Origin: Candidatus Hydrothermales bacterium
GTDB lineage: Bacteria; Hydrothermota; Hydrothermia; Hydrothermales; JAJRUZ01
Direction of reading: 5' to 3'
Length of the DNA: 64,000 nt
Assembly: GCA_039630235.1 (NCBI GenBank)
Contig: JBCNVI010000001.1
Span: forward strand, 363,059 to 427,058
Shown: piece after piece, positions 1 to 64,000 of the stretch
Layout of the letters: the number at the start of each line of letters is the position of its first letter
Position numbering within the stretch: position 1 is the stretch's first letter
Notes under the pieces: model-generated
Database searches by the model: none
What the model was told of the DNA's origin: nothing
The model's input: only the letters and a program-made list of their open reading frames with translations
Program-made: the position numbers and the translations under genes

Positions 1-2239
1 TTTTCATCATATTCTCATATCTTCTTTTTGCATTCAAATTCGCATAGTTATAATGACAATCACCTATATGACAACCTGACCATAAAACTGCACCTGCCCC
101 CTTTCTTAAAGCATGTATTACAAAATCAGGCTTAATCCTTGCTGAACACATCGATCTAATTATTCTTGCGTTTGGTGGATATTGGAACCTCGAAACACCT
201 GCAAGATCAGCACCTGCATAAGAACACCAGTTACAAGCAAAAACAATAATCTTTTCTGAGGGATTCTCCTCCAAAAGGGCATCTATCTGCGCATATATAG
301 CCTCATCCGGGAAGTGCCTCATATCTATCGCTTCAGATGGACACTCAGCACCACAAGCTCCACACCCAGCACAAGAAGCCTCAATCAGCTTAGGAACATT
401 CCTCTCTTCTTTACTCCAAATCCATGCATTATATGGACAAACATTTGCACACATACCACATCTTTTACAAGCTTCAGGATCTATAACAGGAGTTAATGCT
501 TCTACGGTCACCTCTCCTTTCGCCATTAAAATACCTGCTCTTGCTGCTGCGGCTGATGCTTGAGTTACGCTGTCTTTTATATCCTTTGGCCCTTCCGCAC
601 AACCTGCAAGAAACACACCACCTATTGCTGTATCAACAGGCTTTAACTTAGGGTGTGACTCCAAATAAAAACCATCTTCTGATAAACTTAAGGCAAGTTT
701 CTTTTGAACTTCATCCCTATCTCTTCGTGGAACAAGACCAACAGAGAGAATTATCATATCGGTTTCAAGCTCAACTGTCCTTGAAAGTAACGTATCCTCT
801 GCATATATCTTGAGTCTTTTATCAGGCAACTCTTCAACACGTGAGGGTAATCCCCTTATATAGATCACTCCCTCTTCCTTACTTCTTCTATAAAGATCCT
901 CAAAACCTTTACCAAAGGCTCTCATATCTTGATAGAAAACGTAAATTTGGGTATCGGGCCAGTGCTCCTTAATAAGGAGGGCATCCTTAACTGTGTTCAT
1001 GCAGCACACATTTGAACAGTACTTGTTTGTTCTAAGATCTCTTGAACCTACACATTGAATAAAGGAAACAATCTTTGGAATTTTACCATCTGAGGGTCTT
1101 ATGAGATTTCCTTTGGTTGGACCTGCTGAATTTATAAGTCTTTCAAACTCAAGAGAGGTTATGACGTTCTCATAGATTCCATAGCCATAATCGTTATTTT
1201 CCCTTGGATCGTACACATCCATTCCGGTAGCAACTATTATCGTTCCAACATCAATTTCAACTATCTCGTCCTTATCGTTAAAGTTTATTGCCTTCTTTTC
1301 ACAGGCTGCAAGACACTCCTCACAAACTATGGCACCTGCTTTAATGTTTAAACAGAGTTTTGGATCAATTATGTATTGAGTTGGAACAGCCTGAGGGAAG
1401 GGAATATAAATCGCTTTTCTTGTCGCCATACCAACATCAAACTCATTGGGATGCTCTTGAGGACAAACCTTTGAACAATCTCCGCAGGCTGTGCACTCTT
1501 TTGTTACGTATCTTGCCTTCTTCTCAATTTTAACATGAAAGTTTCCTATATAACCTGTAATTTCTTTTACGGTAGAATTTGTAAAGATCTTTATGTTGGG
1601 ATGTCTTCCAGCCTCAGCCATCTTAGGAGCAAGAATACAAATTGAACAGTCCATAGTGGGGAAAGTCTTATCAATCTGAGCCATTCTTCCTCCTATTGAA
1701 GGCTCCTTTTCTACCATGAAAACTTCGTAACCTGTATCGGCAAGATCAAGAGCAGCTTGAATACCTGCAACTCCACCACCTATTACCAAAGCTTTTCTGA
1801 TTATCGGGACTTTAGGCTCCTTCTGTTCTTTTAAAAACCTTGCTCTTGCTACAGCTGCCTTAACAAGGTCTTTAGCTTTTTCAGTAGCTGCTTTCCTATC
1901 ATAAAGATGAACCCATGAACAGTGTTCCCTGATATTTGCCATCTCGAGCAAGTATTTATTAAGTCCTGCTTCCTCAATTGCCTTTCTAAAGGTGGGTTCA
2001 TGTAGCCTTGGTGAACAAGATGCTACAACTACTCTGTTTAGTTTATATTCTTTAATATCTCTTTTTATTATCTCTTGACCTGGTTCAGAGCAGGTGTACT
2101 TATAGTCTCTTGCTATAACCACATTAGGTAAAGTAGACGCAAACTGTGAAACATCTATACAATCTACACTTCCTGCTATGTTCAAACCACAATGGCACAC
2201 ATATACTCCTATTCTTATTTCTTCTCCGCTCTGTTTCAT
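1..2239 (-). CDS. hdrA: Heterodisulfide reductase subunit A (HdrA) with fused C-terminal MvhD-like domain. The 3' end runs off the window start.
   Basis: Hand translation of the minus strand from the ATG at 2237-2239, which has a GGGGG RBS. N-terminal Cys cluster ([10 protein letters not shown]), FAD fold GxGxxG ([18 protein letters not shown]) and ferredoxin CxxCxxCxxxCP motifs. C-terminal [15 protein letters not shown]...GCHIGDCHY is MvhD-like. No stop codon is reached before position 1. The gene is absent from the ORF track because it has no in-window stop. Confidence 0.75.
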
Positions 2240-2254
2240 TTTTCCCCCTTTCTT

Positions 2255-3037
2255 TTAAATTGTCAAAGGTTTTATTCTATGAAATTCAAAACCTATTTTA
2301 TTTTTATCAAGTCCAAGTGAATAAGCTAAAAGTTCAAAATAAAAGTAAACGGGTAATTCTCTTTTTTCATGCACAAGCACATTCTCAAAATGGGAAAAGC
2401 AAGAAGGACATATAACAACTATTCCATCAACTTCCCCAAAACTTTCAATTCTTTTCTTTGCTAATAAGTAGGAAAGTTCTTTATCTGTTAGTGAGTTAGG
2501 ATAACCGCAGCATTCATCTTTAGCAACTATCGCCTCGGTCCCCAAAAGTTCAATCATTTCCTTTAATATATTCACTTTTTTTAGCTCTCCAAACTCTTCA
2601 GAAATTAGGGCGCTTGGTCTTTTAAAATGGCAACCTTCATGAACTGCAAATTTTTTTCCATTAAGTGGAACAACTATTTTACTTTTTATTTCATTTTTTT
2701 TATTTTTCCACAGGGTGTAAATAAGGTGCTCTACTCTAAATGACTTTAAATTAGCAGAACTTTTCTTAATGGTATAAAGTGTTTCGAAACAGCCGTTACA
2801 TATAGTAAACATTGTTGATCCTAAACTTTTCGCTTTTTCAAGGTTTTTTAAGCCAATGTTTTTCCAATCTTTATAAGACAAAGATCTAATCCATACTGGA
2901 TCCGGACAGCAGACAAAATCCTCTGCAGTTTTATAGTTTATTTCTAACTTATCGAGAACAAACCTTGTAGAGTAGTCAAAACCCGGAAACTTTCTTAAGG
3001 CAAGACATCCTGGAAAATAAACGAAGTTATCTTTCAT
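2255..3037 (-). CDS. hdrB: Heterodisulfide reductase subunit B-like protein (CCG-domain protein)
   Basis: 260-aa ORF with paired Cys-rich CCG-type motifs (CCPDP, CNGCFE, CCGYP, CPSCF). It lies directly between hdrC and hdrA. Confidence 0.72.
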   Translation of the reverse strand: MKDNFVYFPGCLALRKFPGFDYSTRFVLDKLEINYKTAEDFVCCPDPVWIRSLSYKDWKNIGLKNLEKAKSLGSTMFTICNGCFETLYTIKKSSANLKSFRVEHLIYTLWKNKKNEIKSKIVVPLNGKKFAVHEGCHFKRPSALISEEFGELKKVNILKEMIELLGTEAIVAKDECCGYPNSLTDKELSYLLAKKRIESFGEVDGIVVICPSCFSHFENVLVHEKRELPVYFYFELLAYSLGLDKNKIGFEFHRIKPLTI

Positions 3038-3039
3038 AG

Positions 3040-3453
3040 TTAGCCTCCTATTTTAATAACCTCTTCTCTCCATTTTTTTGCTCTTGGGGAGATCTGAACA
3101 GAAAAGCCTTCTTTTCTAACAAGTACAAGCTCTTGCATAGGAATTTTTGGAGCATAGCCTCTTTCAGTTGCTTTTGTTCTAAGTAAAAATATAATTTCAA
3201 CGAAATTGACCTTTTGGGGACAGTTTTCAAAACATTCATAACAAGTTGTGCATCTCCATATATCCTCTGTTTTTAAAACATCCTCTGCTCCTATATAAAC
3301 CATTTCAATCAGTTTTCTTGGATTAAATTTTTCTGGACTTAAATTAAATACTGGACAAAAGGATGAGCATTTACCGCACTGATAACACATTAAAATGCTG
3401 TGATCTTTCAGTTCTCGACTTATTTCTTCTTTAAAATAGGGATTTAGCCTCAT
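3040..3453 (-). CDS. hdrC: Heterodisulfide reductase subunit C-like 2x[4Fe-4S] protein
   Basis: 137 aa with two ferredoxin motifs, CYQCGKCSSFCP and CTTCYECFENCP. Its ATGA start/stop overlaps the upstream porG. Confidence 0.72.
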   Translation of the reverse strand: MRLNPYFKEEISRELKDHSILMCYQCGKCSSFCPVFNLSPEKFNPRKLIEMVYIGAEDVLKTEDIWRCTTCYECFENCPQKVNFVEIIFLLRTKATERGYAPKIPMQELVLVRKEGFSVQISPRAKKWREEVIKIGG

Positions 3454-4025
3454 CTTTTAACCTCCTCTTTTAAAAATTCCTCAGCAAGTTTTATTCCCTC
3501 CTCAAAGGCTTTTATATTTATATCCACATAGTCCCTTCTAACTGAAATTTCTATCGATTTTTTTAAGGCTTCTGCTGAACATACACCTGTGATTCTTTGA
3601 AGAACACCAAGCATTATTGAATTTGCTACCAGCTTATTTCCCAGCTCTTCAGCTCTTTTTGTAGCTGGAATCGGAATATATTCTATGTCGTATCTTTTAT
3701 TATCAATTGTCACAAGATCAGAGTCATAAATTAGAATTCCTCCACTTTTAATTTTATGAAGATAGGTAGTATAGGCTTCTTGAGACATACAAACAAGAAC
3801 ATCTGGTTCTGTAACTTTAGGATAGGGCACCATTTCATCAGGGTTATCTGCTATAACAACACCTGAGGAGCATGCTCCGCCTCTTGCTTCTGGACCATAA
3901 CTTTGTGTCATAGAACTATTTCTACCCTCAAAAATTGTTATTCCTTGACCAAGAATATAACCTGATAAAACTATTCCTTGGCCACCAAAACCAGCAAATT
4001 GAATTTCTCTTATTGACCTTTTCAT
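3450..4025 (-). CDS. porG: 2-oxoacid:ferredoxin oxidoreductase, gamma subunit
   Basis: 191 aa. The N-terminus FAGFGGQGIVLSGYILG is typical of POR/KOR/VOR gamma subunits. ATGA overlap with the beta subunit. Confidence 0.8.
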   Translation of the reverse strand: MKRSIREIQFAGFGGQGIVLSGYILGQGITIFEGRNSSMTQSYGPEARGGACSSGVVIADNPDEMVPYPKVTEPDVLVCMSQEAYTTYLHKIKSGGILIYDSDLVTIDNKRYDIEYIPIPATKRAEELGNKLVANSIMLGVLQRITGVCSAEALKKSIEISVRRDYVDINIKAFEEGIKLAEEFLKEEVKR

Positions 4026-4873
4026 TTTTCTTCTCTCCTTATTCTCTCGTTATTTTCCATCAAAATTTCTAAATAAGAGGGTTTATTTATATCTACGAAC
4101 TCACCAACAACTATGTTTCCTCCCATTAAAGATAACTCGGCATCTTTTGGATCGATTCCATTTTTGATAATACTTTTTTCTTTATAATACTTCATCTCAT
4201 CAAGACCTTCTCCGATTTTGTTTGGTCTACCAAAGCCAGTTGGACAAGGAGAAATAATTTCAATAAAACTAAATCCTTTCCTCTGTAAAGCCTTTTTAAT
4301 ACTTTGTCTTAGATGATAGGCATGAAGACAAGTCCATCTTGCAACAAAAGTTGCTCCTGCTGATGCTGCAAGATAGGGCAGATTAAAGGGATACTCAAAG
4401 TTTCCATAGGGAGTTGTTGTTGTTTTAGCTTTATATGGCGTAGTGGGACCGAATTGGCCTCCAGTCATTCCATAATTAAAGTTATTTACACATATACAGA
4501 TCAGGTCAAAGTTTCTTCTTGCAGCATGGATGAAATGGTTACCTCCAATTGCTATAATATCTCCGTCACCTGAAAATACGATAACCTTCATTTCTGGTTT
4601 TGCAATTTTAAGACCTATAGCAAAAGGAATAGGCCTTCCGTGAGTTGTGTGATAAGAGTCAACCTTAACGTAACCGGCTACTCTACCAGTACATCCTATA
4701 CCGCTTACAATAGCAATTTCCTTTGGATCAAGATTTAATTCCTCAAAAGCATAAAGCATACTACTCATTGCAATTCCAAGGCCACAACCTGAACACCAAA
4801 TATGAGGCCATCTCTCTTCCCTGATCCACCTTGATAACCTATGTTTAACCTCCTTTTTTACCTGAACCTCCAT
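4022..4873 (-). CDS. porB: 2-oxoacid:ferredoxin oxidoreductase, beta subunit (TPP-binding)
   Basis: 283 aa with a TPP-binding region (GIGCTGR...GDGD) and an N-terminal Cys cluster typical of the beta subunit. Confidence 0.8.
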   Translation of the reverse strand: MEVQVKKEVKHRLSRWIREERWPHIWCSGCGLGIAMSSMLYAFEELNLDPKEIAIVSGIGCTGRVAGYVKVDSYHTTHGRPIPFAIGLKIAKPEMKVIVFSGDGDIIAIGGNHFIHAARRNFDLICICVNNFNYGMTGGQFGPTTPYKAKTTTTPYGNFEYPFNLPYLAASAGATFVARWTCLHAYHLRQSIKKALQRKGFSFIEIISPCPTGFGRPNKIGEGLDEMKYYKEKSIIKNGIDPKDAELSLMGGNIVVGEFVDINKPSYLEILMENNERIRREEK

Positions 4874-4886
4874 TTCTTCCCCCTTT

Positions 4887-6044
4887 TTAAACTCTAATTT
4901 TTAAAAACTCCTTTATCTTCTCTACAATTTCTTGTGGAGTAATTAAATCTCCCCCAAGTTTATTTACTCCTAAAACGGATAAATCACTCTTTAGGGCCTT
5001 TAGCACTTCCCCTCTTACCTGTCCTGAATTAATTTCAGGAACAACGATAAGTGATACTTTTCTTGAGAGCTCCTCAATCTTCTCATAGGGGAAGGGCCAA
5101 ATTGTAATTAATCTAAATAGTCCGGCTTTAATTCCTTCTTTTCTTAAAAGTTGAACAGCTTTTAAAGAACTTCTTGCTGTTATCCCGTAAGATATAAGTA
5201 ATATTTCAGCATCATCTGTTTGAACTTCTTCATACTTTATTATTTTATCTTTATTTTTCTGAATTTTATCGAGTAATCTTCTTACAAGTCTTTCATGAGC
5301 TTCAGCAGTGATATTTGGGTAGCCTCTTTCATCGTGAGTTAAGCCTGTCATATGAACAAAATAGCCTTCACCGGCTAGGGCCATTCTTGGAACAAGATCC
5401 TCGTCAGGTAGGTACGGAAGGTATCCTTCTGGAGAGACGTTTGGTTTTTTTCTATTAACTATCTCTATCTCTGACTCATCTGGAATAACAACTTTTTCTC
5501 TTAAGTGTCCAACAGCTTCGTCAGTAAGTATTATAACTGGTATCCTATAAATTTCAGCTGTATTGAAGGCTTGGATTGTCAAGTCAAACATTTCTTGACA
5601 TGAAGCTGGAGCATAGGCAACAATTTCATAGTCGCCGTGGGAGCCCCATTTTGCCTGCATTATATCTCCTTGACCAACAAGAGTTGGAAGTCCGGTAGAT
5701 GGGGCTCCTCTTTGGACATTTACAATCACGCAGGGTACTTCAAGCATAACAGCAAGTCCAATATTTTCGAGCATTAGTGACATACCAGGACCTGAGGTTG
5801 CGGTCATAGATTTTAGTCCGCCACAGGAGGCTCCAATAATTGCGGCCATTGAGGCAAGTTCATCTTCCATTTGTATAAAGACACCTCCAAATTTTGGGAA
5901 TCGGAGTGAAATCCATTCTGCAATTTCTGTGGAAGGAGTTATAGGGTAACCTGCGAAGAATCTACATCCAGCGGCTATTGCGCCTTCGGCGCAAGCATGG
6001 TCGCCGAGCATATAGTGAACACCTGTAAGTATTTTTGCGCTCAT
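4887..6044 (-). CDS. porA: 2-oxoacid:ferredoxin oxidoreductase, alpha subunit
   Basis: 385 aa with pyruvate-flavodoxin/ferredoxin oxidoreductase alpha-subunit-like domains (transketolase-like core). Overlaps the delta subunit by ATGA. Confidence 0.8.
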   Translation of the reverse strand: MSAKILTGVHYMLGDHACAEGAIAAGCRFFAGYPITPSTEIAEWISLRFPKFGGVFIQMEDELASMAAIIGASCGGLKSMTATSGPGMSLMLENIGLAVMLEVPCVIVNVQRGAPSTGLPTLVGQGDIMQAKWGSHGDYEIVAYAPASCQEMFDLTIQAFNTAEIYRIPVIILTDEAVGHLREKVVIPDESEIEIVNRKKPNVSPEGYLPYLPDEDLVPRMALAGEGYFVHMTGLTHDERGYPNITAEAHERLVRRLLDKIQKNKDKIIKYEEVQTDDAEILLISYGITARSSLKAVQLLRKEGIKAGLFRLITIWPFPYEKIEELSRKVSLIVVPEINSGQVRGEVLKALKSDLSVLGVNKLGGDLITPQEIVEKIKEFLKIRV

Positions 6045-6328
6045 TTTTTCACCTCGACTTTTTCAACGATAATAGCAAATTCAGGGCATATTCTCTCGCA
6101 GAAACCGCATCCTGTGCAATTTTCGGGGTTAAATATAGGGAAGTGATATCCCTTTGAATTTAGTTTAGGAGATCTCGTGAGGGAGTTTGTCGGACAAAAT
6201 TCTATACAGAAGGAACAACCCTTACAGACGTCTTCTAAGATAATTACGTTACCTTTTATTCTTTTTATTTCGTTATAATCAAGAGGAGTCCTCCAAAAAA
6301 CTTCGTTATTCTTTTTTATTTCCTCCAT
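6041..6328 (-). CDS. porD: 2-oxoacid:ferredoxin oxidoreductase, delta subunit (2x[4Fe-4S] ferredoxin)
   Basis: 95 aa with two CxxCxxCxxxCP motifs (CKGCSFCIEFCP, CTGCGFCERICP). It is the first gene of the operon, downstream of an AT-rich promoter region. Confidence 0.78.
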   Translation of the reverse strand: MEEIKKNNEVFWRTPLDYNEIKRIKGNVIILEDVCKGCSFCIEFCPTNSLTRSPKLNSKGYHFPIFNPENCTGCGFCERICPEFAIIVEKVEVKK

Positions 6329-6467
6329 TCCTTAGGCCTCCTTTAAAATTTATTTATTATAAAAAAATTAGTACCCCTTATTAATTTTATCTAAATTTTC
6401 CCTGCTCTAATTTATTAAATAAAAATTTTTACAAATTCAAAATTTATATTTGATTTAAAATAGTTTT
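6329..6467 (-). promoter_or_regulatory. AT-rich intergenic region, probable promoter/5'UTR of the por-hdr operon
   Basis: The only sizeable non-coding gap between the upstream subtilase gene and porD. The seven downstream genes are translationally coupled and leave no room for an internal promoter. Confidence 0.3.
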
Positions 6468-9074
6468 TTAAAAGAAAACTATCTTCTCTTTTTTGGCTCC
6501 TTTTCTTCCTTTTATTTCAACAAAATATATACCAGGTTTTATCCCGTAATCTCTCAATTCAAACTCTAAACTATATAAACCTTTTTCAAAATGGAATCTA
6601 TTCATCAATCTTTGTACCTTCTTTCCTCCTGCATCATATAAATTAATCTCTATTTCATCAGGATAAAGCATTGTAAAGAAAACTCTAAGCTTTGAACCTG
6701 TAACATTTGCATTAAACTTAACAAAATTAACTTTAAAATCATATCTTATTTTTAAAGGACCGTAGTAATAAACTCCCTCAGAAGTCTCAGCTATTGCCTT
6801 ATATTCATACTCTTTACCCTCCTCAACATTCCTATCAATATATCTAAAGGGCGTCTTCAAGAAGCGATTTTCAGAAATAAGTTTAAAATCCTCTCCATCT
6901 TTTTTGTATAATAAGAACCTATTAACAATACCTCCATAATGAAAGGTTATTAAAATACCTTCAGAAACTGAAGACAAAGCAAAGAAACTCTCCACAGAAG
7001 AAAGCTTTTGAATTTGACCAACATTTCCTGTTACAACCAAAGCAAAAGGATATTTAGTTCCTGCAGGTTTCGGCTGCACTACTCTATAAGCCCTTACAAC
7101 AATCCTCCATTCACCCACAGCTGGATTCTGAAGCCTAAAAAGTTCCCATAAATTCAATCTATCAAAAGAACCTCCAGGAGTAGACCATCCTCCTGAAGTG
7201 ACATTTCCCCTATATATAGTGCCAGTAGGACTTATAACTTTTAAATCAAGATCATTGACAATAACAGGATAGGTATTTGCACTTCCAGGGTAATCAATCC
7301 ATGAAAGAACTATAATTAATGGGAAACCACTTCCCAAGACATTCAATCTATACACAATAGAATCACCTGTCGTAAACTGATTATCACCTGGAGGTAAGTC
7401 ACCGTCAACAAATAAAAGTTTTCTTGATTCACCAAACCATAAGGCATCTTCAAGTGTTATCCTTCCTGCACCTTCATAAATGTTTGGAACACCTGAATTA
7501 CCGCTTCCTTCGTCATCATCAATATCATACAGCATATCTCTTGCAGATGCTACAAGGACAGCTCGTACTAAAGCAGATGAGGGATTATGAGAAGGTGCAG
7601 AGTTTCTTGTCCCGTTTCCGTAAAAACCTTCCTTAAAATACTGTATAACTAAGGCAGCTGCCCCTGCTGCTGTTGGTGTAGCCATTGATGTTCCTGAGTA
7701 TGCAATGACAGCACACGCAGTTCCATTATCGGCCGAGTTTACATCTTCTCCAGGTGCTGTTATATCTGTGCCCAAACGATTATCTCCAAGGTTATTAGGT
7801 GCTCCATAGGAACTCCAAGTTGTCTTATATTCCTGATTGGGTGCTCTCCTTGTTGCAACTACTGTTACATCATTTTTTGCAGTAGCTGGTCGAGAAATTC
7901 TTCTTCCATTTCCACAACTTAAAGGTGGAACACAATCACCGCTATTTCCAGCAGCAAAAAAGACATTCATATCAATGTAATTCCAAACAAAATTGTCAAT
8001 ATCAATTGCTTCCCCCTCATAACCACCTGCTGAGCAACGAGTTAGAATCATATTGCAAACGTAACCCCAAGAGTTTGTATGAATCCTTGCACCTTCATTA
8101 TAAGCGTCGCGCAATGCAGTATAAAAACCAGGAGGATTTGCTCCTATAGGCTCTTGAGAAACAAGACGGGCTTTATAAGCCATTCCCCTGTACTGTAAAT
8201 TTGAAGTTTGTTGATCAGTTCCGCCACAGGCAGAACCAGCTGTATGAGTTCCATGATCACCATTTGCAAAACCTCCCCCATCATAATCAAAAAGCCTAAC
8301 CACCTTCTTTAGGCCCCCTACAGTTCCCCTAAAAAAACAATGATTTGTATCGAGCCCATTATCCATATGCCCTATAATAACATTCTGACCACGTATTCCC
8401 CTTGCCCATATTGAGGTATCTACACTTACATTTGTTTGAATAACCCATCTTGAAGCATCATTAAATGTAGTTTTATCATACTCTCTACCAATCACATAGA
8501 CACCTGGGTGATTTGCAATTTCTGAGAGTTTAAAAGGTTCTATTTTTAAACCAAAGGAACAGAGGTGCCTTTCTTCTTCAGTTTTCCTATAACCAACATA
8601 TTCTATCTCTGCCCCAAGGTTTTTCGCCAAAGAAACAACTTCATCAAGATAGGATACATCAAAAACATGAACGTAAAATCTGTGCTTAATGTCCTTTTCT
8701 CTAATATATAAATCAAAAGCTTCACCTGTAAACTTATAAATGGGTTTATAAAGAGAAACCCATCTTACATTCCTAATCAGTGATAGCTCCTTTATCTTTT
8801 CTTGGGGTTCCTTTGAATCAATTTTAACAATAAAGGTGTTTTCATGAACGTACCATGGAGTAAACTCTATTTTATAAAGTGAGGAGAGAGCCTCTCTTTC
8901 CTGTGGAAGAGGTATCTCTTTGAATTGAATTAAGATGTAGTTTACGCCTTCCCTATAGGAACCTTCAAGTTCTGGAAAAACTTTAGGAATTTCATCTTTA
9001 AGGGGATCAAAACTTATAGTATGAAAGTTAATTTTTAAATCGGAGATAAGAAAAAAGAAAATCAAAAATTTCAT
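6468..9074 (-). CDS. Secreted subtilisin-like serine protease (peptidase S8) with T9SS-type C-terminal sorting domain
   Basis: 868 aa with an N-terminal signal peptide. Catalytic triad motifs are HMDNGLDTNH (Asp), GDHGTHTAGSA (His) and GTSMATPTAAGAAALV (Ser). The C-terminus GIYFVEIKGRKGAKKEKIVFF resembles the Por_Secre_tail/CTD. RBS AAAGGGG upstream of the start. Confidence 0.8.
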   Translation of the reverse strand: MKFLIFFFLISDLKINFHTISFDPLKDEIPKVFPELEGSYREGVNYILIQFKEIPLPQEREALSSLYKIEFTPWYVHENTFIVKIDSKEPQEKIKELSLIRNVRWVSLYKPIYKFTGEAFDLYIREKDIKHRFYVHVFDVSYLDEVVSLAKNLGAEIEYVGYRKTEEERHLCSFGLKIEPFKLSEIANHPGVYVIGREYDKTTFNDASRWVIQTNVSVDTSIWARGIRGQNVIIGHMDNGLDTNHCFFRGTVGGLKKVVRLFDYDGGGFANGDHGTHTAGSACGGTDQQTSNLQYRGMAYKARLVSQEPIGANPPGFYTALRDAYNEGARIHTNSWGYVCNMILTRCSAGGYEGEAIDIDNFVWNYIDMNVFFAAGNSGDCVPPLSCGNGRRISRPATAKNDVTVVATRRAPNQEYKTTWSSYGAPNNLGDNRLGTDITAPGEDVNSADNGTACAVIAYSGTSMATPTAAGAAALVIQYFKEGFYGNGTRNSAPSHNPSSALVRAVLVASARDMLYDIDDDEGSGNSGVPNIYEGAGRITLEDALWFGESRKLLFVDGDLPPGDNQFTTGDSIVYRLNVLGSGFPLIIVLSWIDYPGSANTYPVIVNDLDLKVISPTGTIYRGNVTSGGWSTPGGSFDRLNLWELFRLQNPAVGEWRIVVRAYRVVQPKPAGTKYPFALVVTGNVGQIQKLSSVESFFALSSVSEGILITFHYGGIVNRFLLYKKDGEDFKLISENRFLKTPFRYIDRNVEEGKEYEYKAIAETSEGVYYYGPLKIRYDFKVNFVKFNANVTGSKLRVFFTMLYPDEIEINLYDAGGKKVQRLMNRFHFEKGLYSLEFELRDYGIKPGIYFVEIKGRKGAKKEKIVFF

Positions 9075-9142
9075 TTTTCCCCTTTAATAATTATAAGTTA
9101 TCTCATTGCTTAAATCAGTATTCTTACTTTATTCTTTTAAGG

Positions 9143-10024
9143 ATGAAAATAATAATTTTAATTTTTTCCTTTATGACCTTTGACTATGTGCGTATCTCTT
9201 ATACAGGAGTTGAGGCTCTTCAGAAAGATAATCACTTTTTTAAAAGCTTTGAAACCTCAAAGATATTTTTTAGACCTATATTTAATGAAAACCTTAATGA
9301 TAAATTCCTTTTAGCAAGTGGCTATACATCCTACTTTCTAGATATCTATACAGTTTATCTATCTTTAAGTTTTAAGAAATTACCTATAGCGCTTTTTTCA
9401 TTTAATGCAGGTAAATTTGAGGAAACTGATACAAGTGGATTTAAAACTGGCAGAGTAATTACTCCCACTCACTTAGGTTTTATTATAGGAGCGCCTTTTG
9501 TTCCACAAAAAAAACTCTTTGATTTAGAAAAGGGATTAAGTTTAAAAATTTTTTATGTTAAATTAAAAGAGTTTTCGTCATTCGCCTTTGCCTTAGATTT
9601 CTCTATACTAAAAGCCTTTTATTTTAACAACTTACCTTTTAAGGCTTCTCTTGATTTAAGAAATATTGGTATTCCCACAAACAGAAAGGCAAGCTCCTTA
9701 CCGTATGAACTCTCTTTTTCACTTTCAAGTGAACTTAAAAACAAAATAAAAAGCTTTATACCGTCACTTGGATTTTCCGTTGAAAAAAATCTATTTTCCT
9801 ATAGGATTTCTTCTCTTTTGGAATTAAACAGATTCATAAGTTTAGCTATGAACTTTGATTCAAGAAGAAGAGAAACAGCAGAATCAGAGGGACTTCACCG
9901 CGTTGTTACAGGTTTTGGATTAGGTATTTTCTTAAAAGTTAAAAAAGTCTCAACTTTTTACTCCTTTATACCTTCAGGTATTTTTCAAGATCTTCACAAA
10001 GTTGATCTACAAATTAGTTTTTAG
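9143..10024 (+). CDS. Hypothetical outer-membrane protein (signal peptide, C-terminal Phe)
   Basis: 293 aa with a hydrophobic N-terminus, beta-strand-like alternating patterns and a terminal ...LQISF. No recognisable catalytic motif. Confidence 0.45.
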   Translation: MKIIILIFSFMTFDYVRISYTGVEALQKDNHFFKSFETSKIFFRPIFNENLNDKFLLASGYTSYFLDIYTVYLSLSFKKLPIALFSFNAGKFEETDTSGFKTGRVITPTHLGFIIGAPFVPQKKLFDLEKGLSLKIFYVKLKEFSSFAFALDFSILKAFYFNNLPFKASLDLRNIGIPTNRKASSLPYELSFSLSSELKNKIKSFIPSLGFSVEKNLFSYRISSLLELNRFISLAMNFDSRRRETAESEGLHRVVTGFGLGIFLKVKKVSTFYSFIPSGIFQDLHKVDLQISF

Positions 10025-11582
10025 TCTTTTTTTAAGTTTACTTATAGCACTTTTTCTTTACCACAAAGAAAAAAAGGCAAAAAAATTAATTTTTTTAAGA
10101 ACTCTTTCACTTTTTTTTCTTTTCCTCTTCTTACAAAATTTCTCAATAAAGGTAAAGGAAAGAACAGAAATTAAGCCTATGCTTTTCCTCGAAAGTAATC
10201 TAGAAGCTGAATTCTCTGAGAGAGTAAAAGACTTAGATTTTAACGTAGTAAAAATTGATAATGAAGATGACTTAATAAACTCGTTAAAAAATATTAGCAA
10301 TTCAGAAATATTTTACTTAGGAAAATTTGACTATGAGAGAAAAAGGGAAATTTTAAACCTCTTGTCAAAAAACAATATAAAGTTCAATTACTTCTATTCT
10401 GAAAAATTTCAAGGTAAAGACTTTAAAATAAATCCACCCTATCTTATAAGAAAAGAAAACAAAGAGGGCTTTTTAATTGAGGGAAAAAACATAAAACTTG
10501 ATATTTTTGAAAACAATATTAAAAAGAAAAGTATTAGAGTTGACGGAAATTATCTATACACTCCTGAATTTAGACCAAATACCACAAGAAAAATAACCTT
10601 TACTTCTAACGATATAGAAGAAAACCTCTATGTAACTGATCTTGACCTAGATACTAAAATAAAAATCACGTCCTCACAATATCACCCTATAGTTGGATTT
10701 TTAAACAGATTCTTCAAAAATCACTTAAATGCCAACATTGAAATTGAAATAAGCGGTAAGATTTATAACAAATTAGAAGGAGAACCAGACTTTTACGTAA
10801 GTATATTCAAAGAATTAAATGAAGATATAAAATCTATCTTAGTATTTTCACCGGACACAGTACTTGAAGGTGAATTTGAATTAGAATCGAATAAAGAGTT
10901 AGGCGTCGATAAAATAGAAATAAGGAGAAATTTAGAGGGTGACACGGTCTTATCTTTTTATTGTAATAAGAAAAAATTTCCTATTGTTTTGAAACATAGA
11001 GAAAGAATTTTACTTACAACTCCTGACCTATGGAAGATAAATCTTGCTACAGACGGAGATTTTGAAAAATTACTAATTGAGGTGATAAGGGAGAACTTCT
11101 TACCAAGCTTAAATCCTAAAATTGTTCCTCTTTTCTCAAATATAGAAAGAGAAGGAGAATTTAAACTATCATTTCTAATAAAAAAATTTGGAGAAATAAG
11201 TGATCTAATTGAGTTTAAATTAAATGAAAAAAGATTTTTCTTAAAAAAAGTAGCAGATAATATTTACGAGTCCTCACCGATCAAATTTAATGAGGGGAAA
11301 TATAAGATAAATATCTTTAACAAAAGTTTCGATTTAATAGTAGCTGAAAGGGAAGTCAGAAAAAGGTATTACGACATTTCCCTTCTTGAGACAGCTAGGG
11401 AAATAACAGGGGGAGAAAAAATCAATTTAGAGGACAATTTATATGAAAAATTAAAGAGAAAAAATTTAGAAAAGATAGGTGAGAAAGAAATTTTCTTACT
11501 AGAAAGCCCATTTTTTCTTTTTATATTCATAGCGCTTTATTCTTTAGAAATTTATCTTAGAAAAAGGGGAGGCCTTTTATAA
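10002..11582 (+). CDS. Hypothetical membrane-anchored protein
   Basis: 526 aa with an N-terminal TM segment and a Lys/Glu-rich body. Overlaps the upstream gene by 23 nt and the downstream gene by 1 nt, which suggests an operon. Confidence 0.45.
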   Translation: MIYKLVFSLFLSLLIALFLYHKEKKAKKLIFLRTLSLFFLFLFLQNFSIKVKERTEIKPMLFLESNLEAEFSERVKDLDFNVVKIDNEDDLINSLKNISNSEIFYLGKFDYERKREILNLLSKNNIKFNYFYSEKFQGKDFKINPPYLIRKENKEGFLIEGKNIKLDIFENNIKKKSIRVDGNYLYTPEFRPNTTRKITFTSNDIEENLYVTDLDLDTKIKITSSQYHPIVGFLNRFFKNHLNANIEIEISGKIYNKLEGEPDFYVSIFKELNEDIKSILVFSPDTVLEGEFELESNKELGVDKIEIRRNLEGDTVLSFYCNKKKFPIVLKHRERILLTTPDLWKINLATDGDFEKLLIEVIRENFLPSLNPKIVPLFSNIEREGEFKLSFLIKKFGEISDLIEFKLNEKRFFLKKVADNIYESSPIKFNEGKYKINIFNKSFDLIVAEREVRKRYYDISLLETAREITGGEKINLEDNLYEKLKRKNLEKIGEKEIFLLESPFFLFIFIALYSLEIYLRKRGGLL

Positions 11583-11926
11583 TGCCCTTTGTTCTTAGAT
11601 ATAAAAAAAGCTTCAGAGCAAAACATCACCTTCTATCCTATAAGGGATCTCCTGAAAACCCTCACTACCATACTTATACACTCATTGTTTCCATTGATGC
11701 AGGTGAAAGAAATAAAGAGGGATATACAATTGACTTTATGGATATAAAAAACTTAATAGATAAACTTATTCCTTATGAAGATGAAGATTTAAATTTAAAA
11801 TATCCCTTTTCAACATCTACTGAAAACTTAGCAGAATACTTCTTTGAAGAAATAAGTAAGATTTTTCCAGTAAAAGAAGTTGAACTTTGGCAAGATGAAA
11901 ACTTTTGTGTAATTTATAGAAAATGA
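11582..11926 (+). CDS. 6-pyruvoyl-tetrahydropterin synthase family protein (QueD-like)
   Basis: 114 aa. The segment FRAKHHL...HYHTYTLIVSIDAGERNKEGYTIDFMDIKNLIDKLI aligns to the PTPS/QueD zinc-binding His motifs (HRL...HGHNYKV...G.V.D...LK). Confidence 0.55.
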   Translation: MPFVLRYKKSFRAKHHLLSYKGSPENPHYHTYTLIVSIDAGERNKEGYTIDFMDIKNLIDKLIPYEDEDLNLKYPFSTSTENLAEYFFEEISKIFPVKEVELWQDENFCVIYRK

Positions 11927-14586
11927 AAATCTTTCTATTTTTAGTATTTTCTTGGGAACAAAAAGTTAATTATAAAATAGATTTAGAACTTGACACCCTT
12001 ACTCAAATACTTATGGGTCACCAAAAAATTACATATAAAAACTTCTCTCCCGATACATTAAGAGGACTTTATCTTTATCTCTATACAAATGGTTTAAAAA
12101 ATTTCGATACAGAAGCCACAGAAGTTCTTTTTAAAAACTGTCTTTTTTCTTTTTCAAAAATATTTGGAAAATTTATAGAAGATGCCTTTATAGAGATTGA
12201 CTCAATAAAAATAAGAAACCAGAAAGTCAACTTTAAAATAGACGAAACAGTCTTATGGGTACCGCTCCTTGAAAAATTAAAACCTGAAGATTCATTAAAT
12301 CTTTTAATATTTTTTAGAACAAAAGTTCCAAAAATTTTAAAGTTTAGGGCTGGAAGAAATTCTAAACACTATGATTTTGGACAATTTTTTCCTGTTTTAT
12401 GTGTATATGACAAAAAAGGTTGGCACAATAGAAAATGGGACTTTTTCTCCGAATTTTATCACAACTTTTCAAACTTTTATGTAAAAGTAAAATTACCAGG
12501 TAACTACATAGTTGCAGGAGTAGGAGAATGTTTATCAAAAAACGACACCTTGGTAACCCAGGAGGAAAAGGAAGTAATCTTTAAGGCAGATAATGTAGTT
12601 GACTTCTTTTTCTCATGTAGTCCCCTATTTTTATTTCAGGATACTTTGATAGATAGTACGCATATAATAAGTTTTTATAAAAAAGAAAACAAAGCTTATA
12701 AAGACTCTTTCTTAATAAGAACAGTTAGGGCCTATGCTTTTTTAAAAGAATTATTCGGAGAGTACCCATATAAGTGGTTAAAGGCTGTTGATGGATTAAT
12801 AGAAGGTGGTATGGAGTATCCAGGAGTTATTCTGTGTGGTGATGATGATTTTTCCTTAATACTTCATGAGGTGGCTCACACATATTTTATGGGGGCCTTA
12901 GCAAATAACCAAGCAGATGAGGCTTGGCTCGATGAAGGAGGTGCTACCTTTATTACAGATTTTTATGAATTTAAAAAAGAAAAGAATCTAGGGATCTTTT
13001 ATAAAAATTCAAAACAAATAACCGAGATCATAAGGGAAGGGTCTGATGATACTCTTTTACTCCCTGCTCATGCTTTCAAAAATTATTACTTTACTGTTTA
13101 TTCAAAGGGATCACATATATACGCAATGCTTTTAAACATAATGGGAGAGGAGAAATTTAAAGAGTTTTTAAGAGAATACTATAGAGATTTTAAATTTAAA
13201 CATCCGGATACCGATAGTTTTTTTAATAAAGCTGAGAAAATATATGGAGAGACTCTGGAATATATCAAAAATTACTATGTTAAAAGTTTACCTGTTCCAG
13301 ATTTTGGGATAAAAGAAGTTAAAAAAATTAAAGCTAAAGATAAATGGCTGAGTAAAATAAAAATAAAAAATTCAGGGAATACTTTTTATCCCCTTGATGT
13401 TTACGTTATAAACCAAAAAGATACAGTGAAATTTAAGTTAAAACCCTTTAAAAAAGACACTCTAATTGAAGTTTATACGGATTTTGAGCCTAAAAGATAT
13501 GCTCTTGACCCCTATAATTTTTCTCTTGATATAAAAAGAATAGACAACTTTTATCCCACAAGATTTGAGAAAAAACTTTCACTGATACATAATCCTGAAG
13601 ATGAGAGTCTATATTTAAATTATTTTCCGTTTGCATTTTATTCTCCAAAATCAGGGCTTTCTCCTGGAATTAACTATATTTTTTCCTATATCAGAAGATA
13701 TCCGTACTTTGAAGGAGAAATATACTATTCTTCAAAAGAAAAGATCTTCTACTATAATATCAAATATTCTTTCTTTTTCCCCTATATCAAACCCGAGAAT
13801 ATAATCTACTTAAAATCTTTGGGTTTTGAGAAAAACTACTATTTTTGTGCAGGACTTGATAAGATCTTTAGAAAGCATTTAAAAGATCCAAAGAGTGCTT
13901 ACTTTAATTTAGAGTTTGTATACAAAGACTCAAAAGTAGAAAGTAGATTTTTTGACAACGTAAATTATGGCGGATTTAAACTTGGAATTACTCTATTTCC
14001 GAAAACTGACCTATTTTCCAATAGACTCGGCATTTCTACAGAAATTTATCCACAAAAAGTATCAGGCGACCTAAGTTTTAGAAAAATCTTCTTCATCTAT
14101 GAAAGTACTCTATCACCTTTCTCTGATGATGTAAATGAGCTTTTTCCCCTTAAACTTAAGTTTAATTTTTATTACGGAAAAATTGAGGGAAATTTTCCTA
14201 AACAGGAATATATTTCTAACTTCTCAAATTCTTTTTACGATATCTTAGACTTAAAGATTGAGAGAAACTTTATTCTTTCCGGTAACTATACTTTCGTAAA
14301 TGAAGGCGTGTTTTTAAAGGGGTATAATCTCTTAAAATTTAAGAAGTTATTTTTATTTTCACTTGAAAAAAGCTTTAAACATATAGGCTTTTTTTATGAA
14401 AAAATTCTATGGGGCGAAGATAATCTTTGGAATTTTGGCCTAATTTTTAGAAAAGATTTTTACAAAAACAAAATACGGATCAACATATACCTACCCCTAT
14501 ACATTAATAACCCAAAGTTTAACAGTGAGAGAAGAAATTTTGATTTTAGACTAAAAATTAATTTAAAATTTTTCGATATAACTTAA
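11923..14586 (+). CDS. M1-family (gluzincin) metallopeptidase-like protein with long C-terminal extension
   Basis: 887 aa. It carries a GGMEYPG (GAMEN-like) exopeptidase motif, then HEVAH with a downstream Glu (WLDEGGATF) forming HEXXH-(18)-E. N-terminal hydrophobic leader. Confidence 0.6.
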   Translation: MKIFLFLVFSWEQKVNYKIDLELDTLTQILMGHQKITYKNFSPDTLRGLYLYLYTNGLKNFDTEATEVLFKNCLFSFSKIFGKFIEDAFIEIDSIKIRNQKVNFKIDETVLWVPLLEKLKPEDSLNLLIFFRTKVPKILKFRAGRNSKHYDFGQFFPVLCVYDKKGWHNRKWDFFSEFYHNFSNFYVKVKLPGNYIVAGVGECLSKNDTLVTQEEKEVIFKADNVVDFFFSCSPLFLFQDTLIDSTHIISFYKKENKAYKDSFLIRTVRAYAFLKELFGEYPYKWLKAVDGLIEGGMEYPGVILCGDDDFSLILHEVAHTYFMGALANNQADEAWLDEGGATFITDFYEFKKEKNLGIFYKNSKQITEIIREGSDDTLLLPAHAFKNYYFTVYSKGSHIYAMLLNIMGEEKFKEFLREYYRDFKFKHPDTDSFFNKAEKIYGETLEYIKNYYVKSLPVPDFGIKEVKKIKAKDKWLSKIKIKNSGNTFYPLDVYVINQKDTVKFKLKPFKKDTLIEVYTDFEPKRYALDPYNFSLDIKRIDNFYPTRFEKKLSLIHNPEDESLYLNYFPFAFYSPKSGLSPGINYIFSYIRRYPYFEGEIYYSSKEKIFYYNIKYSFFFPYIKPENIIYLKSLGFEKNYYFCAGLDKIFRKHLKDPKSAYFNLEFVYKDSKVESRFFDNVNYGGFKLGITLFPKTDLFSNRLGISTEIYPQKVSGDLSFRKIFFIYESTLSPFSDDVNELFPLKLKFNFYYGKIEGNFPKQEYISNFSNSFYDILDLKIERNFILSGNYTFVNEGVFLKGYNLLKFKKLFLFSLEKSFKHIGFFYEKILWGEDNLWNFGLIFRKDFYKNKIRINIYLPLYINNPKFNSERRNFDFRLKINLKFFDIT

Positions 14587-14617
14587 GGTTCTAATCCGGT
14601 ATTAAAAATCTTATAAA

Positions 14618-15142
14618 ATGGACTTCGTAAAGGTTATTGAAAAAGTTTTGTATATAATCCAGCTTAAGGAAGAGGCGATAAAAGAGGTCTCTGAAAAAAG
14701 AGAAAATTTACCCTGGGCAATTTTAGTTGTGGTAATTGCTGGAATTGCAAGTGCAATAGGTTCACTTAAAATTATTCCTGGCATAATAACTTTGCCAATA
14801 CTTGCAGTAATTTTATCTTTTATAGGTGTCGGAATTTTATGGGTAGTTGCAAGAATCTTAGGTGGAAAAGGAGAATATATTCCATACTATATACCAATAG
14901 CAATGACCTATATTTTACATTGGGTGTCAGTTATCCCAATTATTGGTGGCTTTCTTTCTACTCTTGCATCAATCTGGATGATCATTGTTGCAGTAAAAGT
15001 CACACAAACTGTTCATCAACTTGACCTTGCCAGAGCAATAATAGTAGTTCTTATTCCAATTGCTATAGCCTTTTTCCTTTCTATACTTATAGGAGCAGCA
15101 GCACTAACAGTCGCTGGCTTAAAAGGATTAGGACTTTTTTAA
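14618..15142 (+). CDS. Yip1-domain polytopic membrane protein
   Basis: 174 aa with five predicted TM helices and Yip1-like topology. Confidence 0.45.
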   Translation: MDFVKVIEKVLYIIQLKEEAIKEVSEKRENLPWAILVVVIAGIASAIGSLKIIPGIITLPILAVILSFIGVGILWVVARILGGKGEYIPYYIPIAMTYILHWVSVIPIIGGFLSTLASIWMIIVAVKVTQTVHQLDLARAIIVVLIPIAIAFFLSILIGAAALTVAGLKGLGLF

Positions 15143-15153
15143 AGAAAAAATAA

Positions 15154-16491
15154 AAAATTTTCCCCTTAAAATTTAATAATAAATTACTAACAGAAAAAGA
15201 ACTTTTAGTAAAATATTCATATGATGAGTCCCCCTTAAAAGGTAAAATACCTGAATTTGTTTTTATCCCTGAAAATGTAGAGGATGTTTCACAGTTTGTT
15301 AAATTTTGTTTTAGAAAGAACATATATATAACACCAAGAGGTGGGGGAACAGGTCTTTCAGGAGGTGCTGTTCCACTAAAAGGTGGTGTCATCTCCTTTG
15401 AAAAAATGAACAAGATCATAGATCTTGATCCTATTAACCAAACGATTACTCTTGAACCTGGGATAATCACAGGTGATATAAACAAAGTCCTTTTAAGCGA
15501 AAACCTATTTTATCCACCTGATCCTATGAGTCTTGACTCTTGCACAATAGGAGGAAACGTAGCAACAAACGCAGGTGGACCAAGGGCCTATAAGTACGGG
15601 GTTACATCAAATTACCTGATTGAACTTGAATGCGTGTTACCAAACGGAAACGTAGTTAACGTGGGGAGGGGAACGAAAAAGTGGAAAACAGGTTATAACC
15701 TTTTGAGTTTGCTCTGCTCATCCGAAGGCACTCTTGCCCTATTTACAAAAATAAAACTAAAACTAATACCAAGGCCAGAAAAAGAAGTACTAACAGTAAT
15801 GAGTTTTCAGGAAAATGAAGATCTCTTTAATTTTGTTATAAAACTTATCAAAAATAAATTTTTTCCCTCTATAATTGAGTTCATGGATAAGGGATGCGTA
15901 AGACTTGTCAGAAAAAAGGTTAAACACATGTTTCCTGAGGAACACTCGTTGCTTTTTGTAGGATTTGATGGAGACGAAGAAGAAATTGAGAAGATCTTAG
16001 AAAAACTTTATGATTTTGCGGAGAAAGAGAAAATAGAAAGAATTTTTATAGGCGACGATAAAAGCTCTGTAGATAGAATTTGGGAGATTAGAAAAAAAAT
16101 GTTTTATGAAACAGAAAAAGAGGGATTTAAGGTTCACTCAGAGGATATCTGTGTAACAATTAAAACAGCTCAAAACTTTATAAATGATGTGAAGAATTTA
16201 TTTAAAAATTACTCGAAAGAACCTTACATATTTGGACATCTAGGAGACGGAAATATTCATATTAACTTGACATATAAAAAAGACGAAGAGAGATTGATAA
16301 GAAAAATTTCAGAGGAAATATGGGATCTTGCTATTAAAATTGGGGGTACAATAACAGCTGAACACGGGGTGGGATACCTGAAAAAAAAGGGATTTAGGAA
16401 AGAAACAGATCCAATTTTATATAAAATACAAAGGGAAATTAAAAGAACTTTTGATCCAAAGGGTATCTTGAATCCTGGAAAACTCTTTTAA
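15154..16491 (+). CDS. FAD-linked oxidase (GlcD / D-lactate dehydrogenase family), start codon unresolved
   Basis: The frame is open from the stop at 15151. FAD-binding PCMH motifs (ITPRGGGTGLSGGAVP) lie upstream of the first ATG at 15406, so the ORF-track start is too short. There is no ATG, GTG or TTG between 15154 and 15405; only ATT or ATA could serve. The C-terminal FAD-oxidase_C-like region is present. Confidence 0.6.
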   Translation, partial: KIFPLKFNNKLLTEKELLVKYSYDESPLKGKIPEFVFIPENVEDVSQFVKFCFRKNIYITPRGGGTGLSGGAVPLKGGVISFEKMNKIIDLDPINQTITLEPGIITGDINKVLLSENLFYPPDPMSLDSCTIGGNVATNAGGPRAYKYGVTSNYLIELECVLPNGNVVNVGRGTKKWKTGYNLLSLLCSSEGTLALFTKIKLKLIPRPEKEVLTVMSFQENEDLFNFVIKLIKNKFFPSIIEFMDKGCVRLVRKKVKHMFPEEHSLLFVGFDGDEEEIEKILEKLYDFAEKEKIERIFIGDDKSSVDRIWEIRKKMFYETEKEGFKVHSEDICVTIKTAQNFINDVKNLFKNYSKEPYIFGHLGDGNIHINLTYKKDEERLIRKISEEIWDLAIKIGGTITAEHGVGYLKKKGFRKETDPILYKIQREIKRTFDPKGILNPGKLF

Positions 16492-16492
16492 A

Positions 16493-16523
16493 AAATAAAA
16501 GGGGGGCTTTCCGCCCCCCTTGA
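16493..16523. terminator. Rho-independent bidirectional terminator between convergent genes
   Basis: Perfect 7-bp GC stem GGGGGGC-TTTCC-GCCCCCC flanked by A-runs on one side and T on the other. On the minus strand it gives a long U-tract for gdh. Confidence 0.8.
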
Positions 16524-16550
16524 TAAAAACTTACCTCAGAGATAGGACAA

Positions 16551-17804
16551 CTAGACCCAACCCCTCAGAGTCATAGCCTCAACAACTCTTTTGACAGCAA
16601 CAGTATAAGCTGCAACTCTTGGATCAACCTTATATTCCTGCATAGCATCCCAAACGGCGTTAAATGCTTTTGTCATCTTATTATCTAGCTTTGAATAAAC
16701 CTCTTCTTCATCCCAATAAAGTCCAGTTATGTTTTGGACCCATTCAAAGTAGGAGACCGTAACACCACCACCGTTTGCAAGGAAATCAGGTAAAAATAGA
16801 ATATTTTTCTTGTGAAGTATTTCGTCTGCTTCAGGTGTTACTGGACCATTGGCAAGCTCAAGAATTATCTTTGCCTTAATCCTATTTGCATTCTCACCTG
16901 TAATAACTTCCTCAAGAGCAGCAGGTATCAAAATATCCACATCAAGTTCAAGAAGCTCTTCATTTGTAATTTTTGTAGTATTTTTAAATCCAACAACTGA
17001 CCCTGTTTTATTTTTATGTTCAAAAACTTCTTCAAAAACAAGTGGTTTTTTGTCCTTGGACAAAATCCCTCCCTTTGAGTCACTTACAGCAATTACCTTT
17101 GTTCCAAACATTTCCGTAATAAGCTTATGAGCAAAGTAACCTGCATTTCCGTAGCCTTGGATTGCACAAGTTGCATTTTTTAGATCGATTCCAAGTTTTT
17201 TAGCAGCTTCTCTTAGAACATACATTCCGCCCCTTGCAGTAGCATCAATTCTTCCAACGGAACCGCCAATTCTCAATGGTTTTCCTGTTATAACACCCGG
17301 AGTATTATACTGTCTTATTTTACTAAATTCATCCATCATCCAAGCCATAATCTGTGGATTTGTATAAACATCAGGAGCAGGAATATCCTTCTCTGGTCCT
17401 ATAACTTGCGCAATTGCCCTTATATATCCTCTTGAAAGTTCTTCAAGTTCTCTTTCGGACATTTCCTTAGGATTACAAACGACACCGCCTTTACCTCCAC
17501 CATAGGGCAGGTCCATAAGGGCTGTCTTCCAGGTCATCCAGGCAGCAAGTGCTCTAACAGTGTCTATAGTTTCTTCAGGGTGGAACCTTATACCACCTTT
17601 TGTTGGTCCAAGAGCATCGTTATATTGAACTCTATATCCCTTAAAAACCTTAACTGTGCCGTTATCCATCCTTACAGGTATAGTTACACTAATTTCTCTC
17701 ATCGGCCATCTTAGCATCTCATGGACATGTGGTGCAAGTTTTAGCACTGCTGCGGCCTTATCAAGTTGTTCCTGTGCAACCTCAAAGGGATTTCTTTTTT
17801 CCAT
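16551..17804 (-). CDS. gdhA: Glutamate dehydrogenase (NAD(P)+)
   Basis: 417 aa with GDH signatures: KGGIRFHP, the Gly-rich GGGKGG and the NAD-binding [12 protein letters not shown]. Confidence 0.9.
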
Positions 17805-17950
17805 TTTTAACCTCCTAACTGTTTTTTAAATAAATTTTTATATGGGATTTTAACCCTTTTTCTTTTATACTGCTACTTTAATACTTTAAAATATTTACGT
17901 ATAAAATATTATAAGGTTCGATCCCTATTAAAAGCAAGATGTAAATAAAA

Positions 17951-18136
17951 ATGAAAGTAAAAGTATCACAGATTTTATTCTTATTGGCTGTTATAACGTT
18001 CATAATTGCTATAGTTTTAAAATTATCAGGTGGTGAATTTCCCCATCTTTTTAAACCCTACACTTATATAAAGGGTACCTGGACATTACTTTTATTTTCT
18101 CTCACCTATCATTTGATTTTTGAAAAGGAGAAATAA
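17951..18136 (+). CDS. Small hypothetical membrane protein (2 TM)
   Basis: 61-aa ORF with two hydrophobic helices, 29 nt upstream of the roadblock gene. Confidence 0.25.
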   Translation: MKVKVSQILFLLAVITFIIAIVLKLSGGEFPHLFKPYTYIKGTWTLLLFSLTYHLIFEKEK

Positions 18137-18164
18137 ATAAAAAATTTAATTTAAAATATATAAA

Positions 18165-18563
18165 GTGACGAGGGATACTTTAATTTTAGGGGTGGAGGAG
18201 TATGTTGCTCTACAAAAGTTACTAGATGATTTTACTTATAGAGCAAATACATACTCTTCAATGTTTTCTACACTTTCAGGTCAACTACTTGTCTCCTCCG
18301 GTTTTAAAACTCCCTTTAATCTCCTTGCAATTTCAGCACTCCTTGCAGGAATCTTTCAAAGCACAAGAGAACTCGCAAGACTGATAGGAGAAAAAAATTT
18401 TCTTACTTTTTTTCAAGAAGGAGACAGTTGGAACATATATTACACACTAGTAGGGGAAGACTTTTTACTTACAACCTTTTTTGATGATAGAACAATACTT
18501 GGAATAGTTGAAGTACAGGCAAAAAAACTAAGTAAAAGGATACTTGAAATTCTAAGAAGATGA
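18165..18563 (+). CDS. Roadblock/LC7-domain protein (MglB-like)
   Basis: 132 aa with the size and alpha-beta pattern of Roadblock/LC7 (LILGVEEYVALQKLLDD...ILGIVEV). Overlaps the next gene by 4 nt. Confidence 0.55.
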   Translation: MTRDTLILGVEEYVALQKLLDDFTYRANTYSSMFSTLSGQLLVSSGFKTPFNLLAISALLAGIFQSTRELARLIGEKNFLTFFQEGDSWNIYYTLVGEDFLLTTFFDDRTILGIVEVQAKKLSKRILEILRR

Positions 18564-20335
18564 GTCTTCTTAACCCAAGATTCACCTTTAAGAATTTAAT
18601 CGAGTATAAGGGAAACAGAATGGCAAAGAGAGCCCTAGAAGCGATAATTGAAGAACCTTTGCTTTTTAATCCCATTTTTTTGTGCTCCGCACCCGGCATG
18701 GGTAAAACCCATCTTATTACAGCTCTTGCCCATAAGTTAAGAGAAAAAAACATAAAAGAACTGTTTTTAACACCAAAAGAATTTGAGAGAGATTACGAAA
18801 AAATTTACGAATTTAAAAAGGGCTTTCTCATCATTGATAATTTTGAAACTTTTCCTAAAATAAAAAATGAAATAATAGAGGACTTTTCAAAAAATATAGA
18901 TGTAATTATTGCTAATGAAATTCAAATAGTACTGTCATCTTCATTATCATTAGATGAACTAAAAGGCCTAAAGGAAGAATTAATATCAAGGATAAAAGGT
19001 GGACTTGTAATTGAAATTTTACCACCAGATGAAGAGGACATAAAACTTCTAATTAAAGAAAAACTCTCAAAAAGAGGAGTTTTAATAGAAGAAAAATTCA
19101 TAAATCTTATATCAAAAAAGGGTTATAAAAATATAAGAGAAATTGAGGGAGATATAAATAGGATCTTTTTAAGATTCATCTCAAAAGAAAAAATTGAAGA
19201 AAAAGATATTGAAGAAATAACCGGAATATCTTTACCAATTCTCTTTTTTTCAGATATAATACCAGAAATAGAAAAGAGTTTAGAAAAATTTGAAAAAATT
19301 GCGAGAGAGGAAGAAGCTTTAAAAACAGCACTAAAGGAGAAAATATATATATGGGAAATGAAAGGTTATAAAACAGATAGACTCAAAAAATTGGTAGATA
19401 TAAAGGACATTGAAAGCATAAAAAGGGAGTATAGAAGATTTGTAAGTGATATTATGAAATTAATTGAATTTCAAAAAATTTATGGAGAAATAGGTGAACA
19501 AGATCCGGAAATTGAAAAGGCTCTTTTTGATCCAGATAGAATTGAAGAAGTGGAAAAATTCATAGAAGAAAAGAGAACTCATCTAAGAAAAAGAGAAGTG
19601 CCGCAGAAATTGAGAGAAACAGAATTTAAAATTATAGAGTCAGATTATAATAGGGATGTTCTAGAAAATATAAGAAAACAGGCAACTCAAGGAGAGCCCT
19701 CACTAATTTTTGTCTTTTCACCTGGTAAAAGGGGACTTTCAACACACCTTCTTTATGCCTATGAAATTAACCCTGAACCTAAAAGAGTACTTTTTAACTC
19801 TAGCGATTTAACCGATCTTTTTTTTGAAAATCAAAGTAAATTAAATAAAGTCTTTGAAGATTTTAACTTTATAATTATAGACGATGCTGAAATCTTCTTT
19901 GATGTAGAAGATTTAAGAGATAAATTAATTCCGATAATATTAAAAGAAAAGAATAGAGGAAAAAGGTTTTTAATAGGAGTTAAAAAAGAAATGAAAGAAA
20001 TTTTTCTTCCCCCTGAGTTTAAAAATCTTTTTAAAGTGGCAAAAGTTACCTTCATTGAAAAGCCAGATAATAAAATCTTACTCGAGTTTTTAAACCAAAA
20101 ACTAAAAAATAAGGGCTTAGAAATCGATGAGAACCTAAAAAAAGAGATATTAAATAGAGATTTTTTTGACCTAAAAGAATTTGAAGAGCATTTTGAAGAA
20201 TTTTTAAAAGAACTTGAAAAAGTTAGGGAAACAGAAAGTCTTGCAGGATATTTAACTGAGGTTGAAGGGGAAAGTAGGAAAATAATCTTTGATATTGAAA
20301 TACTAGAGGAAAGAATTTTTGAGGATTATCCATGA
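18560..20335 (+). CDS. Tandem DnaA-like AAA+ ATPase (pseudo-dimeric), not canonical DnaA
   Basis: 591 aa. Module 1 (residues 8-230) matches DnaA domain III: FTFKNLIEY...NPIFLCSAPGMGKTHL (Walker A), LIIDNFE (Walker B with DN), NIREIEGDINRI (sensor region). Module 2 (~370-520) repeats the fold with a degenerate P-loop (PGKRGLSTHLL) but a canonical IIIDDAEIF Walker B. DnaA domains I, II and IV are absent. Confidence 0.6.
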   Translation: MSLLNPRFTFKNLIEYKGNRMAKRALEAIIEEPLLFNPIFLCSAPGMGKTHLITALAHKLREKNIKELFLTPKEFERDYEKIYEFKKGFLIIDNFETFPKIKNEIIEDFSKNIDVIIANEIQIVLSSSLSLDELKGLKEELISRIKGGLVIEILPPDEEDIKLLIKEKLSKRGVLIEEKFINLISKKGYKNIREIEGDINRIFLRFISKEKIEEKDIEEITGISLPILFFSDIIPEIEKSLEKFEKIAREEEALKTALKEKIYIWEMKGYKTDRLKKLVDIKDIESIKREYRRFVSDIMKLIEFQKIYGEIGEQDPEIEKALFDPDRIEEVEKFIEEKRTHLRKREVPQKLRETEFKIIESDYNRDVLENIRKQATQGEPSLIFVFSPGKRGLSTHLLYAYEINPEPKRVLFNSSDLTDLFFENQSKLNKVFEDFNFIIIDDAEIFFDVEDLRDKLIPIILKEKNRGKRFLIGVKKEMKEIFLPPEFKNLFKVAKVTFIEKPDNKILLEFLNQKLKNKGLEIDENLKKEILNRDFFDLKEFEEHFEEFLKELEKVRETESLAGYLTEVEGESRKIIFDIEILEERIFEDYP

Positions 20336-21912
20336 GAGGTTCACTTAGGGAAATTCCATTTTCAGACGTTGTCCAGTTAATGGTTATGGGTAAAAAAACT
20401 GGTAGACTTTCAGTAACTAACGGAGAAGATTTTCTAGAAATCTATTTTAAGGGTGGAATAATAATATTTGGGAAAATGATAAATAGAAAAGAAAAAGTTG
20501 GAGAAATTCTTCTATCTAAGGGTGTAATTAACGAAGAAACTTATAAAAAAGCTGAAAATTTAATTGAAAAGGGAGCACCAAACTTTGGATCAGCACTAAT
20601 TGAGCTTGGAATTTCTGAAGATGAAATTAAGAAAGTTTATGAAGAAGAAATAAAAAAATTTGTCTCGGAAGCGATTTCTTGGTCAGACGGATATTTTAAC
20701 TTTGAACAAGATGAATTTCCAAAGGAAAGACCAATAATATCTCTTGATCCTTCTTATTTACTTATAGAGTCTGCAAAAACCTTCGACGAATGGAAAAAAG
20801 TTCAAGAACTAATTCCTTCAATTGATGAAATTTGTATCTTGAAAGATAAAACATATAAGCCCGTTGATGAGAAAGAAAAAATAATAATTGAATTTGTAGA
20901 CGGAGAAAAAACCGTAAGGGAAGTATTCGAGAAAGCTGGAAAAAACCTCTTTGAGCTTGCTGAGACTTTTAAGAATCTCCTTTTAAAGGGAGTAATAGAC
21001 ACAATCCCAAAGAAAAAAAGGGATGAAGAAGTATCTAAAACAAAAATTTTAGAACATATTAATTTAGGTTATGCCTTTTTAAAAACTGGATTATTTGAAG
21101 AAGCAGAGAGGGAATTTAGAAGATTAAATGAGATTATTCCTGACAAAGCAGATAGTTTCTTTTATCTAGGGCTTCTATCAATTTACAAAAAAGAATTTCA
21201 AAAGGCAATAGAGTTTTTAAAAGAAGCCCTAAAAAGAGACCCAACTAATCCCAAAATTATGAACAACCTCTTTTTCATATATATTGAAACAAATAATCTT
21301 AAAGAAGCGGAAAAAATTTTAGAGGAAATTGACAAGCTCAAATTCGAAGACGAGAGATTTTTGTTAAATAAAGCAATTTATTTTGACAAAATAAATGAAA
21401 AAATAAAATCAGAAGAAATAATTAAAACTTTAATGAAAGAAAGATCCTTTCTTAAAACCCCTTATATCATGTTAGCACAGAAATTATACAATGAAAAAAA
21501 GTATCTCCAAGTAATTGAAATACTCTCAATCTTAAAGGGCTATGATCCCAAAAATCCTGAGGTAAATTATGGTTTAGGGATATCATACAGAGCTTTAAAA
21601 AAGTTTAAAGAAGCTGAAGATTACTTAAGAAACGCAATTAAATTATCCCCGTCTAACGTAAAGTATAAACTCGCATTAGCTGACTTATTGTATGAAAGGG
21701 GAAGACACGATGAGAGTAAGACCCTCTACACACAGATACTATCAATTGATAAACAGAACAAGGAGGCTCTTTTAAGATTAGGTAATATTTATCTGAAAGA
21801 AGGAAAAAACAAAATTGCATTAAAATACTTTGAAGATTTATTAAAGATTGATCCAGAAAATAAAGTAGCAAAAAGAAACTTAGAAATTTTAAGAAAAGCT
21901 GTAAATGTATAA
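20332..21912 (+). CDS. DUF4388-domain / TPR-repeat protein
   Basis: 526 aa. The N-terminus LREIPFSDVVQLMVMGKKTGRLSV...IYFKGGIIIFG fits the DUF4388 consensus. The C-terminal half carries multiple TPR-like repeats (AEREFRRLNEIIPDKADSFFYLGLLSIYKKEFQKAIEFLKEALKRDP...). Confidence 0.55.
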   Translation: MRGSLREIPFSDVVQLMVMGKKTGRLSVTNGEDFLEIYFKGGIIIFGKMINRKEKVGEILLSKGVINEETYKKAENLIEKGAPNFGSALIELGISEDEIKKVYEEEIKKFVSEAISWSDGYFNFEQDEFPKERPIISLDPSYLLIESAKTFDEWKKVQELIPSIDEICILKDKTYKPVDEKEKIIIEFVDGEKTVREVFEKAGKNLFELAETFKNLLLKGVIDTIPKKKRDEEVSKTKILEHINLGYAFLKTGLFEEAEREFRRLNEIIPDKADSFFYLGLLSIYKKEFQKAIEFLKEALKRDPTNPKIMNNLFFIYIETNNLKEAEKILEEIDKLKFEDERFLLNKAIYFDKINEKIKSEEIIKTLMKERSFLKTPYIMLAQKLYNEKKYLQVIEILSILKGYDPKNPEVNYGLGISYRALKKFKEAEDYLRNAIKLSPSNVKYKLALADLLYERGRHDESKTLYTQILSIDKQNKEALLRLGNIYLKEGKNKIALKYFEDLLKIDPENKVAKRNLEILRKAVNV

Positions 21913-22675
21913 CTTAAAGCAGGTAAAAGAACTAATCTTTGAAAAAACGGGCATTGATCTTTCTTATTACAGAGATAACTATCTTGAAAGAAGATTAAGA
22001 GTAAGAATGAGAAAAAATAATCTTAATGACATTAGCCTTTATATAGAAAAGCTCGAAAATGATGAAGAAGAAAGAAAGAAATTCATTAATGAAATAGGAA
22101 TAAATGTATCTTATTTTTTCAGAAATAAAAGTACATATGACCAAATAAAAAGTTTAGTTTTGCCTGATTTAAAAATGAGAGGAAAAATATACATATGGAG
22201 TGCTGGTTGTGCTTCAGGTGAAGAACCATACTCTGTGGCAATTCTTATGAAAGAGGAAGGTATCGAAGGCTATAAAATTTATGCAACAGATATTGATAAT
22301 GAAGCACTCGAAAAGGCAAAAATGGGAATATACGAACCAGATAAATTGATCGAAACTCCAGGGGAGCTGATAAAAAAATACTTTGAAAAAATTAATAATA
22401 AATTCAAAATTTCTGAGGAACTTAAAAAAAACATAAATTTCTTTTTTCATGACATAACAAAAAAACCGCCACTTACAAATTTTGATCTTGTTTTATGTAG
22501 AAACGTAATAATTTATTTTGTAAAAGAAAAACAGAAACTGGTTTTTGAAAATCTATATTTAAGCTTAAAAAAGAACGGCTTTTTAATTCTAGGGAAAACT
22601 GAATTCCTTCCTTTTGAATTTCTTGATAGATTTGAGTATGTATCTAAAGTTGAGAGAATACTTAGGAAAATATGA
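21905..22675 (+). CDS. cheR: Chemotaxis-type protein-glutamate O-methyltransferase (CheR family)
   Basis: 256 aa with an N-terminal all-alpha CheR domain (VSYFFRNKSTYDQIK) and a SAM-binding core (IWSAGCASGEEPYSVAIL...ATDID). Confidence 0.75.
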   Translation: MYNLKQVKELIFEKTGIDLSYYRDNYLERRLRVRMRKNNLNDISLYIEKLENDEEERKKFINEIGINVSYFFRNKSTYDQIKSLVLPDLKMRGKIYIWSAGCASGEEPYSVAILMKEEGIEGYKIYATDIDNEALEKAKMGIYEPDKLIETPGELIKKYFEKINNKFKISEELKKNINFFFHDITKKPPLTNFDLVLCRNVIIYFVKEKQKLVFENLYLSLKKNGFLILGKTEFLPFEFLDRFEYVSKVERILRKI

Positions 22676-24492
22676 AAGAAGAGAAAATATTTGTAAATGT
22701 CCTAGAAACAGACTATGAAAATAGTTTCTCACTCAGTTACCCAAATTGGAGATTTAAATTTGAAAAAGTACTTGAGGAAATTGAAAAGGGAAACATAAGA
22801 TATATACACACTGGTGCAAGTGCCTCTTTTTTCTTAAGATTTTATAAAGAAAATAGCTCTGAAGAATTAAAACTAAACTTACTTCTTAGACTTAAAAAAA
22901 TCGGAATTAACCCTTTTTATTATTTTATCCCTCCAAATCTTCTTGAAGCTCACTCACTTATAAAAAATTTAAAGATAGTTTATGATGAATTAAAAGAAAG
23001 TTTTTCAGGAGAAAAAGTACTTTATTTGCCAATAATCAGTAAATTACCAAGTGGACTTTTTTACCTTTTAAAAGGCTTTGATATTGACCTTTTAGTATCA
23101 AAAATTCCACTTAAAAAACACTTTGTTATAACAAAAGATTTTGAAAATGAAATAAAAATAATGAATGTTTCCTGTGACTCAAAAAATGTATTTATAGAGC
23201 CCTATCCTCAAAAAGATGAAATAAAAAACAGTCTTTTCTCACTTGAGGAAATAACCTCAACTATACCAGAAAAAGGTGACTTTTTTGAGTTTAATTCAGA
23301 TATAAAAGTTAAAAAAAATTACCCCTATTTCAAAAAACTTGAGGATTTAATTTTTAAATGCGGTGTCTTAAACACAATTTTAAATGTTTATAAAGTGATT
23401 CCCTCAGACTACTTTATCAAGGAAAAAAACAAAAACTTTCTAAAACTTTTTAATTCAGACAACACTGAACTAATAAAGGAAGAAATTAAGGAATTAAAAA
23501 TATATATTAAAACTGTTACAGAGGATTTTATTGAGGAAAAAGAGGGATATTTAATTTTTAATGTTTTACCCTTTAAAAGAGAATACTATAGGATAATAAA
23601 AAATAAGCTATTCAGAGCTGAGGTAGAAAGTCTCAGTTTTTCAGAGCTTAAAGAAGAAAAATCAGTATTTCAAGAGGTAGACTTTAAAATTTATGAAAGG
23701 GGCAACCTAAAATTTTACGATCTTTACATTTATCCAAAGTTAATTGGAGAAAAAGGTGAAATAAAAGGTGGAATATATGAAGAAGAATTATTTAAGGAAA
23801 ACTTTATTAAAACAAATTCTAAAATAAAGTGGGATAAAAAAATTTTCTTATTTTCAACCTCTTTTTTACCACACGATGAAAGTCTTAAACTAAAGGGAAA
23901 ACTAATTAATATAAATAGATGTGAAATTTTAATTTATAGTGAAAAAAATTTTAAAGTTTATACTTTCGCTCCCTTTGTTAAAGAAGAAATAACTACAAAA
24001 AAAATTTATTCAGGATATTTAATTATAGAAGGTGAAAAAACCTACTTCCTTAAAACAATACCTGGAACAATTTTAGAAAGAAAAAACGGAATTATAAAAT
24101 TAGTTTTTGATAAAAATGTTGAGTTAGAAATTAAGAAAATTTCAGAATTTACAGTTAAAGAATTTTTGAAATTCAAATATAAACCAATTTTATTTAAGGG
24201 AAAACTCAAAAAAAAACTAAATCCACTCTTTGAAATAAAAAATGATAATGTAAACTTTCTTTCTCTTGATTTAAATGAAAATACTCTTTTTATTTATTTA
24301 TACTCGCAAGATAATGAAAGTATAAAGCTACTGTTTAAGGAAAAAACTGGTGAAGCCTTTTTATTTGATCTAAAAGCAAAAAGGAAACTTGACAAATTAG
24401 TAATTAAAGAAAGATGGGTTATAACTCCTTCTCAAAGGGGTCTATTTTGTATTGGTATTGATATTACTAAGATGCCTCTTTATATTTTTTAA
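22672..24492 (+). CDS. Hypothetical protein (606 aa), translationally coupled to cheR and the M28 gene
   Basis: Long Lys/Glu/Phe-rich ORF with no motif recognised by eye. Its 4-nt and 1-nt overlaps with neighbours argue that it is a real operon member. Confidence 0.4.
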   Translation: MKEEKIFVNVLETDYENSFSLSYPNWRFKFEKVLEEIEKGNIRYIHTGASASFFLRFYKENSSEELKLNLLLRLKKIGINPFYYFIPPNLLEAHSLIKNLKIVYDELKESFSGEKVLYLPIISKLPSGLFYLLKGFDIDLLVSKIPLKKHFVITKDFENEIKIMNVSCDSKNVFIEPYPQKDEIKNSLFSLEEITSTIPEKGDFFEFNSDIKVKKNYPYFKKLEDLIFKCGVLNTILNVYKVIPSDYFIKEKNKNFLKLFNSDNTELIKEEIKELKIYIKTVTEDFIEEKEGYLIFNVLPFKREYYRIIKNKLFRAEVESLSFSELKEEKSVFQEVDFKIYERGNLKFYDLYIYPKLIGEKGEIKGGIYEEELFKENFIKTNSKIKWDKKIFLFSTSFLPHDESLKLKGKLININRCEILIYSEKNFKVYTFAPFVKEEITTKKIYSGYLIIEGEKTYFLKTIPGTILERKNGIIKLVFDKNVELEIKKISEFTVKEFLKFKYKPILFKGKLKKKLNPLFEIKNDNVNFLSLDLNENTLFIYLYSQDNESIKLLFKEKTGEAFLFDLKAKRKLDKLVIKERWVITPSQRGLFCIGIDITKMPLYIF

Positions 24493-25229
24493 TGGTAAAA
24501 GATACTATTCTCCTTTTTTATATGAATTTTCTAATTTCAATAGGACCTAGAGTTCCAGGTTCAGAAGGTCATAAGAAGTTAAGGGAATTCTTATATAAGG
24601 AATTCAAAAATATGGGTTACCTTTGTAAAGTTGATTCTTTCATCGAAGATAACTTTAAGTTTTATAATTTGATTTTTAAAAAGGGCAAAAATAACTTCAT
24701 ACTCCTTGGAACCCACTATGACACAAAGGAGGGCATTGAAGGAGCAAATGACTCCGGTTCAGGAGTAATTTTACTTTTATACTTAGCAAAAAAACTTAGA
24801 GATTTAGATAAAAACTTACTTTTTGTATTCTTTGATGGAGAAGATTTTGGAGAAACACCACCACTTTATGGATCAAGACACTTTGCTAAAAAAAATTATG
24901 ATATAAAATGGGGTATTGTCTTTGACATGATTGGAGACAAAAATCTTGAAATTTTTATGGAAGGATACTCCCTAAAGTATGCTCCTTTTATAACAGATTC
25001 AATTTTCAGTTACGCTGAAAAAAGAAAAATAAATTTCTTTCATAAAAAATTAAAGTATTATATTATAGATGATCACTTGCCTTTACTTGAAGCAAACAAA
25101 AAGGTTATTCTTCTTATTGATTTTGATTATCCTTACTGGCATACACTTGAGGATACCTGGGATAAAATAAGTTTAGAAAACATAGAAAAACTTGGTAACT
25201 TTATTGTAGATTATTTGAAAACAAAGTGA
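24492..25229 (+). CDS. M28-family zinc peptidase-like protein (aminopeptidase / glutaminyl-cyclase fold)
   Basis: 245 aa with an N-terminal hydrophobic segment and a metal-ligand motif THYDTK...GANDSGSGV...FDGED characteristic of M28. Confidence 0.55.
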   Translation: MVKDTILLFYMNFLISIGPRVPGSEGHKKLREFLYKEFKNMGYLCKVDSFIEDNFKFYNLIFKKGKNNFILLGTHYDTKEGIEGANDSGSGVILLLYLAKKLRDLDKNLLFVFFDGEDFGETPPLYGSRHFAKKNYDIKWGIVFDMIGDKNLEIFMEGYSLKYAPFITDSIFSYAEKRKINFFHKKLKYYIIDDHLPLLEANKKVILLIDFDYPYWHTLEDTWDKISLENIEKLGNFIVDYLKTK

Positions 25230-25248
25230 AAGTAAATTATTATAAATT

Positions 25249-26118
25249 ATGAAAATAACTATTTTAATTTTTACGCTAACTTTTAGGGGGCAAATACTTT
25301 TAAAGGACAGTATACCCTTAAAAAATTACCCTTACACTCTTGTTGAGCTTGATTCAAATCTTAGTCCTATAGACTCGCTTAGATTTAAAACAGATCAAAA
25401 TGGAAAATTTAATGTAGATACAAAGAAAAATGGAATTTATTTTATAAAAACAAATTTTCAAGGTATAGATTATAGGACCGATCCCCTTTTTGAAGATAAT
25501 GAGAACATAAATTTATCAGTATATGATACTATCTCTAAAAGTGATAAAGTTATTATAAATAGGGCACATATTGCCTTTGTTTTAATGTCAAATATCATTC
25601 AAGCTATAGAAGTTTATAATTTTTTCAATACTTCAAGAAAGTTTGTTAAAAAGACTTTTAAATTAAATATGCCAAGAAAAGCAACACATATACTATCTCT
25701 TCAGGGAGTTCTACCATTTGAGTTAAAAATAAAGGGAGATACCTTTATTTACACAAATGGTTTTACACCAGGATTAAAAACAATTTCATTACTTTACCAC
25801 CTTCCACTTGAGAAGATAAAATTTGAAAGAAAAAACCCTTTAGCTATTAATGAATTCCTTGTGATGACACCCCCTGAAATTGATTTAAGAACAAGGAAAA
25901 ATTTTGAAAAAACAAATATAAATACAACTCAAGGTAATCTTTTTGTCTATACTTTCAAAAATTTAAAGGCTGAGGAAATCTTTTCCTTTGAGATAAAACC
26001 TAAAGAAGAAAAAAAGTTAAAAGAATTTATCTTACCCTTTATTTTTATAGTTTTACTAGTCATTTTCTTATTATTAATTAGAAAGAGATGGTTGAAAAAG
26101 GAAATAGTATCAGAGTAG
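25249..26118 (+). CDS. Hypothetical secreted/single-pass membrane protein
   Basis: 289 aa with a signal peptide and a C-terminal TM anchor (LPFIFIVLLVIFLLLIRKR). Overlaps the downstream ABC ATPase by 31 nt. Confidence 0.4.
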   Translation: MKITILIFTLTFRGQILLKDSIPLKNYPYTLVELDSNLSPIDSLRFKTDQNGKFNVDTKKNGIYFIKTNFQGIDYRTDPLFEDNENINLSVYDTISKSDKVIINRAHIAFVLMSNIIQAIEVYNFFNTSRKFVKKTFKLNMPRKATHILSLQGVLPFELKIKGDTFIYTNGFTPGLKTISLLYHLPLEKIKFERKNPLAINEFLVMTPPEIDLRTRKNFEKTNINTTQGNLFVYTFKNLKAEEIFSFEIKPKEEKKLKEFILPFIFIVLLVIFLLLIRKRWLKKEIVSE

Positions 26119-26735
26119 CAAACTTAAAAAAAATCTTTAAGAGAAACTATGTATTAAAGGGAATAAGTTTTGAAATAAAAGAAAAGGGCCTTTATCTTTT
26201 TGTGGGTGACAATGGGGCTGGGAAAACAACACTTTTTAAAATACTTTCTCTAATCCTTTTTCCTTCTGAAGGAGAGATCTTTTATAATGGTGAAAGAGTA
26301 AATAATAAAGCAGAAATTTTTTTAAAGTACATAGGATTTATATCTCATAATCCTCTTTTGTATCCTGATTTAACTTGTTTTGAGAACCTTGAATTTTCCT
26401 CAAAGTTTTTCAATATTCCTAAAGAAAGAATTCTTGAACTCTCTGAAGTTTTTGAAACGAAAGACTACTTGAATAAAAAGGTAAAGGAACTTTCAAGAGG
26501 TCAAATTCAAAGAATTTCACTCATAAAATCAATATTACACGATCCAATTTTTCTGTATCTAGATGAACCTTTTAATTCACTTGATAAAAAAGGATCTAAA
26601 ATACTTGAAAGTTACATTTTTGAAAATATGGATAAAAAAATTATTTGTATATCAAGCCACAGTTATTCTGAAATTTTTGAAGAAAGTAAAAGGATTTTTT
26701 ATCTTCAAAAGGGAGAAATTGTTAAAGAGGAGTAA
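26088..26735 (+). CDS. ABC transporter ATP-binding protein (short CcmA-like ATPase), no cognate permease adjacent
   Basis: 215 aa with Walker A GDNGAGKTTLFK, the signature LSRGQIQRISL and Walker B LYLDEP. Confidence 0.7.
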   Translation: MVEKGNSIRVANLKKIFKRNYVLKGISFEIKEKGLYLFVGDNGAGKTTLFKILSLILFPSEGEIFYNGERVNNKAEIFLKYIGFISHNPLLYPDLTCFENLEFSSKFFNIPKERILELSEVFETKDYLNKKVKELSRGQIQRISLIKSILHDPIFLYLDEPFNSLDKKGSKILESYIFENMDKKIICISSHSYSEIFEESKRIFYLQKGEIVKEE

Positions 26736-27735
26736 ATTTAAATAGATTTTCTTTTTTTTCAACGTTAAAATCTAAAAAGTGCTTCGCTGTCCAGATTGCT
26801 GTTTCAAAGTGAGATGTAGGTTCTTTTTGATAAACTTCTCCACCATAGAGTGCAAGAAAAGGAACAAGATGATCGGCAAGATGTGGATCTGGAGAATCAC
26901 CTCTTTTTAGAAAAAGAATAAATTTTTCCGCAAGTTCTTCACCGAGAACTTCAGCAGGTACCCCTTTTTTCCCTAAGATGTCAACTGCTAATTTCCTTTT
27001 CCCATTAAAAATTCCAATGACTAAAAAGCTACAACCTGGTGAGGGAGAATCTTCATAACTTATTTCAAATTCAATATTGTTATTTATGTCTTTAATCCTT
27101 TTATAAAAGGCTTCCCTCATTCTTTCAAGGACTTTCTTCTCCTCTAAAATTTTTGACCCAGCTAAAAAACCCTTCATTTTAACGAGTTCTCCGTCTCCAA
27201 ATTCAAGATCTATTTTACTGAGTTTTCCATGTAATTTGAGTTTCACCACTCCCCCACCTCTTGGATAATAGCCTCTTTTTATAACTAAAAAACTTTTTTC
27301 TTTTAATATATTTTTAAAAGTGTCTAATATGTAATATCTAAAGTAGTCAAAAACTGGACCACCAGGAACATCAGTACCTCCGATCAATTCAAGATGTACT
27401 GGATTTTCTGAAATAAGGGAAACTGGAAATATTGTTTGTAAAAATAGGGGAATTGAACCTGCTGTCTCAAAGTCCATCTTTACTTTTCCACCTTTAACTT
27501 TACCTGGATAAAATCTAACTTCTAAAGAATGTAACCTATCTCCCTCAACTTTAGACTCTGATATTTCTTTTATACATTTTAGAATATGTAGATGTTGATT
27601 TTTAAGTCCAGGGTTAGGTCTTCCTTTTCTAATGTTATAAATATAAAAGGGTTTATTTGTTAAAAGTGATAAAAAAATAGAAATTCTTAAGATTTGTCCG
27701 CCACCTTCCTTATAGGAGCCGTCTATACTAATCAT
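26722..27735 (-). CDS. rtcA: RNA 3'-terminal phosphate cyclase
   Basis: 337 aa with GSYKEGGGQILRISI, PGLKNQHLHIL and DPHLADHLVPFLAL matching RtcA signatures. Confidence 0.8.
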   Translation of the reverse strand: MISIDGSYKEGGGQILRISIFLSLLTNKPFYIYNIRKGRPNPGLKNQHLHILKCIKEISESKVEGDRLHSLEVRFYPGKVKGGKVKMDFETAGSIPLFLQTIFPVSLISENPVHLELIGGTDVPGGPVFDYFRYYILDTFKNILKEKSFLVIKRGYYPRGGGVVKLKLHGKLSKIDLEFGDGELVKMKGFLAGSKILEEKKVLERMREAFYKRIKDINNNIEFEISYEDSPSPGCSFLVIGIFNGKRKLAVDILGKKGVPAEVLGEELAEKFILFLKRGDSPDPHLADHLVPFLALYGGEVYQKEPTSHFETAIWTAKHFLDFNVEKKENLFKFTPL

Positions 27736-27737
27736 AT

Positions 27738-28220
27738 TTAAGATGTCTTTTTAAACTGTTCAGTAAAATTTAAACCACTTTCTGTAAGTGCATAAATTGG
27801 CCTTCCACTTCTTTTCTGAGGCAAAACATATAAAAATTTTTTTTTCTTAAATTTTTGTATAAAAGCGGAAGGATTTTTCGATATTTTCCATTTCATTATT
27901 TTATAAATATTTCTGATATCAGATAGAGAGAAAGATTTTTTTTGAAGAACCTCATGAATAAATTTTGCAGAAAGCAAAATCCTCTGCGTGTTATTTTTTA
28001 CCTCGTAATTTTTAAAATACGATTTGACTTTATCTATATCAATCTCGGGCAGCCCCTCAGACACCCTTTTTAATTTGGCACCCTCAGCTTTAGAATCTTT
28101 ACCTTTTTTCTCAAATAAGATTTCGTAAAGCTCATTAAACTTCTTCTCAACAAACTCTATATCACCATAAACCTCTAACTCAGTATCTTTTTTCCTATAC
28201 TTAATTCCAAACAATTTCAT
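27738..28220 (-). CDS. Hypothetical protein upstream of and coupled to rtcA
   Basis: 160-aa ORF ending 2 nt before the rtcA start. No recognisable motif. Confidence 0.35.
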   Translation of the reverse strand: MKLFGIKYRKKDTELEVYGDIEFVEKKFNELYEILFEKKGKDSKAEGAKLKRVSEGLPEIDIDKVKSYFKNYEVKNNTQRILLSAKFIHEVLQKKSFSLSDIRNIYKIMKWKISKNPSAFIQKFKKKKFLYVLPQKRSGRPIYALTESGLNFTEQFKKTS

Positions 28221-28337
28221 TTTTTAATAAATTTTTTGTGGAATAGAACCGATTCCAAAAAGTATTATATAATACATCCTTTTAAATTTTTAAAGCAAAA
28301 AAATTAAATAGAAGTTTTAAGGTTCAAGTCCATAAAC

Positions 28338-29381
28338 TTGAAGGGAAAAATGTTAGAAATAGGTAGACTCACAAAAGAGGGAGAATTGTATCAAGTTTTA
28401 GACGGAAAAAAAGTTAGATGTTTAGCCTGTGCACATAAATGTGTAATTTTTGAGGGAAAAAGAGGTATCTGTAAGGTAAGGTTTAATGTTAATGGAAAAC
28501 TTTACGTTCCCTTTAATTATGTTTCTGGTCTTAATAATGATCCTATAGAAAAAAAACCATTTTTTCACTTTTTACCAGGTAGCTACGCCCTAACCTTTGG
28601 AATGCTCGGTTGTAACTTTCATTGTCCCTACTGTCAAAACTGGTTAACTTCACAAGCCCTTAAAGACAAAAACTCAATACTTTACTATCAAGAAATTGAA
28701 CCTTCAGATATTGTAAAAATTGCCATTAGAAAAGGTTCAAAAAGTATTATCTCTTCTTATAATGAACCACTGATAACAACAGAATGGGCTAAGGAAATTT
28801 TTAAATTAGCAAAAGAAAAAGGACTTAAAACAGGCTATGTCTCAAACGGATACCTAACTGATGAAGTTTTAGACTATCTCGATGGCTACTTAGATTCTTA
28901 TAAAATTGATTTAAAAAGCTTTAGAGATGAAAATTACAGAATTCTTGGAGGAAAGTTAAAGTTTGTTCTTGAAGGAATTGAAAAAGTGTATAAAAGGGGA
29001 TTATGGCTTGAGATAGTTACACTTTTGGTTCCAAATTATAATAGCTCTGAAGACGAATTAAGGGAAATAGCCAGATTCATAAAGAGTATATCACCCTATA
29101 TTCCGTGGCACATTACTGCTTTTCATCCTGACTATAAGATGACTGATAGAAGGAGAACTGAAGTAAGAAAAATCATAAGAGCAAGAGAAATAGGTTTAGA
29201 AGAGGGCTTAAAGTTTGTTTACGGTGGAAACGTATACGGCTTTCCAGAACTTGAAAGCACCTACTGTCCAGAATGTGGAGAACTGTTAATAAAAAGAGAA
29301 ATATTTTTTGTTATTGAAAATAAGATAAAAGATGGAAGATGCATAAAATGTAAGGCAGAAATTAAGGGGGTATGGGAATAG
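28338..29381 (+). CDS. Radical SAM protein, AmmeMemoRadiSam-system type
   Basis: 347 aa. N-terminal Cys-rich region CLACAHKCVIFEGKRGICKVRFNVNGKLY, then the radical-SAM cluster GCNFHCPYCQNW. The overall layout matches the AMMECR1/Memo-associated radical SAM family. Confidence 0.65.
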   Translation: MKGKMLEIGRLTKEGELYQVLDGKKVRCLACAHKCVIFEGKRGICKVRFNVNGKLYVPFNYVSGLNNDPIEKKPFFHFLPGSYALTFGMLGCNFHCPYCQNWLTSQALKDKNSILYYQEIEPSDIVKIAIRKGSKSIISSYNEPLITTEWAKEIFKLAKEKGLKTGYVSNGYLTDEVLDYLDGYLDSYKIDLKSFRDENYRILGGKLKFVLEGIEKVYKRGLWLEIVTLLVPNYNSSEDELREIARFIKSISPYIPWHITAFHPDYKMTDRRRTEVRKIIRAREIGLEEGLKFVYGGNVYGFPELESTYCPECGELLIKREIFFVIENKIKDGRCIKCKAEIKGVWE

Positions 29382-30340
29382 ATAGTCCTATTAAAACAGT
29401 TAACCTCAAAAGATCCTACGGAAAAATAGTTGCTCTTGATGGAGTATCTATAGAAGTTAATGAAGGAGAAATCTTTGGTCTTTTAGGACCTAATGGGGCA
29501 GGTAAGACAACTTTAATAAGAATCTTAACGACTTTACTATTACCAACTTCAGGAAAAGCCTATGTTTTAGGATATGATGTAGAAAAAGATTATAAGGAGA
29601 TTAGAAAAAGAATAAACATGGTGTCTGGAGGAGAGGAAGTAGGTTATGGAATTTTAACTACAGAGGAAACACTTTATTTATTCTCGCAATTTTATGGACT
29701 TTCCTTAAAAGAAGCAAAAAAGAGAATTTCAGAACTTTCAGCTCTTCTTGATTTAGAGCCCCATCTTAAAAAAAGAGTATCAAGACTCTCAACAGGACTA
29801 AGGCAAAGGATGAATATAGCAAGAGGTTTCATTAATGATCCTGATTGTATTTTCCTTGATGAACCAACGATGGGTTTAGATGTTGAATCAAGCGTAAATG
29901 TCAGAAAATTTATAAAAAATTGGGTAAAGGAGAAAAGGGGAAAAACGGTTTTACTAACAACCCATAATATGTATGAAGCTGAGGAACTTTGTGATAGAAT
30001 AGCTATTATAAATAAGGGAAAAATTTTAGCCTGTGATACACCCCTGGGATTAAAGGATTTAGTGAAAAAGGAGGAAATTTACGAATTTGAAATAAAAGCT
30101 AAGGATTATTATATCAAAAAAAGCGATAATTTTTATATCATAGAAAACAAAAAACTTGAGGGTGAGAGGTTTTATGTAAAATTAGGGACACCCAAAAATC
30201 TTTCCTTTGAGAGGCTAATAAGTGAAATAAGAAGGGATAATATAGAAATATTATCCTTTAAAAAGATTGAACCGAGCTTAGAGGAGGTTTTTATAAAGCT
30301 TGTAGGTAAAAGTTTTGAGGAAATTGAAAGAGAGCAATGA
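29372..30340 (+). CDS. ABC-2-type transporter ATP-binding protein
   Basis: 322 aa with Walker A GPNGAGKTT, the signature LSTGLRQRMNIAR and Walker B IFLDEPTMGLD, plus a C-terminal accessory domain. Confidence 0.8.
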   Translation: MGIDSPIKTVNLKRSYGKIVALDGVSIEVNEGEIFGLLGPNGAGKTTLIRILTTLLLPTSGKAYVLGYDVEKDYKEIRKRINMVSGGEEVGYGILTTEETLYLFSQFYGLSLKEAKKRISELSALLDLEPHLKKRVSRLSTGLRQRMNIARGFINDPDCIFLDEPTMGLDVESSVNVRKFIKNWVKEKRGKTVLLTTHNMYEAEELCDRIAIINKGKILACDTPLGLKDLVKKEEIYEFEIKAKDYYIKKSDNFYIIENKKLEGERFYVKLGTPKNLSFERLISEIRRDNIEILSFKKIEPSLEEVFIKLVGKSFEEIEREQ

Positions 30341-31161
30341 GAAAATTTAAAGAATCACTTGAATTAAATTTAAGATCATTAATTGCAAGAGCCTATGTAA
30401 GAATCGTAGCTACACATAGAGAGGGTTCATTTATTTTCCTAAATGGTTTAACTGGAATTATATCTTTAGCCTCTTATATATATCTTTATAGAACTCTTGG
30501 AGCCAAAAAAGTATACGAGGGATTTGTGATAATCGGAAGCTTCATACTTGCCTTCTGGCTAAATGTTCTTTGGAGTATCGCATCGCAACTTTATTGGGAA
30601 AAACTTTCAGGTAATCTTAGATATTTCATAATTGCTCCATGTTCAAAAATAGCAATCCTTATAGGAATGTCAATTGGAGGAATTTACATGATTCTTATTA
30701 GATCTTCCCTTGTTCTATTTCTTGCCTTTTTTGTTTTTAAAGCGCCCATTAAATACTTTAATCCTCTACTTATTTTTTTAGCCTTCTTTATTACGCTATT
30801 TGGTCTTTATGGGCTTGGGATGGCTTTTTCTTCTTTATACCTAATATGGGGAAGAGAAGCATGGCATCTATCTGAGTTGCTTCAGGAACCAGTTTATGCT
30901 TTCTCTGGTTTATATTACCCTATAAAGGTTTTACCAATTTTCATTGCTATAGTTTCCTCTCTTTTACCTTTAACTTTAGGCCTTGATGCTATTCGACAAG
31001 GCTTCTTTGGAGAAGAAGCACAGGGTTTTTTAAATATTTATGTAGAATTAATTATTCTTACATTTTTGGCAATTATTTTCATTTTCATGTCTTACTTTTT
31101 CCTTAAAAAAATGGAGGAAATTGCAAGAGAAAAAGGTACTCTCATTGAAAGATGGCAATAA
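30337..31161 (+). CDS. ABC-2-type transporter permease
   Basis: 274 aa with six TM helices. Overlaps the ATPase by 4 nt. Confidence 0.65.
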   Translation: MRKFKESLELNLRSLIARAYVRIVATHREGSFIFLNGLTGIISLASYIYLYRTLGAKKVYEGFVIIGSFILAFWLNVLWSIASQLYWEKLSGNLRYFIIAPCSKIAILIGMSIGGIYMILIRSSLVLFLAFFVFKAPIKYFNPLLIFLAFFITLFGLYGLGMAFSSLYLIWGREAWHLSELLQEPVYAFSGLYYPIKVLPIFIAIVSSLLPLTLGLDAIRQGFFGEEAQGFLNIYVELIILTFLAIIFIFMSYFFLKKMEEIAREKGTLIERWQ

Positions 31162-31973
31162 TAAGATTTCTTTTATCCTCCTTTTTGTTAGCCCTTAAGG
31201 TTGAATCTAATTGGACAAGACCCTTTTGGTTTTTCTTTTACCAAACGATAAAACCCTTTTCCACCGTTATTCTTGTAATTTTTATGTATAAGGCTGTTTT
31301 AGGTTTTGATCTAAAAAATCCCTTTTTTTCATTTATATACCTTGGAACAGTTTTCTGGACCTTTGTTCAAAATTCAACTTTTGGTATCTCTTGGAGCATT
31401 CTATCCGATAGAGAATTTTATGAAACTCTAAAGTATATGATTATTCTGCCTTACTCTTACACTTTTAATCTATTCGGAAGATTTTTTGCTTACCTCGTTC
31501 TTTCTCTATTTTCAGTGACAGTTCTTTTAGTAACTGGTAAAATCCTCTTTTCTATAAAATTTTCCCTAAGTGTTTTATTTGTAATTTATTTAATTTTTTC
31601 AATCCCCCTATTTTTTTCAACAGGTCTTTTATTTGGTTCTCTTCTACTTTTATATCCAAGATATGCTTTCTTTTTACAGGAATTTTTTACAAGTACACTT
31701 TTTCTCATTTCAGGAGTAGTGTTTCCTGTAAAGGTTTTGCCATTTCCGCTTAATTTAATAGCTACTTATTCACCTTTTACATTGTGGCTTGATGGCATCA
31801 GAAAAAGCCTTGGAATAAACATCCTCTCTCAAGATACATTTGATCCAAACAAATTGTTGATAAACTTTATCATAATTTCATTTTTATTTTTCATTTTATC
31901 AATCAAAATTTTCAACTTAACAGAGAAAATAGCAAGAAAAAAAGGAAAAATTGAAGAAACAACTGGTGGATAG
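31152..31973 (+). CDS. ABC-2-type transporter permease (second)
   Basis: 273-aa polytopic membrane protein overlapping the previous permease by 10 nt. Confidence 0.6.
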   Translation: MAIIRFLLSSFLLALKVESNWTRPFWFFFYQTIKPFSTVILVIFMYKAVLGFDLKNPFFSFIYLGTVFWTFVQNSTFGISWSILSDREFYETLKYMIILPYSYTFNLFGRFFAYLVLSLFSVTVLLVTGKILFSIKFSLSVLFVIYLIFSIPLFFSTGLLFGSLLLLYPRYAFFLQEFFTSTLFLISGVVFPVKVLPFPLNLIATYSPFTLWLDGIRKSLGINILSQDTFDPNKLLINFIIISFLFFILSIKIFNLTEKIARKKGKIEETTGG

Positions 31974-31987
31974 TTTTAAATCAGATT

Positions 31988-33619
31988 TTAAAGAAATTTA
32001 AAGAAAACAAGGAGAAAGAAAGAAAAAATAAAAGTTGAGAGAAAAGGTGAAAGGCTTAAAACTGAGAGTAAATAGCCTAAAGTGAGTGCAAAGGTTGCAA
32101 CAAAAATGCTGTAGGGAAGTTGAGTTTTTACATGATCTATATGATCACAAGAAGAAAAAATAGAACTCATTATGGTAGTATCAGAAATCGGTGAACAGTG
32201 GTCGCCAAATATAGCACCATCGAGAACAGAAGCTAAAGTGATAGTAGTTATATAACCAAGGGTGTTACCTTCAAGTCCAAAAGCAACTGGACCTGCTATT
32301 GGAATAACAATTGCCATAGTTCCCCAACTTGTACCAGTTGCAAAAGAAACTAAGCAACTTACAAGAAAAGTAAGAGCAGGAAAAATCTTAGGAGGAATTA
32401 CCTCTTTTAAAATATCTATTAAGTATTCAGCAGTTTTTAACTCAACACACACATTTTTTAAAGACCACGCTAAAACTAATATAGTTATCGGTAAATAAGA
32501 AAAAAAAGCACCTTTATAGGAGTAATAAAAAATTTTTTTAAACTTTAAACCTGACTTTGCTTTAGAAATTATAACTGTTGATAAAAGTCCTAAAAATGAA
32601 CTGATGGCAAGAACACTTATATTATTTTCAGAGTTTGCCAAAACTTTTAACCAAACAGATGGATTTAAAATATTAAAAAAATTTTGCTCAATGAATCTAT
32701 AACCTTTTCCATCTATCCATAAACCAACAAAAAGAGCTAAAAATAACACAAAGATAGGAATGACAAAAACTAAAATTGAAGGTTTTGCCTCAATATCCTC
32801 TTTTATTTTTTCAAATCCCTTTGAAGATAGTGGAGTTGCATTATCATTTAGAATCTTCCCTTCCCTTTTTGCCCTCTCCTCTGCCCTTTTCATAGACCCA
32901 AAATCCTTTCCAAAAAATGTTAAAAAGAAGACAAAAATTAAAAGAAAAATACAATAGAATCTAAACCTTAACATATCAAGAAAAATTGAGTAACCATCTT
33001 TTGAAATATTATAGGTTCTCGCAAACTCACTCAATAGTCCAACTTCATAGCCAATCCACGTGCTAATAATAGAAATACCGGCAACAGGGGCTGATGTAGC
33101 ATCAACAAGAAAAGCAAGTTTCTCTCTTGATATTTTAAACTTATCTGTTATTGGTCTTGCGGAAGTTCCAACAACCATCGTATTAGCATAGTCATCGATA
33201 AAAACCAAAAGTCCAAGAAGTGCAGTAATAAGTTGTGCCTTTTTTCTTGTGTTTGCAAATTTCATCAAAAAGTTCACAAGAGATGAAAATCCACCAGATG
33301 CCGTAATAAGAGTTATCATTGACATGATAAAGATGACGAATAAAAGTATCTGAATATTTGTAAAATCAAGCACTGAATTTGCAATAAAACTCAATGATTT
33401 AAAAAGAAAATTTTCTAAATCAGAAAGAAGTAAACTACCTATTATAATTGAAAAAAATAAACTTAAAATCAGTTTTCTCGTTAAGATTGCGAAGATAACT
33501 GCAAGAAGAGGTGGCAAAACGCTTAGAAAACTCTTGACAGTCCCAATCTTTAAAAATTTTATGAAAAGTATAAAAAGAAAAACTGAAAAATAGACTAAAT
33601 AAATTTTGGAGAATCTCAC
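31988..33619 (-). CDS. Na+/H+ antiporter NhaC-family transporter
   Basis: 543-aa polytopic membrane protein whose pattern is consistent with NhaC-type antiporters. Confidence 0.55.
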   Translation of the reverse strand: MRFSKIYLVYFSVFLFILFIKFLKIGTVKSFLSVLPPLLAVIFAILTRKLILSLFFSIIIGSLLLSDLENFLFKSLSFIANSVLDFTNIQILLFVIFIMSMITLITASGGFSSLVNFLMKFANTRKKAQLITALLGLLVFIDDYANTMVVGTSARPITDKFKISREKLAFLVDATSAPVAGISIISTWIGYEVGLLSEFARTYNISKDGYSIFLDMLRFRFYCIFLLIFVFFLTFFGKDFGSMKRAEERAKREGKILNDNATPLSSKGFEKIKEDIEAKPSILVFVIPIFVLFLALFVGLWIDGKGYRFIEQNFFNILNPSVWLKVLANSENNISVLAISSFLGLLSTVIISKAKSGLKFKKIFYYSYKGAFFSYLPITILVLAWSLKNVCVELKTAEYLIDILKEVIPPKIFPALTFLVSCLVSFATGTSWGTMAIVIPIAGPVAFGLEGNTLGYITTITLASVLDGAIFGDHCSPISDTTIMSSIFSSCDHIDHVKTQLPYSIFVATFALTLGYLLSVLSLSPFLSTFIFSFFLLVFFKFL

Positions 33620-34095
33620 TAATTAAAAAAATTAGAGATAAGCACTCCTACAAAATGGGAGAGTAAGATCACTACTATTGCTATAATTAGATGTTCTGAG
33701 ATAACCTTAAGAGGATTTTCTGATTGAGCCCTAGCTAAAATATAGCTTGCAAAACCTAAAACTAAAAATCCCCATAAAATGTTAACAATGATTGCAATAT
33801 TTATCTTAAAAAGAATAACGGGTACTATAAAAGTTGAGGCAAAAAAAAGTTTAGCTAAAAAAGTTGAAATTGTGGAAATCCATATTTCTTTGGTTGAGTG
33901 CACGTTTTCTGACTCTTCCGAAATATGAATACCAAGAGCATCTGAAAAGGCATCAGCAATTGCAACAGTTAAAATACCACCAATAACGGCAAGCCTTGAA
34001 CTTGTTCCTGAAAAAAGCCCAATCATAAGTCCCATAGTAGTTATAATTCCAGATGTCATACCGAAGGTTAAACCAACTATTATAGAATGTTTCAA
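33619..34095 (-). CDS. VIT1/CCC1-family membrane protein (short form)
   Basis: 158 aa. GLTFGMTSGIITTMGLMIGL...AVIGGILTVAIADAFSDALGIHISEESE resembles the conserved VIT-family core. Confidence 0.45.
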   Translation of the reverse strand: MKHSIIVGLTFGMTSGIITTMGLMIGLFSGTSSRLAVIGGILTVAIADAFSDALGIHISEESENVHSTKEIWISTISTFLAKLFFASTFIVPVILFKINIAIIVNILWGFLVLGFASYILARAQSENPLKVISEHLIIAIVVILLSHFVGVLISNFFN

Positions 34096-34097
34096 AA

Positions 34098-35408
34098 TTA
34101 AGGCCTTTTTACAACCTTAACAAATTTTGAAAGATAAGTAAATCTTGAGCTCCAGTCAGGATTTGGAAAATTCACATTTGGATCATAGGGTGATGTATCC
34201 TGAGCATGAGTGTTTTCACCTCCTGTTGTAAATACTTCTATGAATATAGAATCAGGATTTGAAACTAAGGAGTCAGGTATTGAAAATTCGAGGAACTTAC
34301 GACTAGTGTAACCCTGTTCCCCTCCCCTATCTTCTAATACTTTATAAACCCAACGCGTTCCACTCCACACACACAGCTGGGCTTTTTCTAATATATCTGA
34401 GTCAGGATGCCATACATAAAGAATGTATTTAGGATAAAATGGATTTAAGCTATCTCCAGCAGCAACCTTTCTATTCCAAGGGTCTCTATCGGCACCTGAT
34501 GGGCTTATAGAATCTGTAAAGATATAAATACCAAAGGCAAGTCCATAATTTATGTCTGATTTAACATTAAAACCAATATACCAATTACCGCCAATATAAA
34601 CAGCCCAAAGTGAATCAAGATCAAGATTAGGCTCAGAAATATCATGGGTAGGATCAACACCTACAAGATCTGAAGGTAAAAAATCATTTATTCCATCAAT
34701 TACTATAGGAGTTCTTGTAAGACTTTTTCTTAAATTAAAATTAACACTTTTTATACTTCCATAGTTTAAAAATAAAGAGATGGTATCTGAGAAGTAGTTT
34801 TGCGAACTTGCAATTAAAGTAAAGTGATCCTCAACTAAATCATTAAATTCAAAGGAGTTATCATTTTGAGATGTAGTAAATACTCTTAAAATAGTATCTG
34901 AACCCTTATAGTAAATATAAACCTTTGAAATTGGATATGGTGCCCGCTCTATACCCTCAAACTCAACTTTACCTTTTATGGTTCCAGTTCCAGTTAGCTT
35001 AGTGATTCTATAAAGTAAAGAGTCCTCAATTAGTGTAAATTTATAATAGCCCTCAGAGGGTAAACTTGCAGATATATGATTCCCTTCACCAGAAACAAGC
35101 TCTACTTTACCAAAAAGAAGGGTATCTTCCCAAGGGGTTCCAAAAGAGGGATCCCATTTTTGATCTGGAACAAATTTAAACATTATGTTTCTTTTATATT
35201 TAAATTTTTTTACGATTACCCATTTAAAATCATCTACAAGTTCCATGTAGGAATTTGCATCACTTAGGTTCCAACCCTGAAAATCACCGGCAAGTTGCAT
35301 TGTGCTATAGTTAGAAAGATAAAAATTTCCGGGTAACTTAAAGTAGGTTGTTTCTCTTTTTTTGCAATATAAAAATATCAAAAGAAACAGGAGGAGAAAT
35401 TTTTTCAT
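34098..35408 (-). CDS. Lipoprotein with N-terminal glycogen-binding (CBM48/AMPK-beta-like) module
   Basis: 436 aa with a signal peptide and Cys (LIFLYC). MQLAGDFQGWN...MELVDDFKWVIVKKFKYK...FKFVPDQKWDPSF matches the CBM48 pattern. Sits next to the glycogen genes. Confidence 0.5.
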   Translation of the reverse strand: MKKFLLLFLLIFLYCKKRETTYFKLPGNFYLSNYSTMQLAGDFQGWNLSDANSYMELVDDFKWVIVKKFKYKRNIMFKFVPDQKWDPSFGTPWEDTLLFGKVELVSGEGNHISASLPSEGYYKFTLIEDSLLYRITKLTGTGTIKGKVEFEGIERAPYPISKVYIYYKGSDTILRVFTTSQNDNSFEFNDLVEDHFTLIASSQNYFSDTISLFLNYGSIKSVNFNLRKSLTRTPIVIDGINDFLPSDLVGVDPTHDISEPNLDLDSLWAVYIGGNWYIGFNVKSDINYGLAFGIYIFTDSISPSGADRDPWNRKVAAGDSLNPFYPKYILYVWHPDSDILEKAQLCVWSGTRWVYKVLEDRGGEQGYTSRKFLEFSIPDSLVSNPDSIFIEVFTTGGENTHAQDTSPYDPNVNFPNPDWSSRFTYLSKFVKVVKRP

Positions 35409-35848
35409 TTTACGCGTAATAATGAATTTAAATATGGACCGTTTTGAATTTTTTCAGGATTTGATGGATCAAGTATCCAGTGAACTCCATCAATAACATA
35501 CTTATATTGATAAACTCCTGGAGAAAGTATTTTTACAATTGTCCAGATACCATCTCCTTTTACCCTATCCCCGTTTATACCATCATCGTTCATCCTATCA
35601 ATTTCAGGGTTATAGACTCCATTTGCTGTTCCTCCCCAGCCGTTGAAATCTCCAGCAAGGGTTACATATTTTGCAGAAGGTGAATAGAGTTCAAATATAA
35701 CAAATCTTTGATTTTCTTTTATTTTTTTTCTCATTTCTTCAGGAAGAGTGCTTCCATCGATAACTCTCGGAGGATATACTCTTGGTCTAATTGCATTCCA
35801 CAGAGCACAGGAATTAATAAAAACAAAAGGTAAAATGAGAAACCTCAT
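35405..35848 (-). CDS. Secreted glycogen-binding domain protein (CBM48 / isoamylase-N-like)
   Basis: 147 aa with a signal peptide. YVTLAGDFNGWGG...GDGIWTIVKILSPGVYQYKYVIDGVHWILDPSNP is a classic AMPK-beta/CBM48 motif. Confidence 0.6.
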   Translation of the reverse strand: MRFLILPFVFINSCALWNAIRPRVYPPRVIDGSTLPEEMRKKIKENQRFVIFELYSPSAKYVTLAGDFNGWGGTANGVYNPEIDRMNDDGINGDRVKGDGIWTIVKILSPGVYQYKYVIDGVHWILDPSNPEKIQNGPYLNSLLRVK

Positions 35849-35885
35849 CCTATAATTATTTAAAAAAGATCAGAAAAAATTCAAA

Positions 35886-37268
35886 TTAGAGCACATTCAT
35901 AAGGAAAAAGGAAATAACAAAAAAGTAAGTAATTAGGTCTAGTGATTTAAGAGATGGTACACTTAAAAAGTAAAGGAATCCTAAAAAAATTAAAGTTAAC
36001 ATGAATATGATATAATAAAAAATGCTCGAAAAACCGAAAAGGGGCAGAAGAATAATTCCTATTAAAAAAAATAAGTAACCTTGAAGTTTTTTTCTTTTCA
36101 TTAAAAAGTATCTTGAAATACCATAAAATAAAAAGAAAACAAAAATAAATAAAATTAAGGGCCTATCGGGCAAATTATATAGAGCTTGAAAGTGAAACAC
36201 AGAATAACCAAAAAGGAAAAGAAAACCCGATTCAATTGAAATCTGTAAAGGTCTAAGTTTCAAATTCCTTAACACTAATCTTTCGAGAAAGTAAATAGCA
36301 TATAAGAGCAAAAGAAAAATTAGGTGACAAACAGAAAAAAAGAAAGATAAAACTAAAGACAAAATTAAAAAAAACGGGTAAATTTCTTTTTTATTTTTAA
36401 AAAGAAACTTGGTAAAAGAGTAAAAAAGGGGAGGAACTAAAACTAGGAAGGGAATCAACTTGTTAAAAAAAGACTCGAAAAATATAGCTGAATCCTTATG
36501 AAAGGTTTTAAAACTAATCCAAAAGCCCATAAAAGGTAAAAAAAGATTTATAAAGAGAAAATCATAATTTAAGAAATCTTTCAAAAGTTTAATCTCATGA
36601 AATCTAAAGAAGAGAAAAAAGATAACTAAAAGGAAAAGGAATAAAAAAATATAAAAAAGAGAAAGCTTTTGGTAATAAAAACTAAAATAATCAACAGCTA
36701 AAATACTTTTCTCACCTATAATTAAAAAAGGAAGTAAAACTAAAATTAAGTAGGCAAAAAAATTAAACAAAAAAGTAATTATTGCCTTGTAAAATCTCCT
36801 GTAAGAAATTGAATATAAAAAACCTAAGAGAGAAAAAAATAAAATCTCTAACTGTGCTCCCACTGAAAGAGAAGAAAAAATTAGAGGATCACTAAGCTGA
36901 ATACTTCCAGGGAGCCTCTTTGAAGAAAAGATAAAATCTATTAACGGAGAAATAAGTATAATTGCAAAACCACAGAGATAGTAAGAAATTATACTTTTTG
37001 TCCTTTTTCCCCTAATTAACTTCAGAAAGATCAAAAAAATTAATAATAAAGATAGGTAGAAAAAAAACAAGTAGTAGATAAAGAACAAAAATTCGCCCAA
37101 ATTTTTTCTTACAGGAGAAGTTCCAAAGAATAAAAAGTGTAATAATCCCTTTAGAAAAATGATTAACGTTAAGTAAAAAAGAGAAACTTTATAGTTTGGG
37201 AAAAAACTCTCAAAAAATTTTATTTTCTCTTTAATCAAAGGGTAAAAGAGAAATCTTTCCACATTCAC
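35886..37268 (-). CDS. Hypothetical polytopic membrane protein
   Basis: 460 aa, extremely Phe/Leu-rich with at least 10 predicted TM helices. Overlaps tdh by 38 nt. Confidence 0.4.
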   Translation of the reverse strand: MNVERFLFYPLIKEKIKFFESFFPNYKVSLFYLTLIIFLKGLLHFLFFGTSPVRKNLGEFLFFIYYLFFFYLSLLLIFLIFLKLIRGKRTKSIISYYLCGFAIILISPLIDFIFSSKRLPGSIQLSDPLIFSSLSVGAQLEILFFSLLGFLYSISYRRFYKAIITFLFNFFAYLILVLLPFLIIGEKSILAVDYFSFYYQKLSLFYIFLFLFLLVIFFLFFRFHEIKLLKDFLNYDFLFINLFLPFMGFWISFKTFHKDSAIFFESFFNKLIPFLVLVPPLFYSFTKFLFKNKKEIYPFFLILSLVLSFFFSVCHLIFLLLLYAIYFLERLVLRNLKLRPLQISIESGFLFLFGYSVFHFQALYNLPDRPLILFIFVFFLFYGISRYFLMKRKKLQGYLFFLIGIILLPLFGFSSIFYYIIFMLTLIFLGFLYFLSVPSLKSLDLITYFFVISFFLMNVL

Positions 37269-38262
37269 CTTTTTCCATTAACTTCATTGCCTCATCTATC
37301 TCTTCCATTTTAAAGGTATGAGTTATTACTTTCCTTAGATCAAGACCAGAACTTAAAAGTTTATCAACTTTAAACCAGGTAGAAAACATACCCCTTCCCG
37401 TTATTCCATAAATTCTTATATTTTTAAGAACTATCAAGTTATTAAAATCTAAATTTACAGTCCCATCAAAAATTCCTAAAAGAGAAGCTCTACCATCAGG
37501 CGAAAGACATTTTAAACCTTCCTCAAGTGCCCTTTGATTTCCTGACATTTCTATAAGAACATCTACGCCTTCCCCTCTTGTATGATCTTTGATAAATTCA
37601 TATAAATTTTCCTTCAAGGGATTTATCACATAATCAGCACCAAGCTCTTTTGACTTATTTACCCTATACTCTTTAACTTCCGCCACAAAAATAGGATAAG
37701 CCCCACAATGCTTTGAAATAAGTATAGCCATCATACCCAAAGGACCAGCTCCTAAAATTAAAACACTTTTTCCAGATACATCCTCCGTAAGCACGGTATC
37801 AACAGCATTTCCAAAAGGCTCTTTTAAAGACAAAACCTCTATAGGCAAATCTATCTCATTTTTCCATAAATTAAAAGCAGGAACTTTTACGTACTCTGCG
37901 TAAGCTCCATCTGTATCAATTCCAAGAATTTTAGTATTATAACAGACTCTATAATTTCCCTTTTTACAAGCAGGACAATTGTGACAAACAAGATGTGATT
38001 CCACTGAAACTATTTCACCTTTTTTGAAATTTTTAACATCTTCTCCAACTTCAACAACTTCTCCGCAAACCTCGTGCCCCACAATTTTTGGAAGTTTCAT
38101 AGTATCTCTTATCCATTTGTCCCACTTATATATGTGTAAATCTGTCCCACATATAGAACATCGCTTTACTTTCAAAATAACCTCCCCCTTTCCAGGGGTC
38201 GGCTCCTTTGTATCAATAATTTCAAAACCAGGGGCCTCCTTTGTTTTCGCAATTGCTTTCAT
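37231..38262 (-). CDS. tdh: L-threonine 3-dehydrogenase-like Zn-dependent alcohol dehydrogenase
   Basis: 343 aa with the zinc-binding CGTDLH and GHEVCGEVVEVG, the structural-Zn Cys cluster (CHNCPACKKGNYRVC) and the NAD-binding GAGPLG. Confidence 0.7.
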   Translation of the reverse strand: MKAIAKTKEAPGFEIIDTKEPTPGKGEVILKVKRCSICGTDLHIYKWDKWIRDTMKLPKIVGHEVCGEVVEVGEDVKNFKKGEIVSVESHLVCHNCPACKKGNYRVCYNTKILGIDTDGAYAEYVKVPAFNLWKNEIDLPIEVLSLKEPFGNAVDTVLTEDVSGKSVLILGAGPLGMMAILISKHCGAYPIFVAEVKEYRVNKSKELGADYVINPLKENLYEFIKDHTRGEGVDVLIEMSGNQRALEEGLKCLSPDGRASLLGIFDGTVNLDFNNLIVLKNIRIYGITGRGMFSTWFKVDKLLSSGLDLRKVITHTFKMEEIDEAMKLMEKGECGKISLLPFD

Positions 38263-38281
38263 TTAAAAACCTCTCCTTTTA

Positions 38282-39700
38282 TTATGGTAAAAAAGAATTA
38301 GATGCAAAATAGGAAAAATCAACTAACGGCTTGGGATAGAACCCAAAAAATAAAATTCCTGAGACACAAATTATCATGGAAAGTTTAAGCCCGAAAGGAA
38401 TCTTTGCTTTAAATTCATAATCAGAGCTTTCAATATAGATTCTTTTCGCAACCATTAGGTAATAGAAAAGAGCCACAATGGTGAGAATTGCACCCCATAA
38501 AGCAAGATACCACAAGCCTGCGTGAACTCCAGCAAGAAACACATATAGCTTTGCCCAAAAACCTGCAACTGGCGGAATCCCGCCTAAGGATAAAAGAATT
38601 ATAAGCATAGAAAGAGATAAAACTGGAGCCTTTTGAGAAAGACCCTTTAAGTCATCTATATCTGTTTTATTTATTACACCTCTTACTATCTCAACAAAAA
38701 GAAAAGCTCCCATGTTCGAGAAAAGATAAGTAAAAAGATAAAAGATAACCATACTGATACCTTCCCTTGTATAAGCAGCAACTCCTACCAGGATATAACC
38801 GATATGAGCAATACTAGAGTAAGCAAGCATTCTTTTTAAATTTTTTTGAGGTAAAGCTAAGAGGTTCCCGATAAACATTGAAAAGAATGAAAGAACAACG
38901 ATTAAAAGTAAAAAATCATATGCTCCTGGAGGTAAAACTTCAAAAATTATCCTAAATAAGGCTCCTAAGCCAGCAGCCTTTGGAGCAACTGATAGAAAAG
39001 CTACAAAAGTTTCAGGAGCTCCCTCGTAAGTATCAGGTACCCAAGAATGAAAAGGGAAACTCGCAATTTTAAAACCAATTCCTGCAATTAAAAATACAAG
39101 ACCAGCTGCAAAAAGAGGTGAAACTCCGTAAGAAGTTTCCTTTATTTTTACATAATCAAGTGCCCCTGTGGCACCATAAATAAGTGATATTCCAAAAAAC
39201 ATCAAACCAGCAGAAAAGGCTCCAATTAAAAAAAACTTAATCGCAACTTCAGGAGCAAGGGTATCGTATTTTTTTATACCTGAAAGAATATAAAGGGGTA
39301 TACTCATAAGTTCAAAACATACAAAAAATAGAAGAAAATTCTTTGAAGATACAAGTAGTGACATTCCAAGGATAGATGTTAAAATAAAAAGATAATATTC
39401 AGCCTTTCTATCTTTGAGCTCTTCTTCAACAAAGTGCATACTTCCTAAGATGCCGATAAGTCCAGCTAAAAAGAATAAAAGCTTAAGTGAGAAGGAAAAT
39501 TCATCAAGATAAACGTCTCCCAGAGAATTTCCAATAAAGTCCTTAAATACTAAAAAAGAAAAAATGCCTAAAGTAAGAAATACTGAGTTTAGTATCCCCA
39601 GAACCTTTCCCTTCTTGTCTTCCGGAAGGAAAAAACTAAGAAAAAAATTTAAGAATATCAAAATTAAAATAAGAATTTCAAAAATAAATGTTTTGATCAT
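38282..39700 (-). CDS. nuoN: NADH-quinone oxidoreductase subunit N-like antiporter subunit
   Basis: 472 aa with 14 predicted TM helices and a NuoN/ND2-type conserved core. Confidence 0.65.
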   Translation of the reverse strand: MIKTFIFEILILILIFLNFFLSFFLPEDKKGKVLGILNSVFLTLGIFSFLVFKDFIGNSLGDVYLDEFSFSLKLLFFLAGLIGILGSMHFVEEELKDRKAEYYLFILTSILGMSLLVSSKNFLLFFVCFELMSIPLYILSGIKKYDTLAPEVAIKFFLIGAFSAGLMFFGISLIYGATGALDYVKIKETSYGVSPLFAAGLVFLIAGIGFKIASFPFHSWVPDTYEGAPETFVAFLSVAPKAAGLGALFRIIFEVLPPGAYDFLLLIVVLSFFSMFIGNLLALPQKNLKRMLAYSSIAHIGYILVGVAAYTREGISMVIFYLFTYLFSNMGAFLFVEIVRGVINKTDIDDLKGLSQKAPVLSLSMLIILLSLGGIPPVAGFWAKLYVFLAGVHAGLWYLALWGAILTIVALFYYLMVAKRIYIESSDYEFKAKIPFGLKLSMIICVSGILFFGFYPKPLVDFSYFASNSFLP

Positions 39701-39701
39701 T

Positions 39702-41261
39702 TTACCCTCCTTTAAATTTTGATAAAAATTCGATCACACTTAAATCAATATATTTGAGAAGTAAAAAGGGAAACATTCCAAAAAGTATAAGGATAATAGA
39801 AAGCATATATAGGCTTACCCACTCAGGACCCTTGGCATCGGATAAATCATGCCAAACCTCCTCTTTAAAGGGTCCGTAGAAAACAATTTTCAAAAATCTT
39901 AAAACGTATACAGCCGTTATAAATGTGCCTGTAAGTGCTGCTAAAAACCAAGGAAAATTACCTGATCTTATAGCACCTATAAAAACAAGTACTTCTGCAA
40001 CAAATCCAGATAAACCTGGAAGTCCAAGAGAGGTAAGACCTGCTATTGTAAACGCTGAAGCTATACCAGGCATCTTTTTCCCAAATCCTCCCATCTTTAA
40101 TATGTCCCTCGTATGTGACTTCTCATAAACAAGACCTACTAAGGCAAACAAAAGACCAGTCATAATTCCATGAGAGAACATTTGGAAAACTGCTCCGTTT
40201 AAACCCCATTCATCTAATGTTGCAAGTCCTAACATAACGTATCCCATATGTGAAACAGAGGAATAGGCAACTATATATTTAAGGTCAAATTGATTCATTG
40301 CCGTTAGTGCACCATAAACTATGTTTATACAGGCAATAAGTCCAACAAGCCAAACAAAGTCAGAGGCTCCTTGAGGGAAAAGCCCCCATCCCCACCTCAT
40401 TGCTCCATAAGCACCAAGCTTCATAAGTACCCCTGCATGGAGCATTGAAACAGCAGTAGGCGCCGCAGCATGACCATCAGGTGACCACGTATGAAGAGGA
40501 AAAACACCAGCAAGAACACCAAAACCTATATAAAAAGTTAAAAAAAGAATTCTCTGAAGATGCAAAGGATAATTAATTAAACTCAACTCAGTGTAAGAAA
40601 AAGTTCTATTTCCATTAAAGTACAAAACAAGCATTCCTACTAAAATAAAGGCTGATCCAAGAAGAAGATAAAGTGTAAGCTTTGCAGCTGCGTATTCTTT
40701 AGTTCCGAGCTCAACATTTCTCATTGCTGTATCAATAGGTCTCATTATGTATTCGATGAACCTATTGGGAGGAATCCTTGGCTTTAGGTCAGCTCCAGTT
40801 CCCCATACTCCAATAAGAAGATACATCGGCAAAACAGCAATTTCGTAAAAAAGAAAGAATATGAAAAAATCGAGACAGGAGAAGACACCAAAAACACCTG
40901 TAACTAAGACAAATAAAAGTATATAAAATTCCTGTGATCTAAAGGGAATTGTCCAAGATGCAAAAGTTCCCGTGAAGATTATAAGGCCAGTTAAAAGTAA
41001 AAGAGAAAGGGAGATGCCGTCGGCTCCAAGATAATAGCTTATCCCTAAGGAAGGAACAAGTGGTATTTTTTCTACGAACTGAAAGCCGCCCTTTTCGAAA
41101 TCATACAGAAAAAAAAGTAAGATGGAACAAAAAAGTGAAATCCCGGAGAAGATGCTAGCTGTTATCCTTACAAGAAGTGGTCTTCTTCTCAAGAATAACA
41201 TTATGAAGGCTCCAATAAAGGGAGAAAAAACTATTATTGAAAGAATTGGTACTTTCACCAC
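39702..41261 (-). CDS. nuoM: NADH-quinone oxidoreductase subunit M-like antiporter subunit
   Basis: 519 aa. HTWSPDGHAAAPTAVSMLHAGVLMKLGAYG matches the NuoM/ND4 signature. Confidence 0.7.
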   Translation of the reverse strand: MVKVPILSIIVFSPFIGAFIMLFLRRRPLLVRITASIFSGISLFCSILLFFLYDFEKGGFQFVEKIPLVPSLGISYYLGADGISLSLLLLTGLIIFTGTFASWTIPFRSQEFYILLFVLVTGVFGVFSCLDFFIFFLFYEIAVLPMYLLIGVWGTGADLKPRIPPNRFIEYIMRPIDTAMRNVELGTKEYAAAKLTLYLLLGSAFILVGMLVLYFNGNRTFSYTELSLINYPLHLQRILFLTFYIGFGVLAGVFPLHTWSPDGHAAAPTAVSMLHAGVLMKLGAYGAMRWGWGLFPQGASDFVWLVGLIACINIVYGALTAMNQFDLKYIVAYSSVSHMGYVMLGLATLDEWGLNGAVFQMFSHGIMTGLLFALVGLVYEKSHTRDILKMGGFGKKMPGIASAFTIAGLTSLGLPGLSGFVAEVLVFIGAIRSGNFPWFLAALTGTFITAVYVLRFLKIVFYGPFKEEVWHDLSDAKGPEWVSLYMLSIILILFGMFPFLLLKYIDLSVIEFLSKFKGG

Positions 41262-41359
41262 TTGAATTAATTAGACTATTAACTTTCGGAGTTGAACCAC
41301 CTAATTGAAAACTAATTCTATGTAAAACTGAAGGAACTTTTCAAAAATTAGAAATTCTT

Positions 41360-42862
41360 CTAATACCTTTTGTACTTGACAATTTTTTCACTCATGTAAT
41401 CCATTTTTTTTAAAAACTCCTTGAAATTTTCTAAGGTTAATCTAAAAACCCAGTTATTTTCTTTTCTACCTGGCCTATTTATTCTACCCTTATCTCCAAT
41501 TAAAATAATATCTTGAACTGGAAAAATAACTATTTTTGACTTTGAAGAAATCAAAAGGTCTATAATACTATCAATCATCTCAATGTTATTTTTTCCTCTT
41601 CCGATGTATTCTTCAAGAAACTCTCTCTCCTGATCCTTTATCTCTACCTCGAGCCAGCCAAGCAGAGTATTTGTGTCATGAGTAGAAGAATAGGCACAAC
41701 ATTCATAGGGATAGTTATGAGGAAGATGAATATTTGACATATCCTTTGTTAAAAATCCAAACTGAAAAACTCTCATTCCCGGTATATTAAAAATTTTCAT
41801 TATTTCAATTACATCTTCGGTTATGTAACCTAAGTCCTCAGCAACTAACTCAATCTTTCCAAACTTTTTAAAGATTGCCTCAAAAAATTCTAAAGCAGGT
41901 GCTTTTTCCCAGTAGCCAACTTTTGCATCACTTCTTCCATAGGGAATTTGATAATACCCAACTAAACCCCTAAAGTGATCAATCCTAATTACATCAAAGA
42001 GTTTTATACTATGGTAAATCCTTTTTATCCAGAAATCAAAATTCTGCTCTTTCATTACATCCCAGTTATAAACAGGATTCCCCCATAGCTGCCCTTCTTC
42101 TGAAAAATAATCAGGTGGAACACCAGCTACATAAATAGGTCTTTTTTCGCTGTCAAGTTTAAAAATATAGGGATTAGCCCAAACATCAGCACTATCAAGA
42201 GAGACATAAATTGGTAAATCACCAATAATTTTTATACCCTTTCTGTTTGCATAACTTTTGACCTCATAAAACTGCTTAAAAAAAATATATTGGACAAACT
42301 TTTCTCTCTCTATTTCATTCTCATATTTTTTCCTTAATTTTTCTAAAGCTCTCTCGTCTCTATCTCTTACTTTTTTATCCCAATCACACCACAAAGTGCC
42401 ATACTCTTTTTTTAACGCACAAAAGAGCGAAAAATCAGAAAGCCAATACTCATTTTCCTCTAAAAACTCAAAATAATCCTTAAATTGATCTATATTTTTC
42501 TTGAAATTATTAAAGGCAATATCTAAAAGATAGGATTTAAATTCAAATACTTTATCGTATTCAACAAAATCTTCTCTAAAAGATCCAACTTCTTTTAAAA
42601 TACCTTTGTCAAGTAGGCCATCTTTTATAAGCTTATATGGAGATATAAAAAGAAAGTTCCCAGCAAAGGCCGAATTACTCATATAAGGAGAATAATAGGC
42701 ACTCCTATCAACTGGTGTTAAAGGTAAAATCTGCCAGTATTTAAATTTACCCTCCTCTAATATGTCAATAAATTTATAGGAGGTTCCTCCAAAATCTCCT
42801 ATGCCAAATGGGGAAGGTAGTGAAAATATTGGAAGAAAAACTCCTGCTCCCCTTTTATTCAT
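41360..42862 (-). CDS. malQ: 4-alpha-glucanotransferase (GH77, amylomaltase)
   Basis: 500 aa with the GH77 N-terminus (GVFLPIFSLPSPFGIGDFG) and catalytic-region motifs. Confidence 0.85.
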   Translation of the reverse strand: MNKRGAGVFLPIFSLPSPFGIGDFGGTSYKFIDILEEGKFKYWQILPLTPVDRSAYYSPYMSNSAFAGNFLFISPYKLIKDGLLDKGILKEVGSFREDFVEYDKVFEFKSYLLDIAFNNFKKNIDQFKDYFEFLEENEYWLSDFSLFCALKKEYGTLWCDWDKKVRDRDERALEKLRKKYENEIEREKFVQYIFFKQFYEVKSYANRKGIKIIGDLPIYVSLDSADVWANPYIFKLDSEKRPIYVAGVPPDYFSEEGQLWGNPVYNWDVMKEQNFDFWIKRIYHSIKLFDVIRIDHFRGLVGYYQIPYGRSDAKVGYWEKAPALEFFEAIFKKFGKIELVAEDLGYITEDVIEIMKIFNIPGMRVFQFGFLTKDMSNIHLPHNYPYECCAYSSTHDTNTLLGWLEVEIKDQEREFLEEYIGRGKNNIEMIDSIIDLLISSKSKIVIFPVQDIILIGDKGRINRPGRKENNWVFRLTLENFKEFLKKMDYMSEKIVKYKRY

Positions 42863-44735
42863 GCTTTAAATATAAAACCCCAAGTGGAGGAAGGGTAAGT
42901 CTTATAGAATAGGGTCTTCCATGAAAGGGAATATCCTCAGAGTAAACTTCCCCATTTTTTACACCACTTCCCCCAAAATAAACACCATCACTGTTAAGGA
43001 TCTCATAGTATTTACCCCTCTCTGGGACTCCGACCCTATAATTTTCTCTCACTACAGGTGTAAAATTTAAGACAACAAGTATGAAGTTACCCTTTTTATC
43101 TTTTCTTAAAAAACTTATAACACTTTGAGTATAATCAGAAAAATCAACCCACTCAAAACCTTCAGGATAAAAATCTGTCTCATGAAAGCATTTCTCATTC
43201 TTATATATCTCATTCAGTTTTTTTACATAATTAAAAAGTGATCTATTTAGATTTCTGTTAAGTAAGGAAAAATCTATTTCTGCGTCATGATTCCATTCTT
43301 TATCTAAACCTATCTCGTTTCCCATAAAAAGAAGTTTCTTACCGGGATGGGCAAACATGTAGCCATATAAAAGTCTTAAATTGGCAAATTTTTGCCACTC
43401 ATCACCAGGCATCTTATTTAAAAGAGAGCCTTTTCCATGAACCACTTCATCATGAGAAAGAGGTAAAACAAAGTTTTCACTAAAGGCATACCAAATACTA
43501 AATGTTAGCTTATCATGGTGATATTTTCTATAAATTGGATCTTTAGAAAAGTAAAAGAGAGTATCATGCATCCATCCCATATTCCATTTCATACCAAAGC
43601 CAAGTCCACCCTCATCAACTCTTCTTGAAACTTTAGGCCAAGCTGTTGATTCTTCAGCAATTATATGAATACCTTCAAACTCGCGGTATAGATATGAATT
43701 CATTTCCTTTAAGAATTCTATTGCCTCAAGGTTTTCCCTACCTCCATAGATGTTTGGAATCCATTCACCCTCCCTTCTTGAATAATCAAGATAAAGCATC
43801 GAGGCTACAGCGTCGATTCTAAGACCATCAACATGATATTTATCAAGCCAAAAGGCAGCACTTGAAATTAAAAAGGATTTGACTTCATATCTTCCATAAT
43901 TAAATATCAAGCTATCCCAATCAGGGTGTCTGCCTTTCCTTGGATCCAAATGTTCATAAAGACAGGTTCCATCAAAAAAGGAAAGGGCAAAATCGTCTTT
44001 AGAAAAATGGGATGGGACAAAATCAAAAATCACAGCTATGCCGTTTTGATGCAGGTAATCAATCAAAAACATAAGGTCCTCTGGTTTTCCATAGCGAGAA
44101 GTGGGAGCAAAATAACCTGTAACCAAATATCCCCATGAACCGTAAAAGGGATGTTCCATAAGTGGTAAAAACTCTATGTGTGTAAAACCTAAATCTTTAA
44201 CGTATTCACATAGTAAAGGGGCAATTTCCCTATAGTTGTAAAACTCACCGTTTTTTCTTTTCCATGAACCAAGATGAACCTCATAAATTGAAATTGGTGC
44301 TTCGTGATGATTAATAAATTTTCTATTTCTAAGCCACTCCTCATCGTTCCACTTATAATTTAATCTATAGACAACAGAAGCATTACCAGGCGGTTTTTCA
44401 TGATAAAAGGCATAGGGATCCTGTTTGTACGCAGTATAATTGTTATATTTGGAGACTATGAAATATTTGTATAGGGCTCCGTGTAAGTCACCTTCTACCA
44501 AGGCTTCCCATATTCCCGATCCATCCCATCTTACAAACATTGGGGTTTTCTCTGGATCCCAATTGTTGAAGTCTCCCACCACATACACCCTTTCAGCATT
44601 TGGAGCCCAAACAGCAAAATATGTTATATATTTCCCATTTAAATTTATAACGTGGGAGCCAAGTTTTTTATAGAGTTTATAATGACATCCCTTTTTAAAA
44701 AGATAGATATCATAATCTGTGAAAAGGGAAAACAT
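42855..44735 (-). CDS. glgB: 1,4-alpha-glucan branching enzyme (GH13)
   Basis: 626 aa with an N-terminal CBM48 followed by a GH13 catalytic domain (DAVASMLY, GFGMKWNMGW). Confidence 0.85.
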   Translation of the reverse strand: MFSLFTDYDIYLFKKGCHYKLYKKLGSHVINLNGKYITYFAVWAPNAERVYVVGDFNNWDPEKTPMFVRWDGSGIWEALVEGDLHGALYKYFIVSKYNNYTAYKQDPYAFYHEKPPGNASVVYRLNYKWNDEEWLRNRKFINHHEAPISIYEVHLGSWKRKNGEFYNYREIAPLLCEYVKDLGFTHIEFLPLMEHPFYGSWGYLVTGYFAPTSRYGKPEDLMFLIDYLHQNGIAVIFDFVPSHFSKDDFALSFFDGTCLYEHLDPRKGRHPDWDSLIFNYGRYEVKSFLISSAAFWLDKYHVDGLRIDAVASMLYLDYSRREGEWIPNIYGGRENLEAIEFLKEMNSYLYREFEGIHIIAEESTAWPKVSRRVDEGGLGFGMKWNMGWMHDTLFYFSKDPIYRKYHHDKLTFSIWYAFSENFVLPLSHDEVVHGKGSLLNKMPGDEWQKFANLRLLYGYMFAHPGKKLLFMGNEIGLDKEWNHDAEIDFSLLNRNLNRSLFNYVKKLNEIYKNEKCFHETDFYPEGFEWVDFSDYTQSVISFLRKDKKGNFILVVLNFTPVVRENYRVGVPERGKYYEILNSDGVYFGGSGVKNGEVYSEDIPFHGRPYSIRLTLPPLGVLYLKHE

Positions 44736-44741
44736 TTTATT

Positions 44742-45770
44742 TTAAATTACTTCTCTTAGGTATCTTGCTGCTTCCTCAGGAGGTATAGGATTAATATAAA
44801 AACCTGAACCCCATTCAAAACCGGCAATATGAGTTATTCTTGGGATAATTTCAATATGGAAATGGTAGTCAAGATGTATAGTTTCCCAAAAATGAGGCTT
44901 TCCAGGTCTTGGTCTTGCTATAGGTGATGTGTGTATGACAAAGTTATAGGGAGGATCATCTAAGAGTATCTTTAACCTAAAGAGAACATCTCTTAAAACC
45001 ATTGCTAAGTCACTGATTTCTTCGTTGTCCATATTTATGAATTCATGAGTATGTCTTAAAGGAAAAACCCAAGTTTCAAAGGGAAAGGAAGAGGCATAGG
45101 GACACCAAACTACAAATTTTTCAGTTTTATAAACAATTCTTTCACCTAAGGAAAGTTCCTGATTAATTAGATCACAAAAAATACATCTTTCTTTACGCTT
45201 ATAGTGTTCTTTAGCTGCTTCAAGTTCTGCAACAACGGCAAGTGGAATTATAGGAGTTGCAATAAGCTGTGAATGGGAATGGTAAAGTGAAGCACCTGCC
45301 TCTTTCCCATAATTTTTAAAAATTAAAATGTACCTGAATCTTATATCCTTTGTTAAATCAATATATCTTTCTTTGAAAGCTAAAAGTACGTCTCTAACAT
45401 CTTCAGGTTTCATGTCTTGAAGCTGTAATTCATGTTTAGGTGTTTCAATTATCACTTCGTGAGCTCCTATTCCTGAGACAAAATCAAAAAGACCTACTCC
45501 TTTTCTTATAAGTTCACCTTCAATTCTTAGTGCTGGAAATTTATTTGGTACAACTCTTACACTCCAGCCGGGTTTATCTCTATGGGTGCCCTCTTTTCTT
45601 ATTGAAAAAACCTCCTTGGGTGTTTTATCCTCGTTTCCTTCACAGAAGGGACAATTATCCCGGGGTGGAATTTCTTCTTTCTTTCTGTGAAAATCCTTTG
45701 GTCTTAGTCCCCTTTCTGGTGAAATTATTGTCCATCTCCATCTAATTGGATCATAACGTAGCTCTGGCAT
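44742..45770 (-). CDS. galT: Galactose-1-phosphate uridylyltransferase-family (HIT-like) protein
   Basis: 342 aa with Zn-binding CPFCEGNE and the HIT-like YHSHSQL motif. Confidence 0.7.
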   Translation of the reverse strand: MPELRYDPIRWRWTIISPERGLRPKDFHRKKEEIPPRDNCPFCEGNEDKTPKEVFSIRKEGTHRDKPGWSVRVVPNKFPALRIEGELIRKGVGLFDFVSGIGAHEVIIETPKHELQLQDMKPEDVRDVLLAFKERYIDLTKDIRFRYILIFKNYGKEAGASLYHSHSQLIATPIIPLAVVAELEAAKEHYKRKERCIFCDLINQELSLGERIVYKTEKFVVWCPYASSFPFETWVFPLRHTHEFINMDNEEISDLAMVLRDVLFRLKILLDDPPYNFVIHTSPIARPRPGKPHFWETIHLDYHFHIEIIPRITHIAGFEWGSGFYINPIPPEEAARYLREVI

Positions 45771-45784
45771 ACCCCTTCCTCCTT

Positions 45785-47848
45785 TTAGACAAAATCATAA
45801 TCTTTTTCTTTTCTTTCAATGAAATAATATCCGTATAGAGGATAGCGAGCAAAAGTTCTATTTTCTAGTATCAAAAAAAGATATATATTATCTTGTAAGT
45901 CTTTTATAACGAGTTCAAAGATCTTATCTGCACAATAAAAAACTGAATTTTCATCATTATTGTTTTTATCCTTAGCAAATTTTAATATTTTATCAAAGTT
46001 TGAAGTTTTTATAGCAACTAAAATTTTAAAACCTTCATCAAATAAGTCTTTAAAGCTCTTTTTTGCATCAATACGTAAGCAGAGGTCTCCATTTTCACTC
46101 CATCCAAAATAGAGATACCTTAAAAGACTTCTTCCATCTATATCAAGATCTATTACTCCGGCGTTCGCCCACTCATAAAAATTCGTTATTCTTCCATCAA
46201 CTACTGGATATATATACCCCGAAACGTTCTTTGTAAAAAGTCTATGAATTTCTTTTTTTATCGGTTTTTCCAAAAACTCAGGATAACTTTTACCTAAATT
46301 TCTATAAACATTTTTTAAATGTTCTCTAAAAAGGATATCAAATTCAGGTGCATAAAAGGTTGGGTTATCGTATCCAAACCACCAAAAAAAGTCGCTACCC
46401 TCTGCAAAAAGCATAGAGTAAAAAGACTTTTCATTCAACTTCACTTTGTCTTTTAGATCATTCCTCACTTTTTTCAAAATAATCCAGCCCTCATTTTTCT
46501 CCTCTTCTCCCATCCATGTAGTGAATTCACTTCTTATCCATGAACCAGGATGTATTCTTTCTAAAATACCTTTTTCTTTAAAAAGGGTAGCTTCCTCAAA
46601 AAAAGAAAAATTGACATAATCTTTATTTGATAAAACCTCATAAAATCTTTTTAAAAAGGGGATTCCACCCTTTTCATAGTAAACCCAGGGGTTTTCTCCA
46701 TCTAAAATTACTGATACCCATAAATTTTTTCTCTTTGCCCTTAGCCTTTCAAGATAAAAAACAAAATCGTTAACTGCATCCTCAACTCTTAAATTTTTAT
46801 AAACAAAACCTATTTTATCCGATAAAACTCTATCTCTAAAAAATATTAAAATTTCGCCGTTTTTACCTCTATATAAATAGGGCCTATACAGTTCATCTCT
46901 GACATCTTCTGGTTTTTCTCTCAGTGGTAAATTTATTGACCTTTCGAGAATTCCCTCATCGGTCATCGTAAATAAAATTTTCTTTTTAATAAAAAGCTCA
47001 AGAGTTTCACTAGATACACTACCTTCTGCGGGCCAAAGACCCTTTATTTCCCTTTTAAATTCTTTTTTCATAAAGGAAAGAGCAAGATCAACTTGCACTT
47101 CAGCATCTTCTGGATATGAAAAATCAACTTTCCTATCAGCAAGATGGGGTGTAGATACGCAAAAGGAATTGCTATTTATTAAAAGGGGCATTATAGGATG
47201 AGAAAAGGGAGTAGTAGTTAACTCTACTTTTTTTTCTTTTATTAGATCCTTATAAATTTCCACAAGTTCATCAAGTATACTAAAGCATATGTTTAAAAGT
47301 TCTCTCTTGTCCTCCTCCGAATAATTTTCTTTTTTACTTTCTAACTCCTTTAGAATTTTATTTTCTTCCTTTTTAATTTCTGAGACATTTGAATAGACAA
47401 AATAAAACATTATATCGTTTATTTCTTTGTTTGAGAAATACTTTACTTTTTTTTCAAGGCCAAGAATGCTTCCCCTTTTTGTATATAAATATCTATACCT
47501 ATCGTAGGGTAATATCTGCTTTTCATAGTGAACTGAGAAAAAATTTCTTAGGACAAAGATTTTCTCCTCCTCTGACATAGAAGAGGGGTCTTTTTCAAAA
47601 ATTTTTAACCATTGACAGAAACCTTTTTTTTCTCTGTATTTATTTATTTGATACCATAAAGTAGGTGTTATATTAAAGGTAACTTTTACGTTAGGGGGTG
47701 TTTCCTTTAAAATCCTTCCCATGTCGTAATATTCTCTTATTGAATGAACGAAAACCCAGGGGAAAAAGAAATACTCTTTATCTGGTTCAAGAAGAAAGTA
47801 AGAAGGCTGATGGAAATGCCATAAGATTGAGAGATTTATCTCTCTCAT
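45785..47848 (-). CDS. Glycoside hydrolase family 57 alpha-glucan-active enzyme
   Basis: 687 aa. The N-terminus SILWHFHQPSY is the GH57 signature. Confidence 0.75.
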   Translation of the reverse strand: MREINLSILWHFHQPSYFLLEPDKEYFFFPWVFVHSIREYYDMGRILKETPPNVKVTFNITPTLWYQINKYREKKGFCQWLKIFEKDPSSMSEEEKIFVLRNFFSVHYEKQILPYDRYRYLYTKRGSILGLEKKVKYFSNKEINDIMFYFVYSNVSEIKKEENKILKELESKKENYSEEDKRELLNICFSILDELVEIYKDLIKEKKVELTTTPFSHPIMPLLINSNSFCVSTPHLADRKVDFSYPEDAEVQVDLALSFMKKEFKREIKGLWPAEGSVSSETLELFIKKKILFTMTDEGILERSINLPLREKPEDVRDELYRPYLYRGKNGEILIFFRDRVLSDKIGFVYKNLRVEDAVNDFVFYLERLRAKRKNLWVSVILDGENPWVYYEKGGIPFLKRFYEVLSNKDYVNFSFFEEATLFKEKGILERIHPGSWIRSEFTTWMGEEEKNEGWIILKKVRNDLKDKVKLNEKSFYSMLFAEGSDFFWWFGYDNPTFYAPEFDILFREHLKNVYRNLGKSYPEFLEKPIKKEIHRLFTKNVSGYIYPVVDGRITNFYEWANAGVIDLDIDGRSLLRYLYFGWSENGDLCLRIDAKKSFKDLFDEGFKILVAIKTSNFDKILKFAKDKNNNDENSVFYCADKIFELVIKDLQDNIYLFLILENRTFARYPLYGYYFIERKEKDYDFV

Positions 47849-47916
47849 TTAAAAGTTATTATATTATCTTATGATTGAAATCTTCAAAAAAATCTGATAA
47901 AATTATGTGGAATTCA

Positions 47917-49350
47917 ATGAAACTAGTTTACTTAAGTGCAGAGGTTTATCCGTTTTCAAAAGTTGGCGGGCTTGCAGATGTGGCAGGCTCACTTCCTATT
48001 CAATTAAAAAATAACGGAGTAGATATAATAGTACTTTCACCATTTTACTCAAAATTCATAAAAATTGAAAATTATAAGGTTAACGAAATCTTTGAAGATA
48101 GTATAAACTTTGGTTCGGAAATAAACAAAATAAAATGGATTAATATATTTCATAAGGGAGTGTCCTTTTATCTTTTGAGTCATGAAGATTTTTTTGGAAG
48201 AGATTATATATATGTGCCTCCGACTGGTGAGGATCAAAATCAGTATAAAAGGTTTGCCTTCTTCTCACTTGCCTCACTTTTATTTTTAAAGAAAATAAAC
48301 TTTAAACCTGATATAATTCATATAAACGATTGGCATACAAGCTTTGTGCCCATATATTTAGAAACTAAGTTCAAAGATGAAGAGTTCTTTAAAGATACAA
48401 AAACTTTACTTACAATTCACAATCTATCTTATCAGGGAGTTTATAGAAAAGAGGTTTTAAGGGAAATCGAAATTGATGAACCAAGTGATATATTTCTAAA
48501 AGACGGAAATGTTAATTTTTTAAAGGCAGGCATATTACTTTCGGATTATATAAATACAGTTAGTCCAACCTATGCAAAAGAAATTATGACGCCTCAACTT
48601 GGATATGGTCTTGATGATGTTTTAAAAAGTAAAAAAGATAAAGTTTTTGGAATATTAAATGGAATTGACTATGAGGAGTGGAACCCAGAAACTGATAAAG
48701 AAATCTATAAGAATTTTAATATAAATAATTTTAGAGAGGGCAAAGAGATAAATAAAAGGATGTTAAGGGAGGAGCTTTCCTTGGCTCATGATAATTCTCT
48801 TTTAGCTGGTATGGTTTCAAGGCTTACTTACCAAAAGGGAGTTGATTTACTCATTGAGTCTTTTGATGAATTTTTCAAAAGAGATATACAATTTATTCTT
48901 CTTGCCACAGGTGAAAAAAGATACGAGGATAAAATAAAAGAGTATGAAACAAAATACAAAGAAAAGTTTAGATTTATTCCCAGGTTTGACATAGTTTTAT
49001 CAAAGAAAATCTATGCTGGATCTGATCTATTTTTAATACCGTCTGTTTTTGAACCTTGCGGACTTACTCAGATGATTTCTATGAGATATGGAACAATTCC
49101 CTTTGCTTATAAAACAGGGGGGCTTGCAGATACCGTAGTGGATTACGAGGATGGCGGATCAGGCTTTTTGTTTAGTGAATATAATAAGGAGAGTTTTATT
49201 AAAAAACTTGATAAAATAATTTCAGTTTTTAAAATAAAGTCCGAGTGGGAGAAAATTATTGAAAGTTGTATGAAAAAGGATTTTTCGTGGGAGAAGTCAG
49301 CGAGGGAATATTTGAATTTATATATGAAAATAAAGTATGAGAAACTATAA
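47917..49350 (+). CDS. glgA: Glycogen synthase (ADP-glucose type)
   Basis: MKLVYLSAEVYPFSKVGGLADV is the canonical GlgA N-terminus. The ORF track starts at TTG 47875, but the ATG at 47917 matches homologues. Confidence 0.85.
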   Translation: MKLVYLSAEVYPFSKVGGLADVAGSLPIQLKNNGVDIIVLSPFYSKFIKIENYKVNEIFEDSINFGSEINKIKWINIFHKGVSFYLLSHEDFFGRDYIYVPPTGEDQNQYKRFAFFSLASLLFLKKINFKPDIIHINDWHTSFVPIYLETKFKDEEFFKDTKTLLTIHNLSYQGVYRKEVLREIEIDEPSDIFLKDGNVNFLKAGILLSDYINTVSPTYAKEIMTPQLGYGLDDVLKSKKDKVFGILNGIDYEEWNPETDKEIYKNFNINNFREGKEINKRMLREELSLAHDNSLLAGMVSRLTYQKGVDLLIESFDEFFKRDIQFILLATGEKRYEDKIKEYETKYKEKFRFIPRFDIVLSKKIYAGSDLFLIPSVFEPCGLTQMISMRYGTIPFAYKTGGLADTVVDYEDGGSGFLFSEYNKESFIKKLDKIISVFKIKSEWEKIIESCMKKDFSWEKSAREYLNLYMKIKYEKL

Positions 49351-50560
49351 TCATTTAAGGATATTAACACTTGTCTTGGCGGGGGGTAAGGGGGAGAGGT
49401 TATATCCCTTGACAAAATTTAGGTCAAAACCAGCAGTTCCATTTGGTGGTAAATACAGGATCATTGATTTTGTTTTGTCAAATCTTACAAATTCAGGCTT
49501 TTTATCAATTTATGTTCTTACTCAATATAAGGCACAAAGCTTAACAGAGCATATTGAACAGGGTTGGCAACTTGGAAGTGCACTAAGAAGAAGAAACTTT
49601 TTTATTACCATTGCACCTGCCCAAATGTGGCTAGGCGAGGAATGGTACAAGGGAACCGCAGATGCAGTCTTCCAAAATTTACACCTTCTATCTAATTATG
49701 ATCCCGATATAGTTTTAGTCTTTGCATCAGACCACGTTTACAAAATGGATGTTTCACAGATGCTTCAATTTCACCTTGAGAAAGACTCAGATTTCACAAT
49801 CTCGGGCATTCCAATTACTGACCAGGATCCATCACGTTATGGAGTAATATGTGCTGATGAAGATGGTAGAGTATGTGGATTTTGGGAAAAGCCCAAATCT
49901 CTTCCAGAAACGCCTAAAAATAAAAAACTATTCATATCTATGGGAAATTACATCTTTAAGAGAGAGTTTCTTGAAGAAATTCTTATAGAAGATTCAAAAG
50001 ATGAGAGTAGCTCTCATGACTTTGGAAAAGATATTTTACCGAAAGTCTATAAAAATTCAAGGGTTTACGTTTATGATTTTTACACTAACAAAATAAGGGG
50101 GGAAAAAAGGCCGTATTGGAAAGATGTGGGAACAATAAGGGAGTACTTTGAAGCAAACATGGATATATTAAAGAATCCTCCTCTTTTAAACTTATGGAAT
50201 CCCTACTGGACAATTGGAACAGTAAGTTTCAAGGATCCACCCTGTTTTATTGAAGAAGGAGCTATAGTTCATAACTCTATAATCTCAGAGGGAACAAGAG
50301 TTGAAAGAGGCGCAAAAATTAAAAACTCAATAATAGGAAGAAATTGCATCATCGGTCAAGACGCCATAATCGAAGATTCAATAATACACTACGGAGTTAA
50401 AATAAAAGAAAAAGCGAAAGTTATAAGATGTATTATTGATAAATTTGTTGTAGTAGAGAAAAATGTTAATGTAAGGGAGAGATGGGAAGAAGGCTATCAT
50501 CTTGTAGATGATATTCTAATTTTACCTTCACCTCCTCCTACCCTCAGAATTAAAAAGTAG
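49337..50560 (+). CDS. glgC: Glucose-1-phosphate adenylyltransferase
   Basis: 407 aa. LAGGKGERLYPLTKFRSKPAVPFGGKYRIIDF is the GlgC signature, followed by a C-terminal left-handed beta-helix. Confidence 0.85.
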   Translation: MRNYNHLRILTLVLAGGKGERLYPLTKFRSKPAVPFGGKYRIIDFVLSNLTNSGFLSIYVLTQYKAQSLTEHIEQGWQLGSALRRRNFFITIAPAQMWLGEEWYKGTADAVFQNLHLLSNYDPDIVLVFASDHVYKMDVSQMLQFHLEKDSDFTISGIPITDQDPSRYGVICADEDGRVCGFWEKPKSLPETPKNKKLFISMGNYIFKREFLEEILIEDSKDESSSHDFGKDILPKVYKNSRVYVYDFYTNKIRGEKRPYWKDVGTIREYFEANMDILKNPPLLNLWNPYWTIGTVSFKDPPCFIEEGAIVHNSIISEGTRVERGAKIKNSIIGRNCIIGQDAIIEDSIIHYGVKIKEKAKVIRCIIDKFVVVEKNVNVRERWEEGYHLVDDILILPSPPPTLRIKK

Positions 50561-50580
50561 TCCCTGTCCGACCACTTGTT

Positions 50581-50608
50581 GGTTAAGCTTTTACTAGTAA
50601 CCTTTTAT
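50581..50608 (+). terminator. Weak candidate terminator after glgC
   Basis: GGTTA...TAACC stem with a 12-nt loop, followed by TTTTATTC. Lies between convergent glgC and atpA. Confidence 0.2.
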
Positions 50609-50651
50609 TCTTTGTTTAAATTCCTCTTTGGTTCCAGCTCCCTCTATGTAG

Positions 50652-52409
50652 TTAGGCTTTTACCTCTTCTTTTGAAACAATCTCTTCTATTTCTTTCTCA
50701 AGTATTTCTTTTTCTTTTTTAAATTCTTCAAGAGTTTTTTCCTTTAGTCTTACTATTCTATCTATTAACTGGGGATCAAGAACTCTCTCAATTTCAACTC
50801 CCTCTTTCAAAGCCTTTTCGCCAAAAATGAAAAATTTTTCAATAACCTTCATCATACCGTACTGTTTTTCAAGGGGACATGTAAAATCTACTTCATCAAA
50901 AGCACTCTGTTGGAGAAAACCGTCCCTGATTAATCTTCCAACCTCTAATAGTAATCTTTCATGGTCATCAAGAGCATCAGGGCCTACAAGTTGTACGATT
51001 TCCTCAAGTTCAGCATTCTTTTGGAGCATTTCACTTGCCCATTTCCTTAATTCTGGAAAGTCTTTTGCCACATTTTCTCTATACCACTTTTCCATTAACT
51101 CAAAATAAAGAGTATAGGATTTTAGCCAGTTTATCGCTGGATAATGTCTCCTATAAGCAAGGCTTGTGTCAAGTGCCCATAAGGCACCTACCACCCTCAA
51201 GGTACTTTGAGTTACAGGTTCTGAGAAATCACCTCCTGGTGGAGAAACTGCTCCCACTGCTGTAACTGAGCCCTCAAGATTTTCACCTGCAAGTGGAACT
51301 ACTCTTCCTGTTCTTTCATAAAAAGCTGCGAGTCTTGCAGCAAGATAAGGTGGATAACCTTCTTCACCTGGCATTTCTTCAAGTCTTGAAGAGATCTCTC
51401 TTAAAGCCTCAGCCCATCTTGAGGTAGAATCTGCAAGTAACAAGACGTTATAGCCCATATCCCGATAATACTCTGCAAGTGTAATTCCGACGTATATAGA
51501 AGCTTCTCTTGCAGCTACTGGCATATTAGAGGTGTTTACAACAAGAATAGTTCTATCCATGAGAGGAGCCCCCTTGTGGAAGGGATCTTCAAGGTGTGGA
51601 AACTCTACTAAGACTTCAGTCATTTCGTTACCTCTTTCACCGCATCCCACATATATAACAACTTCAACAAGGGAGCATTTTGCGAGTGTTTGCTCAGTAA
51701 CAGTTTTACCAGTACCAAAACCACCAGGTATTGCAGCATTTCCTCCAAGAGAAATAGGGAAGAAGAAATCTAAAACCCTCTGACCTGTTATAAGAGGTTT
51801 TTCAGGACCGAGTCTTTTCCTAAAAGGTCTTGGTACTCTTACAGGCCACTTATGATAGAGTTTAAGTTCAGTGTTATCTTCAAGAATACATATGACATCT
51901 TCAACTGTAAATGAACCCTTTCTTATTTCTTTGATTCTACTTTGTTTTACGTAGGGAGGTACAAGTATCTTATGTTTAATACTTTGGGTTTCTTGAACTT
52001 CCCCAATTATCCTCCCAGGCCAAACCTCATCCCCCCTTTTAAGTAAAGGTTCAAAGTCCCACTTTTTTTCCCTATTAAGTGCGAAGGTTTTAACACCTCT
52101 TCTGATGAAATCCCCTACGCTATCTCTTATGTTCTGGAGGGGTCTTTGTATACCATCAAAGGCTATCCCCAAAAGTCCTGGTCCAAGTTCTACAGATAGT
52201 GATTCAAAGGTTCTTTCTACAGGTTCACCTACGAAAAGTCCCGAGGTATCTTCATAAACCTGAATATATGCTAAGTCTTCGTTGAGTCTTATGATTTCCC
52301 CCACGAGTCCCTCCTTGCCAACTAAGACTATTTCATTCATCTTAGCTCCACGCATATTTTTTGCAACAACAAGTGAACCTGCAATCCTTGTAATAACAGG
52401 TTTTTCCAT
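50652..52409 (-). CDS. atpA: V/A-type ATPase catalytic subunit A homologue (orphan)
   Basis: 585 aa with the P-loop GGFGTGKTV, the non-homologous bulge region typical of A subunits, and the C-terminus [33 protein letters not shown]. Confidence 0.8.
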
Positions 52410-52463
52410 CTCTCCCTCCTTTAAAGTATCTATTTTAAGTTTTTTAAAACAAACTTTTCAAAA

Positions 52464-53819
52464 TTATTCTCTTGTATTAAGTCTATCACTTTTTGATTTC
52501 TTTGTGTCTTCGATATAAAATAGGTGAGGTAAAAGTTTCCTCTCCCAAGCTTCTTTTGTGAGCATCTCTCTAAATTTTGGGTGAGCTATTTCTATTAAGG
52601 CTTTAGCTCTTTCCCTAATTGATTTACCCCAAAGTTCAGCTACACCGTACTCTGTAACTACGTATCTCACGTCAGCTCTTGTGGTAACAACTCCTGCTCC
52701 ATCTTTTAACTTAGAAACAATCTTTGAGACTGTTTCGTTTTTTGCTGTAGAGGGTATTGCTATTATTGGTTTTCCGTTTTTACTCCAGCCTGCTCCCCTT
52801 ATAAAGTCTACTTGACCACCAAAACCTGAATAAATATATGTTCCAATTGAATCAGAGCAAACTTGTCCTGTTAAATCAACTTCAATAGCAGAATTAACAG
52901 CTACCATGTTGTCATTCCTTGAAATTATAAAGGGATGATTAACATAGTCACAGGGGTGAAGTTCAAAAATTGGGTTGTTATGAGAAAAGTTATAAAGCTC
53001 TTCTGAACCTAAAATAAAGGTACCTATTACCTTACCTGGATGAAGTGTTTTTCTTGAACCAGTTATTGTTCCATCAATTATTCTTTCCATTATTCCATCT
53101 GATATCATCTCAGTGTGGATTCCAAGGTCTTTTTTTCCTTTTATAAACTTTAGGATCGCATTGGGTATTCCACCTATTCCAACCTGTAAAGTTGATCCGT
53201 CATCAATTAGATCAACGACAAACTTGGCTATTTTTTCTTCAACTTCGGTAGGTGTTATTTTCTCAACAGTAAAGAGAGGTTCGTCAACTTCGCAGAGTGC
53301 GGTAATTTGAGAGATATGAACAAAGCAATCTCCTAAGGTTCTTGGCATTCTCCTATTTACCTGTGCAAGGATAATCTTTGCACTCTGAATTGCTGCCTTT
53401 GTAGCTATAACTTCAACTCCTAAGCTTAAAAACCCGTGTTCATCTGGAGGTGAGGTGTGAATTATTGCAACATTAATTTTTATCTTTCCCTCTCTTATCA
53501 TAATTGGAATTTCGTGCAGGTGACATGGAATATATTCGGCGTTTCCTTCATTTACTGCCTCTCTGTCAGCAGGCCCAACAAAGAGAGCTTTATGTATAAA
53601 ATTCTTATAGGTTCCGAACTTTTTAAAGTAATCTTCTCCAATCTGTAAAAGGTGATAGAGTTTAACATTTTCAAGATCTTTCCTTGCCGCAAGGTGTTCT
53701 AAGAAGTACCTTGGAGTGGCAGCATTTCCAGAAATAAACAAAGAATCTCCTGACTTAACATAAGAAATAAGCTCCTCTATGGGCCTTTTCTTCTCGTGAT
53801 ATAGTTTTAAAAAGCTCAT
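52464..53819 (-). CDS. Acetyl-CoA hydrolase/transferase-family protein (4-hydroxybutyrate CoA-transferase-like)
   Basis: 451 aa with an N- and C-terminal AcetylCoA_hydro domain pattern. Confidence 0.7.
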   Translation of the reverse strand: MSFLKLYHEKKRPIEELISYVKSGDSLFISGNAATPRYFLEHLAARKDLENVKLYHLLQIGEDYFKKFGTYKNFIHKALFVGPADREAVNEGNAEYIPCHLHEIPIMIREGKIKINVAIIHTSPPDEHGFLSLGVEVIATKAAIQSAKIILAQVNRRMPRTLGDCFVHISQITALCEVDEPLFTVEKITPTEVEEKIAKFVVDLIDDGSTLQVGIGGIPNAILKFIKGKKDLGIHTEMISDGIMERIIDGTITGSRKTLHPGKVIGTFILGSEELYNFSHNNPIFELHPCDYVNHPFIISRNDNMVAVNSAIEVDLTGQVCSDSIGTYIYSGFGGQVDFIRGAGWSKNGKPIIAIPSTAKNETVSKIVSKLKDGAGVVTTRADVRYVVTEYGVAELWGKSIRERAKALIEIAHPKFREMLTKEAWERKLLPHLFYIEDTKKSKSDRLNTRE

Positions 53820-53834
53820 TTTTTTACTCCTCGA

Positions 53835-54944
53835 TCAGATTGTTGGATAACCTTCACTCCAAGGATGTTTTTTTGTAAATTTACCTTTAAAGGTATAACA
53901 ACCATTCCAAAGGGGTACACACTCTCTTATAACATCGATACCGTCTTTAACAATTCTTTTAAAGTAGGGAAGTAAAGCATTTGAAAGGGCGTGGGAAGCT
54001 GTTCTTGCAACAAAGGATGGTACATTCGGAACACAAAAATGGGTTATACCGAATTCTTTATAAACAAAGCTTTCTGTTGGAGTAAGCCTGGAAGTTTCAC
54101 AGGCTCCACCTTGATCAATAGAAAAATCTATGATAACTGAGCCATTTCTCATAGACTTAACCATCTCCCTTGTTACAATTATTGGTGCCCTTTCACCAGG
54201 AACAAGAACAGCTAAAATAAGAACGTTAGCAAACTTTACAAACTTATAAATATTCTCGTAGGTAGCAAGAGCAGTAACTACTTTGCCACCGAAAATTTCA
54301 TCTATTCTCTCAAGTTTTGATCTTGAAATATCAAGCATGTAGACTGAGGCTCCCAGTCCAAGGAAAGATCTTGCAGCATATGTACCAAGAGTCCCAGCCC
54401 CTATGATCACTACATCAGCTGGTGGAATACCAGGTATCCCTCCAAGCAATATCCCTAGTCCCCCTCTTTCACTTTCAAGAAGTCTTCCAGCAATTTGAGG
54501 AGCAAGTTTTCCTGCAATTTGACTTGATACTCTTAAAACGGGAAGAGTCTCGTCTTCTTCTTGTATTATTTCATAACCAATTGATGTTATTTTCTTTGAA
54601 ACAAAAGTTTCATATATCTCCTTTGGTCTTACGGCAAGATGAAGAAACCCAAAGATAACGTGGTTTTCTTTTAAAAGACGAAGCTCGTCTGTAGAGGGAG
54701 GATTTATTCCAGCAACTATATCTGTTCTCAAAAAAACTTCGTCCCTTGAGTAAACAATATTTACCCCTTTTTGCTTATATTCCTCATCAGAAAAACCTGC
54801 GCTTTCTCCAGCTCCGCTTTCAAGATATATTTCTGCCCCAAGTTCAATTAACTCCTTACATGCTGATGGTGAAAGAGAAACCCTTTTTTCAGGAATGCTG
54901 CTACCCTTTTGTGAAGATGGTATACCTATCTTAATTTTTTCCAA
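53835..54944 (-). CDS. Alanine dehydrogenase/PNT-family NAD-dependent dehydrogenase
   Basis: 369 aa with an AlaDh/PNT N-domain and Rossmann GxGxxG (VVIIGAGTLGTYAA). Confidence 0.6.
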   Translation of the reverse strand: MEKIKIGIPSSQKGSSIPEKRVSLSPSACKELIELGAEIYLESGAGESAGFSDEEYKQKGVNIVYSRDEVFLRTDIVAGINPPSTDELRLLKENHVIFGFLHLAVRPKEIYETFVSKKITSIGYEIIQEEDETLPVLRVSSQIAGKLAPQIAGRLLESERGGLGILLGGIPGIPPADVVIIGAGTLGTYAARSFLGLGASVYMLDISRSKLERIDEIFGGKVVTALATYENIYKFVKFANVLILAVLVPGERAPIIVTREMVKSMRNGSVIIDFSIDQGGACETSRLTPTESFVYKEFGITHFCVPNVPSFVARTASHALSNALLPYFKRIVKDGIDVIRECVPLWNGCYTFKGKFTKKHPWSEGYPTI

Positions 54945-54981
54945 ACTTTTTCCTCCCTTTCACTTTTAGGGGGTTAAACCC

Positions 54982-56316
54982 TTAAAAGACCATAAGTTCT
55001 CCCTTTGGATAGCTCCTCAAAGTTTTTCTTCTTGTAACAATTAAACTCCAAAAGGTAAAAACTCCAATTCTTCCAATAAACATAAGTATAATAATTATAA
55101 ACTTTGTTATAGGAGAAAAATCACAAGATAGACTTACATTCTCGAAATTTTTTGAACCCAAAGAAAGGCCGACAGTAGATAGAGCTGAGATAACTTCAAA
55201 AACAATCTCTATAAAAATAAATTTTTTTCCCTCGAGCAATAAAATGATAAAAAGGGAGAGACTAAAGACAAAAAAATAAAGTGTAAGAATAGAGGCAGAC
55301 TCAATTAGTAAAGAGTGTTCAATTCTTCTGTGAGATAATGAGACGTCTTCCTCACCTTTTAGAGTGCTTCTTAAAAAAGAAGCCCAAATTGCAAAGTTAG
55401 TTGTTTTTACACCACCAGCTGTACCTCCAGGAGAACCGCCTACAACCATCAAAAACATTATGGCAACTTGAGTAGGTAAAAGCAATACGCTTATGTCTAA
55501 GGCATTAAATCCAGCGGTTCTGGGAACTGAAACATGAAAAAAAGAGTGAACAATTTTAAGGAGCAAATTATAATCTTTAAGTGAGTTATTCCACTCTACT
55601 ATCAAAAAAATAATAGTAAAAAAAACAAGGAGAAAAATGGTAGTTTTTAAAACAACTTTTGAATGGTATGAAAGGGGAGTTCTTTTTCTTATAAAGTTAT
55701 AGAGGTCATCAAGTACGAAAAAGCCAAGCCCTCCAAGTATAAGGAGTATAGATATAGTTAAAAGATAAAGGGGGGAATCTTTGCATCTTGCGATATTTTC
55801 AGAATATGTAGAAAAACCAGCGTTACAAAAAGCTGAAATAGAATGGAAAAGACTATCAAAAATTTTTCCCTCTCCTCTACTCAGAGGCAAAAGAATTAAA
55901 AAACCTATAAATTCGATTATTAGAGTGTATATTAAAATTTTAAACACAAGATCTCTAACAGGGATGCCTTTTAAAAAGCTTTGTGTTCTTCTTGTTATTA
56001 CTCTCAAGGAGATGGGGACATCACCTCTTAAGACAAGAATAAAGTAAGAAACTATGGTCATGTAGCCGAGCCCGCCTATTTGAATAAGAAAGAGAATTAT
56101 CAATTTACCCCAAATAGTCCAAAAGGTCTCAGTATCTTTTACTATCAGACCTGTAACACATAAGGATGAGACCGAAGTAAAAAAGGCATCTATAAAAGTT
56201 AAATTTCCATTATGAGAAAAGGGCAAAAGAAGAATAAGTGAAAAAAACAAAGAAATAATTACATATCCTAATAGAATGAGTTGGTATGGTTTAAATTTTA
56301 AAAAATTACTCAACAA
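54982..56316 (-). CDS. TrkH/KtrB-family cation (K+) transporter
   Basis: 444-aa polytopic protein with repeated M1-P-M2-like segments containing Gly-rich selectivity-filter-like motifs (GLGYM, GGSPGGTAGG). Confidence 0.6.
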   Translation of the reverse strand: MLSNFLKFKPYQLILLGYVIISLFFSLILLLPFSHNGNLTFIDAFFTSVSSLCVTGLIVKDTETFWTIWGKLIILFLIQIGGLGYMTIVSYFILVLRGDVPISLRVITRRTQSFLKGIPVRDLVFKILIYTLIIEFIGFLILLPLSRGEGKIFDSLFHSISAFCNAGFSTYSENIARCKDSPLYLLTISILLILGGLGFFVLDDLYNFIRKRTPLSYHSKVVLKTTIFLLVFFTIIFLIVEWNNSLKDYNLLLKIVHSFFHVSVPRTAGFNALDISVLLLPTQVAIMFLMVVGGSPGGTAGGVKTTNFAIWASFLRSTLKGEEDVSLSHRRIEHSLLIESASILTLYFFVFSLSLFIILLLEGKKFIFIEIVFEVISALSTVGLSLGSKNFENVSLSCDFSPITKFIIIILMFIGRIGVFTFWSLIVTRRKTLRSYPKGELMVF

Positions 56317-56656
56317 ACTCTAAAAGGCCCTCCTCTGCGTTGTCACCTCTTCTAAATCCAAGTCTTATTAACCTTGTGTATCCACCTTTTCTATCCTTAA
56401 AATTTTTTGCAATTTCAAAGATCTTTTGTGATGCCTCTTTGTTATTTAAATACGAAAAAACAAGGCGTCTTGAACTCTGAGTATCCTCTTTAGCAATAGT
56501 TACCAATCTCTCAACGAACTTTTTTGTCTCTTTAAGTTTGGGAACTGTACTTTTTATCTTACCGTTTAGTATTAAACTAATTGCCTGATTTCTGAGTAAT
56601 GCTTTTCTATGTGATGAAGTTCTTCCGAGTTTTTTAACTTTCTTTAGGTGCCTCAT
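56306..56656 (-). CDS. rplQ: 50S ribosomal protein L17
   Basis: 116 aa. MRHLKKVKKLGRTSSHRKALLRN is the L17 N-terminal signature. Confidence 0.9.
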   Translation of the reverse strand: MRHLKKVKKLGRTSSHRKALLRNQAISLILNGKIKSTVPKLKETKKFVERLVTIAKEDTQSSRRLVFSYLNNKEASQKIFEIAKNFKDRKGGYTRLIRLGFRRGDNAEEGLLEFVE

Positions 56657-56665
56657 ATTTGCCCC

Positions 56666-57670
56666 CTAACCTTTAGATGTTTTTGGAAGTTCCATTCCAA
56701 GGTATAAATCAAATTTCCTTAATTTTTCCTCAATCTCTTCAATTGATTTTTTACCTAAATTTTTTATTTTTAAAAGATCATCACGTTTTAATGAAACAAG
56801 GTCATAAAGGGTCTTAATTCCAGCCTCTTCAAGCGCTTCAGTAACTCTCTTTGAAAGATCTAAAAAGGCTATATTTTCCTCTAATATATCAAGTACTCTC
56901 TTAGAAACTTCCTTTGGCTTTTTATCCTGTTGAATTTCTACTTTTGGAGTTAAAATCTTTTTTATACAGGAAAGGTGATTTATCATAATTGTGTGAGCCT
57001 CTACAAGTGCATCATAAGGGGAAACAGATCCGTCTGTTTCAATTTCAATAAGAAGTCTTTCAAAATCAGTTCTATAGTCAACTCTCATATTCTCAATTGA
57101 GAAATTTACAAATCTAACAGGAGAAAAATCAGCGTCTATAAAGAACGAATTATGAGGCAAAATAGGTTGAAATCCCTTATCTGATTTAATCAAATACTTA
57201 ATTTCTTCGACAGTAAGATAGCCTCTACCTGAGGTTACGAAAGCCTCAATAGCAATTTTTGAATCATCTGAAGAAAGCTCTGCTATATGCTGATCTGGAT
57301 TCATTATTTTAATCTCTGGTGGCAACCTAAAATCAGAAGCTTTAACTACACCTTTTCCCTGTTTTGAAAGAACCATTGACTTATAGGGCAAGTCACTTTC
57401 AAACTTTACTCTTACTTTTTTAAGATTTAAAACTATGTGAGGAACATCTTCAGTAACTCCCTCTATCGTACTAAACTCATGTAAGACACCGTCTATATGA
57501 ACTGCAAAAATTGCTGAACCTTTTATACTTGAAAGTAAAACTCTTCTTAAGGAATTGCCTAAAGTAATACCGTATCCTCTTTCTAAGGGAGAAATCTCAA
57601 AAAAACCTTTTCTTTCACTTAAATTTAAAATTTTTATTCCCTCTGGAACAGTGAGAGTCAGCCTATACAT
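56666..57670 (-). CDS. rpoA: DNA-directed RNA polymerase subunit alpha
   Basis: 334 aa with N-terminal dimerisation and C-terminal alphaCTD regions. Located between rpsD and rplQ as in the conserved alpha operon. Confidence 0.9.
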   Translation of the reverse strand: MYRLTLTVPEGIKILNLSERKGFFEISPLERGYGITLGNSLRRVLLSSIKGSAIFAVHIDGVLHEFSTIEGVTEDVPHIVLNLKKVRVKFESDLPYKSMVLSKQGKGVVKASDFRLPPEIKIMNPDQHIAELSSDDSKIAIEAFVTSGRGYLTVEEIKYLIKSDKGFQPILPHNSFFIDADFSPVRFVNFSIENMRVDYRTDFERLLIEIETDGSVSPYDALVEAHTIMINHLSCIKKILTPKVEIQQDKKPKEVSKRVLDILEENIAFLDLSKRVTEALEEAGIKTLYDLVSLKRDDLLKIKNLGKKSIEEIEEKLRKFDLYLGMELPKTSKG

Positions 57671-57701
57671 TTTCTAAATTAAGAGAAAAGGGATAGAACC
57701 T

Positions 57702-58334
57702 TTATTTTGAATAAAACTCAACGATAAGGTTTTCTTGAATCGGATAAGTTATATCCTTTCTTTGTGGTAATCTTAAAACCTTCCCCTCAAGTTTTTGTGG
57801 ATCAAAATAGAGCCACTCAGGCAAGGGACTTCTTTCTCTTCTCTGAAGTGCGTATTTTAAAAACGGATTTTCTTTAAATTTCTCTTTTACTGTAATAACA
57901 TCTCCTTCTCTAACAAGAAAAGAGGGTATGTCAACTTTTCTTCCGTTAACTAAAACTTTTCCATGAGATACAATTTGTCTTGCCTGTGATCTTGAGACTG
58001 CAAAGCCGAGTCTAAAAACTACGTTGTCAAGTCTTCTTTCAAGAATGGAAAGTAAATTCTCGCCTGTGTTTCCTGGCATTTTTCTTGCCATTTCAAAATA
58101 CCTCTTAAACTGTTCTTCTATAACACCGTATATTCTCTTTGCCTTTTGTTTTTCTCTTAACTGTAAGCCGTAGACTGATAGTCTTGGTTTTTTAACTGGT
58201 CCATGGATTCCAGGGGGATAAGGTCTTCTTTTAATTGCACACTTATCGGTAAAGCATCTTTCACCTTTTAAAAATAGCTGCATTCCTTCCCTTCTACATA
58301 ACCTACATCTTGGACCTCTTATTGCCTTTGCCAT
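57702..58334 (-). CDS. rpsD: 30S ribosomal protein S4
   Basis: 210 aa with the Zn-ribbon CRLCRREG...CFTDKC and an S4 domain. Confidence 0.9.
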
Positions 58335-58335
58335 T

Positions 58336-58719
58336 TTATACCCTCCTTCTCTTTGGTGGTCTTGTTCCGTTATGTGGTATAGGTGTAACGTCTTTTATTG
58401 CCACAATTTTTAGTCCCTGTGAGTGAAGTGTTCTTAGGGCAGCTTCTCTTCCCTGGCCAGGTCCTTTTAGCCTTACTTCTACTTCTTGAATGCCGAACTC
58501 TTTAACCTTCTTTACGACTTCTTCGGCAGCCTTTGATGCGGCAAAGGGTGTTCCCTTTCTTGTGCCTTTAAAGCCTACTGATCCAGAGGATGCCCAGCAG
58601 AGGGTGTTGCCCTTTTCGTCGGTTACGGTGATTATAGTGTTATTAAAGGTTGATTGTATGTATACGATTGCGAAATTTAAAAATTTCTTTTCCTTCTTTT
58701 TTCTTCCTTTTTTTGCCAT
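58336..58719 (-). CDS. rpsK: 30S ribosomal protein S11
   Basis: 127 aa with the S11 signature ...[16 protein letters not shown]... Confidence 0.9.
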
Positions 58720-59096
58720 TATTTTTCCTTTTTCTTTATTCTTCTAAAGATGTTGCCTCTTGGGCCTTTTCTTGTTCTTGCGTTATGTCTTGTTCTTTGT
58801 CCACGTACGGGTAGTCCAAGTTTATGTCTTATGCCCCTGTAGCATCCGATGTCCATGAGTCTTTTTATGTTTCTTGCAACTTCCATTCTTAGAGCTCCTT
58901 CAACTTTTAGGCCTTCTATGGCGCTTTGGAGTTTACTTATTTCTTCAGGAGATAAGTCCCTAACTTTTTTGTTTGGGTCTACTCCTGTTTTTCTTAATAT
59001 TTCTTTTGAGTTAGATGGACCTATACCGTAAATATAAGTTAAGGCTACTTCTATTTTTTTATTTTTAGGTAAGTCTACACCTGCTATTCGTGCCAT
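58719..59096 (-). CDS. rpsM: 30S ribosomal protein S13
   Basis: 125 aa. [26 protein letters not shown] is the S13 N-terminus. Confidence 0.9.
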
Positions 59097-59098
59097 GA

Positions 59099-59212
59099 TT
59101 AACCTTGTCTTTGCTTATGTTTTGGGTTTTCACATATTACCATTACCCGCCTTTTTCGGCGGATTATTTTGCATTTTGCGCAAATTTTTTTTACAGAACT
59201 TCTCACTTTCAT
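59099..59212 (-). CDS. rpmJ: 50S ribosomal protein L36
   Basis: Not in the ORF track. The minus strand translates to [37 protein letters not shown] with the C-x2-C...C-x4-H zinc ribbon. It sits immediately upstream of rpsM. Confidence 0.85.
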
Positions 59213-59360
59213 AAGTGAAATTTATTAATTATAATAGAAAAAATTACAAAATTCAAGCAAATTAAAACTTTAAATACCAAATTTTCCCATTTTTAATCAA
59301 TAATTTGAAAGGCTTTCACTTTTTTTGTTATACCTGTAGGAGCGCAAAAAGGAAGGAGAT

Positions 59361-59891
59361 ATGAGACCTTTAACATTAATATTTATTTTTTCTTTTTTAT
59401 TTGTTTTTTTAAGATGTTCTGAGTGAAGGCAGAGGACTTCTGCTCAGATACAAAAAATTAAGCTGGATATAAAGATAAATGTAAATATTACTTCAACTCG
59501 GGAGGATGCTGATTTGTATGTGAATAATGTTTATAAGGCAAATACACCTACAGCTACCATTATGGTAAAAAGGCCTCAACCAAAAAAATGGGGTAAAACA
59601 TTCGGAGGTGGTAGAAATGATCATGGTTTCTCAATTATTCAGACAAAGGATGGTGGATATGTAGTAACTGGGTGTATTATAAGGGCTGGTATTGTTCATG
59701 AACCTAATGTATTAGTTTTAAGGTTAGATAAAGATTTTAATAAGTTATGGGAAAAAACTTTAACACTTTGAGATTATTCAGAGGGCTACTCAATTACAAT
59801 AGCAAAAGACGGAGTATATGTTTTAACTGGTTATCAAAAATCTCCAGGATATACCGGAAAAGATCTTATTGTTATAAAACTATATGACTAA
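59361..59891 (+). pseudogene. Remnant of an SBBP (beta-propeller repeat) lipoprotein gene with two in-frame TGA codons
   Basis: A single frame reads MRPLTLIFIFSFLFVFLRCSE-TGA-RQRT...KKWGKTFGGGRNDHGFSIIQTKDGGYVVTG...KLWEKTLTL-TGA-DYSEGYSITIAKDGVYVLTGY...IVIKLYD. The SBBP motif (GG..D.g.si..t.DGgyv.tG) appears twice. The second TGA aligns with a Gly of the first repeat. Only ~176 codons remain of a normally much longer protein. Confidence 0.55.
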
Positions 59892-60008
59892 TTAATATAT
59901 AAAGGAACTTTACAAAATCGCATTTGATGTATAATCCAATAACCAACTACTTCCTGAAATAATTGAAAAATACCCCTCTGTAAGGATAAAGATTGAAGAG
60001 TTAATTGA

Positions 60009-60912
60009 AAAAAAGCAATTACAAAGGAAGAAATAAAGGAAATCTTACTTGAATTAGGGGCACAGAGGGAAGAAAATAATGAAAGATTTGGGGAAATTAA
60101 TAAGAGGTTTGAAGAAATCAATAAAAGATTCGAAGATATTAATAGAAGATTCGAGGATATTAATAAAAGATTTGAAGCGGTTGATAGAAGGTTTGAGGAT
60201 ATCAATAGGAGATTTGAGGAAATTAACAAGAGGTTTGAAGAAGTTAATAGGAGATTTGAAGAACTTACTTTAAGGATGGAAAGCGGATTTAAGACTTTAA
60301 GAAAAGTAATTTCGGTAATTGGTTCAAGATGAGGAATGGGTGCAGAGGAAGCATTTAGAAAAGGTTTTGAAGAAATTTTATCTGAGCTTGATTATAAAGT
60401 TATAAAATGGAAAAAGTTTGATAAAAATTGTGAGTTTTTTATATATCCTCGCACTGCTGAAATAGATATAATCATAAAGGACAAAAGAAAAATAGCAATA
60501 GAGGTAAAGTCTTCTCTTACTGTCGGCGATGTTGAAAATTTTGAAAGGTCAATAAGATTCTATGAAAAAGAGGAGGGTGAAAAGATTGAAAAGAAGGGAA
60601 TTGTTTCAATTATTCCCCTCTCCTCAGGCAGTGGAATACGCTAGAGATTTAAATATAAGATTGATTAGAGGACTTGAAAAAGCAAAGGACTATTTCGAAG
60701 AAGATATAGGCTGAGACAAAGAGAAGTTTAAAAAAGATGTAGATATAAAGCTTATCTCCATATGATCTTATAAAACAGAGTATATTGTTGAAATTCTGAA
60801 ATTTTCTTTTGACGTATATAAACTTCTCACAAAAGCATACGATAAAGGCGATGAAAAGATACCAAAAAATTTCCCTTTCTTATTGAAATTCATTTGATGC
60901 AGGTTGCTATAA
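60009..60912 (+). pseudogene. Disrupted coiled-coil / putative PD-(D/E)xK (DUF3782-like) gene
   Basis: Frame 3 is open from 60009 but has no ATG, GTG or TTG. It encodes heptad repeats, then ...KVISVIGSR-TGA(60330)-GMGAEEAFRKGFEEIL...EIDIIIKDKRKIAIEVKSS (a D...E-x-K nuclease-like core). Protein-like sequence continues in frame 1 (SPQAVEYARDLNIRLIRGLEKAKDYFEEDIG-TGA-...) after an apparent shift in a C/T run near 60615, with two more in-frame TGAs. The family assignment is from memory. Confidence 0.4.
60078..60266 (+). repeat. Nine tandem copies of a 21-bp unit (consensus AATARRAGRTTYGARGAWRTT)
   Basis: Direct inspection: units begin at 60078, 60099, 60120, 60141, 60162, 60183, 60204, 60225 and 60246. 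One frame encodes the heptad (I/V)N(K/R)RFE(E/D) x9. The minus-strand ORF MLISSNLLL... is its low-complexity mirror. Confidence 0.9.
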
Positions 60913-60913
60913 T

Positions 60914-60990
60914 TTACAGGTCATAAAACTGGACAGTGACGGTAATAAAATATGGGATAAGACTTTGGGTGAAAATAAAAAAGAAATTTA
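60914..60990 (+). pseudogene. Second SBBP-repeat fragment
   Basis: Encodes LQVIKLDSDGNKIWDKTLGENKKEI*, which matches the inter-blade segment (vvKLdsdGnllWsktfGG) of SBBP repeats. It is separated from the first remnant by the coiled-coil/DUF3782-like gene. Confidence 0.35.
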
Positions 60991-61002
60991 GAACTTTGAA
61001 AA

Positions 61003-61563
61003 CTAATCTTTATAAAAATTGGGAAATACGGGATTAGATAGATAAACAAATAACAGTGTCTCTAATTTTTCTTCTATTTTCTTGCTTATACTCTTTACAT
61101 ATCCTACTTGTTCAAATACGACTTTTCCATCTCTATCAATTATCAAATGAGTTGGAAGGGCAAAGATTTTAAATTTCCTGTGAAGATAAGTATCATTAAT
61201 TGCTATAACATATTTAAAATCTCTCTTTTTAAAAAATTCTCTACTCTGCTTTTCCCTTCCCTTGTAATTGCAATAAACATAACTTTTTTATTATCCTTGA
61301 ACTTTCTAACTAACTTGTTAAGTTCCGAAATTTCCTCTTTACATGGTTTACATCCTGTACCTCCAAAAATTTAAAACTATTATCTTACCCTTGTTTTCTC
61401 TATACTTAAACACAGTCCCATCAAGTAAAGTTAACTCAAAATCTATTACTCTCTTTACTTTTTTAAAAATTTCCTCCTCAAATTTTTTTATTTCCCTCTC
61501 GTAATTTTTTCCACATATTTCCTTTAATGTATCCAGCTGAGTGGAATCACCATGATAAAACAC
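61003..61563 (-). pseudogene. TlpA/ResA-like thioredoxin-fold gene with at least two frameshifts
   Basis: Minus strand: MFYHGDSTQLDTLKEICGKNY...GKIIVLNFW, then a 1-nt shift into GTGCKPCKEEISELNKLVRKFKDNKKVMFIAITREGKS (CxxC active site), then a second shift into DFKYVIAINDTYLHRKFKIFALPTHLIIDRDGKVVFEQVGY. The ORF track shows only 71-aa and 88-aa pieces. Confidence 0.5.
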
Positions 61564-61592
61564 TAAATAAGGATAAGCAAGCTTTGACTTTT

Positions 61593-62566
61593 CTATTTCA
61601 CCTTTTTATACGCCATCCTTGCATATGAGCTTAAAACCTCCTGCTCAACCTCCTCTAAACTTTTACTCTCAACTATCTCTCCTATATAAAAATAGGCAGA
61701 ATCAAACTCATTTTTACTCTGATAAAATAAAGAAAGTTGAAAATACACACTTTCTTTTAACTCTGTCCCCCCATTTTGTTTTATATTTCTGAAAACTTTC
61801 ATAATTAAGATCATAAGGGTAATGATAAAAAGCAAAAGACCTCCTCACATAAATGGGGTCATTTAAAAGTTTCCTTGCCTTATGTAACCAGTAATGATAT
61901 AAATTTTTGTATTCCTCTTCTTCTAACCTGTAGCTTAACATATTCACATAAATAAGGATTTCTTCCAAATCCTCAAATCCTTCTTTTTCTCTTTCTCTAA
62001 GCCATTTAATCAAACTATCAGTGTGAAAATTAAGATAAATAAACTTTTGAGCCGAAAAAACTCTAAACTCAGGGATCAAAGGATCAATTTTCTTGTCTTT
62101 TATATACAAATAAAACTTTCCACTCTCCTCCTTTAAAAGATATTCATTAAGCTTATTTACAAAGTCATAGTGGTTTTTATAATGTTCTCTTTCTTTTAAA
62201 AGAAGTGCTTCAAATTTTTTAAAGTTAGGGAATAGAGATTTTTCATAAAAATAAGAAAAGGCAAGTAAAGAGAAGGCATGAGGCGCCGGCCTTTTTTCTA
62301 TATAGTATATTACATAAAACGTTGAGTCAAAAATGAATTTATCTTCAAAAAAGAAAATAATAAGGGCAGTATTCTTATCAGATGAAACTAAAGAGATTAC
62401 ACTTTTATTCTCAATTTTTTCTACATGAGAAATTAACCTATAAGGATCACCACCTGATAACTCAAGCCACCAAAAATAACCTGAAAATCTTTTGGATAAA
62501 GTTATAGTGATCGTATCATTAGGAGTTGGCCTTTCAGGATCTATCTCTAAGACAAATTTTTTTCAT
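61593..62566 (-). pseudogene. Hypothetical protein gene interrupted by frameshifts (A7 run after the ATG, and near 61800)
   Basis: Minus strand: ATG at 62566-62564 is followed by AAAAAAA. The long open frame (KKFVLEIDPERPTPNDTITITLSKRFSGYFWWLELSGGDPYRL...FYLYIKDKKID...) is -1 relative to that ATG and has no start of its own except an internal TTG. The C-terminal part switches frame again into the 61593..61835 ORF. Confidence 0.45.
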
Positions 62567-62706
62567 GTTTATAAGACAAAATAAAAAATATTGATAAAAT
62601 AAAAGATTTCATGCTGATTTATATTATAAGAGAACAGGCTTCTCTCCCTCTGTCTCTAGCCTATCTTTTCTGACCCTATTTTCTCTAAAATATTCTTTTA
62701 TCAGTC

Positions 62707-63807
62707 TTAAAAAACGTATCTTAATGAAAATCTGTAATTTTCAGTTTCAAAATCATAAATGGGAGAGTCAACACCTATATCAAAGTAAAACTTTCCAAGT
62801 CTTATCCCCCCTCCGTACATAAAGCCAATCCTCGCCCCCTCTATATCCAAAAAGTAACCGACCCTCAACGAAACAAAATTATAATAAGTAAACTCTAAAC
62901 CGTAGTGCTTCCAAGCCTCTGCCCAAACATAATTAAAGCCCTTTTCCTCCCAATCCTCAAAAAGCTTTACTAAAATCTTAGTTATATCTGAAGAAATCGT
63001 TAACTTTATAGCATCTGACGTATAAACCGGCAAAGCAACTCCTACTTTTAAAGTCCTTGGAAGCGGATCCTCTCCTCCACCCTTTCTTGTATACCTTATA
63101 CCAGGACCAAAATTTAAAAGAGAAAAACCAAAGGACATACCAGGCAAAAGCTTTGACTCCGGCCTAAAACTTAATTTGTATAAAAGCCCAAAATCAAAGG
63201 CATAGGTAATTCCAGTTCCCCCTCCACCTGACTCAGGAAAAACCCTTTTAACAAGCCAATCAGGAGCAAGAAAAGAATAAATAAACTTTGACCCTATACC
63301 GACACCTAAATCCTTAAAGACCCTGTAACCATAATTTAAAGTAACGGCAAAGTCAAAATTTACAAACCTTGCTATAGGCGCATCACTACCTTCTATATAA
63401 GCCTCTGTCTCCCCTGTAGTTAAATAAATGACATTTCCACCTATGGCACCTAGCTCACCAAGTGGATTAACAAAACCGAAAAACTCATAGTACATATCTG
63501 GCCAAAGCCCTGTCAGCCAGTTAGAATGCTGAAGCGAAACTTCAAGACTTTTTATAAAAGGCAAACCCCCTGGATTATAAAAAGTACAAGTAGCATCATC
63601 AGAAACAGCTGTAAAGGCAGCTCCCATACCTACTGCCCTTGCCCCAGGAAAAATCGTTAAAAACACAACAGCCGCATCATTAGCCGACGAAAAAAGAATA
63701 GAAGGCATCACTAAAAAATAAATAAACTTAGTTACCTTTTTCATAACCCTTTTAATTATAATTTTAAAATTTACTAAAATCAAACCTATGAAGATAATTG
63801 CACTCAT
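62707..63807 (-). CDS. PorV/PorQ-family outer-membrane beta-barrel protein (T9SS-associated)
   Basis: 366 aa with a signal peptide. FPGARAVGMGAAFTAVSDDATCTFYNPGGL matches the PorV/LptO family signature (GARA.GMGGAFtAvaDDasa.yWNPAGL). C-terminal ...RYVF. Confidence 0.6.
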   Translation of the reverse strand: MSAIIFIGLILVNFKIIIKRVMKKVTKFIYFLVMPSILFSSANDAAVVFLTIFPGARAVGMGAAFTAVSDDATCTFYNPGGLPFIKSLEVSLQHSNWLTGLWPDMYYEFFGFVNPLGELGAIGGNVIYLTTGETEAYIEGSDAPIARFVNFDFAVTLNYGYRVFKDLGVGIGSKFIYSFLAPDWLVKRVFPESGGGGTGITYAFDFGLLYKLSFRPESKLLPGMSFGFSLLNFGPGIRYTRKGGGEDPLPRTLKVGVALPVYTSDAIKLTISSDITKILVKLFEDWEEKGFNYVWAEAWKHYGLEFTYYNFVSLRVGYFLDIEGARIGFMYGGGIRLGKFYFDIGVDSPIYDFETENYRFSLRYVF

Positions 63808-64000
63808 TACAGATTTTGGTTATAACTCGCCCTACATAGGTTCAGTAAAAGCTAAAATTAAATCACTATCTAACGATAAAATCTATATTATTGATATTTT
63901 CCATGATATTGAAAGTTTTGATATTTTTTCTTGTGCCTACTGGATCTATTTTTTATATAGAGATTATCCTGAGGACACAGTGTTTCTCTGTGTTGTTGAT
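63787..64000 (+). CDS. SAM hydroxide adenosyltransferase-like (DUF62) protein, 5' partial
   Basis: MKIIALITDFGYNSPYIGSVKAKIKSL...IIDIFHDIESFDI matches the DUF62 family N-terminus (TDFG...PYVG.mKg.I). Runs off the window end. Confidence 0.55.

Follow-up and report, generated by a model that had tools for sequence, protein, structure and literature searches.

The window, a stretch of 64,000 nucleotides from an uncultured WOR-3 (Hydrothermales) bacterium, opens with seven open reading frames that all lie on the minus strand, from position 6328 to position 1, in the order korD-korA-korB-korG-hdrC-hdrB-hdrA::mvhD (Table 1). Gene order, strand and positions were as described in an earlier note on this DNA, and its domain assignments (POR_N and PFOR_II, TPP_enzyme_C, the POR gamma domain, a delta subunit with two [4Fe-4S] clusters, an HdrC-like dicluster protein, two CCG domains and HdrA with FlpD/MvhD) are upheld. 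The three start/stop ATGA overlaps that it reported, at 6041-6044, 4022-4025 and 3450-3453, are all real according to the open reading frame coordinates. The remaining junctions are indeed short, with gaps of 13, 2 and 15 nt, rather than the 3-17 nt given in the note. A GGAGG-like ribosome-binding site is present 6-10 nt upstream of all seven genes; that of korD, AAGGAGG, lies in the intergenic region preceding this gene, as does a promoter-like site (TTAATA, 17 nt, TATAAT; 6384-6356). This site is a consensus match only, and such matches are not above chance across the whole region (29 found, 26.7 expected).

Table 1. Features of the kor-hdr locus, in window coordinates
Feature	Position	Strand	Description
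Intergenic region upstream of korD	6329..6467	-	AT-rich, 139 nt; probable operon start
korD, delta subunit, 95 aa	6041..6328	-	2x[4Fe-4S]: C35/38/41/45 and C71/74/77/81
korA, alpha subunit, 385 aa	4887..6044	-	POR_N and PFOR_II
korB, beta subunit, 283 aa	4022..4873	-	TPP_enzyme_C; TPP-binding
korG, gamma subunit, 191 aa	3450..4025	-	POR domain; stop overlaps hdrC start in ATGA
hdrC-like, 137 aa	3040..3453	-	Two CxxCxxCxxxCP motifs, C23-33 and C68-78
hdrB-like, 260 aa	2255..3037	-	Two CCG domains
hdrA::mvhD	1..2239	-	746 codons in window, about 75 beyond position 1
Elongated cluster motif C296-x9-C306-xx-C309-xxx-C313	1301..1354	-	Inserted ferredoxin domain of HdrA
MvhD-like domain	2..256	-	Residues ~662-746; C669, C672, C698, C723, C728; motif GCHIGDCHY

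The korG and hdrC genes overlap by 4 nt, leaving no space for the promoter or terminator that the earlier note had named as evidence against joint transcription of the two gene sets. This overlap, together with a linkage conserved across bacterial and archaeal phyla, supports a single translationally coupled kor-hdr operon. The cluster was also thought to continue past the start of the window; hdrA::mvhD does run on, to lengths of 819-821 aa in its relatives, but only its last codons lie outside. No hydrogenase or formate dehydrogenase partner, which the note had given as examples of what to look for, follows it: in the closest relative (L009), the HdrA of which is 96% identical to that of the window, the hdrA::mvhD gene is 821 aa long and a convergent gene lies 55 nt beyond it.

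The oxidoreductase genes had been named por. KorA scores 583 bits against the 2-oxoacid:acceptor oxidoreductase alpha model NF006412 (cutoff 411) and only about 100 bits against PorA models (cutoffs of 550 or more), placing the enzyme in the Kor/Oor (2-oxoglutarate/2-oxoacid:acceptor) clade instead. KorA also matches the alpha subunit of the Pyrococcus 2-keto acid:ferredoxin oxidoreductase (1YD7) with 429 bits, and the best solved relative of KorB, in which C27, C30, C61 and C210 are candidate [4Fe-4S] ligands, is a 2-oxoglutarate ferredoxin oxidoreductase beta subunit (8YS5_C, 209 bits). Among solved structures, KorD finds its best single-domain match in OorD (8YS5_D), and its top NCBIfam match is OGOR_delta, with a score under the cutoff. 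To judge from this family resemblance, the substrate is probably 2-oxoglutarate.

HdrA::MvhD scores 1167 bits against the HdrA2 model NF040770 (cutoff 1100) and 852 bits against the crystallised methanogen HdrA, 5ODC_A. It carries an N-terminal cysteine cluster, the FAD motif GGGVAG (residue 154), the DCSIC pair C198/C201, inserted and C-terminal ferredoxin domains, and a fused MvhD [2Fe-2S] domain, which scores 115 bits against FlpD and about 100 bits against the MvhD chains of 5ODC and 9SW2. The MvhD domain is the electron entry port in known Hdr complexes. The inserted ferredoxin domain has been described as a low-potential, ferredoxin-binding exit (PMC9430772, PMC13580544). HdrB has all 10 CCG cysteines (C11, 43, 44, 80, 83 and C136, 176, 177, 210, 213) and is the predicted disulfide/dithiol site, with two non-cubane [4Fe-4S] clusters. 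It is only about 25-30% identical to methanogen HdrB and scores 127 bits against TIGR03288 (cutoff 345), while HdrC, the C-terminus of which is about 45 residues shorter than that of its methanogen counterpart, scores 92 bits against TIGR03290, below the cutoff of 160. HdrA keeps all its FAD and Fe-S ligands, the loss of which the earlier note had named as a possible objection, and the cysteines of HdrB, HdrC, MvhD and the Kor delta subunit are likewise retained.

Different phyla share this gene set, which was met at dozens of non-redundant loci. At least three gene orders and three layouts are represented among the loci that encode Kor and HdrA::MvhD together; these come from WOR-3/Hydrothermales, an unclassified bacterium, Bathyarchaeia and Thermodesulfobacteriota (Desulfomonile among them). 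Type I, to which the window locus belongs, has HdrC and HdrB, and was seen in WOR-3, in Thermodesulfobacteriota such as Desulfomonile and in some of the Bathyarchaeia. Type II, found mostly in Bathyarchaeia, has a GltD-like NAD(P)H flavoprotein fused to an HdrC-like domain in place of HdrCB, which would put NAD(P) on the high-potential arm and change the redox arithmetic. Type III (L165, L120, L129 and L130) brings Kor together with HdrL as the NAD(P)H module and an MvhD::HdrC::HdrB fusion as the disulfide arm. In an HdrA-seeded sample in which each side showed 6 kb or more of flanking sequence, Kor linkage was seen for 11 of the 12 HdrAs of the window clade and for none of the eight others. 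The flanking genes are unrelated housekeeping genes that differ between lineages. The recurrence of one gene set across phyla in several gene orders indicates that the arrangement is not due to chance and, given the tight gene packing and the presence of the pairing in distant bacteria and archaea, the kor-hdr genes probably encode one uncharacterised enzyme complex.

The earlier note took the link between the two gene sets to imply electron bifurcation or confurcation. All tests fit this proposal, with the ligands of HdrA, HdrB, HdrC and MvhD intact, and bifurcation is what we infer from them. The wiring that we tentatively favour, at somewhat below even probability, is a single soluble multi-subunit redox complex in which the four-subunit KorDABG would be connected directly to a flavin/Fe-S hub of HdrA::MvhD, HdrC and HdrB, with no exchange with free ferredoxin. 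KorD would dock on the inserted ferredoxin domain of HdrA, at the low-potential exit; HdrC and HdrB would form the high-potential arm, ending at some disulfide/dithiol couple; and the fused MvhD domain would be the port for a mid-potential partner encoded away from type I loci, which would be either an MvhAG hydrogenase or a module of the HdrL/Flx/GltD-like kind that oxidises NAD(P)H. The HdrA FAD would then either bifurcate, a mid-potential donor feeding both the disulfide and a Kor performing the reductive carboxylation of an acyl-CoA, or confurcate, 2-oxoacid and dithiol jointly reducing a mid-potential carrier; standard potentials of about -500, -320 and -140 mV would balance. The sequence leaves the direction unfixed, the oxidative one, on glutamate-derived 2-oxoglutarate, being somewhat more plausible in a peptide-degrading host; the window also holds a glutamate dehydrogenase gene, three peptidase genes and a CoA-transferase gene.

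Several observations bear on this direct wiring. The Kor couple matches ferredoxin, the natural partner of the low-potential arm, and this arm alone is left for Kor in type III and Flx-Hdr-Kor clusters, in which the donor and high-potential arms are filled. The transfer of low-potential electrons from HdrA straight to CO2-fixing enzymes in solved structures (PMC13580544) likewise favours it. The insertion in the ferredoxin-binding domain also supports the favoured wiring, its elongated cysteine motif being specific to, and a common signature of, the Kor-linked HdrA clade; it is nevertheless also present in one or two HdrAs without Kor nearby (L111, L093), and as such a clade marker may reflect ancestry rather than docking. 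The scores of HdrB and HdrC, well under the curated cutoffs, count against the favoured wiring, as does the distribution of candidate partners among the WOR-3 genomes listed, with hdrA2 in 26 of 44 but mvhA in only 11. No mid-potential donor was found near type I loci, and neither a hydrogenase nor an NAD(P)H module of this type is encoded in the window.

A different role for Kor, which we consider unlikely, is that of donor at the MvhD port, replacing MvhAG, FdhAB or Flx. Electrons from the 2-oxoacid would fill the HdrA flavin, which would bifurcate them: one branch would run via HdrCB to a disulfide, or in type II to NAD(P)+, and the other via the inserted ferredoxin domain to free ferredoxin, yielding an unusually strongly reducing ferredoxin. 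The operon would then be genetically self-sufficient, consistent with the more than 40 non-redundant loci in which Kor, and no other donor, adjoins HdrA::MvhD. The donor-port residues (the DCSIC pair in HdrA and CHxGDCH in MvhD) are conserved. In characterised Hdr systems, the donor is the variable module encoded beside hdr/mvhD (Wagner 2017, among other sources). Such an arrangement would, however, make little energetic sense, since direct reduction of ferredoxin, at about -500 mV, is already within the reach of Kor; it would render the reverse, carboxylating direction impossible, and type III and Flx-Hdr-Kor clusters have an NAD(P)H donor besides Kor.

It is also improbable that there is no bifurcation at all, the locus encoding either a linear 2-oxoacid:disulfide oxidoreductase, in which HdrA would relay electrons of Kor to HdrCB, much like the ferredoxin:heterodisulfide activity known for Methanosarcina Hdr, or two co-regulated enzymes linked only by a free ferredoxin pool. 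Ferredoxin-dependent heterodisulfide reduction by HdrABC-type enzymes is established in Methanosarcina acetivorans, and the window HdrA matches the HdrA2 family. KorD is an ordinary ferredoxin-interacting subunit, closest to OorD, and none of the compared loci contains a Kor-Hdr gene fusion. However, the cell would forgo the energy of a drop exceeding 300 mV, and the very tight linkage has outlasted rearrangement and the swapping of the third arm. The FAD, all clusters, and the MvhD and inserted ferredoxin domains are kept across very distant Kor-linked lineages; loss of a port has been described for HdrAs elsewhere (PMC9430772). Both ports are retained in every aligned Kor-linked HdrA and in all of the 120 closest database homologues. 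In the metagenome sample, the only Kor-linked loci without both are two truncated by contig ends. This pattern speaks for a three-way function and against a linear one. Accidental adjacency, or mere local inheritance within WOR-3 with no functional link, is effectively refuted by the occurrence of the pairing in Bacteria and Archaea with different gene orders and flanking genes, and by the overlapping stop and start codons of korG and hdrC.

The earlier note regarded the arrangement as not being a standard annotated unit; similar clusters have been mentioned before, albeit only in passing (PMC5947623, PMC6315080), and no biochemical study of the pairing was found in the literature. The 'HdrAL/POR' cluster of Syntrophobacter fumaroxidans (Sfum_0012-0018), which was not detected in the proteome (PMC5947623), likewise associates an Hdr-like set with a 2-oxoacid:ferredoxin oxidoreductase but contains HdrL, unlike the window locus; from its description, it probably corresponds to the type III layout. 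In tubeworm symbionts and Thioflavicoccus mobilis, korABCD is interspersed in flxABCD-hdrABC within an rTCA gene cluster, and bifurcation shuttling electrons directly to Kor was proposed (PMC6315080); co-expression has been shown (PMC11636981). As described, these clusters resemble the window in having a four-subunit Kor among hdr genes, but they also hold the NADH dehydrogenase FlxABCD, a thiol:fumarate reductase and other rTCA genes, whereas the WOR-3 operon stands alone.

Among characterised enzymes, Thermococcales KGOR and Helicobacter OorDABC (8YS5) provide the best sequence matches to the window Kor and share its subunit set and domain order, but they pass their electrons to free ferredoxin or flavodoxin, and their genes are not accompanied by hdr genes. 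HdrA2B2C2 of Methanosarcina acetivorans, which is ferredoxin- and F420H2-dependent, has an HdrA with a C-terminally fused MvhD, like the window protein, but its substrates are F420H2 and CoM-S-S-CoB, and it lacks a Kor partner. The methanogen MvhAGD-HdrABC complex (5ODC) has an HdrA 58% identical to that of the window, with the same domains and ligands, both CCG motifs in HdrB, both dicluster motifs in HdrC and the MvhD [2Fe-2S] module. The window locus differs in its MvhD-HdrA fusion, its highly diverged, shorter HdrB and HdrC, the 2-oxoacid oxidoreductase encoded in the operon, the lack of hydrogenase genes nearby, and its bacterial host, in which CoM-S-S-CoB is not expected as a substrate. 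The concept proposed here is the same as that of the Hdr-Mvh/Fdh-Fmd/Fwd supercomplexes (PMC13580544, PMC13518236; 7BKB from M. hungatei), whose partner is formylmethanofuran dehydrogenase with a polyferredoxin, whereas the partner proposed for the window is a 2-oxoacid oxidoreductase that depends on TPP and has a small 8Fe delta subunit. In these supercomplexes, a carbon-converting enzyme requiring electrons at about -500 mV is coupled directly, via ferredoxin-like domains, to HA5/HA6, the low-potential exit of HdrA (PMC13580544), the polyferredoxins dock on the inserted ferredoxin domain and, in solved structures, CO2-fixing enzymes take low-potential electrons directly from cluster HA6 (PMC13580544).

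The seven genes of the kor-hdr cluster lie on one strand and overlap or nearly abut, as the earlier note had claimed and as the coordinates (see the table) and ATGA junctions bear out. Start and stop codons overlap at three junctions (6041-6044, 4022-4025 and 3450-3453), the remaining gaps being of 13, 2 and 15 nt, and a GGAGG-like ribosome-binding site is found at all seven start codons. No intergenic gap within the cluster is large enough for a terminator, and an Rfam scan of the window gave no matches. Given the overlaps and the lack of space for a terminator, the single translationally coupled operon that had been proposed holds as far as the sequence goes. Between korD and the S8 peptidase gene upstream of it lies an AT-rich spacer of 139 nt with a promoter-like match; such matches occur in the window at chance frequency (29 found, 26.7 expected). 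The cluster had also been described as continuing past the window start. hdrA::mvhD does run on, but only about 75 codons are missing and no further operon gene follows; the hydrogenase or formate dehydrogenase partner that might have been encoded after hdrA-mvhD does not continue the operon in relatives, from which the downstream context was taken. An HdrB identical to that of the window (P0001) is annotated in a Candidatus Hydrothermales MAG of the WOR-3 phylum; exact-sequence look-ups with it and with KorA returned no contig. In the closest relative (locus L009, HdrA 96% identical), hdrA::mvhD encodes 821 aa and a convergent gene lies 55 nt downstream, and relatives with a 70% identical HdrB have unrelated genes at this position (phosphodiesterase, YfhO; phage-like genes). 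In one WOR-3 relative (L004, 13562-20783), a series of small ORFs with no assigned function, an SLT lytic transglycosylase and an integrase are found downstream of the operon, a gene set that resembles an integrated phage or mobile element.

Features of the kor-hdr cluster and its surroundings in the window, with example loci of the type II and type III layouts in relatives
Feature	Coordinates	Strand	Size or remarks
korD	6328-6041	(-)	95 aa
korA	6044-4887	(-)	385 aa
korB	4873-4022	(-)	283 aa
korG	4025-3450	(-)	191 aa
hdrC	3453-3040	(-)	137 aa
hdrB	3037-2255	(-)	260 aa
hdrA::mvhD	2239 to window edge	(-)	746 codons inside window
S8, M1 and M28 peptidases and glutamate dehydrogenase	6468-9074, 11923-14586, 16551-17804 (glutamate dehydrogenase), 24492-25229		within 20 kb of the operon
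Type II, L091	6560-13230		GltD/NfnA-like flavoprotein fused to HdrC-like domain
Type II, L094	6445-13286		GltD/NfnA-like flavoprotein fused to HdrC-like domain
Type III, L165	149-10403		HdrL 1138 aa; MvhD::HdrC::HdrB triple fusion 557 aa; then hdrA::mvhD

The first four proteins can be assigned, on their profile and structure-database scores, to the Kor/Oor clade of 2-oxoacid:acceptor oxidoreductases. KorA (POR_N and PFOR_II domains) scores 583 bits on the NCBIfam model NF006412 (cutoff 411) and 429 bits against 1YD7, the alpha subunit of a Pyrococcus 2-keto acid:ferredoxin oxidoreductase. A PorABCD identity is rejected (PorA_Arch 104 against a cutoff of 550, PorB 82 against 405, PorC 51 against 270), and since NF006412 is passed and the Por models fall far under their cutoffs, the genes initially labelled por should be called kor. 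KorB matches TPP_enzyme_C with 119 bits and reaches 246 on the curated beta-subunit equivalogs, short of the cutoff of 364; its C27, C30, C61 and C210 are candidate ligands of the proximal [4Fe-4S] cluster, placed by position alone. The gamma (POR domain) and delta (two CxxCxxCxxxCP motifs) subunits are encoded separately. KorD is closest to OorD (8YS5_D), and 8YS5, a 2-oxoglutarate oxidoreductase, is among the closest solved relatives of Kor. The top PDB scores of KorD were to the FwdF and MvhB polyferredoxins, and a docking mode inferred from them was rejected because these scores sum several repeated domains; the best single-domain match is OorD. The best-scoring NCBIfam equivalogs for Kor are OGOR/Oor models, every one under its cutoff, and 2-oxoglutarate is the best guess for the substrate.

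HdrA::MvhD reaches 1167 bits on the curated HdrA2 model NF040770 (cutoff 1100), and HdrA is 58% identical (852 bits) to the crystallised Methanothermococcus HdrA (5ODC_A). It retains the FAD motif, the N-terminal Cys cluster, the flavin-adjacent DCSIC pair and the inserted and C-terminal ferredoxin domains, and the fused MvhD [2Fe-2S] domain keeps its cysteines. A loss of FAD or Fe-S ligands from HdrA, named in the earlier note as a possible objection, was not found, the FAD motif and cluster cysteines all being aligned. The cluster (1-6328) has a G+C content of 0.374, with hdrA and korA at about 0.40, against 0.321 in 6329-64000; this raised G+C, together with the identity of HdrA to its methanogen counterpart, could reflect strong constraint or an ancient transfer from archaea. 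HdrB keeps all ten cysteines of its two CCG motifs, predicted to bind two non-cubane [4Fe-4S] clusters; across ten aligned relatives nine of them are invariant and C83 is nearly so. HdrC keeps both [4Fe-4S] dicluster motifs and lacks the C-terminal extension. Neither protein reaches CoB-CoM equivalog status (HdrB 127 bits on TIGR03288, cutoff 345; HdrC 92 on TIGR03290, cutoff 160), and both are far more diverged from their methanogen counterparts than HdrA is. This divergence and the missed cutoffs would fit a disulfide substrate that differs from CoM-S-S-CoB. In an alignment of HdrB proteins (A1), those from this lineage and from the relatives nearest to it (59-86% identical) have 260-261 aa; about 30 residues between the CCG domains are missing from this HdrB lineage but kept in methanogen HdrB and in the next-closest HdrBs (291-294 aa, 37-40% identical), which are Kor-linked where context was checked.

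Loci for comparison were drawn from 185,579 scanned species-representative genomes, from look-ups of encoding contigs and from an HdrA-seeded metagenome scan, and gene contexts around HdrB and HdrA homologues were mapped by tblastn. Judged by gene context, Kor and HdrA::MvhD are a conserved pair that occurs in three layouts. Type I, korDABG-hdrC-hdrB-hdrA::mvhD, is found in WOR-3/Hydrothermales, unclassified bacteria (L018, L092) and one Bathyarchaeia genome (L063), and in rearranged form (korDABG-hdrA::mvhD-hdrC-hdrB) in Thermodesulfobacteriota MAGs including Desulfomonile (L069-L090). Type II lacks hdrB and consists of an HdrC-like::GltD-like NAD(P)H flavoprotein gene followed by hdrA::mvhD-korDABG; it is frequent in Bathyarchaeia (L091, L094, L096-L107, L127, L138, L144 and L163). 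Type III, korABG-HdrL-[MvhD::HdrC::HdrB fusion]-hdrA::mvhD, is found at L165, L120, L129 and L130; in L165 the hdrA frame is broken in two (7950-8579 and 8595-10403), possibly through a frameshift or an assembly error. The genes flanking kor-hdr loci are housekeeping genes (EF-G, SerA, PFK, peptidases) that differ by lineage. Among loci of the HdrA-seeded sample that show 6 kb or more on both sides, 11 of the 12 HdrAs of this clade were Kor-linked against none of eight others, and in the non-redundant Kor-linked loci the third arm (HdrCB or its replacement) was HdrB in 25, GltD-like in 15, both in one and hidden by the contig end in two, neither linkage nor layout counts being phylogenetically independent. 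The module is common in metagenomes and present in Desulfomonile-related genomes.

The inserted ferredoxin domain of HdrA, which binds ferredoxin and forms the low-potential exit (PMC9430772), contains an elongated motif, C296-x9-C306-xx-C309-xxx-C313 (residues 296-313, nt 1354-1301), with an insertion of 5-8 residues that separates the first cysteine of the second cluster motif from the next. The insertion is present in every Kor-linked HdrA and in all 120 closest database homologues (at least 67% identity; P0131-P0250); carriers of the elongated form (Cx7-10CxxCxxxC) include L009, L014, L018, L063 and L069-L092. The other sampled HdrAs, without the insertion, mostly have CxxCxxCxxxC, as does the methanogen structure, and two archaeal HdrAs have Cx4C. 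In methanogen supercomplexes, cluster HA6 of the inserted domain leads to the polyferredoxin feeding formylmethanofuran dehydrogenase (PMC13580544). The position of the insertion in the low-potential exit is suggestive; the insertion is also a clade marker. Use of the motif to predict Kor linkage was rejected: although a good marker of the clade, it is bound up with ancestry, so that a Fisher test of its association with Kor has descriptive value only, and it is imperfect. At least one HdrA whose context could be assessed (L111) has the motif with no Kor nearby, and so does an Altiarchaeota HdrA (L093), whose contig is short.

Flavin-based bifurcation or confurcation, suggested from the outset for this cluster, is supported by the intact cofactor sites and the conserved pairing, within the reach of sequence analysis. 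The seven proteins would assemble into one complex. In the favoured wiring, Kor would occupy the low-potential arm and KorD would dock on the inserted ferredoxin domain of HdrA, HdrC and HdrB would form a high-potential arm ending at a putative disulfide, and the MvhD domain, the electron-entry port of known Hdr complexes, would receive a mid-potential partner. Kor is placed on the low-potential arm because its couple, at about -500 mV, matches that of ferredoxin, which natively partners this arm. Type III loci and Flx-Hdr-Kor clusters already hold an NAD(P)H donor and a disulfide arm, so that only the low-potential slot is left for Kor, and a triad of -320, -140 and -500 mV balances, which supports the same placement. 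There is also a structural precedent, in which HdrA hands low-potential electrons directly to a CO2-fixing enzyme (PMC13580544). The chief weakness of the favoured wiring is the absence of a nearby mid-potential donor in type I loci: no MvhAG, FdhAB, FlxABCD or MetFV is encoded in the operon, the 64-kb window or the flanks of type I relatives, though one may be encoded elsewhere in the genome. Among 44 genomes of the WOR-3 gene table, hdrA2 is present in 26 and mvhA in 11. Were Kor itself the donor at the MvhD port, the operon would be genetically self-sufficient; such an arrangement makes little energetic sense and clashes with the layouts already equipped with an NAD(P)H donor. Linear electron flow, or a Kor and Hdr linked through free ferredoxin only, would be simple, but leaves the retained bifurcation apparatus and the tight linkage unexplained; every Kor-linked HdrA that was aligned, and each of the 120 closest homologues, keeps the MvhD port and the inserted ferredoxin domain, and retention of both ports argues against a simple wire. 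Accidental adjacency of kor and hdr is effectively excluded; the pairing has been shown to outlast gene rearrangement, transfer between domains of life and third-arm exchange. With Kor on the low-potential arm, Kor-HdrA::MvhD could, tentatively, be the core of a widespread bifurcating or confurcating class, in which Kor is hard-wired to that arm and the high-potential arm is exchangeable; the latter would be HdrCB with a disulfide in type I, the HdrC::GltD-like NAD(P)H flavoprotein in type II and HdrL with HdrCB in type III.

The neighbourhood bears on the direction of the reaction. The peptidase and glutamate dehydrogenase genes near the operon suggest peptide catabolism supplying 2-oxoglutarate to Kor and, counted together with an acetyl-CoA hydrolase/transferase gene, the oxidation of glutamate-derived 2-oxoglutarate. 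Hydrothermales are flagged rTCA-positive ("rTCA = 1") in a WOR-3 pangenome study, partly through these kor genes (PMC12542636), which fits the reductive direction. The S8 peptidase gene is also the upstream neighbour in the WOR-3 relatives L001 and L004, and a homologue of PorV (type IX secretion), which fits secreted peptidases, lies near the window end (62707-63807). In the stretch 50652-54944, a V/A-type ATPase catalytic A-subunit gene (585 aa) has no other ATPase subunit genes adjoining it; its neighbours are an acetyl-CoA hydrolase/transferase gene (possibly a succinyl-CoA:acetate CoA-transferase) and an alanine dehydrogenase/PNT-family gene. At 15087-16491, an FAD-linked oxidase ORF (15406-16491) begins at position 53 of the FAD_binding_4 profile and overlaps an opposite-strand ORF; a real start further upstream, a truncation or a frameshift could account for this. 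The genes at 18165-24492 form an operon-like run; their products are a 591-aa protein carrying a DnaA-type ATPase domain, a DUF4388/TPR protein, CheR and a protein of 606 aa that matches no family. Between 38282 and 50560, two Mrp/Nuo-type antiporter-like subunit genes adjoin a zinc alcohol dehydrogenase gene and are followed by a compact glycogen set (GH77, branching enzyme, GalT-like, GH57, glycogen synthase and ADP-glucose pyrophosphorylase).

Should Kor prove to be wired to HdrA, the finding would touch on a long-standing problem, the supply and disposal of electrons at about -500 mV for the 2-oxoacid synthases and oxidases of anaerobes. NAD(P)H or H2 could then power the formation of 2-oxoglutarate or pyruvate in (ro)TCA-type CO2 fixation, with no need for a pool of free low-potential ferredoxin; in reverse, electrons from 2-oxoacids and from NAD(P)H or thiols could be merged in amino-acid fermentation. 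Such wiring would be relevant to carbon fixation by the reverse or reversible TCA cycle, flagged in Hydrothermales (PMC12542636), and to the redox balance of peptide fermentation in abundant sediment lineages (Bathyarchaeia, WOR-3). The hypothesis is probably testable in culture, a similar cluster having been described in cultured Syntrophobacter fumaroxidans. The finding would overturn nothing; it points to a probably common, unstudied redox complex, and the locus makes a concrete hypothesis of low-potential electron supply testable.

Known partners of HdrABC-type bifurcating enzymes are hydrogenase, formate dehydrogenase, NADH dehydrogenase (Flx), methylene-THF reductase and F420H2. The operon shares HdrA, the ten-Cys HdrB and the HdrC motifs with methanogen HdrABC, but its HdrB and HdrC fall under the CoB-CoM equivalog cutoffs; like the HdrA2B2C2 type of M. 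acetivorans, its HdrA carries a C-terminal MvhD fusion and passes NF040770. The sHdr system (hdrC1B1A-hyp-hdrC2B2 with lbpA) has duplicated hdrCB pairs, whereas the operon has a single hdrC and a single hdrB, and the window ORFs that were scanned include none of LbpA/GcvH-like or DsrC-like type. Tubeworm symbionts and Thioflavicoccus carry korABCD inside flxABCD-hdrABC, and direct electron shuttling to Kor has been proposed (PMC6315080, PMC11636981). The flxABCD, tfrAB, aclAB and other rTCA genes of that cluster are not clustered with the present operon, which is bounded upstream by a peptidase gene and, in relatives, downstream by a convergent or unrelated gene. Type III fits the published description of the "HdrAL/POR" cluster of Syntrophobacter fumaroxidans (Sfum_0012-0018), a genome-level remark (PMC5947623). 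The WOR-3 pangenome study has korABCD and hdrABC/mvhADG as separate entries and presumes an Mvh-Hdr complex (PMC12542636), and a 2018 survey of twelve bifurcating enzyme classes has no 2-oxoacid oxidoreductase among them (PMC6085437). A literature search returned no paper describing or characterising a Kor-Hdr complex, biochemically or structurally, beyond the Syntrophobacter and tubeworm-symbiont mentions. The parts of the cluster are ordinary members of known families and their combination falls outside the twelve catalogued classes, its closest precedents being genome-level remarks. What is added here is the wide distribution of the Kor-HdrA::MvhD core across WOR-3, Bathyarchaeia and Thermodesulfobacteriota, and a third arm that comes in three interchangeable forms.

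What the first reader, a model, noticed from the sequence alone, without database searches (positions are those of the whole stretch)
18560..20335. Internal duplication of a DnaA-type AAA+ module with complementary motif degeneration
Module 1 keeps a perfect P-loop (GMGKTHL) but has a DN in place of the Walker B DD (LIIDNFE). Module 2 has a corrupted P-loop (PGKRGLSTHLL) but an intact IIIDDAEIF. Such complementary decay is typical of obligate pseudo-dimeric ATPases where one composite site is catalytic. The N-terminal (I, II) and DNA-binding (IV) domains of DnaA are missing, so this is not the replication initiator.
Basis: seen in the sequence. Interest (0 to 1): 0.6.

Follow-up and report, generated by a model that had tools for sequence, protein, structure and literature searches.

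The report
Tandem DnaA-like ATPase in motility operon
This gene encodes two copies of the ATPase module of the replication initiator DnaA joined by a previously undescribed helical domain. It is not a replication protein: it belongs to an uncharacterised family that always sits in an operon with cell-polarity and chemotaxis-type genes (MglA/MglB, PATAN-TPR, CheR) in several uncultured bacterial phyla.

Summary
ORF 18560..20335 (+, 591 aa) holds two DnaA-domain-III-type AAA+ modules: M1 (aa 1-225) and M2 (aa 351-560). The quoted motifs are present. The modules align at profile level with E = 3e-30. DnaA domains I, II and IV are absent.

Walker A and Walker B line the same pocket of one module, so they cannot complement each other across modules. 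M2 has lost the P-loop lysine, the box VII arginine finger and the sensor II arginine. M1 keeps all three and has only DD changed to DN. I read this as one ATP-binding, probably slowly hydrolysing module plus a conserved pseudo-ATPase module (dN/dS about 0.1).

Relatives show that M2 was once a complete DnaA-type module and that the P-loop loss is specific to this clade. The protein belongs to an unnamed family of more than 100 members (WOR-3/Caldifarciminota, Stahlbacteria, Cloacimonadota, Edwardsbacteria, Gemmatimonadota). The family is defined by a helical YIWEMKG[FY] domain and an acidic-aromatic C-terminus.

Synteny is almost invariant: mglA and/or mglB upstream (43/45), PATAN-TPR as the next gene (43/43), then cheR (39/41). 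The helical domain also occurs as 9-10 tandem repeats in giant proteins of a Thermoplasmata archaellum operon. The most likely role is a nucleotide-gated scaffold in polarity and motility signalling.

The parts
18165..18563 (+). mglB-like gene (132 aa, Roadblock/LC7 fold). Its stop overlaps the ATG of the next gene (ATGA).
   Evidence: phmmer against PDB: M. xanthus MglB, E = 2e-15 over aa 6-129. NCBIfam MglB, 5.7e-11, below cut-off. Pfam Robl_LC7, 2.6e-4. Lies directly upstream of the family gene in 32 of 45 loci.
18560..20335 (+). Whole ORF: tandem DnaA-type AAA+ protein, 591 aa.
   Evidence: An identical protein in NCBI is named 'DnaA/Hda family protein', from a Candidatus Hydrothermales bacterium MAG.
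18560..19234 (+). Module 1 (aa 1-225): complete DnaA domain III (AAA+ base plus lid) with a shortened initiator-specific motif.
   Evidence: Pfam Bac_DnaA, 3e-19. PDB DnaA domain III, E = 1.6e-21 over aa 2-204, with about 11 fewer residues between strands beta2 and beta3. Foldseek 8bv3_A, E = 1e-14, TM 0.79. pLDDT above 90.
18695..18715 (+). M1 Walker A, GMGKTHL (K49).
   Evidence: G48, K49 and T50 are invariant in the 14-sequence alignment A1; G48/K49 are in at least 90% of the 70-sequence alignment A2.
18827..18847 (+). M1 Walker B variant, LIIDNFE (D93, N94). Aligns with LLIDDIQ of DnaA.
   Evidence: DN occurs only in part of this clade and in Cloacimonadota; elsewhere the motif is DD.
18986..19006 (+). 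M1 box VII, SRIKGGL (arginine finger R144).
   Evidence: S143, R144, G147 and G148 are invariant or nearly so.
19130..19150 (+). M1 sensor II, NIREIEG (R193). Matches DnaA NIRELEG.
19235..19609 (+). Family-signature helical domain (aa 226-350). Contains the invariant IYIWEMKGY (nt 19343-19369), Y291, F294, L301, Q305, I318-E319 and F323.
   Evidence: The most conserved part of the family. AF2 predicts three long helices, with pLDDT 73-93 in the full model and 83.8 for the domain alone. No match in Pfam, in PDB sequences or by Foldseek. Occurs as 6-11 tandem repeats in other proteins.
19610..20239 (+). Module 2 (aa 351-560): DnaA-type AAA+ fold whose nucleotide-site motifs are degenerate in this clade.
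   Evidence: hhalign against M1, E = 3e-30. Against canonical DnaA domain III, E = 4e-26. pLDDT above 90. dN/dS 0.105 against L006.
19721..19753 (+). M2 degenerate P-loop, PGKRGLSTHLL (GK replaced by LS). Conserved in this form within the clade.
   Evidence: Relatives have G-x-G-x-GK[TS] at this position.
19871..19897 (+). M2 Walker B, IIIDDAEIF (D441, D442).
   Evidence: D441 is invariant in alignment A1 and in at least 90% of sequences in A2.
20240..20332 (+). Disordered acidic tail ending in the conserved C-terminal motif EERIFEDYP (nt 20306-20332).
   Evidence: pLDDT below 50. An acidic plus aromatic C-terminus is found across the family.
20332..21912 (+). PATAN (DUF4388)-TPR protein, 526 aa. 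Its start overlaps the stop of the AAA+ gene.
   Evidence: Pfam DUF4388, 3e-22, plus many TPR hits. It is the next gene in 43 of 43 loci.
21905..22675 (+). CheR-type protein-glutamate methyltransferase, 256 aa.
   Evidence: Pfam CheR, 3e-52, and CheR_N, 5e-15. Follows PATAN-TPR in 39 of 41 loci.
22672..24492 (+). 606-aa protein of unknown function. In this clade it occupies the position held by cheD-cheB-TPR in most relatives. Its start overlaps the cheR stop.
   Evidence: No hit in Pfam, NCBIfam or PADLOC. A full-length homologue follows cheR in L006 (606 aa, phmmer E = 0); in L002 a 599-aa gene with no Pfam hit sits at the same position, but it was not matched by phmmer at E <= 1e-3, so homology there is untested.

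Best explanation
The gene encodes a non-initiator protein built from DnaA-type modules. Its layout is: a complete DnaA domain III AAA+ module (M1), a family-specific helical domain (YIWEMKG[FY]), a second DnaA-type AAA+ module (M2) and a disordered acidic tail ending in a conserved acidic-aromatic motif.

Shown:
- It belongs to an unnamed family found in WOR-3/Caldifarciminota, Stahlbacteria, Cloacimonadota, Edwardsbacteria, UBP2 and Gemmatimonadota.
- The family is co-transcribed in a conserved cassette: (mglA)-mglB-[this gene]-PATAN-TPR-cheR-(cheD-cheB-TPR).

Inferred mechanism:
- The protein is a nucleotide-gated assembly scaffold or switch of an MglA/MglB polarity and motility signalling module.
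- M1 binds ATP (intact P-loop and sensor II) and uses its box VII arginine for head-to-tail contacts with other AAA+ modules, as DnaA does.
- The DN Walker B makes M1 a slow or non-hydrolysing, long-lived ATP state.
- In this clade M2 no longer binds nucleotide and serves as a conserved interaction platform.
- The helical domain and the C-terminal peptide dock partners. The best candidates are the TPR array of the downstream PATAN-TPR protein, MglB, or CheR.
For: Architecture and motifs.

Not an initiator:
- TIGR00362 scores 138 bits against a cut-off of 344, and Hda TIGR03420 scores 77 against 195.
- There is no domain I, II or IV.
- DnaA boxes occur at the chance level.

Functional constraint: dN/dS is 0.046 for M1, 0.109 for the linker and 0.105 for M2 against an 83%-identical orthologue.

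Synteny in 47 loci:
- PATAN-TPR is the next gene in 43/43.
- cheR follows in 39/41.
- mglA or mglB lies within 1.5 kb upstream in 43/45.
- Gene ends overlap by 4-8 nt in the window.

The neighbours are genuine MglA and MglB. MglA of L012 matches M. xanthus MglA at E = 5e-68 over its full length. The window's MglB-like protein matches M. xanthus MglB at E = 2e-15.

[quoted passage not shown] MglA and MglB genes are known to sit near PATAN genes (PMC4316618).

Independent link to motility: the signature helical domain recurs as 9-10 tandem repeats in two adjacent giant proteins of a Thermoplasmata archaellum operon, next to an ArlH-like KaiC ATPase, archaellins and ArlC/D/E.

Every lineage keeps at least one intact P-loop: M1 only in this clade and in the short forms, M2 only in L046/L061/L066/L067, and both elsewhere.
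Against: - There is no experimental data on any family member, and all hosts are uncultured.
- Function rests on gene neighbourhood and domain co-occurrence.
- No mglA was found in the window. This clade lacks cheD and cheB in the cassette and has an unknown 606-aa gene instead.
- The relative orientation of the modules is not predicted reliably (pTM 0.43), so intra- versus inter-molecular use of R144 is open.
- The effect of DN on hydrolysis is inferred from Walker B mutants of other AAA+ proteins and was not measured.
- Within the clade M2's DD and its altered loop (G-x-RGLSTH) are strongly conserved. That could mean a ligand-binding role that I have not recognised.
- The partner of the C-terminal motif is unknown.
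Confidence: 0.6

Rival explanations
1. One reading: an obligate intramolecular pseudo-dimer in which M1 (good P-loop, bad Walker B) and M2 (bad P-loop, good Walker B) together build one composite catalytic ATP site.
For: M2's DD and the surrounding FI[IV]IDDAEIFF are strongly conserved within the clade even though the P-loop is lost, so the acidic pair may still do something. Both modules are under purifying selection.
Against: Walker A and Walker B are elements of the same pocket in an AAA+ module. The only element supplied in trans is the box VII arginine, which M2 lacks (R is replaced by L), and M2 also lacks the sensor II arginine. Most family members do not show complementarity: mainstream members have both P-loops intact, deep members have both modules fully intact, and short forms lack M2 altogether. 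L007 and P0012, from the same clade, have DD in both modules.
Confidence: 0.07
2. An Hda-like regulator of replication: M1 docks on genuine DnaA-ATP through its arginine finger and modulates initiation, coupling the cell cycle to polarity or chemosensory signals.
For: M1 is much closer to DnaA than to any other AAA+ protein (hhalign E = 7e-58 against DnaA domain III). It retains the DnaA-specific FNP motif, box VII and the NIRE[IL]EG sensor II. Hda is the precedent for a protein made only of domain III that acts on DnaA (NCBIfam Hda hit, 77 bits).
Against: The Hda score is far below the family cut-off of 195 bits. No clamp-binding motif is visible at the N-terminus (MSLLNPRF, read by eye). The synteny is with polarity and chemotaxis genes and never with replication genes. 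The signature domain links to archaellum genes.
Confidence: 0.12
3. The protein is the docking platform, or even the substrate, for the cassette's CheR/CheD/CheB enzymes. On this view its disordered arm plus C-terminal acidic-aromatic motif mimics the chemoreceptor linker and NWETF pentapeptide.
For: cheR is present in 39/41 cassettes, and cheD and cheB in most. No receptor, CheA or CheW gene was seen in the loci examined. The tail is disordered and acidic. Four members end in a strict xZxxZ-COOH (VWEEY, VWEEF). The window clade ends in IFEDY plus one Pro. The motif definition is from PMC7390727.
Against: Only 4 of 150 members match the strict pentapeptide and 13 match with one extra residue. 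The majority motif, ELIEENY, has no aromatic at position 2, and one subclade has 6-7 residues after it. The cassette's CheB has a receiver domain, which implies a CheA and probably ordinary receptors elsewhere in the genome. No methylation-site-like sequence is conserved in the helical domain. An EEVD-like peptide binding the TPR array explains the motif equally well.
Confidence: 0.1
4. A STAND-like NTPase of an anti-phage defence system, or a decaying and functionless DnaA paralogue.
For: Weak Pfam hits to nSTAND_NTPase5 (28 bits, below the cut-off of 34) and to nSTAND3.
Against: The protein has no PADLOC hit. Overall dN/dS is 0.084. The family is conserved across several phyla with fixed synteny. 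Both modules are predicted to fold confidently.
Confidence: 0.03

Closest known systems
DnaA, domain III (AAA+ initiator clade; PDB 8bv3, 1l8q/2hcb, 2z4r)
   Same: M1 aligns from the first residue of domain III to the end of the lid. It carries the FNP motif, Walker A, box VII SRxxGG and sensor II NIRE[IL]EG. M2 has the same fold and, in relatives, the same motifs.
   Different: There is no domain I or II (self-association and helicase interaction) and no domain IV (DnaA-box binding). The initiator-specific motif is shorter by about 11 residues. Walker B is DN. The module is present twice. The gene never neighbours dnaN or recF, and DnaA boxes are not enriched.
Hda (DnaA-related regulatory inactivator; PDB 3bos)
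   Same: A DnaA paralogue consisting of domain III only, and a precedent for a non-initiator use of this module.
   Different: Hda has a single module of about 230 aa and a clamp-binding N-terminus. Here the score is far below the Hda cut-off, the architecture is tandem with an extra helical domain and tail, and the gene context is different.
Type II (two-module) AAA+ proteins such as NSF, p97/Cdc48 and ClpB
   Same: Two AAA+ modules in one chain, with one module often catalytically weak and used for assembly (for example NSF D2; from established knowledge). Foldseek lists these proteins because of the tandem layout.
   Different: Those are classic-clade or HCLR-clade hexameric translocases with pore loops. 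Here both modules are of the initiator clade, which forms open spirals. The superpositions are poor (TM about 0.25, rmsd above 24 A).
MglA/MglB polarity module with the Frz chemosensory system of Myxococcus xanthus
   Same: The same GTPase/GAP pair, genetically linked to chemosensory adaptation enzymes and to PATAN and TPR proteins.
   Different: No RomR/RomX, FrzCD or FrzE is in the cassette. No AAA+ partner of MglA/MglB has been described in the papers searched.
Repeat proteins of a Thermoplasmata archaellum operon (P0340 and its 1588-aa neighbour, locus L079)
   Same: They share the ~105-aa helical W-x3-G[FY] domain, each copy at E = 1e-7 to 1e-18, and it is combined with a P-loop ATPase.
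   Different: They carry 9-10 tandem copies rather than one. The ATPase is KaiC/RecA-type, not DnaA-type. The host is an archaeon, and these proteins are themselves uncharacterised.

Membership tests
DnaA replication initiator (TIGR00362) | Score at or above the curated equivalog cut-off | tested here: not met
   137.8 bits against a cut-off of 343.9.
DnaA replication initiator (TIGR00362) | N-terminal domains I and II | tested here: not met
   The alignment to DnaA starts at query residue 2, equivalent to B. subtilis residue 109. No PF11638 hit.
DnaA replication initiator (TIGR00362) | C-terminal DnaA-box-binding domain IV (PF08299) | tested here: not met
   No hit. The residues after the M1 lid form the helical domain and M2.
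DnaA replication initiator (TIGR00362) | Clustered DnaA boxes or an origin context | tested here: not met
   17 matches with at most 1 mismatch against 17.9 expected, and none clustered near the gene.
AAA+ initiator-clade ATPase module (DnaA domain III, PF00308) - module 1 | Walker A GxxGxGK[ST], Walker B hhhhD[DE], box VII arginine, sensor II arginine, and the alpha-beta-alpha base plus lid fold | tested here: met
   PF00308 scores 70 bits against a cut-off of 23. All motifs are present except that the second Walker B acid is Asn. Foldseek TM is 0.79 to 8bv3.
AAA+ initiator-clade ATPase module (DnaA domain III, PF00308) - module 2 | The same motifs and fold as for module 1 | tested here: inconclusive
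   Fold and homology are met: hhalign E = 3e-30 to M1 and 4e-26 to DnaA domain III, with pLDDT above 90. The window's M2 has no P-loop Lys, no box VII Arg and no sensor II Arg, and it does not reach PF00308 on its own. Relatives' M2 reach 54-65 bits.
Hda (TIGR03420) | Score at or above the cut-off; single module; N-terminal clamp-binding motif | tested here: not met
   76.6 bits against 194.8. The architecture is tandem. The N-terminus MSLLNPRFTF shows no QL[SP]LPL-type motif (read by eye).
Type II AAA+ unfoldases (p97/NSF/ClpB) | Two classic- or HCLR-clade modules forming stacked hexameric rings with pore loops | tested here: not met
   Both modules are of the DnaA type. Superpositions on p97 and NSF have TM 0.22-0.29 and rmsd 24-30 A. 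Oligomeric state is not testable here.
Unnamed 'YIWEMKG' tandem DnaA-like family (defined here) | Signature [ILM][YF][IV]W[EKQ]MKG[FY] helical domain after a DnaA-type module; acidic-aromatic C-terminus; PATAN-TPR as the next gene | tested here: met
   IYIWEMKGY at aa 262-270. C-terminus EERIFEDYP. PATAN-TPR starts at 20332.
Anti-phage defence NTPases (PADLOC) | Match to a defence-system model | tested here: not met
   No hit at E <= 0.01.

The most novel reading that the evidence does not exclude
DnaA's filament-forming AAA+ module has been exapted, in tandem and fused to a motility-associated helical repeat domain, into a new ATP-dependent component of prokaryotic cell-polarity and motility machinery. 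On this reading it is a scaffold that links the MglA/MglB GTPase switch to PATAN-TPR and chemosensory adaptation enzymes in several candidate phyla. The same helical domain would play an analogous role next to KaiC-type ATPases in archaellum operons. A stronger version is that the protein itself is tethered to, or modified by, CheR/CheB through its C-terminal arm.
Probability: 0.3. Interest if true: 0.8.

Novelty: new variant of a known kind. Interest (0 to 1): 0.6.

Why it matters
- DnaA-type AAA+ modules are known almost only from replication initiation and its control (DnaA, Hda, DnaC/IstB helpers).
- This is a family of more than 100 proteins across several phyla in which the module is duplicated, has lost its DNA-binding parts and is tied to MglA/MglB, PATAN-TPR and CheR. 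That is a different use of the initiator fold.
- It identifies a candidate missing partner of MglA/MglB outside the Myxococcota, which lack RomR/RomX-type regulators.
- The family offers a natural series of motif states: both modules intact, M2 without an arginine finger, M2 without a P-loop, M1 degenerate, and M2 absent. This series could be used to work out which nucleotide site matters.
- It brings to light an undescribed ~105-aa helical repeat domain shared between bacterial polarity cassettes and an archaeal archaellum operon.

Tried and rejected
- DnaA-box scan: chance level.
- PADLOC defence models: nothing for the AAA+ protein.
- The linker domain against Pfam, PDB sequences (best E = 0.3, spurious) and Foldseek PDB (best E = 7.6): no relative found. 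The weak Spectrin_SYNE1 hint (E = 0.057) was not pursued as evidence.
- A second homologue search using the alignment returned the same candidates as the first.
- Promoter and terminator scan: uninformative in this AT-rich DNA, except that there is no terminator-like site on the + strand between 18165 and 24400.
- Chemoreceptor-pentapeptide reading of the C-terminus: only 4 of 150 strict matches, so it is kept only as a low-probability rival.
- Duplication after the split from DnaA versus two separate DnaA-derived modules: hhalign cannot tell. M2 is as similar to canonical DnaA domain III (score 175) as to M1 (score 168).
- Literature searches for a described DnaA-like partner of MglA/MglB or PATAN found nothing.
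- Inter-module geometry cannot be read from the AF2 model because pTM is 0.43.
Full report
**What is there.** The finding's coordinates are exactly one ORF: 18560..20335 on the + strand, 591 aa. Its ATG overlaps the stop of an upstream 132-aa gene (18165..18563). Its stop overlaps the ATG of a 526-aa gene (20332..21912). That gene in turn overlaps a 256-aa gene (21905..22675) and then a 606-aa gene (22672..24492), so the five genes form a tightly packed co-directional set. An identical protein is deposited from a 'Candidatus Hydrothermales bacterium' MAG, a member of the WOR-3 lineage, under the automatic name 'DnaA/Hda family protein'. The order is now filed as Caldifarciminales.

**Checking the observation.** All four quoted motifs are present at aa 46-52, 90-96, 388-398 and 438-446.
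- Residues 4-152 match Pfam Bac_DnaA (3e-19). Against solved structures, residues 2-218 align with DnaA domain III of Bacillus, Aquifex and Thermotoga at E down to 1.6e-21.
- The two halves are similar beyond chance even in this single Lys/Glu/Ile-rich sequence. BLASTP gives 26% identity over 214 columns. The Smith-Waterman score lies 3.4 sd above composition-preserving shuffles, and 7 of 2000 shuffles reach it.
- With a 70-member family alignment (A2), profile-profile comparison of aa 1-232 with aa 352-560 gives probability 99.9% and E = 3.3e-30 over 199 columns.
- An HMM of 74 canonical DnaA domain III sequences hits the protein at aa 4-218 and again at aa 395-533.
- AlphaFold2 with this alignment gives two confident alpha/beta modules (pLDDT above 90), joined by a helical region and followed by a disordered tail. 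Mean pLDDT is 85.9, but pTM is only 0.43, so the relative placement of the modules is unreliable.
- The best structural matches are DnaA domain III (8bv3_A, E = 1e-14, TM 0.79) and Hda.

The duplication, and the absence of DnaA domains I, II and IV, are therefore confirmed. DnaA boxes are at chance level, and no other DnaA-like ORF is in the window.

**What the motifs mean.** M1 has the full DnaA set:
- FNP followed by GMGKTH
- box VII SRIKGGL, with the arginine finger R144
- sensor II NIREIEG, with R193
- a Walker B in which the second acid is Asn: LIIDN against DnaA's LLIDD

The segment between strands beta2 and beta3, where DnaA carries its initiator-specific helices, is about 11 residues shorter.

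M2 has lost more:
- the P-loop Gly-Lys is replaced by Leu-Ser
- the position of box VII Ser-Arg is Asn-Leu
- the sensor II arginine is Lys

In an AAA+ module, Walker A and Walker B flank the same nucleotide; only the arginine finger comes from a neighbouring module (established knowledge). M2 therefore has no canonical element to lend to M1's site, and M1's DN cannot be complemented by M2's DD. I read the protein as having one ATP-binding site (M1), probably slow in hydrolysis by analogy with Walker B acid-to-amide mutants. That is an inference. The second module is a pseudo-ATPase. M2 is not drifting: dN/dS against the 83%-identical orthologue L006 is 0.105 for M2, 0.109 for the linker and 0.046 for M1. 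Its altered loop (G-x-RGLSTH) and FI[IV]IDDAEIFF are conserved within the clade. I cannot explain that conservation.

**The family.** Searches recovered more than 100 full-length relatives. A scan of one genome per species found the family in WOR-3, Stahlbacteria, Cloacimonadota, Edwardsbacteria and UBP2. The exhaustive representatives search, with a cluster look-up for the source name, added a deep-branching Gemmatimonadota member.

A motif table of 150 members gives the history:
- Deep members (P0201, P0202) have an M2 with DD and an intact box VII (RIRSRFEGGL), and P0201 also has an intact M2 P-loop (GGVGLGKTH). M2 therefore began as a complete DnaA-type module.
- Mainstream WOR-3 and Stahlbacteria keep both P-loops, have DD in M1 and DN in M2, and have lost M2's arginine finger.
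- Cloacimonadota have DN or EN and no arginine finger in M1, and DD in M2.
- L046/L061/L066/L067 have a degenerate M1 and an intact M2.
- Four genomes have short forms without M2.
- The window clade alone has lost M2's P-loop. Only part of it has DN in M1: L007 and P0012 have DD, and P0014 has DE.

Every lineage keeps at least one intact P-loop. M2 of relatives reaches 54-65 bits on Bac_DnaA by itself. M2 is as similar to canonical DnaA as it is to M1. I therefore cannot say whether the duplication came after the split from DnaA.

**The family signature is not the ATPase.** The most conserved stretch is the helical domain between the modules (aa 226-350). It carries the invariant IYIWEMKG[FY] together with Y291, F294, L301, Q305, I318-E319 and F323.
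- It has no match in Pfam, in PDB sequences or by Foldseek.
- Modelled alone, it forms three long helices (pLDDT 83.8).
- An HMM of this domain finds it as 6-11 tandem copies, each at E = 1e-7 to 1e-20, in large proteins. Some of these end in a DnaA-type AAA+ domain plus zinc ribbons (P0212 and similar proteins).
- Two adjacent Thermoplasmata proteins also carry it. One has 10 copies only. The other is a 1588-aa KaiC-like ATPase with about 9 copies.
- Those two proteins lie immediately upstream of an ArlH-like ATPase, archaellins and ArlC/D/E.

The C-terminus of the family is a disordered acidic arm ending in an acidic-aromatic motif: ELIEENY, ELIEDNF, ERIFEDYP or VWEEY.

**Context.** In 47 family loci, a PATAN(DUF4388)-TPR gene is the next gene in 43 of 43 cases with enough sequence. 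cheR follows in 39 of 41. mglA or mglB lies within 1.5 kb upstream in 43 of 45, with mglB adjacent in 32 and mglA present in 24. Most cassettes continue with cheD, cheB (with a receiver domain) and a TPR gene.

The GTPase is a true MglA (E = 5e-68 to M. xanthus MglA). The window's upstream gene is a true MglB (E = 2e-15). The window clade differs from most relatives: no mglA in the 64 kb, and a 606-aa protein of unknown function in place of cheD-cheB-TPR.

[quoted passage not shown] Links between MglA/MglB and PATAN genes have been noted before. I found no paper describing a DnaA-like partner.

**Most likely function.** Three things are shown: a non-initiator tandem DnaA-type AAA+ protein, a conserved family, and an invariant polarity/chemosensory neighbourhood.

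The rest is inferred. I take the protein to be a nucleotide-gated scaffold or switch of an MglA/MglB polarity and motility module.
- M1-ATP drives arginine-finger-dependent assembly, as in DnaA.
- M2 acts as a regulatory module in relatives and as a purely structural module here.
- The helical domain and the C-terminal peptide act as docking sites. The neighbouring TPR array (an EEVD-like mode of binding) and CheR (a chemoreceptor-pentapeptide-like mode) are the obvious candidates.
- The second mode is weakly supported: only 4 of 150 members strictly match xZxxZ-COOH, and 13 more, the window's clade among them, match with one extra residue.

They are listed with their tests.

**Verdict.** The feature is real and correctly observed. 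The mechanistic gloss is only partly right. The larger result is an undescribed family that moves the DnaA ATPase module into polarity and motility signalling, together with a new helical repeat domain shared with an archaellum operon. All functional statements rest on comparative evidence only.

Noticed in passing
L079:1231-9714 (Thermoplasmata archaeon MAG JAWCLH010000006.1); also P0252, P0212, P0215, P0218, P0231, P0236: The ~105-aa helical W-x3-G[FY] domain of the window protein (aa 226-350) occurs as 6-11 tandem repeats in giant proteins. Two adjacent ones sit directly upstream of an ArlH-like ATPase, archaellins and ArlC/D/E: a 1588-aa protein with a KaiC-like ATPase, and a 1237-aa protein made of repeats only. 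Others combine 6-9 repeats with a DnaA-type AAA+ domain, zinc ribbons and a Lys-rich tail. The domain is not in Pfam.
   Followed up: partly
L069:5926-7755: A 609-aa relative keeps an M1-like module and the MYIWEMKGF domain, but its second NTPase module looks like an ABC-type ATPase (LLGPNGAGKST ... LSGGERRRVEIARAL) rather than a DnaA-type one. No PATAN-TPR gene follows it.
   Followed up: no
L033, L037, L041, L070 (Edwardsbacteria, UBP2 and unnamed MAGs): Short family members (448-495 aa) have M1, the helical domain and a disordered tail ending in ..E[NS]WP, but no second module. In these genomes mglA, a longer mglB-like gene and extra PATAN genes lie upstream.
   Followed up: partly
P0225 and P0230 (1876 and 1990 aa, metagenomic): P0225 carries an MshEN/GspE_N domain (PF05157) and two Bac_DnaA ATPase domains; PF05157 is the N-terminal domain type of PilB1, and the PATAN domain binds PilB1's N-terminal region. 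P0230 (not scanned against Pfam) shows two P-loops at similar positions. This is a further hint that DnaA-type modules are used in pilus-related proteins.
   Followed up: no
window 22672-24492 (+): A 606-aa ORF is translationally coupled to cheR and has no hit in Pfam, NCBIfam or PADLOC. A full-length homologue follows cheR in L006; in L002 a 599-aa gene without Pfam hits occupies the same position but was not detected by phmmer (homology untested). In this clade it replaces the cheD-cheB-TPR genes of most relatives.
   Followed up: partly
window 17951-18136 (+): A small hydrophobic 61-aa ORF lies just upstream of the mglB-like gene. It is conserved in the closest relative (L006:5296-5577, E = 3e-29) and may be a small membrane protein belonging to the operon.
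   Followed up: no
L077:1765-2667 (Gemmatimonadota MAG RFFQ01000173.1): The deep-branching family member with both modules intact (P0201) lies about 5 kb downstream of two bactofilin genes and next to several large proteins without Pfam hits. No PATAN-TPR gene is present there.
   Followed up: no
window 15406-16491 (+): The FAD-linked oxidase ORF starts at position 53 of the FAD_binding_4 profile, and no in-frame extension exists upstream. The gene may carry a frameshift, an assembly error or a truncated N-terminus.
   Followed up: partly
L034:2956-4062 (Cloacimonadota): A PilT/PilB-type secretion ATPase (T2SSE) lies two genes upstream of mglA in one Cloacimonadota cassette, separated from it by a biotin carboxylase gene.
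   Followed up: no

Follow-up and report, generated by a model that had tools for sequence, protein, structure and literature searches.

Introduction

Bacterial pseudogenes combine homology to intact genes with premature stops, indels in homopolymers, the loss of 5' ends or of whole domains, and lesions that vary between strains. Several systems are known in which TGA is no longer a stop codon. Under genetic code 4 it is read as Trp, in the Mycoplasmatales and in some insect endosymbionts, and TGA-recoded phages have also been described; under genetic code 25, used by Gracilibacteria/Absconditabacteria, it is read as Gly. TGA is, moreover, generally the leakiest of the stop codons. A further point of reference is a protein family of thermophilic bacteria and archaea (DUF3782/PDDEXK_10), whose members share an N-terminal helix, RFE(E/D)IN heptads, a GSRWG motif and, at the C terminus, a PD-(D/E)XK-like domain.

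We analyzed a 64-kb stretch of DNA (hereafter the window, at its full length) from a standard-code 'Candidatus Hydrothermales' (WOR-3) metagenome-assembled genome (MAG). The S13 and RpoA proteins that the window encodes are identical to NCBI entries from a 'Candidatus Hydrothermales' MAG. A prior sequence-only reading of the window had drawn attention to three protein-like reading frames interrupted by TGA and by no other stop codon, and offered as explanations foreign DNA in which TGA is recoded, genes recoded on the spot, or decay by chance. The results presented below make it very probable that the segment from 59.3 to 62.5 kb is a small island made up of fragments of dead genes, within a Hydrothermales (WOR-3) genome that uses the standard code, and situated at a break in the rpmJ operon.

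Results

Stop codon usage in the window

Under the standard code the window is tightly filled with long ORFs, all 53 of which are intact, and the interval from about 59.2 to 62.7 kb is the sole part without them. The terminal stops of these 53 ORFs are TAA in 33 cases, TGA in 11 and TAG in nine, which bears out the 3:1 preference for TAA over TGA previously counted by hand. TGA ends 11 of the 53 ORFs, and in eight of these 11 it forms an ATGA overlap with the start of the next gene; it is therefore a working terminator in this genome.

Beyond the ORF-terminal TGAs the same frame continues only briefly, with one exception. After the terminal TGA of the ORF at 53835-54944 (minus strand), the frame stays open for more than 100 further codons. 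Read-through at 53819-53835 was considered and rejected: the next gene (52464-53819) is in phase by chance and starts five codons later. No other ORF pair of the window gave any hint of read-through. ARAGORN, run on the 64-kb window, found no tRNA genes. The GC content of the flagged region (0.305) matches that of its host (0.326 for the whole window), so that the comparison of composition proposed as a sign of foreign DNA lends that idea no support.

An island at a ribosomal-protein operon break

The intact genes on either side of the island are:

59099-59212, minus strand: rpmJ, encoding ribosomal protein L36; no intact gene lies between it and the island (ORF list)
62707-63807, minus strand: intact gene for a 366-residue PorV-like outer-membrane protein (type IX secretion), flanking the island (Pfam PorV, 8.7e-14)

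A WOR-3 relative (contig L003, 4840-8369) carries the order secY-adk-map-infA-rpmJ-rpsM. tblastn against the 64-kb window found no secY, adk, map or infA. Set against the order in the relative, their absence from the window indicates that the ribosomal-protein super-operon is broken just upstream of rpmJ (window 59099-59360) and that the island occupies the breakpoint. A scan of genome contigs for S13 returned no sister genome, the matches being distant relatives at no more than 70% identity.

A decayed beta-propeller gene

Two pieces of a beta-propeller gene were found within the island:

59361-59891, plus strand: what is left of a secreted protein with beta-propeller repeats (SBBP/DUF5122 type), namely two blades, a signal peptide and a weakly PEGA-like stretch (translation, phmmer, profile)
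60881-60991, plus strand: a further beta-propeller fragment, the third, reading Y*NSFDAGCYNLQVIKLDSDGNKIWDKTLGENKKEI (profile HMM; tblastn queries P0121 and P0122)

The first piece contains in-frame TGAs at 59424 and 59769 and ends in mid-blade at the TAA at 59889-59891. A repeat profile HMM and column counts were drawn from 1297 repeat instances in 151 homologues; the remnant scores 147 bits against this profile. phmmer returned 33,614 representative homologues, typically many-bladed, of which P0239, the window's own fragment, alone exceeds 45% identity; a word-index search returned just two. No close orthologue that would show which codons originally stood at 59424, 59769 and 60884 was present in any collection searched, the metagenome contigs contributing one remote match at 45% identity. 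Pfam gave no match to SBBP (PF06739) in the remnant at E <= 1, its sole match being PEGA (E = 0.084), and one homologue (P0122) matches the DUF5122 beta-propeller (PF17164). The description 'SBBP-like' is thus a matter of resemblance and not of demonstrated membership.

No homologue aligned at the TGA at 59424. The TGA at 59769 falls in a variable column in which Ser (24.8%), Thr (14.7%), Ala (10.1%), Gly (7.5%) and Trp (1.0%, 9/919) all occur (n = 919). The sequence-only reading had paired this codon with Gly, and the pairing is correct with respect to the gene's own first repeat (FGGG against TL*), but it does not extend to the family, where Gly makes up 7.5% of the column over those 919 homologue repeats. 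The conserved GG immediately before the TGA is replaced by TL in blade 2, which may reflect relaxed constraint on that blade.

The third fragment scores 26.2 bits against the profile (E = 1.8e-9 among six frames) in a frame other than the one previously read, and terminates at the TAG at 60989-60991. Its in-frame TGA, at 60884-60886, had been missed; it lies opposite a conserved Thr (641/852, 75%). The TGA at 60895 is within the fragment and out of its frame. What is left of the gene is two blades and one partial blade, against many in its homologues.

A DUF3782 gene between the propeller pieces

Between the two propeller pieces sits the remnant of a different gene, followed by a short tail:

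59950-60714, plus strand: DUF3782 + PD-(D/E)XK_10 pseudogene (Pfam, homologue alignment, nucleotide alignment to L083, tblastn)
60027-60295, plus strand: ten tandem units of 21 nt that encode, in the N-terminal part of DUF3782, a coiled coil of (K/R)RFE(E/D)IN heptads (repeat search, family D1)
60715-60868, no strand assigned: unassigned tail after the DUF3782 stop, with a TGA at 60763-60765 in the frame of the earlier reader; no coding evidence

tblastn matches to DUF3782 homologues are broken up over three frames. Once these frames are repaired, the translation matches both PF12644 (DUF3782; 55.3 bits, cut-off 24.4) and PF07788 (PDDEXK_10; 52.7 bits, cut-off 21.2). The repaired protein has 404 homologues, the best of which belong to WOR-3/Hydrothermales, are 68-76% identical to it and cover 97% of its sequence. 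Alignment to the closest intact gene fetched (L083:6001-6780, from the WOR-3 MAG GCA_039804025.1) revealed lesions in the window copy: the first ~17 codons have no counterpart, an A8 run is reduced to A7 at about 60008-60014, and one base has been inserted at about 60605-60612.

The TGA at 60330-60332 occupies the position of W131 in the motif GSRWG, which is near-invariant: in an alignment of 33 homologues and the window copy, conservation in this column reaches at least 90%. The intact gene has TGG opposite this TGA; taken with the indels and the absent 5' codons, this points to a TGG-to-TGA transition in a gene already disabled in several ways. The TGA at 60712-60714 lies four codons short of the end of the intact L083 gene, where homologues stop, and it is the natural stop of the DUF3782 gene.

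DUF3782 homologues differ widely in how many heptad repeats they carry, and the heptad was also observed in unrelated short membrane-anchored proteins (P0044, P0087, P0100 and others). Matches to 'KRFEDIN' in proteins of 146-207 residues were considered as DUF3782 genes cut at the same TGA, and were rejected as unrelated membrane-anchored coiled-coil proteins. An exact look-up of the 102-residue ORF at 60336-60641 gave no match. Among viruses, no relatives of the DUF3782 copy were found in the INPHARED phages or in IMG/VR, the lone weak phage match being confined to the coiled-coil repeats.

A search for target-site duplications and for inverted or terminal repeats flanking the DUF3782 insert found nothing convincing. 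The only shared flank is an 11-nt sequence, GT(T/C)ATAAAACT, and in each of two blades it codes for the conserved VIKL motif. Insertion of the gene as a mobile element, considered as a candidate, is not supported, since the flanking repeats are unconvincing.

For the tail (60715-60909, 65 codons), no homologues were found at E <= 10, no similarity was detected to the DNA downstream of the intact gene in L083, and upstream of 60881 there was no match to the propeller profile. In Markov shuffles a frame of this length free of TAA and TAG arises with p = 0.022 for the given frame and p = 0.15 for any of the six. Since homologues and profile matches are absent and the open frame is not significant, the TGA at 60763 does not lie in a supported coding frame.

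A frameshifted redoxin gene on the opposite strand

The remainder of the island is taken up by a third gene:

61003-62450, minus strand: frameshifted pseudogene with a helical, TPR-like N-terminal region and an AhpC/TSA-redoxin (TlpA-like) domain (three-frame translation)

Its reconstruction involves four frame switches, has no recognizable start codon and needs no nonsense codon, which makes it a separate, independent pseudogene beside the flagged region. The repaired protein matches AhpC-TSA (3e-19) and Redoxin (2e-15) over residues 333-454, across two repaired junctions. At least two of the frameshifts are confirmed, and the other two would follow from continuing open frames alone.

The inventory of TGA codons

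All frames were translated over 58.5-61.8 kb. Four of the TGAs listed in the sequence-only reading (59424-59426, 59769-59771, 60330-60332 and 60712-60714) are placed exactly as claimed, while those given as 60769 and 60901 are some 6 nt off, the true sites being 60763-60765 and 60895-60897. The three frames described as protein-like are not three intact genes, as the DUF3782 gene aligns only after two frameshift repairs. Nor do the three TGAs assigned to the downstream frame belong together: 60712 is a natural terminator, 60763 lies in a tail free of homologues, and 60895 is out of the propeller frame. It is true that no TAA or TAG occurs within the segments as delimited (59361-59888, 60021-60641 and 60562-60909), yet the statement that only TGA occurs inside them is partly circular, because the segments are themselves bounded by a TAA (59889), a TAG (60642), a TAA (60910) or frameshifts. 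The genuine premature stops are thus those at 59424, 59769, 60330 and 60884.

Independent assemblies and strain differences

Logan contigs from two runs offered an independent view of the region. L001 (SRR28200751) spans 58340-62263 at 99.9% identity to the window and has all of the TGAs, and L002 (SRR28200752) spans 58709-59682 and reproduces the TGA at 59424. The A7 frameshift of the DUF3782 remnant is likewise reproduced in the Logan contigs. Over 3.9 kb the window and L001 differ at just four positions, three of which fall inside the dead DUF3782 gene and within 54 nt of one another (in L001, +A at 60564, -T at 60610 and C>T at 60617). Two of these are frameshifting indels, so that the lesions vary between close strains; given the indels at 60564 and 60610, the 3' frameshift lies at different sites in the window strain and in L001. 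The cluster at 60564-60617 could stem from a relaxation of constraint, from gene conversion by a paralogue, or from noise in the assemblies. The lesions, the homologies, the service of TGA as a stop and their confirmation at the level of strains are all direct observations.

The stored gene calls for L001 pass through in-frame TGAs (L001:1620-1988, equal to window 60276-60644, and L001:2373-2750, equal to window 59514-59891). These appear to result from a TGA-sense model picked by the gene caller for a short, pseudogene-rich contig and not to constitute evidence of recoding. TGA-sense calls on short contigs are an annotation artefact with the capacity to seed false claims of recoding.

Discussion

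Decay of three genes

Homology to intact genes, together with lesions that go beyond a single type of codon, was found for the DUF3782, redoxin and propeller remnants alike. Three genes are thus in decay, through events whose order is inferred. Of the secreted propeller-repeat protein, two blades and, apart from them, a partial blade are left. The DUF3782/PD-(D/E)XK gene, caught between the propeller pieces, is truncated at its 5' end, frameshifted twice and altered from Trp to stop, and the TPR-like/redoxin gene on the minus strand has multiple frameshifts. The in-frame TGAs comprise ordinary nonsense mutations, one natural terminator and two codons in unsupported frames. Judged from the sequence, the fragments are probably not expressed, nothing would be decoded through the TGAs, and the region would be without function.

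Of the explanations first offered for the TGAs, it is decay that the evidence supports, and recoding, whether of foreign DNA or of local genes, is contradicted by the mixture of residues opposite the TGAs, the frameshifts, the truncations and the TGA terminators of the genome. In the alignments the TGAs face gaps or a mixture of residues, and indels also interrupt these genes; both had been named beforehand as outcomes that would speak against recoding. On the aligned columns, no single reassignment, to Trp or to Gly, fits the TGA sites, and recoding cannot rescue the frameshifts.

Why only TGA?

An oddity left over is that four of the four genuine premature stops are TGA. We modeled new nonsense codons as single-base substitutions acting on the codon usage of this genome, letting both the transition/transversion ratio and the GC-to-AT bias range over 1-4, and obtained an expected TGA share of 21-29%. 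Naive probabilities are ~0.002-0.007 for four of four and ~0.01-0.02 for three of three; these values, though not trivial, are post hoc because the pattern itself led to the flagging of the region, and they rest on four events. The uniformity of the premature stops is best read as chance combined with post-hoc selection of the pattern. We think it improbable that the exclusivity of TGA has a cause other than chance, such as a WOR-3-related donor of the TGA=Trp type, or leaky TGA termination that spared TGA-interrupted genes for longer in this thermophile. A TGA bias that held across the whole genome would suggest leaky UGA termination or a recoded WOR-3 relative. Either would be of moderate interest if true, and nothing found here requires either.

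Alternative explanations

Several rivals to decay merit consideration. Firstly, the fragments may derive from a donor that read TGA as Trp (a bacterium or phage of the code-4 type), could not be expressed in the present host, and were later frameshifted. Such an origin predicts exactly what is seen at 60330, the sole strongly informative site, where the TGA stands at a near-invariant Trp; it would also account for premature in-frame stops that are TGA in all four cases, and a gene caller did settle on a TGA-sense model for the short contig L001. The remaining sites do not conform: Trp makes up 1% of the column at 59769, and that at 60884 is 75% Thr. Of the five conserved Trp positions in the remnants, four have TGG and one has TGA, unlike what an AT-rich TGA=Trp donor would leave, and the nearest DUF3782 relatives (68-76%) are standard-code WOR-3/Hydrothermales genes with TGG at the site. 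No phage or viral relatives were found in INPHARED or IMG/VR, and the GC content matches the host. Reading TGA as sense, furthermore, still does not yield intact genes, as the two frameshifts, the 17 absent N-terminal codons and the reduction to two blades and a partial one all persist. TGA does terminate genes here, namely 11 of the 53 ORFs and, at 60712, the DUF3782 gene itself. We consequently regard a TGA=Trp donor as very unlikely.

Secondly, the stops and frameshifts may be errors introduced in sequencing or assembling the MAG. Short homopolymers coincide with two of the indel sites (A7 at about 60008; A5 against A6 at 60564), and the window and L001 assemblies differ at 60564, 60610 and 60617. 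DUF3782 genes are also numerous in WOR-3 MAGs, with two on one 51,277-bp contig (P0015 and P0020), and confusion between paralogues is possible in principle. Such errors would, however, need to be confined to 3 kb of a 64-kb window in which the other 53 ORFs are intact, and all of the TGAs, like the A7 frameshift, recur in Logan contigs from two different runs. An artefact is, on this basis, highly improbable.

Thirdly, the genes may still function by local read-through or recoding, whether through leaky termination, a suppressor tRNA or selenocysteine. The general leakiness of TGA and the strong protein-like character that the frames retain are the attractions of this idea. It asks for function from a DUF3782 gene that lacks a start and has two frameshifts, and from a propeller reduced to two blades and a fragment, in a locus where two strains differ by further frameshifting indels. 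Rfam searches of 58500-63000 (E <= 1) found no SECIS or other element bar one chance lncRNA match, and no tRNA was found in the window. The columns aligned to the TGAs are Trp, Ser/Thr/Ala and Thr, and are not rich in Cys, which together with the lack of a SECIS speaks against selenoproteins in particular. Function maintained in this way seems hardly credible to us.

Finally, a reading of TGA as Gly in these genes (the code-25 type, as in Gracilibacteria/SR1) has a negligible chance of being correct, since its one point of agreement, the Gly of the gene's own first repeat opposite 59769, is offset by a column in which Gly accounts for 7.5-10% (919-1270 repeat instances), by a near-invariant Trp column at 60330 and a Thr opposite 60884, by a host that terminates with TGA, and by frameshifts that it leaves unexplained.

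Comparison with known systems

Very probable decay at this locus carries a caution for the annotation of similar data. Interruptions by TGA alone in an AT-rich genome mimic stop-codon reassignment, and an automatic gene caller was fooled by them here. It is the columns of homologues, the frameshifts and the genome's own TGA terminators that, in combination, show ordinary decay.

Set beside other bacterial pseudogenes, the remnants share each of the hallmarks given above: homology to intact genes, premature stops, homopolymer indels, a lost 5' end and lost domains, and strain-variable lesions. They differ in nothing substantial; all that is unusual is that four of four premature stops are TGA and that several dead genes cluster at the breakpoint of a ribosomal-protein operon. 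The resemblance to code 4 and to TGA-recoded phages consists of AT-rich DNA and one TGA at a near-invariant Trp. Unlike those systems, the host terminates with TGA, the other TGAs align with Thr or with variable residues, conserved Trp codons are mostly TGG, the genes are frameshifted, no suppressor tRNA was seen in the window, and no recoded or viral relatives were found. With code 25 the locus has in common one TGA that matches a Gly in the adjacent repeat of the same gene, whereas family-wide the column is just 7.5-10% Gly and the best-constrained TGA site demands Trp. At the level of the protein, the central remnant resembles the DUF3782/PDDEXK_10 proteins of thermophilic bacteria and archaea, whose N-terminal helix, RFE(E/D)IN heptads, GSRWG motif and PD-(D/E)XK-like C-terminal domain are all recovered once the frames are repaired; in contrast to those proteins, the copy in the window is dead, being truncated at its 5' end, frameshifted twice and altered from Trp to stop.
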